From assembly GCA_002794465.1 (NCBI GenBank), contig MTSL01000050.1:43077-75076 (forward strand): a stretch of DNA of 32,000 bases, read 5' to 3'. Each line of letters begins with the position of its first letter. Within the stretch, counting starts at the first letter, position 1. The notes under the pieces were generated by a model. That model saw only the letters and a program-made list of their open reading frames with translations, did no database searches and was not told the origin of the DNA. This stretch comes from Paramicrosporidium saccamoebae KSL3. Lineage: Eukaryota; Fungi; Cryptomycota. Both the position numbers and the translations under genes were made by a program. Positions 1 through 32,000 of this stretch are shown one piece after another.

Positions 1-206
1 TAATGTTGACAACTTTTGTAATCTTCAAAGGTGTGAAGCGATGACTCGGTGTAAGATGGTTAAAGTGCAGGGTGGTAGGATGATTGTATAATCGTGTTTT
101 AACAACTTTTGAAACGCAAGGAATTACATCCTCCCACCTAACAGAAATAGTGTATCCATGTAGTCACGTGTCCGTATATACGTGTATTTGTGTATCTATA
201 TAACTC

Positions 207-269
207 CTCTATTCCATGCATTCTCTCTACTCCATACATTCCATACATTCTCTCTATTCCATATAATCT
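207..269. repeat. Short degenerate tandem repeat, unit ~CTCTATTCCATACATTCT
   Basis: Units at 207-224, 225-240, 241-251 (partial) and 252-269, just downstream of the STE14 stop. Confidence 0.5.
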
Positions 270-293
270 CCTATATCCGTGGTGATCCCTCCG

Positions 294-974
294 CTATGCG
301 ACGCCAGGAACACCAGACCAACATTCCCTTCGATATCGGATGTATTCAGGGAAAAACTTGACAAGGTGGTATTCTTCCAGCTTGATGCGCTCGGAAAAGA
401 AGCGGTGCAGTACGTATGCATAGCCAAATAAGCAGACAAAATTGCCGAGCATGACTTGTGTTCCCAGTGACCATAAATAAAAGCCCGAATATGATGGATG
501 TCGCATGAACTGAAAAATTCCAGTGCGCACCAAGACGTGACTGGCAACATGCTCATCGGCCACTTCGTGGGTGAAGGCACTGCCTGCATCTAGCATACCC
601 TTTGTTCGTGTCAGTTGTCCCGCCAACACCATACACCCTCCTAACCATCGTAAAGACGGTAGCCAGTGTAGCCGGGGGAAGAATATCTCAATAATCGCAT
701 ATTCGAATACGGCTGCCGACATGGAAAGCGTATATGCCGTACTATGATCCAACAGGAATGCTTGGTAGGTTGTTGTGGTGGGATGGAAATGGCAGGTCAG
801 GTAGAATTCCAGAAAGTGGAATGCACAAAGCGCAGCCGTGTATAAAGCAAGCCCAGTGTGTCTGGCTAGCGTTATTGCCACTACCAACGAGCCTCCAAAC
901 GCCACCCCCAACAATCCACATGTTAGAGAAATCCGGGGAACATCATGCTGTGTCTCTAGGCGACCGGGCTGCAT
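294..974 (-). CDS. STE14: Isoprenylcysteine carboxyl methyltransferase (ICMT), 226 aa
   Basis: Motifs FHFLEF, HVLVRTGIFQFMRHPSYSGFYLWSLGTQ and RIKLEEYHLVKFFPEY, with multiple TM segments. Start placed at MQPGRLE (974) because the ORF-track extension to 1262 overlaps the OGG1 CDS. Confidence 0.92.
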   Translation of the reverse strand: MQPGRLETQHDVPRISLTCGLLGVAFGGSLVVAITLARHTGLALYTAALCAFHFLEFYLTCHFHPTTTTYQAFLLDHSTAYTLSMSAAVFEYAIIEIFFPRLHWLPSLRWLGGCMVLAGQLTRTKGMLDAGSAFTHEVADEHVASHVLVRTGIFQFMRHPSYSGFYLWSLGTQVMLGNFVCLFGYAYVLHRFFSERIKLEEYHLVKFFPEYIRYRRECWSGVPGVA

Positions 975-982
975 AATCAGAA

Positions 983-1906
983 TTATTTTATTTTCCTGGC
1001 CTTTTCCTTTATCTGTGCGGCAAACAGGACAAGATGAGCCCATCCCGCATGCGGTCCAAATATTACCCTGAACCGATCGCCAATTGCCGTGTAGACTTTC
1101 AGAGTCAGCGATTTTCCAGATGGCATGCCCGTGTAAAATGTCCGCGCAACCTTCCAAATGTGTGTATCGACAGGGACGGCAGAAAATTGACCAAGACCAG
1201 TTAATGCCACGCAGTCGGCAACTTTGGGGCCCACACCCACTATCTTCAAGAGCTCCGACCATGCTTGTTCTCTGGGGGCCGTTCGTAAAAGCTCTAGATC
1301 CAACTCGCCGTCAATTGCCCGACATGAGACGGCCTGGATGTACCTGGCACGATATCCAAATCCATTTTCCACCAGTTCCTGGGTTATCCGAACATGTGTT
1401 AGATCCGTTGGACAGGGAAAAGTGTAAACAATAACAGTCCCATCAATCAGTGCATGAGCGCGCCCATATTTCTCCTTCAGGGTGCGCACCATTGACGTAA
1501 TGCGTGAGATACCATTGTTTTGGGAACATATGAACGAAAGAAGACTTTCGAATGCGGGCTGGTCGAGGAGCCGCACACCTGGGCACTGGTGGCATAGCTT
1601 AGCAAAATGTGCGTCCCGCTGACTCCATTCTTGGTAGAGCTCAGACAGGTCTATGTCGAGTCGAAAATACTTTGAGAGAATGCACCGTACTACGGCCTCT
1701 TGTTCAGGTTCGGTCCAAAAATACACATTATTATCCTTTGTTGAAAGAATTAGAATTTCTCCCTCAAATGCGTTCAGCCAATAATCCTTGTATTGAATCC
1801 AAGAAAATGTCTGTCCACTACCGAGACAAATGTCAAGATTCAAGACGGAACATTCAGCGAGCTTAAACGGAGCCAATCGGGCCAGTTCCACTTGCTTATG
1901 GCTCAT
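983..1906 (-). CDS. OGG1: 8-oxoguanine DNA glycosylase/AP lyase, 307 aa
   Basis: N-terminal LGSGQTFSW, GVRLLDQPAFESLLSFICSQNNGISRI, GFGYRARYI, and HhH-GPD motif GVGPKVADCVAL...VPVDTHIW with catalytic Lys and Asp. Start placed at MSHKQ (1906); the upstream extension overlaps MGM1. Confidence 0.93.
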   Translation of the reverse strand: MSHKQVELARLAPFKLAECSVLNLDICLGSGQTFSWIQYKDYWLNAFEGEILILSTKDNNVYFWTEPEQEAVVRCILSKYFRLDIDLSELYQEWSQRDAHFAKLCHQCPGVRLLDQPAFESLLSFICSQNNGISRITSMVRTLKEKYGRAHALIDGTVIVYTFPCPTDLTHVRITQELVENGFGYRARYIQAVSCRAIDGELDLELLRTAPREQAWSELLKIVGVGPKVADCVALTGLGQFSAVPVDTHIWKVARTFYTGMPSGKSLTLKVYTAIGDRFRVIFGPHAGWAHLVLFAAQIKEKARKIK

Positions 1907-1914
1907 AGAGAAAG

Positions 1915-1923
1915 CAGCCAATC
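1915..1923 (+). promoter_or_regulatory. CCAAT-box-like element CAGCCAATC in the 32-nt OGG1/MGM1 divergent gap
   Basis: Identical 9-mer at 14951-14959 in the BCS1/SAC1 divergent gap. A second AGCCAATC at 1871-1878. Matches the NF-Y/HAP consensus. Confidence 0.4.
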
Positions 1924-1938
1924 CTGGTCGGCCGAGAC

Positions 1939-4609
1939 ATGCAATTCTTACGGAGAGCTCTACTGCACAGGTCGGTCTACCGACTTTCAGCTGCAATCCG
2001 ATCATCAAATATCCAATTATTCCATAACCCCATACAAAGGCAAAACCTCCATGTATACACAAGAATTAGCCGGCCACACTACGGGAGACGAATGTACGGA
2101 ACAGGCGCCGGACTTGTTCCCCGCGGATTTCTTTTCCGAGCATTTTGGACCAGTGTCACAGCCACCGTGGGATACATTTATTACCAGGTCAATCAGGCAT
2201 CCAGCTGGGTGGCGGAAAAGTCTGCTAGGCTGAGGGAACTGGGAATGGAGGGCATGTTGGGATTAATAGATGTCTGGGAGAGTGCGGCTGCAAGCATTGA
2301 GGGACACGGGTTGTGGAGGCGACCTACTAAGCCAGCACATGGTAATCGTTGTGGAGTAGTCTTGACATTTAGGAGAGTTTAGAGGCGTGCAAGAGGACGC
2401 CGATGGCCATTTTGGGGGCACGTCAGAGGACGACCATGGCCACACTACAAACAAGTCTGTTGATTTGGACAGTGCAAGTGGCCAATTTAGAGATTTTATC
2501 AAGAAAATGATCGAAGTTCGAAATATTCTAAAATCAGCCGAGATGGACAACACCCTGAATCTCCCTAGTATTGTAGTCATCGGATCGCAGAGCTCGGGGA
2601 AGAGCAGTGTACTAGAAAGCATTGTAGGCCACGAGTTCTTACCAAAGGGCAATAATATGGTCACCAGGAGACCACTCGAGTTGACGTTGGTGAATTCGCC
2701 TACCTGCACTCGTGATTTTGCCGTCTTCAATCAATTGGAGACTGGGCCTGTTTTTGATTTCTCCAAAGTCCAACAGACGTTGACCGATCTAAACTTGGCC
2801 GTTCCTGAGGACCAATGGATTTCGCCAAAGCCCATCGAATTGACAATTTATTCCAAAAATGTTCCTGATCTCTCGCTTGTGGACTTGCCGGGATACATCC
2901 AGATTAACAATCGCAATCAGCCGCCAATCCTTCGTGATCGGATTGCACAGCTCTGTGAACAATACATCAAACAGGACAACATTATTTTGGCAGTGTGTCC
3001 CGCTGATGTGGATTTGGCAAACGCCGAGGCTCTGAAGGCCAGTCGTGCTGTTGACCCCGAGGGATTGCGAACAATTGGTGTGATTACGAAACTAGACTTG
3101 GTGGACCCTGAATACTCTGCCCATCTGATACAAAACGAAGATTATCCCCTGAGGCTTGGCTATGTTGGGGTAGTTTGCAGGCCGCCAGCTACCCAAACAC
3201 AGCCCCGTGCCCTCTCAATACTGACAAGAAGCAAAAACACACATAATGAACGCTATGAGGACTTGTACGTAAGTGAGCATCAGGAAGCTTTCGAAAAGAT
3301 CAAGGATCGAGTGGGGATCTCTAGACTGCGAGATCGATTAAGCAGCGCGCTCGAGACTTCAATGGCAGAGTCGTTATCAGGTGTATTTACTTCTGTTCAA
3401 GACGAACTCTCTGAATTGTGCTATATTATGAAGGTTGAGTACAGTGATCGAGTGATATCGCCAGAGGGATACGTGTCTTACTTGGCAACCAGCGTAAAAA
3501 ATGGCCTGGAGAGCGTGGCCAAGGATTATAGCAGACCAAGGGTACGGGAACAGCTTAGAAAAGTGCTGCACAAGCGCTTGATTGAGGTTGCCGATGAGAC
3601 GATTTGGAAGTATTCTGACAAAGCCGGGCTCTTAGATGAGGCACAGTTGAATCAAGCCGTGGCCTCGTTGACAAGATCGGGGGTAGGGAGGATTGCCGCA
3701 AATTGTCTTGTAGATGCAATAATCACCCAAGTAAGCCAAATTATCAAGGATGGGCCGTTGTCCCACCATCCCGCTGCCAAAGAACGCTTGCTAAAACAGG
3801 CAGAGACGGCCATGCGGAGACAAAGCCAGGCCGCAATTGAGCAAGTTGAGAACGCCATCAAACCATTAAAGAGCGAGATGGAATACACCGACGACGATTG
3901 GATCATGGCGAGGAAAAAGATTATTCATCTATTTGAAGAAACGGGGCAAGATTTGGAGCGGACCCTGAAGAAGATCCAGAGCGAAGTAGGACAGCGGAGA
4001 CTTGTGAGGATTGTACAGCACCTTCACGAGCCAAAAGATGGCTCCGTCAAGATTAGTCAGAATTTGGTTGACAAGGCCAAGGAGGCGGTGCGGATTAATC
4101 ATCAATTGAAGAGCATCAGACAGCGATTAGAGGTAATGGAGAGGAAAGAATGCATGCTACCCGATGTTGAAGGTAAAAAGAGGTGGTTCCACTTTGGAAG
4201 CGACGCTGACACGTTGGAGACGGTCAAGAAGAACATTAGCGTCACTGTAGATGCCGGCACCCCCGATGCCAAGACGATTCATGTTTGGAATCACTGCCAA
4301 ACACGCTGTCCCGAAGTTTATTTATACCTCGTGATGGAGAAGCTCCTCTCAACCTCTGCTTTGTATGTGCACCATGAGCTTGTCCACGAGTTCCTCCATC
4401 CCTTCCCTGATGAACTGGCGGCTTCACTTTCCACCACGCCCAACAGCGGTGATGGCGTGATGGGATTGGACCGGAAGGAGATTCTTGAATTTGTGCAGGA
4501 GAATGCCTCGGTGGCACGGCATTTGCAACTACAGGAACGTAGGAGGATTTTGGAAAAGGTACGCGACAAGTTGGCCTATCTGCAACATTTCAACACTAAC
4601 ACAATGTAA
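1939..4609 (+). CDS. MGM1: Mitochondrial dynamin-like GTPase Mgm1/OPA1, 879 aa; exons 1939-2341 and 2373-4609
   Basis: Arg-rich presequence MQFLRRALLHRSVYRLS, TM segment, G1 IGSQSSGKSSVLESIVGHEFLPKG, VTRRP, DLPG and TKLD. A 31-nt intron joins the two ORF-track ORFs in frame (AH-G-EFRGVQED). Confidence 0.93.
2342..2372 (+). other. 31-nt spliceosomal intron in MGM1
   Basis: GTAATC...TTGAC...TTTAG. Removal restores the reading frame. Confidence 0.88.
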
Positions 4610-4666
4610 TACAGTGTGATTATATGAAAGGAGGTTTGGAACATGCACGCCCTGCCTATGGTATTG

Positions 4667-4768
4667 CTATTGACCAACAACAAGCTTCATTACTAATTCA
4701 GCGAGTGACATTGTTTCAGCATTTTCTTTCCACAAAACGAGTTTTATTGCAAATTCATCGGGTGACAT
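4667..4768 (-). other. 33-codon ORF (MSPDEFAIKLVLWKENAETMSLAELVMKLVVGQ) with an internal 57-nt-period repeat, in frame behind the stop of ORF 4772-4999
   Basis: 4695-4716 vs 4752-4773 match at 20/22 nt. TAA ACA ATG junction. Coding status unproven. Confidence 0.25.
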
Positions 4769-4771
4769 TGT

Positions 4772-4999
4772 TTATTTTTGAGACACCTTTTTCAACCCCG
4801 CTCTAGTCGTTTCCAAAATGTTCCCTTCCTTGTTGCTCTCCACTTTGGGTACCACGTCACTCTGACCTTCAAAATCGCCCGGCTTTGGAGCCTTCTTCAA
4901 CTTGACGCCCTCAAAAGCACTCTCCTTTTTCTCCATCTCAGTCTCTTGCTTGTGGGATTCAACGTTGCGCAACTTGACATTCCATTCGGCTGGCGTCAT
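4772..4999 (-). CDS. 75-aa hydrophilic microprotein with three LKK/LR-type motifs (WH2/beta-thymosin-like, inferred)
   Basis: Motifs WNVKLRNV, FEGVKLKKA and RAGLKKV. ATG lies 20 nt after the QCR6 stop, consistent with local gene packing. Confidence 0.55.
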   Translation of the reverse strand: MTPAEWNVKLRNVESHKQETEMEKKESAFEGVKLKKAPKPGDFEGQSDVVPKVESNKEGNILETTRAGLKKVSQK

Positions 5000-5019
5000 G
5001 ACCCCGACAATGTTTATTA

Positions 5020-5264
5020 CTATTTTAAGTACTTGAATAGTCGTTTGGCAACCTACAGGTCAGTCGTCTTACAGTTGGTACGCAATTATCAATGCATGGA
5101 GTGAGGTCAAAGAGCTCCTCGTTGCAGGTTTCGGTGGTTCCGGGCCTCGATTGAACACGTCTCGCACATTCTTCGTATTTTTCAAGCAACGGACGGCACG
5201 CCTCTGAAGTACGACAGATCTCCTCCAACCGCTCCTTGGGACATGTCACTTCCTCCTCCGACAT
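5020..5264 (-). CDS. QCR6: Cytochrome bc1 complex subunit 6 (hinge), 71 aa; exons 5264-5082 and 5052-5020
   Basis: Twin Cys-helix pattern PKERLEEIC...C..LLEKYEECARRV...ETCNEELFDL..CIDNC. Splicing the 29-nt intron gives the canonical tail VAKRLFKYLK. Confidence 0.92.
5053..5081 (-). other. 29-nt spliceosomal intron in QCR6
   Basis: GTACCA...CTGAC-CTGTAG on the minus strand. Confidence 0.9.
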
Positions 5265-5295
5265 TTTTAAATTTGCGATTTATGGGAAATTCATT

Positions 5296-5922
5296 ATGCG
5301 GTGGAGACAACTTGAGGGCGACGCAGAGGTGTTGAGTCTGTATGGCGGGGAGTTGGGACTTGCGGGACGTTTTGAGGATATTCCCTCGTTGGAAATTGAC
5401 GTAGCAAAAGCGCTGGTGGAGCAACTGGACGAGTGTAATGGAATTGTCATGGTGGCACCCGTGACGTTTCTCGCTCACGCCCCGCTCTCCAACTACACCG
5501 GCTCGGCGGTACTCATTGAACAGAGCATTGACAATGCCTGTGGGGCCATTGCCCTGTATCATCTCCTGGCAAACACAAGTACAAACCAATTGGCCGTCGA
5601 GATACAATCACTGCCTGACCCAACGGCACGTGGAAAGTGGCTAGAAACCAAAGCAGCGCTTCATGAGCGGTTTGCTGCAATGGGACAGACGGAACTCCCC
5701 GATCTTTCCGATGAGACTGAATTGCATTTCATTTGTATTATCAAGAGAGATGGACATGCTATTTGGTTTGACGGACGCAAAAAACACCCCATGAAAATTG
5801 ATGGAACCGGTGAAGAATTTGTAAGCAATGTTCTAAGCACTCTTCAAACTATGATATCCACAACGTCTGATCAGAATGTCAATGAGATGGCGCTTTTCGC
5901 ATTTATTCCTCAACCTTGTTAG
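5296..5922 (+). CDS. Ubiquitin C-terminal hydrolase (peptidase C12, Yuh1/UCH-L3-like), 208 aa
   Basis: MRWRQLEG start motif, EQSIDNACG (oxyanion Gln, catalytic Cys), ELHFICI (His), WFDGRK (Asp). Confidence 0.88.
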   Translation: MRWRQLEGDAEVLSLYGGELGLAGRFEDIPSLEIDVAKALVEQLDECNGIVMVAPVTFLAHAPLSNYTGSAVLIEQSIDNACGAIALYHLLANTSTNQLAVEIQSLPDPTARGKWLETKAALHERFAAMGQTELPDLSDETELHFICIIKRDGHAIWFDGRKKHPMKIDGTGEEFVSNVLSTLQTMISTTSDQNVNEMALFAFIPQPC

Positions 5923-6100
5923 ACCCTGTCGTACCAGGCAGGACCAGAAGAATCAGAAAAGGCCAAATAGGACTATTGTACTTTAATAGTACGTATAGTG
6001 ACATGCAATATATAATAATTTTGCCTGCCACAAATCATGGCATGATTATCTTGGTGAATGTAATCCGATTGTTTCTCCTTGAGTCTCATAAATATACAAT

Positions 6101-8800
6101 TTATTCGCCGTCGTTAGAGATGCTGAACAACGGCATGGGCACTGAGACTCCCATTAGAGTGGTAACAAGCATAGTAAGCTCTTCTTTTGTCCTGCACAGA
6201 AAACCAAACAAGATGGTCGGGTCCAGTTGGGGGAGGGATAGCTCGCAGACAGCGCGAGTGTGGCATTCCCTCCGATCCACCATGGCGTCTAGGGTGGAGG
6301 CCTGCCGGAGCAGATGGGGATCGAGATAGAGGAGAGCGTCGTCTTGGTAGCCGACAATGTAAAAGGCGCGGGCGGAGCGACCTCCAATGATCCCAAGGGA
6401 GTGGGGAGAGGAGAGGGCAGCCTTAATGAGGACCGAATAGTCGGCATTGAGAGTGTCGGCGCCCAATCGCAGCGGCATCAGTATTAGCTGAGGCCTCAAG
6501 ACGACTGCCTCTTTGAGTCGATACAGCGGGATAATTCCCTGCTTTACCAAAAACACATCAAAAGGAATGGAGGGGTCTAGGCGACATTGCGTGCGCAAAG
6601 CTCTGGACAGGACAGATGGATTGAAATGTTGACCAATGGGTGTCCCGTATTGCACGCCAACCCGCGTTAAATGGAGAATGGAAAAGGTGGCAGTCGGATC
6701 AGCACTGTCGAGGAACAGTGCCAAAATCCTCCGATATTTGGCCAGAGTTTCGGGAGAGCCATAAATCTGGGCCAGCCTCCGATCGGGATCGAGGAGAATC
6801 CTGGCCAGGGCCTCAGCCATCATTGATTGGCCAGCACGAATCATGCAGCCAAAACCGGCATCGCTGGAGAGAATGGAGGGGAGGAGGCGGGGAAAGTCAC
6901 GTCGATAGGTAAACCAAAAACAGCTCTCAAAGGTCTGTAAAAAGTCTTCCATACATCCAACACAGCTGGGGGAAGTGTTGCGATTGGAACGTTCCCTCTT
7001 TGGACTGACGGAAGGCAATCTTGGCGGAGTGTGAGGAGAGAGAGCCTGTATTGTCTGTCGATTATGCAGAACAGAGGGCAGCCAAGCAAGCAAAGCAGTA
7101 AAATCAGCAACAGAGAGGGCACGAAAACACAACCAAGTGGCGGCATGGGAGATGGCAAAGCGCAGGGAAGAATCGGCAAAAAAGTAAAAATGAGCATTGG
7201 TAATGTCCAGGGGCATAGGGCTCAGATTGGTCATGGGAGAGCGAAGCATGAGCATCATGGAGCTAGGATCCTGATAGATTTCGCGACAAATCCAGTCATG
7301 GATATGCTCCGACCACAACAGCACGACACGAGGGCCAGTAGGGGGACTGGACGAACCAGGATGGATGAGTACGAGAGAGTTGGGATGGGGGCCAATTTCA
7401 ATACTGCAGCCTGAGACAAAGAGAATATCAAACTCGATGGAGGAATCCCGACTATGACTGGCAGAGATGGCCATCAGACTGGATAGAACATCAACAAAGA
7501 CAGTGCGTGCTTGCAATGCGACATTACGCTTGCATCGAATGGCACAATCGACATAGTGTTGTCCAGTCTGTGGAATGGCGTGAATACTAAATACATAGGA
7601 TTCCAAAGTGGCCGATAGAGTGGCATCATCGGCCTCTATGACACAGACTGTACTCCACCGATTGTCCTCCAACCAACTGGCAAGTTGTGCCAACACCAAT
7701 TCGACATCAAATGGCGTAATAATCAGCCCTTCCCGCAATCCATAGTCTTCATCAGAAACACGGACCAGTTCGGCGCGTTCTGTTGAAATATTCCGTATGC
7801 GCTTTACCGGTCCAACACTGACACAGCGTTTCCAGTGACCATTATCAACACTGTCGTTCTTGAATTGACGTCCCATTAACCAAATGGGCGATGGAGAGTA
7901 GAGAGTTTTGCTATTCTCCCGAGGATCGTGAGAATTGGCCATTAACTGACCGAGACGGGTACCGTACAGCCAAAAACCCATTTGTTGCAATAGATCGACA
8001 GTGACAACACTCTCAGCGTCCGTGTCAGGATCCCGTGGCGATCGCAGAGTGACAATTGAATCGGAGCGTGACACTGAGCGACTGGGAAGGTCGGTGTCAA
8101 GGTCAACAAATGAACCGGCGATGGAGACGGCCTGTGATTGATCGTCCTCCATTGCTACCGAATAGACTAATGGGGCACTTATGGGGGGTGCGTCTACTGA
8201 AAGTAAAGGCAACGGATGGTGGGAATCACGAAGCCATGAGACGGCATCTGCATGGAGCTTCCCCGTGTCCACCATCCATTCTTTGGTGAACAGTAATCGA
8301 CGCTCTTGGTCAAACAATTGCAAACGCCGTCGGGTCCGTTCTGCGTCGGGCTGTACGAAACGACGTGGTAAGGTCAGTACATATGCCGTGTCTGTTTCGT
8401 CTTCTGTTGGTTTCACCCGCTCCACAGCCAACTCTTCCACCATCCCGTCCACCAGACGCGCCTCGTGACAGAACATTGGCTGACTGGCCATTGTGCGAAA
8501 CACAATTTGGAATTGGGAAAATGTGTCAGTGAACATGTGTACTACGTCTTCAAGACGTCCTGTGGTTGGAAATAGTCGTGCTATTGCTGCAGTAGGCGAC
8601 ACATAGACGGGACGGGTAAAGGTCTCCTTTTCCACCGTAGTCACCAACATTACCGCTTCCACAATAATACTTGGTCCCGGTGTGCGCAACTTCGGATGAC
8701 GTGCTGTCCAATTCCGCGGGGAGGAGTGTCCTGAATTTGATGGTGTAGACGACAATGACTGTAAAGAATGTGCATTTAATGCGTCAACATTGTGGCTCAT
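6101..8800 (-). CDS. ATG4: Cysteine protease ATG4 (peptidase C54) with long N-terminal extension and a ~305-aa insertion, 899 aa
   Basis: PIWLMGRQF, FWFTYRRDF, SDAGFGCMIRAGQSM (catalytic Cys), PLRLGAD, GIIGG and YLDPH (Asp, His). Confidence 0.88.
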   Translation of the reverse strand: MSHNVDALNAHSLQSLSSTPSNSGHSSPRNWTARHPKLRTPGPSIIVEAVMLVTTVEKETFTRPVYVSPTAAIARLFPTTGRLEDVVHMFTDTFSQFQIVFRTMASQPMFCHEARLVDGMVEELAVERVKPTEDETDTAYVLTLPRRFVQPDAERTRRRLQLFDQERRLLFTKEWMVDTGKLHADAVSWLRDSHHPLPLLSVDAPPISAPLVYSVAMEDDQSQAVSIAGSFVDLDTDLPSRSVSRSDSIVTLRSPRDPDTDAESVVTVDLLQQMGFWLYGTRLGQLMANSHDPRENSKTLYSPSPIWLMGRQFKNDSVDNGHWKRCVSVGPVKRIRNISTERAELVRVSDEDYGLREGLIITPFDVELVLAQLASWLEDNRWSTVCVIEADDATLSATLESYVFSIHAIPQTGQHYVDCAIRCKRNVALQARTVFVDVLSSLMAISASHSRDSSIEFDILFVSGCSIEIGPHPNSLVLIHPGSSSPPTGPRVVLLWSEHIHDWICREIYQDPSSMMLMLRSPMTNLSPMPLDITNAHFYFFADSSLRFAISHAATWLCFRALSVADFTALLAWLPSVLHNRQTIQALSPHTPPRLPSVSPKRERSNRNTSPSCVGCMEDFLQTFESCFWFTYRRDFPRLLPSILSSDAGFGCMIRAGQSMMAEALARILLDPDRRLAQIYGSPETLAKYRRILALFLDSADPTATFSILHLTRVGVQYGTPIGQHFNPSVLSRALRTQCRLDPSIPFDVFLVKQGIIPLYRLKEAVVLRPQLILMPLRLGADTLNADYSVLIKAALSSPHSLGIIGGRSARAFYIVGYQDDALLYLDPHLLRQASTLDAMVDRRECHTRAVCELSLPQLDPTILFGFLCRTKEELTMLVTTLMGVSVPMPLFSISNDGE

Positions 8801-9005
8801 AAACCGGTATGGGTGGTCACATGGGCATCCAAGTCTTTGTAATAATTAGCCATGTGCAACTATGCGAACAGCAGAGGTATTGATCCAAGTGCGACTAGGT
8901 GGATAACAGAGACATTGATCCAAACCTTTCAACTCGAAATCTCAGTCTTGATTGCGACTTTAATACTTTTGCATTGACATATGCTACCTGGGCTTCCAGG
9001 GTTCC

Positions 9006-12000
9006 ATGGACGACACTCAACATGACACGGCACCAGAGACAAGTCTCTTTTCTCAGATGTTCGTCACCTGGCTGAGTCCGCTCCTCTCGCTTGGCTATCG
9101 TCGTCCCCTTCAGCCGTCTGACCTGCCCGTCCTTCGTCCTGCTCTCCGTTCCCCTGACCTCTATCAACGTTTTGCTTCTCGCTGGGAGACCCGTCGCTCC
9201 TCTCCCAGTCGATACAGTGTCCTTCGTACCGGATTGGATGTCTTTGGGAGGCCATTTGGCTGGGCCGGTGTCCTGAAACTGGGTGGCGATATTTGTGCCC
9301 TCATCTCTCCCCTTGTGCTGTCCTGGATTATTGCCGACTTGAAGCATCTACCACGCTCGCTCCCCTATGGATTGGCCTTGTGTGCTTCAATATTTGTTCT
9401 GCAAATGATTAATACTCTCTCCGTCAACAGTTACTTTAACATTACCATGCAGTGTGGCATGAAGCTGCGCACCTCCCTCTCCGCCTTGATATATGCAAAG
9501 TCGCTCCGTCTTAGTGCCAAAGCCCGTCAGTCCTTTTCCACCGGCCAGATTGTCAACTTGATGAGTACCGATGCCGGTAGACTTGACTCTGCCGTGTCCT
9601 TTGCCCACTACATTTGGTCTGGTCCCTTCCAGATTCTGGTCATTGTTTTCATGCTTTTCCGTCTCCTCAAGTGGGCGGCCTTTGTTGGAGTGGGCTGTTT
9701 GGTCCTTTTCATTCCCTTGCAAAGCGACATTACGAGAATGCTCAGTCGATACCGGAAGCGCACTGCGGCAATCACCGATCAACGAGTCAAGCTCATGCAA
9801 GAAGCCATCCAGGGCATTCGTGTACTCAAATTCTATTCCTGGGAAGCGAGTTTTCTGGAGCGACTATTTGCCCTGCGTAATGAGGAAATGTGCCATGTGA
9901 GCAAGGCTCAAACGATCCGTTCTCTGACCACTGTGATCACTTCCATGGCTGCCATCATCTCATGCATCATCACATTCATTGCCTACTTTAAGATGGGCAA
10001 TCAGCTGACCGCTGAGATTGTCTTTCCCACTTTGGCCCTCTTTAACTTGCTCCGCACGCCCCTCATCCTCCTGCCCATGGTCATCAGCTTTACTGTGGAC
10101 GGGGCGTTGGCTGCCAGAAGAATAAGAAAGTTCCTCCTCGCCGAAGAATTGGACTTTAGCGCTGAACTAGACGACAGTAGCAAATACGGTGTTGAAATTC
10201 AAGATGGAAACTTTGTGTGGGAAACTCTTGAAGACGACAACAAAGACAGTGACGAGAAAGGTGACGATAAGAAGGACAACGATAAGGGTGCATCTGCAGA
10301 TACTCAGGATGATGGAAAATGTGTCATTATGGCAACTTCTTCTAGTCATCTTCTAACTGATAAAGCTGTCCAAGAACCCAGGCAAGCCCTGACGGATATC
10401 AATTTAAAGGTTGAAAAGGGAAATTTGCTGGCTATTGTCGGTGTTGTGGGTTCTGGAAAATCTACCCTGCTAAATGCTCTGGTGGGCGAATTAAAGGCAA
10501 TTAGCGGAAAGGTAACATTTGGAGGATCGGTGGCATATTGTCCGCAGCAAGCGTGGATCCGAAATGCTTCGGTGCGAGACAACATTCTCTTTGGAATGCC
10601 CTACGACGAGAACAAATATTCTTCAATCGTCTCGGCCTGTGCGCTCATCCAAGACTTTGCCGCCCTTCCTGACGGCGATCTCACAGAGATTGGTGAAAAG
10701 GGGGTGAATCTGAGCGGTGGACAAAAGCAGCGCATCAGTCTCGCACGGGCTGCATATTCTGATGTCGATGTGGTTCTCCTTGACGATCCGCTCTCTGCTG
10801 TCGATGCACATGTGGGAAAGCACTTGATGAAATTTTGCATTAATGGGATTATGGCTGGCCGAACCCGATTACTTGTGACTCACCAATTGACTGCTGTCCA
10901 TTTGGCCGATCAGGTAGTCCTCATGTCCAATGGGCAGATTGCCGAACAGGGATCGTATTTGGAGCTGATTGAGAAGGAGGGAATCTTTTCAGAGCTCGTT
11001 AGGATCCATGGACCGACGGCCTCTACCTCTTTGGTAACATCTGAGCATCCTTCGGCTCCTGATACGCCCACAAAGAAGGCTCCATTAGTAGGAGACAGTC
11101 CGGCCCCATCGAATAACAATAATGGCGGTAAATTGACTACAGCAGAGGAGCGGGTGGTGGGGGCAGTGGAATGGTCCACCTACAAAGATTACATTATCGC
11201 CGCAGGAGGAATGGTGTTCCTTCTGGTTGGACTCTTGTCGGTAATGTTGTGGAATGTCACGAGGATTTTCACAGACTACTGGATTGCAATCTGGACGAGT
11301 GAAAAGCCGACCATTGAAGTCACTCCCAATGTGTTTATTATGGTGTATCTTTTATTGGGAATGCTCCAAGGCATTTGGGCGGTGAGCAGTAGTTTGGTGT
11401 TTTCGTTTGGCGGAGTACGGGCTGCAAAGACGCTCCACAATAATTCGGCAAAACGCATTTTGCATGCTCCCGTGTCATTCTTCGACACCAATCCCACTGG
11501 TCGAATCCTGAACCGCTTTTCCAAGGACCAAGACACATTGGACAATCTGATCACTGAAACCCTGCGCTCATTTGTGCACACCTTTGGTCTGACAATGTTT
11601 ACGTTTATGGCCATGGCCGTAATGGTAAGGTTCCTAATCCTTCCTCTAATTGTCCTGCTGGGGGTGTACTACTTTATCCAGTCTTACTACCGAAGGAGCA
11701 GTCGTGAATTGAAGAGGATTGAGGCGTTGTCGCGATCTCCGCTCTATTCACACTTTTCTGAAACCCTCACCGGGCTTGCTACAATCCGTGCATTTGGCCA
11801 ATCAACCCAATTCATGGAGCACAATCTGCGATTGCTGAACATTAATAACAAGGCGGCATATGCACAGTTGTCCATCCAACGCTGGCTGGGACTCCGATTA
11901 GAGACGGTGGGCAATCTAGTCATTTTGTCAGCATCCACCTTTTGCTATGTATTCAATGTTAATCCGTCGTTGGCAGGATTGACAATCAGTTATTCTTTGG

Positions 12001-12905
12001 GAACGACGGGCGTGATGAGTTGGTGCATTAGACAGTTTGCTGACACTGAGACACAGATTATTTCCTCTGAACGAATCGGACACTATGCAAATAAACTGGC
12101 CACCGAAGGGAACCCCATGGCTGAGCCATCTCCGCCAGAATGGCCAGCTCAGGGCCAAATCAAATTTGACACCATTTCCATGAGATACCGACCCGATCTG
12201 CCCAACGTCTTGGAGAATGTGACTGTCTCAATTAAAGCGGGAGAGCGGATTGGAGTGGTTGGCAGGACGGGGGCTGGAAAGAGCTCCATCATGTTGGCAC
12301 TCTTCCGAATCGTAGAGGCGGCCGAGGGAAAAATTGAAATTGACGGCATTGACATTTCCACTTTGGAGTTGGCTGATTTGCGTCGTCATCTTTCCATCAT
12401 CCCGCAAGATCCGGTAGTCTTTGCAAACAGTGTTCGGTGGAATCTCGATCCAACCCTTTCCCACACTGATCAGGCCATGTGGGATGCTTTGGAACGAGCG
12501 CATTTACGCGAAGCCATCCAACACTTGGGTGGTCTGGATGCCCTTTTGCAGGATGGGGGAGAGAACTTGAGCGTGGGTCAACGACAGCTGCTGTGTCTCG
12601 CCCGAGCCATCCTGCAGAACAACCGGATCCTCGTCCTGGACGAGGCCACTGCCAACATTGATCTCGCCACTGATGCCCTCATCCAGGAGAGCATCCGTCG
12701 TGATTTCCCGGGCTGTACAATCCTCACCATTGCACATCGCATCAGCACTGTCATTGATTATGACCGTATTCTCGTATTGGAACGGGGTAAGGTGGTAGAA
12801 TTTGATCCGCCCGCCAACCTTCTTGCCAAAGAGGACTCGCTATTTGCATTTCTTGTTCGTGAAAGCAATCAGCTTGAAAGTAGACCCCAATCTGCCCCAA
12901 TATAA
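9006..12905 (+). CDS. ABCC/MRP-family ABC transporter without TMD0 (YOR1/ABCC4-like), 1299 aa
   Basis: L0 motif WLSPLLSLGYRRPLQPSDL and two TMDs. NBD1: GVVGSGKST, LSGGQKQR, VLLDDPLSAVD. NBD2: GRTGAGKSS, LSVGQRQL, LVLDEATA, IAHR. Confidence 0.93.
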   Translation: MDDTQHDTAPETSLFSQMFVTWLSPLLSLGYRRPLQPSDLPVLRPALRSPDLYQRFASRWETRRSSPSRYSVLRTGLDVFGRPFGWAGVLKLGGDICALISPLVLSWIIADLKHLPRSLPYGLALCASIFVLQMINTLSVNSYFNITMQCGMKLRTSLSALIYAKSLRLSAKARQSFSTGQIVNLMSTDAGRLDSAVSFAHYIWSGPFQILVIVFMLFRLLKWAAFVGVGCLVLFIPLQSDITRMLSRYRKRTAAITDQRVKLMQEAIQGIRVLKFYSWEASFLERLFALRNEEMCHVSKAQTIRSLTTVITSMAAIISCIITFIAYFKMGNQLTAEIVFPTLALFNLLRTPLILLPMVISFTVDGALAARRIRKFLLAEELDFSAELDDSSKYGVEIQDGNFVWETLEDDNKDSDEKGDDKKDNDKGASADTQDDGKCVIMATSSSHLLTDKAVQEPRQALTDINLKVEKGNLLAIVGVVGSGKSTLLNALVGELKAISGKVTFGGSVAYCPQQAWIRNASVRDNILFGMPYDENKYSSIVSACALIQDFAALPDGDLTEIGEKGVNLSGGQKQRISLARAAYSDVDVVLLDDPLSAVDAHVGKHLMKFCINGIMAGRTRLLVTHQLTAVHLADQVVLMSNGQIAEQGSYLELIEKEGIFSELVRIHGPTASTSLVTSEHPSAPDTPTKKAPLVGDSPAPSNNNNGGKLTTAEERVVGAVEWSTYKDYIIAAGGMVFLLVGLLSVMLWNVTRIFTDYWIAIWTSEKPTIEVTPNVFIMVYLLLGMLQGIWAVSSSLVFSFGGVRAAKTLHNNSAKRILHAPVSFFDTNPTGRILNRFSKDQDTLDNLITETLRSFVHTFGLTMFTFMAMAVMVRFLILPLIVLLGVYYFIQSYYRRSSRELKRIEALSRSPLYSHFSETLTGLATIRAFGQSTQFMEHNLRLLNINNKAAYAQLSIQRWLGLRLETVGNLVILSASTFCYVFNVNPSLAGLTISYSLGTTGVMSWCIRQFADTETQIISSERIGHYANKLATEGNPMAEPSPPEWPAQGQIKFDTISMRYRPDLPNVLENVTVSIKAGERIGVVGRTGAGKSSIMLALFRIVEAAEGKIEIDGIDISTLELADLRRHLSIIPQDPVVFANSVRWNLDPTLSHTDQAMWDALERAHLREAIQHLGGLDALLQDGGENLSVGQRQLLCLARAILQNNRILVLDEATANIDLATDALIQESIRRDFPGCTILTIAHRISTVIDYDRILVLERGKVVEFDPPANLLAKEDSLFAFLVRESNQLESRPQSAPI

Positions 12906-12963
12906 TAATGTATTGTATTAAGAGATTTTTCTGAACGGTATCTGTGATATTGGGATTGAAGTA

Positions 12964-13205
12964 GAATGTGGGTAGGGTGGGGCGGACAGGACAGACTTGG
13001 GAGTAATGACACTACGTCCCTACTCTGTAGATGTATTATATCGCGAAAGTCTGGTCTAATCTAAAATACTACGAGTCAGTACTCGCTAATGATTAGTGGT
13101 CATAACCTAGATAGATAGCCGTCTGATAAGACAGATCGGCCTTGACGAGTAACTGTCTATAAAGGCGTCACATCATTTTGTTCCGTTCGGCTCACTAGCA
13201 CATTC
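12964..13205 (+). ncRNA. Candidate structured RNA, RNase P/MRP-like (unverified)
   Basis: 5'/3' end pairing GAAUGUG(12964-70)/CACAUUC(13199-205). CR-I-like GAAAGUCUGG(13045-54) can pair with UCGGCU(13187-92) with a bulged U. P3-like loop strands ACAGA and AGAUGUAUUAU. Several hairpins. The CR-V ACnnnA part is missing. Confidence 0.4.
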
Positions 13206-13208
13206 AAT

Positions 13209-13712
13209 TCAATCGGCTTTATTATAATGTCGGAGTGTGGAGAGTAGCAATCCGAAGCTCGTACCTAGTAACATTCCTCTTTTTAGATTGCTCAAGACCT
13301 GTCGACGGTCTACTGTTGCAAACAGCAATCCAACCATTCCGCCTGCAGCTACCTCTTCCCACCATACCTCACCCCAGACCCGATTCACTGTCCATCGGCC
13401 TAGTGAGAATACAGCAGCCACCATTGCCAGTCGACTTCCTAGTCGTACAGCCTCCCTACCCGCTCCCCACATCACCCTCCCATTTCTCTGTCGCATATAC
13501 GCCAACACTGCGCTCCGGGTCCGCGGCGGGGTATGGTGGTGTTCTGCAAGGAACTGAAGGGATGCACTGCGTGTGCCGCGGATAGCGCCCAGGATGCAGC
13601 CGACTGCAAAACTGTATTCGAGGGCCCGCAGCGTATGGGCTACTCGATGGGCAGTGTTCTCATCTAATGCGGCAGTCCACTTGCCATATAAAGCTCCGAT
13701 TAATTCAATCAT
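13209..13712 (-). CDS. Tim17/Tim22/Tim23-family membrane protein, uncharacterised fungal subtype, 167 aa
   Basis: Gly-rich TM segments (GCILGAIRG, AAGGMVG, GMLLGTSFG). SLQFLAEHHHTPP..R...Y resembles the fungal RAENAHRLP-type motif as I recall it. Confidence 0.6.
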   Translation of the reverse strand: MIELIGALYGKWTAALDENTAHRVAHTLRALEYSFAVGCILGAIRGTRSASLQFLAEHHHTPPRTRSAVLAYMRQRNGRVMWGAGREAVRLGSRLAMVAAVFSLGRWTVNRVWGEVWWEEVAAGGMVGLLFATVDRRQVLSNLKRGMLLGTSFGLLLSTLRHYNKAD

Positions 13713-13723
13713 GCCAATGCGAT

Positions 13724-14941
13724 TTATTCTTTTCGCTCTGCAGACTGAATTGCCGAGAGCGCATCTAAGGGCGAATTCTTGAACTGGATAAAATGGCCCT
13801 GTATTTCGGCTGGCGAGCGTTGCAGCGGGGCCACTGCTTCGGCAAAACGTGCTGCTAGATGGGGGTGGTTGGGATAGAATCGAGAAAACATTCGCTGCAC
13901 CTGGTCCTGTGTTGCCCGTCCAATGTATTCCTGTACATCCACTCGACCGGGTCGAATCAATGCGGGGTCCAATCGGTCGTAATGATTGGTTGTCATGAAA
14001 ATGATGCGTTCCTCAGAAGAGGCGACTCCATCAAGCGCATTCAATAGTCCACTAAAGGTGAGCTTTCCGTGCGGCCGATCGGGACAGTTCATGGCCGAAT
14101 CAATGTCTTCCAGGAGCAATATCGATCTCTCCGGTAGAACATTGAGTAGATGATTTAAGCGATCATCAGACAGAGCCACTTCGCTTAGATTCAGCAGGCA
14201 GATGCTGTAGTCCAGTTCACTGGCTAGTGCTTGGATGAAACTGCTCTTTCCCCCACCAGGCGGACCATGGAGCAAATAGCCGCGTCGGTAGGGAATTCCC
14301 CGATCAAGATACCATTGTCCCGAGTCGAGAAATTCACGCACATCCGATACCAGTGCCTCTCTGACTCTCCCCTCAAAGATCACCGAATCCAATGTCCGTT
14401 TCCTCCGGGGATTCCCAAAGGGTCGCCATTCGGCTGCCCAACTCGTGTAGATGACCAACTTGCCCAGCTCCTGCTTGGCTGCCTGGGCCTGGGCCTCAGC
14501 CAACAGACTTGTGATGAATTCGGGCCGGCGTCCAATTGTGCTCAGTGTGATGGTCTCAAATGGGATTCCCGTAGTAATGTCCATGAGGGCAGATTTCTCG
14601 CGTTCTCGATTCACCTTGATCCAGGCGCCTTGCCACCGGAGATAATGTACACCGGGTGCAGGACTGAGACTCGTTGTCCCCGTAGTGCGGGCTATCTTTG
14701 CATTAAGTGTGAAATGCGAGCCGCTCAGCAGTGCCTGTTTCGTGAGCCATTGTACCATCCATCCATATGCGGGATCCTTGGAGGTCACCTCTACCGTTGT
14801 CAAATAACGTCTCTGGACTAAATACAGCGCCTGTGAAACACCCCGTCGTAGCGCTGCGAATCCAGCGCCCACTCCTAGCAACCCGAATCCGGCGCTAAAG
14901 TACGGATTGTCATGCAGAAGGGATGCTATAAGGTCCGACAT
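13724..14941 (-). CDS. BCS1: Mitochondrial AAA chaperone BCS1 (Rieske protein insertion into complex III), 405 aa
   Basis: NPYFSAGFGLLGVG, WAAEWRPFGNPRRKRTLDSV, YRRGYLLHGPPGGGKSS, LLEDID, MTTNH, LDPALIRPGRVD. Confidence 0.96.
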   Translation of the reverse strand: MSDLIASLLHDNPYFSAGFGLLGVGAGFAALRRGVSQALYLVQRRYLTTVEVTSKDPAYGWMVQWLTKQALLSGSHFTLNAKIARTTGTTSLSPAPGVHYLRWQGAWIKVNREREKSALMDITTGIPFETITLSTIGRRPEFITSLLAEAQAQAAKQELGKLVIYTSWAAEWRPFGNPRRKRTLDSVIFEGRVREALVSDVREFLDSGQWYLDRGIPYRRGYLLHGPPGGGKSSFIQALASELDYSICLLNLSEVALSDDRLNHLLNVLPERSILLLEDIDSAMNCPDRPHGKLTFSGLLNALDGVASSEERIIFMTTNHYDRLDPALIRPGRVDVQEYIGRATQDQVQRMFSRFYPNHPHLAARFAEAVAPLQRSPAEIQGHFIQFKNSPLDALSAIQSAERKE

Positions 14942-14950
14942 CCCCGGTGA

Positions 14951-14959
14951 CAGCCAATC
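14951..14959 (+). promoter_or_regulatory. CCAAT-box-like element CAGCCAATC in the 26-nt BCS1/SAC1 divergent gap
   Basis: Identical to 1915-1923. Confidence 0.4.
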
Positions 14960-14967
14960 AGCGCGCG

Positions 14968-17042
14968 ATGAATACTATGTTGGCTGGTCCGCATTCCCCA
15001 CCGCCCGAGTCATTGAACTTGTACCTTGGCACAGGCGCTGATGAATAGATATGTGACAGGCGAGGGATTCTATTTTGAACCAAATTACGTGATTCCGGTA
15101 AACACCAAGCCGACGTTGCAAATTGCAAGGCCGGATGGGACGATTCGAGTCAACGAACCTGTGTCCTTTGCATTGCCCTCTCGTCCGCAGCGCACAGTCT
15201 ATGGCATATTGGGAATGATTCAGCTCTTATCAGGCATTCTTTTAGCCAGTCGCTCATCATTAGGTCCTTATCTTATTGTAATCACCGAGCGAAAATTGGC
15301 TTGCCGATTCCTCGGCCACTACATCTGGAAAGTGACTGGCTCGGATATCCTTCCATGCGGCAACGGCACTAATGGCCTGGACTCTCAGCAGCGCGCTGAC
15401 GAAGACAAGTTTGTGGAATTGCTCAAGACATTTCTGGCTTCAGACTGGATTTACTACTCTTCAACATACGATCTGACTCGTAGCCTTCAGTCCGAGGTTA
15501 CTTCCAGACACGAAAAAAGCTTCCTTCGGGCCAACTTGCGTTTTGTTGTCAACCGGTTTATTGCGGCTCCCTTCATACAGGTGCTGGAACAACGCACTGA
15601 TACCCGGTTGGAGGACTTTTTAGTCTTTTGCATTGAAGGATGTACGTCTGGTGTTGGTGGCGTGATTTGTGTAGTTGTTGAACTTCAATCTTTGACAATT
15701 CACCAGAAAAAAGTTACATTTGGTGTCATTTCGAGACGATCAACGGGAAGAGTTGGTAGAGACCACCAATAGCACTGATATTGTAGGTACAAGATATCAC
15801 TCTCGAGGAATTGACGATAAGGGAAATGTTTCCAATTTTGTGGAAACGGAGCAGATTGTGCTTGTGGACGACGATGTTGCCAGTTTTGTGCAGATCCGTG
15901 GTTCTATTCCGCTGTTTTGGAGACAGAACATTAACATTCGATACAAGCCGCCCTTTGAGTTTTACAACCATGCAAGCATGACAAGCGTGTTTGAGGCGCA
16001 TTTCAAAAGATTGCTGGAAGACTATGGACAAGTGACGGCAGTGAATCTGGTGAACCACCGTGGATGGGAGGGGGAACTAGCCAAAATGTTTGCTAAACAA
16101 GCGCGAGAATTTTCCGATCCCAAGATGAATTATGTGCCGTTTGATTTTAACAAGCAGTGTCCTCGAATGCAATGGGATCGGGTTAGTATTCTCCTTGATC
16201 AGATTGAAGGCGAAATGAGTCAGCAAGGCTGGTTTACAGGAAGACTTGAGCGTCCCCATGGAGATGGACAACTTTCCTTTACTCAAATTTCTCAAAAACA
16301 GAACGGAGTCGTTCGTACAAACTGCATCGACTGTCTTGATCGAACCAACCTGGTCCAAGGATACCTTGGCCGTCGCATCTTGACGCTTCAACTCTGCCAT
16401 TTTGGAGTTCTTGACAAGACTGAGACGGTGCAAGATTGTCCCGAGTTGGAGATGCTTTTTAAACAGAGTACAAAGAGTTGGAATTATTAATTGTTCATAG
16501 TTTGGGCCGACAATGGAGACGCTGTTAGTCGACAATATTCAGGGACGGGAGCGTTGAAAGCAGACTTTACTAGGACGGGACGACGCACCAAAATGGGCTT
16601 GGTGGCTGATGGTGTCAACTCGATGATGAGATTTTTCCTCAACAACTTTACAGATGGAAAACGCCAGGACGCCATGGATTTATTCTATGGGCACTATACA
16701 GTTCGCCTGGACAACTATTACTCTCCATTCATATATCGATTCGATTACCAACTCCTCGTCTCACCAGCAATTATGGTCGCCAGTTTCCTTGTCATGTTCT
16801 ATCTTTTGCTCACTTCCAGTCTCTCAGCCGGCACCCGTCTCTTTATGACATTGTTCGTGACGTTCATCTTTCTTTTTGCCACCATGGTGTTCTTCAATGA
16901 TGGTGTACGCTATGTGCAGTATCCTAGGTTGCGACCACCGCCTGTGGCAGCATATGCCCGTCCCTGGGCCTCGGCGCTTGCTGATAAACAGAGGAAGCTA
17001 TTCAATGCCATTGATCCGTCCCGAAAAGTTCACGTGATCTAG
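14968..17042 (+). CDS. SAC1: Phosphoinositide phosphatase SAC1, ~639 aa; exons 14968-15020, 15049-15233, 15264-15641, 15675-15755, 15787-16467, 16501-17042
   Basis: ESLNLYVTGEGFYFEP N-terminus, RVGTRYHSRGID, NFVETEQI, QIRGSIPLFW, catalytic RTNCIDCLDRTN, IWADNGD, GTGALK, two C-terminal TM helices. Spliced length 1920 nt is a multiple of 3. The start could be 14977. Confidence 0.93.
15021..15048 (+). other. SAC1 intron 1, 28 nt
   Basis: GTACCT...CTGAT-GAATAG. Joins SLNL to YVTG in frame. Confidence 0.82.
15234..15263 (+). other. SAC1 intron 2, 30 nt, non-canonical GC-AG, stop-free and in frame
   Basis: CAG|GCATTC...CTCAT-CATTAG|G. Removal converts LLSG-ILLASRSSLG-PYLIVIT to LLSGPYLIVIT, collinear with Sac1 orthologs. 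Confidence 0.7.
15642..15674 (+). other. SAC1 intron 3, 33 nt, stop-free and in frame
   Basis: GTACGT...GTGAT-TTGTGTAG. Removal restores CIEGFVE. Confidence 0.8.
15756..15786 (+). other. SAC1 intron 4, 31 nt
   Basis: GTAGAG...CTGAT-ATTGTAG. Restores RVGTRY. Confidence 0.9.
16468..16500 (+). other. SAC1 intron 5, 33 nt, contains an in-frame TAA
   Basis: GTACAA...TTAAT-TGTTCATAG. Restores FKQIWADNGD. Confidence 0.9.
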
Positions 17043-17114
17043 TTGTATGTGTATTTGAAGTAATAAATAGTGGTAAAGTTACTGCGTCCACAATGTCTAG
17101 GTTATCTAGTGGAT

Positions 17115-18884
17115 TTACCATGCAAGTGTTACAAAATTGTCGCTGTACATACTTAAAAGATCCTGAAATTTCAGAATCAGCGCTACAATTACCACAAGAA
17201 TCACAGCCGCATTTTCCAAATTGCGGGGTTCTCGATGCAACGCAATAGTCGAGGCATAGTGATGTATTCGATTCAACTCAACAGACGAAGCACAGGCTCC
17301 CTTCTTACCAATCTCTAGGAATGCTGGTATAGAATCCATGAGTGGGCTGTCCAAGTCATCTCTGTCGGGTACGCAGCCCCACATCTTTGCATACTGCCTA
17401 TGTTTGTAAAAGGTCCAGTCCAACTTGTATTCCTCGTCAGTCCTACGCACACACGACTCGTAATCAAAGTCAGTGGATTTCCCAAACAGCGCTTCCCACT
17501 CAAAGTAGTTACGACACTCTCCCCAATACCCATCATGGCTCCGATTGTCAAACAGCAGCCATTTCTTTGTCGGTGCGCGAATCGATTCGAAAAGGGACCA
17601 TGCTGGCATATAGGCGGCGTTGAGATCCATCCTGCTCGCCATTATATAAATGGCAGTCTTGTGAGTAGTGGCTGGATACTCCTCAGAGAGTTTACGCTCG
17701 TTCAGGAAGGGATTCAGGAGTTTCCAATCTCGGTAATACACTTCCGGATAATACACTCCCGGGTGTAGGTCGGTGTGATCAGGGAGTGGTTCAGGTGCAG
17801 CACCCTTTGGGAAATCCTGGTACTTTATATCAATCAAGATAACAGAATTCACCAAAGAATTTATCCCAGGGACATCTTCATCGTTGACCGCTTGCAATGA
17901 GAAAGCCTCTATCATTGGCTGCAAGACTTTGGTACGATAATCTTCCGCATTGGTACACTTTTCGGTAGCCATAAGGAATGGGAGCAGGAGCTGCTGTGAC
18001 CTAAAGTCATTGCTTTCTATCGGCTCTCTTGAAGGAGTTAACAACCAATTATGCAGTATCCTTGAGATCTCGCGAGTACGTTCTCCCACTGTGCCTGTGA
18101 GCTTGCTCCCCAACTTGTCATGAAACATCTTGGTGCAGTCGTTGTAATACTCCTTACCCAAGTTCCAAACTGCCGAGTTCATGGACTCATAAACATTGCC
18201 TCCCATCTTACGGCGACAAAACTTGTCTTTGGCACATATTTCAGCCAGGCCAACCAGGCTCCTTTCATGCTCCCCTCCTGAAATTGGAGGAACACCTCCG
18301 AGAAAGACACTATCAAATATATTGGGAGTTAGTTGCACAACATGGTGGGCCCATTGAGCACCATACGAAAACCCGTGCAAAACAATTCGGGCTGAGGAGC
18401 CCACTTTCGATCGTATTGCCATGCCGAGCATGGACACATCTAAGGCTGCATTAGTCATGATCAAGTCTCGAACATCGCAGTCTCTACTCTTAACTGCCTT
18501 TGAGAGCGCATAATGGTTAGCCTTTAGTACAGTCCCTTTTAACGGGAACCCTCCCGAACGACCCAGCCCTCTGTGGTCAACGAGATACGCAGCGACAGGC
18601 CCACCATACTTTCTAATCAACCGAATCGCATTATTAGCTTCACCATCCCCATCGCATCCAGGACCACCGGCAAGTAGAATTACATGGACCTCCGGGCAAC
18701 TACCAGGTTTGATATATCGTTCAACATACAGCGAAAATTGTTTTCCCAGTGGTCTGTCATAATCGGAAGGTACATTTACTCTACCACTATGTACACCAAG
18801 TCCCTCGACCGAACAGCCTTCTCTAGTGCATGGTCCCCATTTTACTGTAGGATTCAACGCAGATAATTTGAGCTCGCGGCCCAT
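17115..18884 (-). CDS. Alpha/beta-hydrolase (S33/TAP-like serine hydrolase), copy 1, 589 aa
   Basis: LAGGPG, YLVDHRGLGRSG, GFSYG (Ser), SRMD (Asp), NRSHDG (His), C-terminal hydrophobic segment. Confidence 0.85.
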   Translation of the reverse strand: MGRELKLSALNPTVKWGPCTREGCSVEGLGVHSGRVNVPSDYDRPLGKQFSLYVERYIKPGSCPEVHVILLAGGPGCDGDGEANNAIRLIRKYGGPVAAYLVDHRGLGRSGGFPLKGTVLKANHYALSKAVKSRDCDVRDLIMTNAALDVSMLGMAIRSKVGSSARIVLHGFSYGAQWAHHVVQLTPNIFDSVFLGGVPPISGGEHERSLVGLAEICAKDKFCRRKMGGNVYESMNSAVWNLGKEYYNDCTKMFHDKLGSKLTGTVGERTREISRILHNWLLTPSREPIESNDFRSQQLLLPFLMATEKCTNAEDYRTKVLQPMIEAFSLQAVNDEDVPGINSLVNSVILIDIKYQDFPKGAAPEPLPDHTDLHPGVYYPEVYYRDWKLLNPFLNERKLSEEYPATTHKTAIYIMASRMDLNAAYMPAWSLFESIRAPTKKWLLFDNRSHDGYWGECRNYFEWEALFGKSTDFDYESCVRRTDEEYKLDWTFYKHRQYAKMWGCVPDRDDLDSPLMDSIPAFLEIGKKGACASSVELNRIHHYASTIALHREPRNLENAAVILVVIVALILKFQDLLSMYSDNFVTLAW

Positions 18885-19007
18885 TTAGTCCAAACAGCCA
18901 GGGATTTATTTCAAAGGGCGCTCCATAAACATTACTGTAAGAATATAATGTATCTACAGAGCAGGGATAGCGGGTCTTTGGATACATGACGACTTTAATG
19001 AAACGTA

Positions 19008-19285
19008 CATCTCTTAATAGGATTATTTGTAATGCTCATTCTCGTCTTTGCCATTATGCTATTCTTCAATGATTATATATGCATGCCATGTGCAGTATTT
19101 CAGGTCACGGCCTCCGCCTGTGGCGGCAGATGCCCGTCCCTGGGCCTTGGCACTTACTGATAAACAACGAAAGCTGTTCAATGCTATCGATCCACCCAGT
19201 AAGATCACATGATCCGATCGTATGTGCATTTGAAGTAATATAGAGTGATGAACAGCCTCTTGCTGCGTTTAACATGTCTAGGTTG
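19008..19285 (+). pseudogene. Decayed copy of SAC1 last-exon 3' end and 3' UTR (spacer 1)
   Basis: e.g. GCCTGTGGCGGCAGATGCCCGTCCCTGGGCCTTGGCACTTACTGATAAACA vs SAC1 GCCTGTGGCAGCATATGCCCGTCCCTGGGCCTCGGCGCTTGCTGATAAACA. Frameshifted. Confidence 0.9.
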
Positions 19286-19313
19286 TATATATTGGGCTTG
19301 TCAAAGTTTATAA

Positions 19314-21002
19314 TTAGGATGGACCCTGAAATTTCAAGAACACCATTGCAATCAATAAAAAGATTACAAAAGAAGTATTCAGAGGACTATATTTTCGATC
19401 CAACTCGGCAGGCGAAGCATGGACCCCCATCTCGCCCATCTCTAGGAATACTGGTATAGGATCCATGAATGGGCCGTCCAAGTCATTGCTGTCAGGTACG
19501 CAGTCCCACATTTGTGCGTACTTGTCATGCTCGGAAAAGGTCCAATCCAACTCATATACCTTTTCAGTCCTACGGACGCATGACTCGAAATCAAAGCCAG
19601 TGGATTTTCCAAAAAGAGCCTCCCACTCAAAGTAGTCATGGCATTCTCCCCAATACCCATCGTGCCACCGATTTTCGAACAGCAGCCATTTCTTTATCGG
19701 AGCGGCAATCAATTCGAAAAGGGACCATGCTGGCATATAAGAGGTGACAAGATCCATTTTGCTCGCCATCATATAGATTGCAGTCTTATGAGTAACGGCC
19801 GGGTGTTCCTTGGAAAGCTTGCGGCCCATCAGGAACGGGCTTAGAAGTTTCCATCGTTGGTGATACCATTCCGGATAATACACTTCCGGATGTAGGTCTA
19901 TGTAATCGAAGGGTGGTTCAGGCGTGCCGTTTGAGAAATCCCGATAGTCCACATCAATCAGGATAACAGAATTCACTACATCGTTCAACTCATCGTCATT
20001 TGATTCTTGCAGTGAGAGGATTTCTAGTATTGGCGACAAGACTTTGGTACGATATTCAAGCGCGTTGGTGCACTTTTCAGTAGCCATCAGGAGCGGAAGC
20101 AAGAGCTGCTGTGGCCTGAAATTATTGCTTTCGCACAATTTCCCCAAGGAATTTGTCAGCAGCTCATCCAACGCCTCGGAGATTTCGCGAGTACGCTCCC
20201 CTATTGTGCCTGTGAGTTTGTTTCCCAGCTTGCCATGAAACATCTTGTTGCATTCATTGTAGTATTCTTTACCCAATTTCCAAACTGCAGAGTTCATAGA
20301 CTTGTAAACATTGCCTCCCATCTTGCGGCGACAAAACTCGTCTTTGGCACACACCTCAGCCAGACCAACGAAACTATCTTTGTGCTCCACTCCTGAAACT
20401 GCAGGGACACCCCCGAGAAAGGCACTGTCGAATATGTTGGGGGTCAACTGCACGACATGGTGGGCCCATTGAGCACCATACGAAAACCCATGCAGAACAA
20501 TCCGGGCTGAGGTGTTTAATTCCGCTCGTATTGCCATGGCAAGCATGGACACATCCAAAGCTGCGTTAGTCATGGTCAAATCTTGAACATGAAAAGCACC
20601 ATCTTCAAATGATTTTGAAAGTGTATCGTGACTGGCCTTTAATACAGTACCCTCTAACAAAAACTTTCCCGAACGACCTAGCCCTCGGTGGTCAACGAGA
20701 TATGCAGCGACGGACCCGCCATACCCTCTAACCAACCGAGCCGCATGGCTTTGTTGATTCTTCCCATCATAACCAGGACCGCCGGCAAGTATTACTACAT
20801 GGACTTTTGGGTGACTACCACCTGGTTTGGTGTATCGTTCGACATATAGTGAGAATAGATTTTCTGATGGTTTATCGTAGTCTGATGGCACCGTTACTCT
20901 GCCCTTATGGACATCAAGTCCATTGACGTAACAGTCTTTTCTATTGCATGGCCTCCATTCAACTGTAGGATTCAAGACCGATAGTTTGGGCTCATGGTCC
21001 AT
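19314..21002 (-). CDS. Alpha/beta-hydrolase copy 2, 562 aa
   Basis: GGPG, DHRGLGRSG, GFSYG, SKMD, NRWHDG, hydrophobic tail. Confidence 0.85.
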   Translation of the reverse strand: MDHEPKLSVLNPTVEWRPCNRKDCYVNGLDVHKGRVTVPSDYDKPSENLFSLYVERYTKPGGSHPKVHVVILAGGPGYDGKNQQSHAARLVRGYGGSVAAYLVDHRGLGRSGKFLLEGTVLKASHDTLSKSFEDGAFHVQDLTMTNAALDVSMLAMAIRAELNTSARIVLHGFSYGAQWAHHVVQLTPNIFDSAFLGGVPAVSGVEHKDSFVGLAEVCAKDEFCRRKMGGNVYKSMNSAVWKLGKEYYNECNKMFHGKLGNKLTGTIGERTREISEALDELLTNSLGKLCESNNFRPQQLLLPLLMATEKCTNALEYRTKVLSPILEILSLQESNDDELNDVVNSVILIDVDYRDFSNGTPEPPFDYIDLHPEVYYPEWYHQRWKLLSPFLMGRKLSKEHPAVTHKTAIYMMASKMDLVTSYMPAWSLFELIAAPIKKWLLFENRWHDGYWGECHDYFEWEALFGKSTGFDFESCVRRTEKVYELDWTFSEHDKYAQMWDCVPDSNDLDGPFMDPIPVFLEMGEMGVHASPAELDRKYSPLNTSFVIFLLIAMVFLKFQGPS

Positions 21003-21249
21003 TTAACTCCGGCGGCCAGGGATTTGCTTCAGGGCGCACCATAAAAATTAATATGAAAAACACCATCTAGGGAGTAAGGATAAAAGATCTTTAGACGCCT
21101 CACAATTAAGGTGATTGTTGCCATCAATTTTAGTGCAATAACAATTAAATCATCGGCTCCCTGTCTCACTTTTAACAACGACAGCCAAGCTTTTCGTAAT
21201 ATTCCATCTTTGGTTTACTTTAGGTTTCACAGTTAGCACATGCCTCTGA

Positions 21250-21505
21250 ATGATATTGCTCGTGGTGTTCATCCTCCTCTTTATCACCATAATATACTAT
21301 ACGTGCAGTAACCCAGGCTGCGGCTTCCATCTGTGGCAGCATATGCTCGTCCCTGGGTCTCTGCGCCCGCTAGCAGACAAAGGAAGCTATTCAATTCAAT
21401 CGATCCGTTCTAAAAGTTCACGCAATCTAATCTTATGTGCAGGTTAAGTAATAAATAATGGAGCACAGTTCCTTGTTACTGCGCTCCTAAAGTCTAGATT
21501 GTCTA
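21250..21505 (+). pseudogene. Decayed SAC1 3' fragment (spacer 2)
   Basis: CTGTGGCAGCATATGCTCGTCCCTGGG...AGGAAGCTATTCAAT...AAAAGTTCACG...GTAATAAATA matches SAC1 ~16850-17105. Confidence 0.88.
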
Positions 21506-21538
21506 TATTGAAATTGTCACGCGGGCAGTACAAACTGG

Positions 21539-23263
21539 TCATAATCCATGTTGCGATGAAGACGAAATCTTCAATAGCAACATTACAACCATCAAAAGGA
21601 TTACAAAAGTACCATCCAGAGGGCGATATTCCCGATTCAACTTGACAGATGAGGCATAGATTCCCATCCTATTAATCTCTAAAAACACCGGCACAGGGTT
21701 TATGAGTGGACCGTCCAAGTCATTTCTGTCAGGTACGCAGTCCCACATCTTTGCATACTTGTCATTCTTGGAAAAGGTCCAATCCAACTTGTATTTCCTG
21801 TCAGTCCTACGCACACATGATTCGAAATCAAGGCCGGTGTGTCTCCCAAAAAGAGCCTCCCGCTCAAAGTGGTCAGAACATTCCCCTTCGTATCCATCAG
21901 GATGCCCGCGATTGTCAAACAGCAGCCATTTCTTTATCGGAGCATCAATCAAGTTAAAGAGGGACCATGCTGGCATGTAAGTGGTGTTGAGGTCCATCTT
22001 GCTTGCCATCATATAGATGGCCGTCTTCTTAGTGATAGCTGGATGCTCCTTGGAGAGTTTGCGGTTCATCAGGAACGGGCGTAGGAGCTCCCATCGTTGG
22101 TAATACCGTTCCGGATAGTACACTTCCGGATGTAGGTCTGTGTGATTGAAGGGTGGTTCAGGTATACCGTTTGAGAAATCTTGATAATCTACATCAATCC
22201 GAATAACCGAGTTGACTAAATCACTCCAATCATGAATATTGCAATCACCGGATATATCATTCTTTGGTTCTTGAATTGAGAGAATCTCTAGTATTGGCGA
22301 CAAGACTTTGATATGATATTCAAGCGCGTTGGTGCAAGTTTCAGTAGCCATCAGGAAGGGAAGCAAAAGCTGCTGTGGCCTGAAATCATTGCTTTCATCT
22401 AGCCTCTCTAAAGAATTTGTCAGCAGCTCATGCAATGCCTCGGAGATTCCGCGAGTATGCCTCCCTATTGTGCCTGTGAGTTTGCTCCCCAGCTTGCCAT
22501 GAAACATCTTGGTGCATTCGTTGTAGTATTCCTTTCCCAATTTCCAAACTGCAGAGTTCATAGATTTGTAAACATTGCCTCCCATCTTGCGGCGACAAAA
22601 CTCGTCTTTGGCGCACACCTCGGCCAGGCCAATCAAACTATCTTTGTGCTTAGCTCCTGAAATTGAAGGGACGCCTCCGAGAAAGGCACTGTCGAATATG
22701 TTGGGGGTCAGTTGCACGACATGGTGGGCCCATTGAGCACCATATGAGAACCCACGTAAAACAATCCGGGCTGAGGAGCCTACTTTTGATCGTATTGCCA
22801 TAGCGAGCATAGAAACATCCAATGCCGCATTAGTCATGATCAAGTCTCGAATGTCAAAAGCGCTGCCTTCGAATGCTCTTGAAAGTGTATCATGACTAGC
22901 CATTAATACAGCGTCCTCTAATGGGAACTCTCCCGAGCCTCCTAGTCCTCTGTGGTCAATGAGATATGTAGCAATAGACCCCCCATACTCTTTAACCAAC
23001 TGAACTGCCAGGAGTTGCTGACCCGTCCCACTGGAGCCAGGACCACCGGCAAGTATAATTACATGGACCTCCGGGCGAATACCAAGTTTGGTGTATCGCT
23101 CGACGTACAGCGAAAACCGTTTTCCCAGTGGTCTGTCATAATCTGAAGGCACATTTACTTTACCACTATGTACACCAAGTCCCTCGACCGAGCAGCCTTC
23201 TCTAGTGCATGGTCTCCATTTTACCGCAGGATTCAAAGCAGATAGCTTGAGCTCGTGGCCCAT
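21539..23263 (-). CDS. Alpha/beta-hydrolase copy 3, 574 aa
   Basis: GGPG, DHRGLGGSG, GFSYG, SKMD, NRGHPDG, hydrophobic tail. Confidence 0.85.
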   Translation of the reverse strand: MGHELKLSALNPAVKWRPCTREGCSVEGLGVHSGKVNVPSDYDRPLGKRFSLYVERYTKLGIRPEVHVIILAGGPGSSGTGQQLLAVQLVKEYGGSIATYLIDHRGLGGSGEFPLEDAVLMASHDTLSRAFEGSAFDIRDLIMTNAALDVSMLAMAIRSKVGSSARIVLRGFSYGAQWAHHVVQLTPNIFDSAFLGGVPSISGAKHKDSLIGLAEVCAKDEFCRRKMGGNVYKSMNSAVWKLGKEYYNECTKMFHGKLGSKLTGTIGRHTRGISEALHELLTNSLERLDESNDFRPQQLLLPFLMATETCTNALEYHIKVLSPILEILSIQEPKNDISGDCNIHDWSDLVNSVIRIDVDYQDFSNGIPEPPFNHTDLHPEVYYPERYYQRWELLRPFLMNRKLSKEHPAITKKTAIYMMASKMDLNTTYMPAWSLFNLIDAPIKKWLLFDNRGHPDGYEGECSDHFEREALFGRHTGLDFESCVRRTDRKYKLDWTFSKNDKYAKMWDCVPDRNDLDGPLINPVPVFLEINRMGIYASSVKLNREYRPLDGTFVILLMVVMLLLKISSSSQHGL

Positions 23264-23380
23264 TTAGCCCAAACAGCCGGGGATTTATTCCAAAGGGCGC
23301 TCCATAAACATTGCTGTAAGGATATAATGCATCCACAGAGTGGGGATAGCGGGTCTTTAGACACCCCACAGCTCGAATAA

Positions 23381-23740
23381 CCATTTCCATCAATTGGGCT
23401 ACCTATTCTTTGTCTCATTACTAATCATAGCCGCCAATTTTCTTGTCATACTCTATCTTTTGCTTACTTCTAGTTTCACAATCGGTATCTGTCTCTGAAA
23501 TGGCATTATTTGCAATGTTCTTCTTCACTATCAGGGCGTAACCTAGATATAGTATCCCAGGTTGAAGCCTCCGCCTGAGGCAGCACATGTCCGTCCATGG
23601 ACCTTGACACTTGCTGCTAAACAGAAGAAGTTGTTTAATGCCATTGATTCGTCCCAAAAAGCTTACGTGGTTTAATTGCACGTGTGCTTGGAATAGTGGC
23701 GAGCAGTTTCCTGTTGCTTTGTTCACAATGTCTGGGTTGT
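23381..23740 (+). pseudogene. Decayed SAC1 3' fragment, long type (spacer 3)
   Basis: CTTGTCATACTCTATCTTTTGCTTACTTCTAGT vs SAC1 CTTGTCATGTTCTATCTTTTGCTCACTTCCAGT. Homology extends from ~16730 to ~17105 of SAC1. Confidence 0.88.
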
Positions 23741-23786
23741 CGATTCGATTTGCCGTATGGGCAGTATAAATTTTCGCATCGCAGGC

Positions 23787-25499
23787 CTAGAACGGACTTG
23801 AGATTATCAGAACCAGCATTGCAAATACCAAAAACATCACCAAAGCATTGTTTGAAGAGCGGCATATTAGATCCAACTCGGCAGGCGAGGCATAAACTCC
23901 CCGATCACCAATCTCTAGGAATACCGGTACAGGGTCCATTAATGGGCCGTCCAAGTCATTTCTGTCAGGTACACAGTCCCACATTTGTGCATAATTTCTA
24001 TGACTGGAAAAGGTCCAGTCCAACTCATATACCTTGTCAGTCCTACGAACACACGACTCAAAATCAAAGCCAGTGGATTTTCCAAACAACGCCTCCCACT
24101 CAAAGTAGTCACGACACTCTCCCCAATATCCATCATGGCTCCGATTGTCGAACAGCAGCCATTTCTTTGTCGGAGTACCAACCAAGTTGAAAAGAGACCA
24201 TGCTGGCATGTAAGGGGTAATAAAATCCGCCTTGCTCGCCATTATATAAATATTAGTTATACGGGTATTGGCTGGATGCTCCTCAGAGAGCTTACGACCC
24301 TTCAGGAACGGTCCTAAGAGCTTCCATTTCCGGTAATAAACTTCTGGATAGTGCACTTCCGGATGTAGGTCCGTGTGATCGGAGAGCGGGTCAGGTGCGC
24401 CCTTTGGGAAATCTCTATGACACACATCAAGCTGAATAACACAATTCACTATGTAATTCTTCCCAGGAATAGTATCGCCACTGGCTGTATAATCATTCGG
24501 TTCTTGCAATGAGAGCGCCTCTATTATCGGCTGCAAAACTTTGGTACGATATTCTGCCGCATTGGTACACTTTTCGGTGGCCATTAGAAATGGGAGCAGG
24601 AGCTGCTGTGACCTAAAATTATTTCTTCCTTTCAGGTTTTTTGAAGAATTAGCCAACCATTTGTGTAGTATCCTTGAGATCTCGCGAGTACGCTCCCCAA
24701 CTGTGCCTGTTAGGTTGATTCCCAGCTCACCATGAAACATTTTGATGCATTCGTTGTAGTATTCTTTACCCAATTTCCAAACCGCAGAGTTCATAGACTC
24801 ATAAACATCGCCTCCCATCTTGCGACGACAAAAATCGTCCTTGGCACATATTTCAGCCAGGCCAGTTAAACTGTCTTTGGGCTCCACTCCTGAGATTGGA
24901 GGAGCACCTCCGAGAAAGGCACTGTCGAATAGATTGGGAGTTAGTTGCACGGCATGATGGGCCCACTGGGCGCCATAAGAAAACCCACGCAAAACAATCC
25001 TGGCTGAGGTGGTTAGTTCCGCTCGTATTGCCATGGCAAGCATGGACACATCCAACGCCGCATTAGTCATGATCAAGTCTCGAATATCAAAAGCACTGCC
25101 GTCAAATGCTTTTGAAAGTGTATCAAGGTTGAAATCTGATACCCCTCCCTCTAACGAAAACTCTCCCGAGCCTCCTAGTCCTCTGTGGTCAATGGTATAA
25201 GCAGCAATAGACCCGCCATACTCGCTAACCAGCCGAATCGCATGATGACGTTCTGTCTTCCCATCGTGGCCAGGTCCACCGGCAAGAAGAATCACGTGGA
25301 CTTTTGGGTGACTACCACCTGGTTTGGTATATCGTTCAATGTACAGCGAAAATTGCTTTTCTGATGGCTCGTCATAGTCTGACGGCACGTTTACTTTACC
25401 GCTATGTATGTCAAGCCCATTGACATGATAGTCTTTTCTAGTGCACGGCCCCCACTTAACTGTAGGATTCAAAGCAGATAGTATGGGCTCATGGCCCAT
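23787..25499 (-). CDS. Alpha/beta-hydrolase copy 4, 570 aa
   Basis: GGPG, YTIDHRGLGGSG, GFSYG, SKAD, NRSHDG, hydrophobic tail. Confidence 0.85.
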   Translation of the reverse strand: MGHEPILSALNPTVKWGPCTRKDYHVNGLDIHSGKVNVPSDYDEPSEKQFSLYIERYTKPGGSHPKVHVILLAGGPGHDGKTERHHAIRLVSEYGGSIAAYTIDHRGLGGSGEFSLEGGVSDFNLDTLSKAFDGSAFDIRDLIMTNAALDVSMLAMAIRAELTTSARIVLRGFSYGAQWAHHAVQLTPNLFDSAFLGGAPPISGVEPKDSLTGLAEICAKDDFCRRKMGGDVYESMNSAVWKLGKEYYNECIKMFHGELGINLTGTVGERTREISRILHKWLANSSKNLKGRNNFRSQQLLLPFLMATEKCTNAAEYRTKVLQPIIEALSLQEPNDYTASGDTIPGKNYIVNCVIQLDVCHRDFPKGAPDPLSDHTDLHPEVHYPEVYYRKWKLLGPFLKGRKLSEEHPANTRITNIYIMASKADFITPYMPAWSLFNLVGTPTKKWLLFDNRSHDGYWGECRDYFEWEALFGKSTGFDFESCVRRTDKVYELDWTFSSHRNYAQMWDCVPDRNDLDGPLMDPVPVFLEIGDRGVYASPAELDLICRSSNNALVMFLVFAMLVLIISSPF

Positions 25500-25620
25500 T
25501 TAACTCCGATGGCCAGGGCTCTACTTCAAAAGGCGCTTCATAGACATTAATGGGAGTATATTACATTCACAGAGTAGGGATAAAGGGGCCTTTAGTCACC
25601 TCATAGCTTGAATAAATCAT

Positions 25621-25880
25621 CCGTCTTTTAATGGCATTATTTGCAATTTTCCTCCCCCTTGCCACCATGGTTTTATTGGATAACGATGCACGCTACGCGC
25701 AATATCCCCAGGTGGCAGCACATGTCCGTCCCTGGGCCCCGGCTTTTGCTGATAAGTATAGAGAGCTGTTGAAGGTCATTATCCACCCAGAAAATACGGG
25801 ATAACCTGTATGGGATGCTAAACCAGACCCTACTGTTTACCAGCCTCTTGTTGCCGTGTCCATAGTGTCTAAGCTATCTG
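25621..25880 (+). pseudogene. Decayed SAC1 3' fragment (spacer 4)
   Basis: TTGCCACCATGGT, ACGCTA, GTGGCAGCACATGTCCGTCCCTGGGCCCCGGCTTTTGCTGATAA all match SAC1. Confidence 0.85.
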
Positions 25881-25936
25881 TAAGATCCTCCGTGCAGACA
25901 GTATAAAAATATCGCCGTGCATACTTAAAACAGGCC

Positions 25937-27637
25937 TTAAAATTTTAGAAGCAGCACTACAACTACCACAAGAATAATAGGCCCATTTTTCAAAATGCGG
26001 TATTCTCCATAAGAATTGGTGGCCGGGGCATAGACTCCCATCTCACCAATCTCTAGGAATGTTGATAAAGAGTCCCTAAATGGGCCATCCAAGTCATTTC
26101 TGTCGGGTACACAGTCCCACATTTGTGCATAATTTCTATGACTGGAAAAGGTCCAGTCCAACTCATATACCTTGTCAGTCCTACGGACGCACGACTCGAA
26201 ATCAAAGCTAGTGGACTTTCCAAAAAGAGCCTCCCTCTCGAGATAGTCATGGCATTCTCCCCAATATCCATCATGCCACCGATTGTCGAAAAGCAGCCAT
26301 TTCTTTATCGGAGCGTCAATCAAGTTAAAAAGAGACCACGCTGGCATGTAAGTGGTGTTGAGGTCCATCTTGCTCGCCATCATATATATGGCAGTCCTAT
26401 GAGTAATAGCTGGATGCTCCTTGGAGAGCTTGCGATCCTTCAAGAACGAATATAAGAGGTTCCATTTTTGGTAATACCACTCCGGATAACACACTGACGG
26501 ATGTAGGTCTGTGTGATCAGAGAGTGGCTCAGGCGCACCCTTTGGGAAATCCTGGTAGTCCATGCCAATCCGAACCACAGAATTTACTAAATCATTCAAC
26601 TCATGAAGACTACAGTCGCTGGATGAACGTCCATCTGGTCTTTGCGATGAAAGGGTTTCTATTATCGGCTGCAAGACTTTGGTACGATAATCTTCCACAT
26701 TGGTACACTTTTCGGTAGCCATAAGGAATGGGAGCAAGAGTTGCTGTGACCTAAAATTATTCCTCTCTTTCAGTTCCATTGAAGGATTGGCCAGCCAATT
26801 ATACAGTATCCTTGAGATCTCGCGGGTACGTTCCCCTACTGTGCCTGTGAGTTTGCTTCCCAGCTCACCATGAAACATCTTGGTGCATTCGTTGTAGTCT
26901 TCCTTACCCAAGTTCCAAACTGCAGAGTTCATGGACTCATAAACATCGCCTCCCATCTTGCGACGACAAAAATCGTCTTTGGCGCACACCTCAGCCAGGC
27001 CAATCAAATTATTTCTGTGCTCCATTCCTGGAATTGAAGGAACACATCCGAGAAAGGCACTGTCAAATATGTTGGGGGTCAGTTGCACGGCATGATGGGC
27101 CCATTGGGCGCCATAAGAAAACCCACGCAAAACAATCCTGGCTGAGGAGCCTACTTCCGTTCGTATTGCCATGGCGAGCACGGAAACATCCAACGCCGCA
27201 TTAGTCATGATCAGGTCTCGAATGTCAAAAGCACTGCCTTCAAATGCTTTTGAAAGTACATCATGGCTGGCCTTTAATACAGTACCCTCTAACAAAAACT
27301 TTCCCGAGCGTCCTAGTCCTCGATGGTCAACGAGATACGCAGCGACAGACCCACCATATTTTGTAATCAACCGAATTGCATGGCTTTGTTGACTCTTTCC
27401 ATCATAACCAGGACCACCGGCAAGTATAATTACATGGACTTTTGGGCGACTACCACCCGGTTTGGTGTATCGCTCGACATATAGTGAAAATAGATTTTCT
27501 GAGGGTTTATCGTAGTCTGATGGTACAGTTACTCTTCCCTTATGTACATCGAGCCCCTCAACAGAGCAATCTTTTCTAGTGCACAGTCTCCATTCAACTG
27601 TGGGATTCAAGACAGATAGTTCGGGCTCATGATCCAT
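25937..27637 (-). CDS. Alpha/beta-hydrolase copy 5, 566 aa
   Basis: GGPG, DHRGLGRSG, GFSYG, SKMD, NRWHDG, hydrophobic tail. Confidence 0.85.
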   Translation of the reverse strand: MDHEPELSVLNPTVEWRLCTRKDCSVEGLDVHKGRVTVPSDYDKPSENLFSLYVERYTKPGGSRPKVHVIILAGGPGYDGKSQQSHAIRLITKYGGSVAAYLVDHRGLGRSGKFLLEGTVLKASHDVLSKAFEGSAFDIRDLIMTNAALDVSVLAMAIRTEVGSSARIVLRGFSYGAQWAHHAVQLTPNIFDSAFLGCVPSIPGMEHRNNLIGLAEVCAKDDFCRRKMGGDVYESMNSAVWNLGKEDYNECTKMFHGELGSKLTGTVGERTREISRILYNWLANPSMELKERNNFRSQQLLLPFLMATEKCTNVEDYRTKVLQPIIETLSSQRPDGRSSSDCSLHELNDLVNSVVRIGMDYQDFPKGAPEPLSDHTDLHPSVCYPEWYYQKWNLLYSFLKDRKLSKEHPAITHRTAIYMMASKMDLNTTYMPAWSLFNLIDAPIKKWLLFDNRWHDGYWGECHDYLEREALFGKSTSFDFESCVRRTDKVYELDWTFSSHRNYAQMWDCVPDRNDLDGPFRDSLSTFLEIGEMGVYAPATNSYGEYRILKNGPIILVVVVVLLLKF

Positions 27638-27757
27638 TTAACTCCGACGGCCAGGGGTTTACTCCAATGGGAGCTCCATAAACATTAATATGAAAAATTA
27701 ATATCTAAGGCGTAAGGATAAAGGATCCGTGGGCACCTCACAGCTTGAATAAATCAT

Positions 27758-27970
27758 CCGTCTCTTAATGACATTACTTGTAATGTTTATATTTGCCATT
27801 GTAGTGTTCTTAAATGACAGTGTGCGCTACATTTAGTACCCCCAGGCTGTGATCTCTGCTTGTGGCAGCATATGCTTGTCAATGAGCCTCGGCGCTTGCC
27901 GATAACTAGAGAAAGCTGTTCAGTGAAATTAATCCACCCAGGAAGATTGCGCAATGATTCGTATATGTGG
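27758..27970 (+). pseudogene. Decayed SAC1 3' fragment (spacer 5)
   Basis: CCGTCTCTTAATGACATT, TGTGGCAGCATATGC and GCCTCGGCGCTTGCCGATAA match SAC1. Confidence 0.85.
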
Positions 27971-28054
27971 TCGGAATAATGGCAACTAATCTCTTGTTCC
28001 TGTGCTCTCAAATAAGTTCATCTTGGGGTATTACAATCCTGTTGCGGTGCACTT

Positions 28055-29767
28055 TTAAAGTGGGCCCCAGATCTGCAGAACCAGCATGGCAAATACCAAA
28101 AAAATTACAAAAGCATCATTTGGGGAGCGGTGTATTCGATCCAACTCGGCCGGCAAAGCATAGACCCCCACCTCGCCAATTACTAGGAATGTTGGCAAAG
28201 AGTCCCTAAATGGGCCGTCCAAGTCATCTCTGTCGGGTACACAACCCCACATCTGTGCATACTTGCTATGCCTGGAAAAGGTCCAGTCCAGCTTTCGGTA
28301 TCGTTCATCAGTCCTACGCACGCATGACTCGAAATCAAAGCCAGTGGATTTCCCAAAAAGAGCCTCCCACTCAAAATAGTCATGGCACTCTCCCCAATAT
28401 CCATCATGGCTCCGATTTTCGAATAATAGCCATTTCTTTGTTGGCGCACGAATCGATTCGAAAAGAGACCATGCCGGCATGTAAGTGGTGTTGAGGTCCA
28501 TCTTGCTCGCCATCATATAAATTGCAGTTCTATGGGTGATGGCTGGATGTTCCTTGGAGAGTCTACGATCCATCAAGAACGGGTGTAAGAGCTTCCATCT
28601 TCGGTAATATGACTTTGGATATTGCACAGTCGGGTGTAAGTCGGTGTGATCAGAGAGCGGCTCAGGCGCACCGTTTGGAAAATCCCGATAGTTTACATCA
28701 ATCCTAATGGCAGAATTCACCACATCGTTCATCTCAGAGAAACCGCCATTGCTGACTACAGGGCTATTTGGCCCTTGAATCGAGAGGAGATCTAGTATTG
28801 GCTGCAATACCTTGGTACGATAATCTGATGCGTTGATACATTTTTCGGTGGCCATTAGAAATGGGAGCAAGAGCTGCTGTGGTCTAAAACTATTGCTTTC
28901 TTCCAGTCTTCCTAAAGTATTTGCCAGCAGCTCATGCAATGCTGTCGAAATATTGCGTGTACGTTCCCCCACTGTACCCATGAGTTTGCTTCCCAGCTCA
29001 CTATGAAACATTTTGGTGCATTCATTGTAGTATCCCTTACCCAGGTTCCAAACTGCACAGTTCATAGACTCATAAACGTCGCCTCCCATCTTACGGCGGC
29101 AAAACTCATCTTTGGCGCACACCTCAGCCAGGCCAATCAAACTATCTTTGTGCTTTACTCCTGAAACTGCAGGAACACCTCCGAGAAAGGCACTGTCAAA
29201 TATGTTGGGGGTCAACTGCACGACATGGTGGGCCCATTGAGCGCCATATGAGAACCCACGCAACACAATTCGGATCGAGGTGTCTAATCCCGCTCGTAAT
29301 GCCATGGCAAACATGGACACATCTAGGGCTGCATTAGTCATGGTCAGGTATCGAGTGTCAAAAGCTCTGCCCTCAAATGCTTTTGAAAGCGCGTCGGAGT
29401 TAGAATTTAATACATCCCCGTTTAACGAGAACTCTCCCGAGCGACCTAGACCTCTGTGGTCAATAGTATATGCAGCGATAGACCTACCATGACTATTAAC
29501 CAGCCGGAATGCATTGTGTCGTTCTGTCTTCCCGTCGGAGCCAGGACCACCGGCGAGAAGAATTACATGGACTTTGGGGTGACTATTAGGTTTGATGAGT
29601 CGTTCGACATACAGTGAAAATTTCTTTTCCAATGGTTTGTCGTAATCTGAAGGTACATCCACTCTGCCGCTGTGTACATCAAGTCCCTCAAAAAACCAGC
29701 CTTCTCTAGTGCATGGCCCCCATGTTACCGTAGGATTCAAAGCAGATAATTTGGGCCCATGGTCCAT
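28055..29767 (-). CDS. Alpha/beta-hydrolase copy 6, 570 aa
   Basis: GGPG, YTIDHRGLGRSG, GFSYG, SKMD, NRSHDG, hydrophobic tail. Confidence 0.85.
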   Translation of the reverse strand: MDHGPKLSALNPTVTWGPCTREGWFFEGLDVHSGRVDVPSDYDKPLEKKFSLYVERLIKPNSHPKVHVILLAGGPGSDGKTERHNAFRLVNSHGRSIAAYTIDHRGLGRSGEFSLNGDVLNSNSDALSKAFEGRAFDTRYLTMTNAALDVSMFAMALRAGLDTSIRIVLRGFSYGAQWAHHVVQLTPNIFDSAFLGGVPAVSGVKHKDSLIGLAEVCAKDEFCRRKMGGDVYESMNCAVWNLGKGYYNECTKMFHSELGSKLMGTVGERTRNISTALHELLANTLGRLEESNSFRPQQLLLPFLMATEKCINASDYRTKVLQPILDLLSIQGPNSPVVSNGGFSEMNDVVNSAIRIDVNYRDFPNGAPEPLSDHTDLHPTVQYPKSYYRRWKLLHPFLMDRRLSKEHPAITHRTAIYMMASKMDLNTTYMPAWSLFESIRAPTKKWLLFENRSHDGYWGECHDYFEWEALFGKSTGFDFESCVRRTDERYRKLDWTFSRHSKYAQMWGCVPDRDDLDGPFRDSLPTFLVIGEVGVYALPAELDRIHRSPNDAFVIFLVFAMLVLQIWGPL

Positions 29768-29825
29768 CTAACTCTACGGCCAGGGATCTATTTCAGAATG
29801 CACTCCATAGACATTAATGGGGGTG

Positions 29826-30015
29826 TGACGTAGAGGGTTAATTAGGCGTGTATTTGAGGATAGTTTCCTAGTTTGGAGAAGACCTAGTTGCTGGGTATTT
29901 GAGGACAGTGAGATGTGTATCCATAATATTATAGAATTAGCAGTGAACAAATCCCCCTTTCCGTCTCTTCCCGCTTGACAAAGTCCGTGATTTTATCCCC
30001 ACTACGCGGCAGATG
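29826..30015. other. ~190-nt insertion splitting the upstream block of hydrolase copy 6
   Basis: Its flanks are contiguous in copy 4 (25540-25610). Internal 11-nt direct repeat GTATTTGAGGA (29850, 29895). Imperfect 9-nt subterminal inverted repeat (29829-37 / 29998-30006). Boundaries approximate. Confidence 0.55.
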
Positions 30016-30076
30016 TATTACCTTCACAGAGTAGGGGTAAAGGGCCTTTAGATACCCCACAACTCGAATGAATCTT

Positions 30077-30300
30077 CCATCACTTTGACTACCGGCTTTT
30101 CTTTTTGTTATTAATAATGCCCGCCAGTTATCTGGCACATCTTATCTTCTGCTTACCTCCAGTCTTGCAGCTGGCATCTGTTTTGAATAGCAGTATTCCT
30201 GACCTTTATCTTTTTCTCTGTCACTATAGTGCTCTTAAATAACAGTATACGCTATGTGTAGTATTCCAGATTCAAGTCTCTGCTTGTGGCATCATACGCG
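30077..30300 (+). pseudogene. Decayed SAC1 3' fragment, long type (spacer 6)
   Basis: CGCCAGTT, TATCTTCTGCTTACCTCCAGTCTTGCAGCTGGCA and TACGCTATGTGTAGTAT match SAC1 ~16730-16960. Confidence 0.85.
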
Positions 30301-30417
30301 ATGAACCGTAGGTGTATTCAAAATCGTAATGGCCGGCCTCTTGCTGTTGTGCCTGCAATATCCGGGCTATCTACTGGACTTGCCATGCGGGTACTGTACA
30401 TTTGTCGCAATGCATCA

Positions 30418-32000
30418 TTAGAATGAGCTTTGGAATCTCAGAAACAGTGTTGTAACTACCAAAAGGATTGCAAGCGCATTATTCAGAGGGTGGTATTTTC
30501 GATCCAACTCGGCAGGTGAGGCATAAACTCCCCGATCACCAATCTCTAGGAATGCCGGTATAGGGTCCATGAATGGACCGTCCAAGTCAGTTGTGTCAGG
30601 CACACAGTTCCACATCTGTGCATACTTGTCGTGCTTGGAAAAGGTCCAGTCCAACTCGTATTTCTTGTCAGTCCTACGCACGCATGACGCGAAATCAAAG
30701 CCAGTGGATTTCCCAAAAAGAGCCTCCCACTCAAAGTAGTCACGGCACTCTCCCCAATACCCGTCATAATGCCCACGATTGTCAAACAACAGCCATTTCT
30801 TTGTCGGAGCGTCAATCAAGTCAAAAAGAGACCACACTGGCATGTACGTAGTGTTGAGGTCCATTTTGCTCGCCATCATATACATCGAAGTTCTACGGGT
30901 AATGGCTGGATGCTCCTCAGAGAGCCTGCGATTCACCAGAAACGAACACAGGAGCTTCCATCTTTGGTAATACACTTTCGGATAATACACTGCCGAATGT
31001 AGGTCCGTGTGATCAGAGAGTGGTTCAGGCACACCCTTTGAGAAATCCTGATAGTATACATCAAGCTGAATAACAGAATTCACTACATCATTCCACTCAT
31101 CATTGACTGAATTCTCATTTAATCTTCGCGGCGAAAGAGTTTCTAGTATTGGCTGCAAGACTTTGGTACGGTATTCTGCCGTATTGGTGCATCGTTCAGT
31201 AGCCATCAGAAATGGGAGCAAAAGCTGTTGGGATCTAAAATTATCGCTTTCTTCCTGTTTTCTGGAAGCATTTGTTAACAGATCATACAATATACCCGAG
31301 ATCCTACCAGTACGTTCCCCTACCGTGCCTGTGAGCTCGTTTCGCAACTTGTCATGAAACATCTTGGTGCATTCATTGTGGTACTCCTTTCCCAATTTCC
31401 AAACTGCAGAGTTCATAGACTTGTAAGCATTGCCTCCCACCTTGCGGCGGCAAAACTCGTCTTTGGCACACACTTCAGCCAGGCCAATTAAACTGTCTTT
31501 GTGCTCCACTCCTGAAATTGGAGGAACGCCTCCGAGAAAGGCGCTATCAACTATGTTGGGTGTCAATCGAACGACATGATGGGCCCACCTGGCACCATAG
31601 GACATTCCCCACAAAACAATTCGAGCCAAAGTACCTACTTCCGTTCGTATTGCCATAGCGAGCATGGAAACATCCAACGCCGCATTAGTCAGGATCAAGT
31701 CTCGAACATCAAAAGAACTGCCGCTAAATGCTTCTAAAAGTGCACAATGACTAGCCTCTAACACGGTCCCTTTTAACGGAAACTCTCCCGAGCCTCCTAG
31801 TCCTCTGTGGTCAACAAGATACGCAGCGACAGACCCGCCATACCCTCTGACCAGCCGAATCGCATGATACCGTTCTGTTTTGCCGTCGTGGCCAGGCCCA
31901 CCGGCAAGGAGAATCACATGGACTTCTGGACGACTGTTAGGCATAGTGTATCGTTCAATGTACAGCGAAAATTGCTTTTCTGATGGCTCGTCATAGTCTG
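30418..32000 (-). CDS. Alpha/beta-hydrolase copy 7, 5' end beyond the window
   Basis: Frame is open to position 32000 (DYDEPSEKQFSLYIERYTMP...). GGPG, DHRGLGGSG, GMSYG, SKMD, NRGHYDG, hydrophobic tail. Confidence 0.85.
   Translation of the reverse strand, partial: DYDEPSEKQFSLYIERYTMPNSRPEVHVILLAGGPGHDGKTERYHAIRLVRGYGGSVAAYLVDHRGLGGSGEFPLKGTVLEASHCALLEAFSGSSFDVRDLILTNAALDVSMLAMAIRTEVGTLARIVLWGMSYGARWAHHVVRLTPNIVDSAFLGGVPPISGVEHKDSLIGLAEVCAKDEFCRRKVGGNAYKSMNSAVWKLGKEYHNECTKMFHDKLRNELTGTVGERTGRISGILYDLLTNASRKQEESDNFRSQQLLLPFLMATERCTNTAEYRTKVLQPILETLSPRRLNENSVNDEWNDVVNSVIQLDVYYQDFSKGVPEPLSDHTDLHSAVYYPKVYYQRWKLLCSFLVNRRLSEEHPAITRRTSMYMMASKMDLNTTYMPVWSLFDLIDAPTKKWLLFDNRGHYDGYWGECRDYFEWEALFGKSTGFDFASCVRRTDKKYELDWTFSKHDKYAQMWNCVPDTTDLDGPFMDPIPAFLEIGDRGVYASPAELDRKYHPLNNALAILLVVTTLFLRFQSSF

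Follow-up and report, generated by a model that had tools for sequence, protein, structure and literature searches.

The 3′ end of a SAC1 phosphoinositide phosphatase gene (positions ~16736–17114) reappears, identically oriented, in each of the six spacers of the neighboring hydrolase gene array, and it is likely that the locus is a lineage-specific tandem array formed by segmental duplication, in which the SAC1 tails are neutrally decaying passengers. Positions are those of the window, i.e., the whole 32,000-nt stretch of DNA that was analyzed. When 16600–17300 was compared with the window by blastn, we found same-strand copies at 19010–19420, 21138–21697, 23389–23894, 25618–26033, 27755–28163, and 30079–30299 (plus 30356–30525), with E-values of 1e-18 to 1e-64. 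Smith-Waterman alignment of SAC1 16736–17114 with each spacer gave scores of 64–131 (z = 43–88), where 300 dinucleotide shuffles gave ~11 ± 1.4 with a maximum of 18, and reverse-complement controls scored 10–12. Thus, the recurrence of the SAC1 tail in every spacer, which an earlier note on this DNA had described, stands far above shuffled controls.

The intact SAC1 gene is on the forward strand at 15041–17042 and encodes 645 aa in exons 15041–15755, 15787–16467, and 16501–17042, with two introns of 31 and 33 nt; these are the sole GT-AG exon sets that yield an open frame. The spliced model contains CIDCLDRT, which is the CX5R(T) catalytic motif, and the protein has 5,185 Syja_N (PF02383) homologues at E ≤ 1e-20, with PF02383 present in all of the best 120 of the 5,185 and many bearing the name SAC1. 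The product combines a Sac domain carrying the CX5R(T/S) motif with a C-terminal transmembrane anchor, its two hydrophobic helices being encoded at 16750–16900, and its C-terminus, ...YVQYPRLRPPPV.AYARPW...PSRKVHVI*, is kept in three relatives. The stop codon TAG at 17040–17042 is followed by a 72-nt 3′ UTR/intergenic stretch with AATAAA at 17062–17067, where the earlier note had placed it, and then by the stop of the convergent first hydrolase gene, so that the two stops are 72 nt apart. The source of the relics (16736–17114, forward strand) comprises the last 102 SAC1 codons (two TM helices plus the tail), the stop, and the 3′ UTR/intergenic stretch.

To the right of SAC1 are at least seven head-to-tail alpha/beta-hydrolase genes, all on the reverse strand, and the array's right end is beyond the window. 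The paralogs are H1 (17115–18884, 589 aa, an intact ORF with a GFSYG nucleophile motif), H2 (19314–21002, 562 aa), H3 (21539–23263, 574 aa), H4 (23787–25499, 570 aa), H5 (25937–27637, 566 aa), H6 (28055–29767, 570 aa), and H7 (30418–32000), which is open to the window end with its 5′ end outside the window; in an H7–H1 alignment, position 31995 is the equivalent of H1 position 18761. The paralogs are 68–71% identical in protein and are under purifying selection, with all ORFs intact and dN/dS at 0.20–0.33. A GxSxG nucleophile elbow and a Ser-Asp-His triad are conserved across the hydrolases: Ser173/Asp420/His450 along with G171, Y174, and G175 are invariant in a 16-sequence alignment, and triad and elbow are retained in all seven paralogs. 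Against solved structures, the family profile gives weak matches (E ~1e-4, residues 10–199 only) to 7sfm, 5bkm, 8e5w, and 5uoh, which are Mycobacterium tuberculosis Hip1/CaeA. The named relatives are a "putative exported protease" and a "Peptidase S33 tripeptidyl...", both from Paramicrosporidium saccamoebae.

The repeat unit of ~2.1–2.3 kb consists of the SAC1 tail, the convergent hydrolase, and a hydrolase 5′ flank of 117–135 bp with the motif CCCTACTCTGTRGATGYATTATAT. This flank is at 18885–19009 (reverse strand) in the first unit and has equivalents at 21003–21137, 23264–23388, 25500–25617, 27638–27754, and 29768–30078, the last with an insertion. Flank identity is 0.76–0.80 near the ATG, partly because of recent pairwise homogenization (U1/U3 and U2/U5; 100% bootstrap). 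The insertion is a private interspersed repeat of ~190 bp (29820–30008, forward strand) that the other five spacers lack; five or more copies with 81–98% identity to it occur on a Paramicrosporidium saccamoebae contig. The insertion postdates the amplification and is outside the original unit.

The six relics, all on the forward strand, fall into a full-length class (S2, S3, and S6) and a deletion class (S1, S4, and S5), and in every one of them the SAC1 reading frame is broken by one or more in-frame stops and one or more frameshifting indels, in agreement with the frameshifts and stops reported in the earlier note. S1 (19010–19313) aligns to SAC1 16838–17114 and carries a +4 insertion, a −1 frameshift, and an in-frame stop. 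S2 (21138–21538) has two in-frame stops, a 20-nt deletion, and a frameshift; S3 (23389–23786) has three in-frame stops and frameshifts; S4 is at 25618–25936; S5 (27755–28054) has four in-frame stops; and S6 (30079–30417) has an internal deletion of ~78 nt corresponding to SAC1 16958–17036. The coordinates proposed earlier were accurate to a few bases, except that the relic in spacer 2 starts at 21138 and not 21250 (~110 nt earlier) and that all relics extend further right, ending only where the next hydrolase gene has its stop codon, because the 72-nt SAC1 3′ UTR/intergenic stretch belongs to the copied unit. S1, S4, and S5 have in common a ~95–100-nt deletion of SAC1 16736–16829, and their spacers show no joint grouping by 5′-flank sequence. 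It is an odd coincidence that this deletion begins within a few nucleotides of the junction.

Both ends of the copied unit can be read from the spacers. The SAC1-side breakpoint, seen in S2, S3, and S6, is in the last exon, uncertain within ~16720–16736, and an anchored-extension test found no SAC1 homology to its left (p = 0.14–0.58). The hydrolase-side junction, ...CAGCTYGAATRA, is common to all six spacers, and the relics are collinear with the hydrolase 3′ end, as at the parental locus. The relics are thus homologous to part of a gene, in the same orientation, beside a collinear neighbor, and with one junction for all copies, and the earlier description of the amplified unit as the SAC1 3′ end plus the convergent hydrolase with one breakpoint in the last SAC1 exon is supported by the common junction and the lack of homology leftward.

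The relics have diverged about as far as unconstrained sites in the genes between them. Relic–relic identity is 0.60–0.64 vs. 0.655–0.668 at hydrolase four-fold sites, and K2P between relics is ~0.54 vs. a mean hydrolase dS of 0.68. Their mutation spectrum (ts/tv 3.0, GC→AT bias 2:1) is typical of unconstrained DNA, and derived changes fall on all three SAC1 codon positions (0.24/0.18/0.26); the changes of SAC1 itself are chiefly third-position (3/8/14). Former second codon positions in the relics show fewer changes (chi-square p = 0.02), which may come from the T-rich composition of those positions. With coding capacity lost and a neutral substitution pattern, the relics look, from sequence comparison, like neutral hitchhikers, i.e., partial gene duplicates. 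RIP of duplicated DNA was considered and rejected, since GC→AT changes are just 2-fold over AT→GC and the hydrolase copies are intact; relic GC is 0.42–0.47 vs. 0.455 in the source, without the AT enrichment that RIP would give. Relic lengths are 300–401 nt vs. 379 nt in the source, over ~0.3 substitutions per site, while other intergenic spacers within the window are 72–300 bp, and keeping this much DNA could be a sign that length or spacing is constrained. The best-conserved block, 16940–16969 (30 nt), has an identity of 0.77, a single window at the ~99th percentile of the four-fold-site null that loses significance once ~10 windows are corrected for; S6 lacks this block.

A tree of the relics against SAC1, as the earlier note had advised, yields only a star, in which two sites separate all relics from SAC1 and no split has more than eight supporting sites, and this star shape points to a burst of amplification. 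The idea of the relics as a near-neutral clock is sound in principle, but with a star tree and deep divergence (K2P ~0.54) the clock can give a single date but cannot order the branches. The hydrolase genes themselves are mosaics, with segment trees incompatible at 97–100% bootstrap and a Sawyer-type run test for exchange between copies giving a global P = 0.002–0.02 for three pairs. In a tandem duplication, the ancestral 3′ flank stays with the first copy and the ancestral 5′ flank with the last. The claim that copy 1 is ancestral therefore holds for its 3′ flank only, as its own upstream DNA beyond ~125 bp is a relic and recombination has made the paralogs mosaic. A relative with 85% nucleotide identity (L010) also has the hydrolase next to SAC1, but relatives whose SAC1 is 60–63% identical do not and have ORC/DAGK genes there instead. 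By comparison with L010, the amplification burst coincided with the divergence from that lineage or followed it shortly. SAC1 is the source and not the recipient because its C-terminus is conserved in orthologues from genomes without a hydrolase beside SAC1.

That the SAC1-tail copies reflect chance similarity or an assembly artifact has next to no probability: chance is refuted by the z of 43–88 over shuffles and E-values down to 1e-64, and copies that differ by 25–40%, with private indels and a private transposon insertion, are not producible by collapsed or duplicated reads, so that relics 60–75% alike make an artifact impossible. It is also very improbable that the relics entered pre-existing spacers later, through ectopic gene conversion with SAC1 as donor or through separate capture events. 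Such late entry would fit the two junction classes, full-length in S2/S3/S6 and from ~16830 in S1/S4/S5, as well as the coincidence of the class-A boundary with the junction and the conversion active among paralogs, but the hydrolase-side junction has the same sequence in all six spacers, every relic is continuous rightward from the SAC1 3′ UTR into the hydrolase 3′ end, and relic divergence matches hydrolase synonymous divergence. Furthermore, conversion can insert sequence only if the acceptor offers homology on the flanks, and every relic is nearest to SAC1 only because SAC1 evolves slowly.

We regard as unlikely the proposal that the relics are selected as terminator/poly(A) regions of the right-hand paralog, and maybe also as upstream promoter of the left-hand paralog, which has merely ~120 bp of native 5′ flank. 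The geometry invites this reading: with only 72 nt between the stops, H1 transcripts must terminate within the SAC1 3′ end or close to it, and all other paralogs have this DNA downstream of their stops. The fairly well kept relic lengths and the 0.77 identity of block 16940–16969 point the same way. However, the 70–100 nt next to each hydrolase stop are the least conserved in the whole unit (0.45–0.59 vs. a four-fold mean of 0.655), no AATAAA/ATTAAA/UAUAUA-type or UA-rich element is shared in the hydrolase sense across copies, no sense-strand element conserved above neutral follows the hydrolase stops, and the best-conserved block is missing in S6. The SAC1 AATAAA persists in one relic only (S2). 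On a related metagenomic contig (L013), two genes of this hydrolase family stand head to tail with 340 nt between them that lack SAC1 similarity, so tandem copies in the family can do without a relic. Nor does the presence of relics require selection, as they were copied along with the rest of the unit. With relics evolving at least as fast as four-fold sites, most diverged near the stops and carrying no conserved signal, the earlier suggestion that they were kept as terminator/poly(A) regions is not supported by sequence. It is rather improbable, too, that SAC1-derived DNA was exapted as the array's standard intergenic module, with housekeeping-gene coding sequence, read in antisense, forming the 3′ ends of one paralog's transcripts and providing upstream promoter context to its neighbor, and with the 300–400-nt length selected in a very compact genome while the sequence drifts.

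In the tandem duplication that we favor, with the SAC1 tails as neutral passengers, a primary event would have linked the last SAC1 exon (~16720–16736) to DNA ~120 bp upstream of the hydrolase start codon, giving a unit of ~2.27 kb with the SAC1 tail, the 72-nt convergent intergenic stretch, the hydrolase, and a short promoter stub. Unequal crossing-over between units would then have raised the number quickly to at least seven copies, and the hydrolase copies would have been kept by purifying selection as intact, predicted membrane-anchored serine hydrolases while also swapping segments through recombination or gene conversion. The SAC1 fragments, without promoter, start codon, and ~84% of the coding sequence, would never have been genes; as passengers ("partial duplicates"), they would have accumulated changes at a roughly neutral rate. 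With every relic lying between one paralog's stop and the next one's promoter stub, hydrolase transcription probably terminates within relic DNA, and sequence comparison gives no sign of selection preserving a particular relic sequence for termination.

As a record of tandem-array formation, the locus is clean enough for a textbook: the fossil of a neighboring gene fixes both founding breakpoints and shows that all copies come from one event, and the relics are a selection-free yardstick beside the still-functional parent sequence. Using L010 as outgroup dates the burst to approximately the split of two environmental lineages. The array is also a lineage-specific expansion of a predicted membrane-anchored Hip1-like serine hydrolase in an uncultured, early-diverging fungus-like organism. 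The family's only named relatives are in Paramicrosporidium (Rozellomycota), and the expansion may bear on the biology of this poorly known group.

"Gene relics" in yeast genomes were reportedly described by Lafontaine et al. in 2004. The relics described here are an ordinary by-product of tandem duplication in a well-preserved example, with no new element or mechanism. The array hydrolases resemble Hip1/CaeA (Rv2224c), which is peptidase S33/tripeptidyl-aminopeptidase-like, in the GxSYG elbow and invariant Ser/Asp/His, but the match is weak and covers the first ~190 residues, the N-terminal third only, and unlike Hip1/CaeA the array proteins have no N-terminal signal peptide and have a C-terminal hydrophobic anchor. 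Like tandemly arrayed (TAG) families shaped by unequal crossing-over and gene conversion, the array is a lineage-specific enzyme-family expansion of head-to-tail constant-length units, with purifying selection and mosaic units; unlike TAG families evolving in concert, it is old, stable, and without recent homogenization, its spacers having diverged almost to saturation. Small-scale duplication commonly produces partial duplicates (Katju 2012, PMC3449122), and as in these, a breakpoint within the neighboring gene left a promoterless truncated fragment that degenerates and marks the extent of the unit. Unlike typical partial duplicates, this fragment was carried through at least six further rounds and punctuates the whole array, and the relics are old (K2P ~0.54) yet alignable, with a slow-evolving intact parent at the array's edge.

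The 3′ end of SAC1 recurs on the same strand in the spacers between the hydrolase paralogs. When SAC1 16600-17300 is compared with the window by blastn, six same-strand copies start at 19010, 21138, 23389, 25618, 27755 and 30079 (E 1e-18 to 1e-64). Aligned by Smith-Waterman, SAC1 16736-17114 scores 64-131 with the six spacers (S1-S6), where dinucleotide shuffles score 11 ± 1.4 (z = 43-88) and reverse-complement controls score 10-12. Translated in the SAC1 register, all six relics contain in-frame stops and frameshifts. The recurrence and decay described in the earlier note are thus borne out, and its relic coordinates hold to within a few bases except for relic 2, whose true start is at 21138.

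From the spacer alignment, the repeat unit (2128-2324 bp) consists, in + strand order, of the hydrolase ATG, a 5′ flank of 117-135 nt that is conserved among copies, a junction (...CAGCTYGAATRA), SAC1-derived DNA, and the stop codon of the next hydrolase. The SAC1-derived part runs from ~16720-16736 through the stop and includes a 72-nt stretch of 3′ UTR/intergenic DNA. To the left of the junction, anchored extension of SAC1 homology is no better than shuffles (p = 0.14-0.58), so we place the SAC1 breakpoint in the last exon, just 5′ of the first transmembrane helix. The proposed unit, a SAC1 3′ end plus a convergent hydrolase with a breakpoint in the last SAC1 exon, is therefore matched by both the alignment and the anchored extension. 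A relic that extends further left was considered, as a local alignment links SAC1 16671-16695 with the hydrolase 5′ flank at ATG+12..+38 (score 14, p ~0.006), but given the p values of the anchored extension we regard this match as unproven. The likeness of this SAC1 segment to 18897-18922 and its equivalents is weak, same-strand and collinear (22/26 aligned positions). A deletion of ~100 nt that starts at the junction is common to S1, S4 and S5, and S6 alone has a 78-nt deletion and a ~190-bp insertion. The shared deletion begins within a few nucleotides of the duplication junction (19003-19012, 25610-25620 and 27747-27757); the three spacers that carry it fall in three 5′-flank types, the flanks pairing as S1/S3, S2/S5 and S4/S6. 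It reflects either a recombination breakpoint at the junction or a more complex origin of the deletion/junction class.

Relics match one another at 0.64 identity in what was once coding sequence and at 0.605 over 16836-17114 (K2P 0.54), and four-fold-site identity among the hydrolase paralogs is 0.655-0.668. SAC1-relic identity (0.72) is above relic-relic identity because SAC1 has hardly changed, with 3, 8 and 14 changes of its own at first, second and third codon positions, and the relics have changed at all three (0.24/0.18/0.26). The relic mutation spectrum is ordinary, and RIP-like hypermutation was rejected, as ts/tv is 3.0 and the GC->AT bias only 2:1, with no RIP signature. The top 30-nt relic block, 16940-16969 (identity 0.77), reaches about the 99th percentile of the four-fold-site null for a single window, is not significant across ~10 windows, and is deleted in S6. 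On this pattern the relics appear to behave like neutral DNA. Their position inside the duplicated unit accounts for their presence, and selective retention is unneeded as an explanation.

The earlier note had suggested that the relics were kept as terminator/poly(A) regions for each paralog. With no more than 72 nt between the SAC1 and H1 stops, hydrolase transcripts very probably end inside SAC1-derived DNA, judging by this geometry. However, the relics have diverged most (identity 0.45-0.59) in the stretch that directly follows the hydrolase stops (equivalents of 17040-17114), the hydrolase sense strand has no AATAAA, ATTAAA or UAUAUA-type element common to the relics, and the SAC1 AATAAA is retained in relic 2 alone. 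With divergence that looks neutral, the retention idea is not supported at the sequence level, though it could still hold at the RNA level.

The window is eukaryotic and dense in genes. Read from synteny with related contigs, the gene order begins with an ATG4-like peptidase gene, followed by an ABC transporter (9006-12905, +), a small gene, BCS1 (13724-14941, -) and SAC1 (exons 15041-15755, 15787-16467 and 16501-17042, +), whose 645-aa model has the catalytic motif CIDCLDRT; SAC1 homologues with Syja_N number in the thousands, many of them named SAC1. The SAC1 introns (15756-15786 and 16468-16500, GT...AG) are only 31 and 33 nt long, and the shortest spacers in the window are 99 bp (BCS1-SAC1, divergent) and 72 bp (SAC1-H1, convergent), which points to a very compact genome. 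Among the matches listed, the nearest BCS1 and SAC1 relatives are environmental sequences, and identity to named fungi is at most 56% for BCS1 and 41% for SAC1. These distances point to an uncultured, fungus-like source that diverged early. From SAC1 as far as the window end, the array genes lie on the - strand and encode an alpha/beta hydrolase of ~570 aa with the nucleophile motif GFSYG, invariant Ser173, Asp420 and His450, and a hydrophobic anchor at the C-terminus. Its family profile matches M. tuberculosis Hip1/CaeA structures (E ~1e-4), and the named proteins related to it are just two, both from Paramicrosporidium saccamoebae (36-42% identity). Pairwise dS among paralogs is 0.51-0.81 (mean 0.68) and dN/dS 0.20-0.33. 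An NCBIfam search with SAC1 and the hydrolase gave no match, as expected of a prokaryote-oriented library; neither Rfam nor tRNA scans gave a hit in the window or the S6 insertion, and profile and exact 36-mer scans of metagenome contigs for the remainder of the array found nothing. A GTG-initiated ORF of 168 codons (23684-24190, +), which begins within relic 3 and continues antisense across the 3′ portion of H4, is probably a chance antisense ORF.

Across BCS1 and SAC1, a metagenomic contig (L010) shares 85% nucleotide identity with the window. The 128 nt that follow the stop of SAC1 on this contig show homology to the window's intergenic stretch plus hydrolase 3′ end (p < 0.002) and on the opposite strand read ...KFKVTNV*, like the paralog tails, so the convergent SAC1-hydrolase adjacency is older than the L010 split. 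At 67 sites that differ between the SAC1 tails of the window and L010, the relic majority has the window state at 41, the L010 state at 23 and is tied at 3; the 41:23 split, only a modest departure from 50:50, dates the amplification to the L010 split or soon afterwards. Roughly 70% of window-lineage changes would have come after the duplication. Relatives with 60-63% identical SAC1 keep the upstream synteny and have ORC and DAGK genes, without the hydrolase, downstream of SAC1, so the adjacency is itself either lineage-specific or a feature that those relatives lost. All relatives compared conserve the SAC1 C-terminus, which makes SAC1 the donor and not the recipient of the relic sequence. 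Three contigs of one relative (L004, L005 and L006; SAC1 60% identical), from three separate sequencing runs, end at a common base 333 bp past the SAC1 stop, which suggests that a repeat, or some other feature that breaks assemblies, lies where the window has its array. On another metagenomic contig (L013, 985-1407), two genes of the same hydrolase family form a head-to-tail pair with a 340-nt spacer, the second gene beginning MGYERIISNLNPTVKWGPCT; tandem amplification of the family thus extends beyond the window's genome, and as this spacer has no similarity to SAC1, tandem copies function without a relic. The two Paramicrosporidium homologues are single-copy, dispersed and away from SAC1, and their synteny is therefore uninformative as an outgroup for polarity.

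The relic tree is a star in which only two sites set all relics apart from SAC1. A resolved tree was rejected, since splits conflict, each with at most eight supporting sites, and the top clade reaches 70% bootstrap. The array thus reached its present copy number quickly relative to the ~0.3 substitutions/site accumulated per relic since. The hydrolase units (U) are mosaics whose nearest neighbour varies along the unit: segment 17901-18300 groups (U2,U3) at 100% and (U1,U4,U5) at 97% bootstrap, segment 18651-18945 groups (U2,U5) and (U1,U3) at 100% each, and three pairs have a global P of 0.002-0.02 in a run test. With a star tree and mosaic units, the clock seen in the relics dates the burst but gives no order of duplications. 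In a tandem duplication, the old 3′ flank stays with the first copy and the old 5′ flank with the last copy. The region upstream of copy 1 is relic 1 past 125 bp, and this, together with the mosaicism, means that no single copy is the ancestor. Of the proposal that copy 1 sits in the ancestral position, the locus stands as ancestral, back to the L010 split, but copy 1 itself does not.

The private insertion in S6 (29820-30008) is an interspersed repeat whose termini read TGTGACGTAGAGG...TTATCCCCACTACGCGRCA, TG...CA like those of a solo LTR. It is 81-98% identical to at least five copies on a Paramicrosporidium saccamoebae contig (L001; including 1206-1427, 9018-9124, 9434-9533 and 11557-11723), some of which flank the hydrolase homologue of that species, and is the sole nucleotide-level match between that contig and the window. 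Because proteins shared by the two organisms are at most 42% identical, either the repeat is strongly conserved, or it has recently been mobile or passed from one lineage to another. The hydrolase 5′ flank was rejected as an old copy of it, as its local alignments to the element fall short of significance (p = 0.02-0.26) and involve another region of it. A 24-38-nt motif of that flank, CCCTACTCTGTRGATGYATTATAT, lies ~60-85 nt upstream of the ATG (18943-18966, 23322-23345 and 25556-25579, -) and also at 13004-13041 (+), in the convergent spacer that follows the ABC-transporter gene, where chance predicts zero matches; the motif may represent a promoter module that contains TATA, or else a small repeat.

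From these comparisons, we conclude that what recurs here is a partial duplicate of an adjacent gene, propagated along a tandem array. A literature search for a prior description of the locus or its organism found none. Partial duplicates are a frequent and well-known outcome of duplication (PMC3449122), and this locus is a neat, unusually legible case of a co-amplified one in an obscure lineage.

Follow-up and report, generated by a model that had tools for sequence, protein, structure and literature searches.

Lineage-specific tandem expansion of a known family of predicted S33 serine hydrolases in Paramicrosporidium saccamoebae

Does the long row of intact hydrolase genes in the compact genome of Paramicrosporidium saccamoebae represent a new kind of system, or an ordinary expansion of a gene family? 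The question was addressed in a 32,000-nt stretch of DNA (the window), in which a preliminary description had proposed a candidate undescribed system of S33/TAP-like hydrolases, kept by selection, for example for a role in host interaction. The analysis showed that the array was a genuine, well-documented expansion of a gene family, but of an ordinary kind.

Organization of the array

The array ran head-to-tail on the minus strand and consisted of six complete ORFs (562–589 aa) and a seventh running past the window end (Table 1). Since the ORF of copy 7 was still open at the window edge, the copy number was at least seven, as the preliminary description had put it. No internal stop or frameshift was found (0/7 copies), and the copies were considered intronless because their ORFs were uninterrupted and colinear with the homologues. 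Together they took up 46% of the window, which agreed with the initial picture of seven intact, intronless paralogues filling nearly half of it. Pairwise identity among the copies was 68–75% (aa) and 75–81% (nt), and the spacers between them differed in length, from 417 to 650 nt.

The gaps between the flanking ORFs were 11, 72, 84, 178, 205, 303, and 626 nt, and not the 8–30 nt reported at first. Introns do occur in this genome; the SAC1-like neighbor of the array has one of 33 nt. No tRNA or Rfam features were found within the window. Horizontal transfer was considered as the origin of the array and judged unlikely, because its codon usage matched that of the neighboring genes (r = 0.86).

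Table 1. Positions of the hydrolase copies, SAC1-derived sequences, and upstream blocks in the window.
Feature	Position	Strand	Remarks
SAC1-like gene, last exon, intact	16501..17042	+	convergent with copy 1; source of spacer relics
Copy 1	17115..18884	-	589 aa; closest copy to SAC1
Conserved ~110-nt block upstream of copy 1 ATG	18885..18994	-	TCCCTGGC motif, short uORF
SAC1 3'-end relic, spacer 1/2	19011..19206	+	56% aa identity over 59 codons, indels
Copy 2	19314..21002	-	562 aa; used for structure model; catalytic Ser174/Asp417/His447
Equivalent upstream block, copy 2	21003-21112
SAC1 3'-end relic, spacer 2/3	21279..21407	+	in-frame stop
Copy 3	21539..23263	-	574 aa
Equivalent upstream block, copy 3	23264-23373
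SAC1 3'-end relic, spacer 3/4	23388..23675	+	longest, ~100 codons, several stops
Copy 4	23787..25499	-	570 aa
Equivalent upstream block, copy 4	25500-25609
SAC1 3'-end relic, spacer 4/5	25592..25780	+	stops and deletion
Copy 5	25937..27637	-	566 aa
Equivalent upstream block, copy 5	27638-27747
SAC1 3'-end relic, spacer 5/6	27735..27948	+	stops and frameshift
Copy 6	28055..29767	-	570 aa
Equivalent upstream block, copy 6	29768-29877
SAC1 3'-end relic, spacer 6/7	30127..30300	+	most diverged relic
Copy 7	30418..32000 and beyond	-	526 codons visible; cut by window end

Catalytic residues, family placement, and fold

As had been noted from the letters, GGPG, G-x-S-x-G, Asp (MASKMD), and His (NRxHDGY) were invariant in 7/7 copies; the nucleophile elbow was GFSYG, except for GMSYG in copy 7. 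S174, D417, and H447 (copy 2 numbering), in Ser-Asp-His order, were invariant in the seven copies and in 23 relatives, and these distant relatives also kept GGPG, HRGxG, GxSxG, C218, and C224 without exception. Four cysteines were conserved in every array copy and across the clade without signal peptide.

At the Pfam gathering score, PF12146, PF00561, and PF08386 (the TAP-like C-terminal domain) were found in none of the array copies, the best score being 20.9 bits for PF12146 (vs. 27 bits required). Among the Pfam S33 and alpha/beta hydrolase models, three copies had no match at all and none matched PF08386. More distant relatives did pass the Pfam thresholds for these models, and the bacterial relatives recovered by the family profile carry PF00561, PF12146, and PF08386. 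As the Pfam and NCBIfam scans of the array copies gave sub-threshold S33 matches or none, profile and fold searches were needed for their placement.

A profile of 23 family sequences matched Hip1 of M. tuberculosis (E = 1e-23), in an alignment that covered the Asp and His regions, and TnmK1 (7e-16), both ranking above prolyl aminopeptidases; the profile built from the seven array copies alone reached Hip1 at no better than E = 0.002. The AF2 model of copy 2 (pLDDT 78, pTM 0.82) had a helical lid at residues ~200–405, after strand 6 of the alpha/beta core. Foldseek returned 738 PDB matches to this model at E ≤ 1e-3; the best among the matches listed were alpha/beta hydrolases, namely Hip1, TnmK1/2, DM3, and S28 peptidases. 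These profile and model matches upheld the earlier S33/TAP-like family call and support the placement of the array proteins, as predicted S33 enzymes, with Hip1 and the Streptomyces tripeptidyl peptidases.

Hip1 (Rv2224c, 'carboxylesterase A'; PDB 5UGQ, 7SFM) was the top match both by profile and by fold. It shares with the array family the N-terminal W..C...VP.DY module, GGPG, GxSxG, the large helical lid after strand 6, the conserved C-x-x-D/N-x-x-C motif, and the Asp/His spacing (Ser to Asp and Asp to His, 243 and 30 in the array family vs. 235 and 27 in Hip1, with the triad S228/D463/H490; PMC4022732). Membrane or envelope association, described for Hip1 (PMC4022732), is predicted for the array copies. 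However, identity was just ~16%, the TM-score was 0.4–0.47, and the lid was different; Hip1 is a bacterial protein whose N-terminal signal directs its export to the envelope, whereas the array proteins are eukaryotic, lack a signal peptide, and have a predicted C-terminal helix anchor. TPP A/B/C of Streptomyces lividans (Tap, SlpD, SlpE; MEROPS S33.002 cluster) share the S33 sub-cluster of Hip1 (PMC11878206, PMC4022732); unlike these, the array copies were below threshold for PF08386 and other Pfam models.

Membrane anchor and topology

Each copy had one hydrophobic segment (KD15 2.35–3.3), ending 0–16 aa from the C-terminus, with the longest tail (16 aa) in copy 1. An N-terminal signal peptide or lipobox, sought by hydropathy alone, was absent in all copies (N-terminal KD15 ≤ 0.45). 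An in-frame stop (TAA) lay directly upstream of the ATG of each copy, and the Met start was conserved across the hydrolase clade. The possibility that the spacers conceal a 5' exon for a signal peptide was rejected, as they held no hydrophobic ORF, TAA abutted each ATG, and the Met start was clade-wide. Lacking a signal peptide and having a single transmembrane (TM) helix within ~30 aa of the C-terminus, the copies have the features of tail-anchored proteins, and they are predicted to be anchored by this one helix.

With a hydrophobic helix at the end of each copy and an N-terminal signal peptide in none, a soluble effector is unlikely as the proposed host-interaction role; the copies may be surface enzymes. 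A role at an external surface would be harder to uphold if the catalytic domain faced the cytosol, as it may in proteins that lack a signal peptide.

It is conceivable, though doubtful, that the copies are tail-anchored esterases or lipases facing the cytosol, their signal peptide having been lost and the C-terminal helix being inserted post-translationally. The catalytic domains would then sit at the cytosolic side of the ER or organelles, with lipids or small esters as their substrates in place of host or extracellular peptides. The formal tail-anchor signature, the stop right before each ATG with the clade-conserved Met start, and the ability of Hip1-type enzymes to cleave esters as well as peptides (PMC4022732) agree with such an arrangement, but the four family-wide cysteines were kept in every copy and in the clade without signal peptide, and the ancestral-type relatives, having a signal peptide, TM segment, and basic tail, are type I ecto-enzymes. 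Many cysteines of Hip1 are predicted to be disulfide-bonded (PMC4022732), and the retained cysteines therefore suggest an oxidising, extracytosolic compartment.

SAC1 relics and the duplication unit

Decayed relics of the SAC1 3' end were present in 6/6 array spacers, so that units of the same orientation were joined in every case through foreign flanking sequence, as in a tandem array that arose by segmental duplication or unequal crossing-over. Because each spacer carried such a fragment, the duplicated unit could be delimited as ~2.1–2.4 kb comprising a single hydrolase gene with its promoter plus the final ~100 codons of the SAC1-like neighbor. The relic-to-relic JC distance was 0.57, on par with the dS of the hydrolases; the co-duplicated SAC1 fragments have decayed at about the synonymous rate and are an internal neutral control. 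The upstream motif was kept in 6/6 spacers and also in a relative at 55% aa identity. No SAC1 relics were found beside the hydrolase copies of the relatives in which they were looked for (L007–L009).

Selection and recombination

Pairwise dS among the array copies was 0.51–0.81 and pairwise dN/dS was 0.20–0.33 by NG86, values that are approximate at dS ~0.7 and blurred by gene conversion. The array copies are old and under purifying selection, with the hydrolase ORFs, the triad, and the short upstream motif retained; the selection throughout was purifying and not the neutral evolution (dN/dS ~1) against which the preliminary description had set its case. Its claim that selection keeps the copies intact was borne out, since dN/dS was low while the co-duplicated SAC1 fragments had decayed to stop-containing relics. 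Diversification by positive selection found no such backing: in 30-codon sliding windows the highest dN/dS was 0.69, in the lid loop and tail, and none reached 1.

In nt 1–270 the sister pairs were copies 1 and 3, 2 and 5, and 4 and 7 (97–100% bootstrap), while in nt 541–1080 copies 2 and 3 paired instead (100% bootstrap). In the neighbor-incompatibility test, the observed value was matched in 0/1000 permutations. The copies were mosaics of one another and therefore ectopic recombination or gene conversion between units was indicated.

The paralogues diverged chiefly at the residue that follows GGPG (the oxyanion motif), within portions of the helical lid, and in their anchors; the hypervariable positions were clustered at residues 78–93 after GGPG and at 273–290, 328–339, and 373–393 in the lid. 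This clustering after GGPG, in the lid, and in the anchor is the sole basis, with no dN/dS above 1, on which differing substrate preferences may be proposed. Activity of all array copies is suggested by sequence constraint.

That the amplification served dosage only, redundant copies being kept since more enzyme pays and their differences being drift at tolerated positions, appears unlikely. Such an origin would accord with dN/dS below 1 throughout, with catalytic and core residues identical between copies, and with the similar upstream regions, which suggest common regulation. Arrays kept for dosage are usually near-identical through frequent conversion, whereas these copies differed by 25–32% in protein and were old (dS 0.5–0.8), and their hypervariable positions were clustered near GGPG and in the lid, not evenly spread.

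Relatives and lineage specificity

The array copies were monophyletic (93% bootstrap), and no hydrolase followed SAC1 in four syntenic contigs of relatives (UCH-ATG4-ABC-Tim17-BCS1-SAC1). By its BCS1, the window grouped close to environmental contigs and, at a greater distance, with early-diverging fungi. The hydrolase family was multi-copy, and often tandem, in P. saccamoebae and environmental relatives. A word-indexed protein search gave six close relatives and the impression of a tiny family, which was overturned by an exhaustive HMM search (63 clusters at E < 1e-30 and 1457 at E < 1e-3). Scanning of metagenome contigs with the family alignment gave no usable match, in a collection evidently without the known JGI relatives.

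The paralogues of P. saccamoebae included a 'putative exported protease' (P0003), PSACC_01830 (P0130), and 'Proteinase (Secreted protein)' (P0140/P0144). With at least six members at 36–40% identity to the array, they belonged to its clade and were built alike, with a conserved Met start and a C-terminal TM segment but without a signal peptide, and one locus had two adjacent units. Unlike the array, they were scattered over contigs and kept a basic tail after the TM segment; no array of seven was seen among them and none adjoined SAC1. The P. saccamoebae genome paper makes no mention of proteases or hydrolases, and literature searches found no description of a Hip1-like hydrolase family in Rozellomycota. 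The idea of an undescribed system was nevertheless given up: the array is a known enzyme family expanded within one lineage, and its P. saccamoebae homologues had already been auto-annotated as exported protease or S33 TAP-like.

Lineage-specific tandem expansions of gene families occur in reduced parasites and pathogenic fungi, e.g., the large gene families of microsporidia and the protease expansions of chytrids. The array resembles these in its head-to-tail paralogues, species-specific copy number, membrane or secretory features, and recombination between copies; as a rule, however, those families are recognized by their signal peptides and by evidence that they are exposed to the host or positively selected, whereas the array copies had no signal peptide and no 30-codon window with dN/dS of 1. 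A more far-reaching proposal would be a distinct, undescribed clade of Hip1-like peptidases in Paramicrosporidium-type Rozellomycota, with the signal peptide lost and the anchor and disulfide cysteines kept, which was tandem-amplified independently in several lineages and forms here a recombining repertoire of surface-displayed enzymes that reach the parasite-host interface by non-classical export; this is speculative and rather improbable.

Discussion

The preferred explanation, with a probability of roughly 60%, is that the tandem array is specific to the lineage and encodes catalytically competent S33 hydrolases of the Hip1/tripeptidyl-peptidase branch, anchored in a membrane by their C-terminus. 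A segment with the hydrolase gene, promoter, and SAC1-like 3' end was first duplicated head-to-tail; amplification to at least seven units of ~2.1–2.4 kb followed, and ectopic recombination or gene conversion between units later made the copies mosaic. Purifying selection has retained each hydrolase ORF, the triad, and the short upstream motif, and the SAC1 fragments have decayed. The enzymes would be active as hydrolases, most probably as peptidases with an additional ester-cleaving activity like that of Hip1; a single C-terminal helix would tether them to the membrane, and the array may constitute an enzyme set with overlapping but non-identical substrate preferences. They would probably process or scavenge peptides at a membrane surface, in a Rozellomycota-type cell that is reduced and probably parasitic.

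The substrate class is not predictable in this fold family, as TnmK1, a close fold match, is functionally no hydrolase. With TnmK1/2 among the best fold matches, the fold could be used for TnmK1-like chemistry or for binding or scaffolding proteins, but the invariance of the Ser-Asp-His triad and oxyanion motif in all copies and distant relatives, and the lack of a biosynthetic gene cluster nearby, make such non-hydrolytic use very improbable. Least credible is an error of assembly, through uncollapsed haplotypes or repeats joined wrongly, or a set of recent duplicates in neutral decay: tandem repeats are error-prone in assembly and the window ends inside the array, but all pairs differed by 19–25% in nucleotides, every spacer was unique in length and indel pattern, every unit had a differently decayed relic, and the ORFs stayed intact while the neutral relics gathered stops.

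None of the features of the array is a new kind of system. The locus is a clear case study of tandem-array formation, in which the SAC1 fragment dates and delimits the unit and gives a neutral control, and the copies are also plainly mosaic through recombination. That the anchor and cysteines were kept while the signal peptide was lost poses a concrete, testable question of membrane-protein topology. A multi-copy family retained in a very compact genome indicates what the lifestyle of the organism depends on, and the array is a reasonable candidate for a function in nutrition or at the host interface in these poorly known intracellular parasites.

Layout of the Hydrolase Array

Seven ORFs for Hip1-like serine hydrolases, numbered as copies 1-7 from the SAC1 end, occupied the minus strand head-to-tail between 17115 and the end of the window, with spacers of 417-650 nt between them. 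The ORF of copy 7 was still open at base 32000 (..DYDEPSEKQFSLYIERYT..); copy 7 is therefore taken to be a full copy cut by the window edge, and further units may follow. The genes had no introns, and no internal stop or frameshift was found in any of the seven copies, in agreement with the intact paralogs of the preliminary description. The copies shared 68-75% identity in protein and 75-81% in coding DNA, and GGPG, HRGLG, G-F/M-S-Y-G, the Asp of MAS(K/R)xD and the His of NRxH were invariant in all of them. The remaining genes in the window were separated by 11-626 nt, not 8-30 nt as previously given. A 168-aa ORF with a GTG start (23684-24190, +), beginning in a spacer and running antisense into copy 4, was without support and is most likely spurious.

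Features of the array and of the adjacent SAC1-like gene (window positions)
Feature	Position	Strand	Basis
SAC1-like gene	15026-17042	+	split into three ORFs
Copy 1	17115-18884	-	ORF
8-codon uORF	40-65 nt upstream of ATG, e.g. 18925-18951 region	-	
SAC1 relic	19011-19206	+	tblastn
Copy 2	19314-21002	-	ORF
SAC1 relic	21279-21407	+	tblastn
Copy 3	21539-23263	-	ORF
SAC1 relic	23388-23675	+	tblastn
Copy 4	23787-25499	-	ORF
SAC1 relic	25592-25780	+	tblastn
Copy 5	25937-27637	-	ORF
SAC1 relic	27735-27948	+	tblastn
Copy 6	28055-29767	-	ORF
SAC1 relic	30127-30300	+	tblastn
Copy 7	30418 to beyond 32000	-	ORF

Duplication Unit and Selection on the Copies

When the spacers were aligned, all of them showed homology to the stretch immediately downstream of copy 1, which is occupied by the 3' end of the SAC1-like gene in convergent orientation. 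A tblastn query with the C-terminal exon of SAC1 recovered a SAC1 fragment from 6/6 spacers; therefore, the duplicated unit consisted of the upstream region, the hydrolase gene and the final ~100 SAC1 codons. The fragments, or relics, shared 40-65% identity with the SAC1 exon and contained in-frame stops, deletions and frameshifts. The mean relic-to-relic JC distance (0.57) was comparable with hydrolase dS (0.51-0.81), and the relics serve as an internal neutral control for the copies. From the live SAC1 exon (16501-17042) to the relics, nearest to farthest, the JC distance was 0.26, 0.29, 0.32, 0.39, 0.45, and 0.48, rising monotonically along the array (19011-30300) in short alignments of only ~170-230 nt; hydrolase dS showed no matching gradient. 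Either growth of the array outward from SAC1 or gene conversion that depends on distance could have produced the SAC1-relic gradient.

The dN/dS of the hydrolase copies was 0.20-0.33. Together, the relic divergence comparable with dS and the intact ORFs at this dN/dS excluded both a haplotype or assembly artefact and neutral decay. The earlier proposal that the paralogs were kept by selection was thus supported, the co-duplicated SAC1 fragments having decayed. No 30-codon sliding window over the copies reached a dN/dS of 1. Constraint was strongest in the nucleophile region (0.07) and lid segment 211-255 (0.12-0.15). It was weakest in the juxtamembrane/TM tail (0.56-0.69) and in a lid loop with many indels (residues ~316-352; 0.53-0.61). 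Positions with at least four amino-acid states clustered at 78-93, beginning at the residue right after GGPG, at 273-290, 328-339, and 373-393, and in the TM segment. These clusters would fit, without proving, a divergence of the copies around the rim of the active site and in the lid.

Recombination and Upstream Regions

The nearest neighbour of each copy shifted along the gene. Over nt 1-270, the sister pairs were copies 1 and 3, 2 and 5, and 4 and 7 (97-100% bootstrap); over nt 541-1080, copies 2 and 3 were paired (100%) and the former pairs received 0%. The incompatibility of neighbouring informative sites was 0.533, against 0.583 ± 0.006 after permutation (0/1000 permutations reached the observed value). 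These results showed that the copies were mosaics from ectopic recombination or gene conversion, which accounts for the star-like whole-gene tree. Two environmental paralogues, P0001 and P0002 (contigs L007/L008; JGI 3300042203 / 3300042204), had near-identical C-terminal and divergent N-terminal halves; this pattern may stem either from a chimeric metagenome assembly or from recent gene conversion, which would then have acted in that organism as well.

The ~110 nt 5' of each ATG contained conserved blocks. A motif, TCCCTGGC(C), was located 12-25 nt before the ATG in 6/6 spacers (one reads CCCCGGC). It also preceded a tandem copy from an environmental relative (L009:1290-1320) with no more than 55% identity in protein; a functional role in the promoter or 5'-UTR is therefore probable. 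An 8-codon uORF (M-x-M-x-x-x-L-x-stop) was present in 5/6 spacers despite substitutions, and in copy 2 a uORF of 16 codons overlapped the main start instead; conservation of the uORF may reflect translational control or merely shared ancestry. Together, the blocks, motif and uORF suggest that each copy has kept its regulatory region.

Flanking Genes and Genome Context

The flanking genes (ICMT, OGG1, MGM1-type dynamin, UCH, ATG4, ABCC-type transporter, Tim17-family protein, BCS1, and SAC1) are an ordinary eukaryotic housekeeping set; the ABC assignment was based on translation and on Pfam hits of counterparts in relatives. The SAC1-like gene contained a 33-nt GT..AG intron (16468-16500, +) with an in-frame TAA, joining ..LFKQ to IWADNGD..., so the genome has introns, ultra-short ones; the division into three ORFs indicated at least one further short intron or frame change near 15720-15772. 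The ATG4 homologue (6101-8800, -) was 899 aa long with Peptidase_C54 only at residues 618-879, and its long N-terminal extension was similar in relatives (867 aa on contig L004; 749 aa on L006).

BCS1 shared 73-79% identity with proteins on environmental contigs, 96% with one JGI fragment (71% of the protein covered), and about 50-56% with named early-diverging fungi. The closest named hydrolase homologue was from Paramicrosporidium saccamoebae (40% identity), and hydrolase codon usage matched that of the neighbouring genes (r=0.86). From these data we infer a Rozellomycota-type fungus with a compact genome; a parasitic lifestyle is suggested only by this affiliation.

Family Assignment and Predicted Topology

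Pfam scans of the copies gave only sub-threshold S33 hits, and a profile built from the seven copies gave a weak match to Mycobacterium tuberculosis Hip1 that was confined to the N-terminus (E=0.002). When the profile was built from 23 diverse relatives, Hip1 was matched at E=1e-23, followed by TnmK1/2, DM3, and prolyl aminopeptidases; the nucleophile region was aligned, and the C-terminal Asp/His region formed a second, weaker stretch. As modelled with AlphaFold (pLDDT 78, pTM 0.82), copy 2 had an alpha/beta core and a ~200-residue helical lid; the best PDB matches of the model were Hip1 (E=1e-13), TnmK1/2, DM3, and S28 peptidases, although the TM-scores were modest (0.4-0.54). The 23 relatives showed no variation at GGPG, R106-G107, D150, G172/S174/G176, C218, C224, D417, and H447, and hardly any at W16, C251, and C311. 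The triad spacing was 243/30, compared with 235/27 in Hip1 (S228, D463, H490; PMC4022732), a serine protease with additional activity on esters (PMC4022732). A recent classification of S33 groups Hip1 and tripeptidyl peptidases as one of three clusters (PMC11878206). The profile, fold and triad matches therefore place the window proteins in this cluster by homology, which supports the S33/TAP-like assignment made earlier; their activity itself is predicted. Two features of cluster members, hits above the Pfam thresholds and a signal peptide, were missing from the copies.

All copies and the nearest clade had a conserved Met as their first residue, some 12-15 positions ahead of the W..C motif, had no N-terminal hydrophobic segment (KD15, a hydropathy measure, at most 0.45), and had one C-terminal hydrophobic helix (KD15 2.35-3.3), ending 0-16 residues from the terminus in the window copies. 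A TAA immediately preceded every ATG, and a search of the spacers for an upstream signal-peptide exon found none. The effector role suggested previously is thus unlikely in the sense of a soluble protein. More distant relatives had N-terminal signal peptides, some also a TM segment and basic tail (a type I ecto-enzyme layout), indicating that the signal peptide was lost in the clade, whereas the anchor and the cysteines shared across the family were retained. By sequence rules, the copies would be tail-anchored and cytosol-facing; however, the retained cysteines point to an extracytosolic domain, those of Hip1 being predicted to be disulfide-bonded (PMC4022732). Loss of the signal peptide with retention of the anchor stands out as the one puzzling feature of the array.

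Lineage Specificity of the Expansion

The gene order UCH-ATG4-ABC-Tim17-BCS1-SAC1 was kept on four contigs of relatives; on all four, no hydrolase followed SAC1, and ORC-like and other genes were found there instead. The seven copies were monophyletic (93% bootstrap), with environmental proteins of 55-57% identity as sisters. The family as such is not rare: exhaustive HMM search gave 63 clusters at E<1e-30, 351 at E<1e-10, and 1457 at E<1e-3, and in P. saccamoebae six or more members were spread over different contigs. One JGI contig (L009) carried the end of one copy and, about 340 nt on, the start of the next; an ENA contig (L010) carried three copies, two adjacent; P. saccamoebae MTSL01000113.1 (L011) carried a 1901-aa gene model in which two units are joined; and a Logan contig (L012) carried two copies about 8 kb apart. 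Local duplication was therefore recurrent in the family, and the window array was the largest found. The fused model (L011:126-5831, 'Proteinase (Secreted protein)'), with hydrolase units at about 2916-4385 and 4533-5450 and ~900 unrelated N-terminal residues, is probably an annotation fusion of adjacent genes.

The array, first put forward as a candidate undescribed system, is a known enzyme family expanded in tandem in a lineage-specific manner, and the SAC1 relic is a built-in marker that documents it unusually well.
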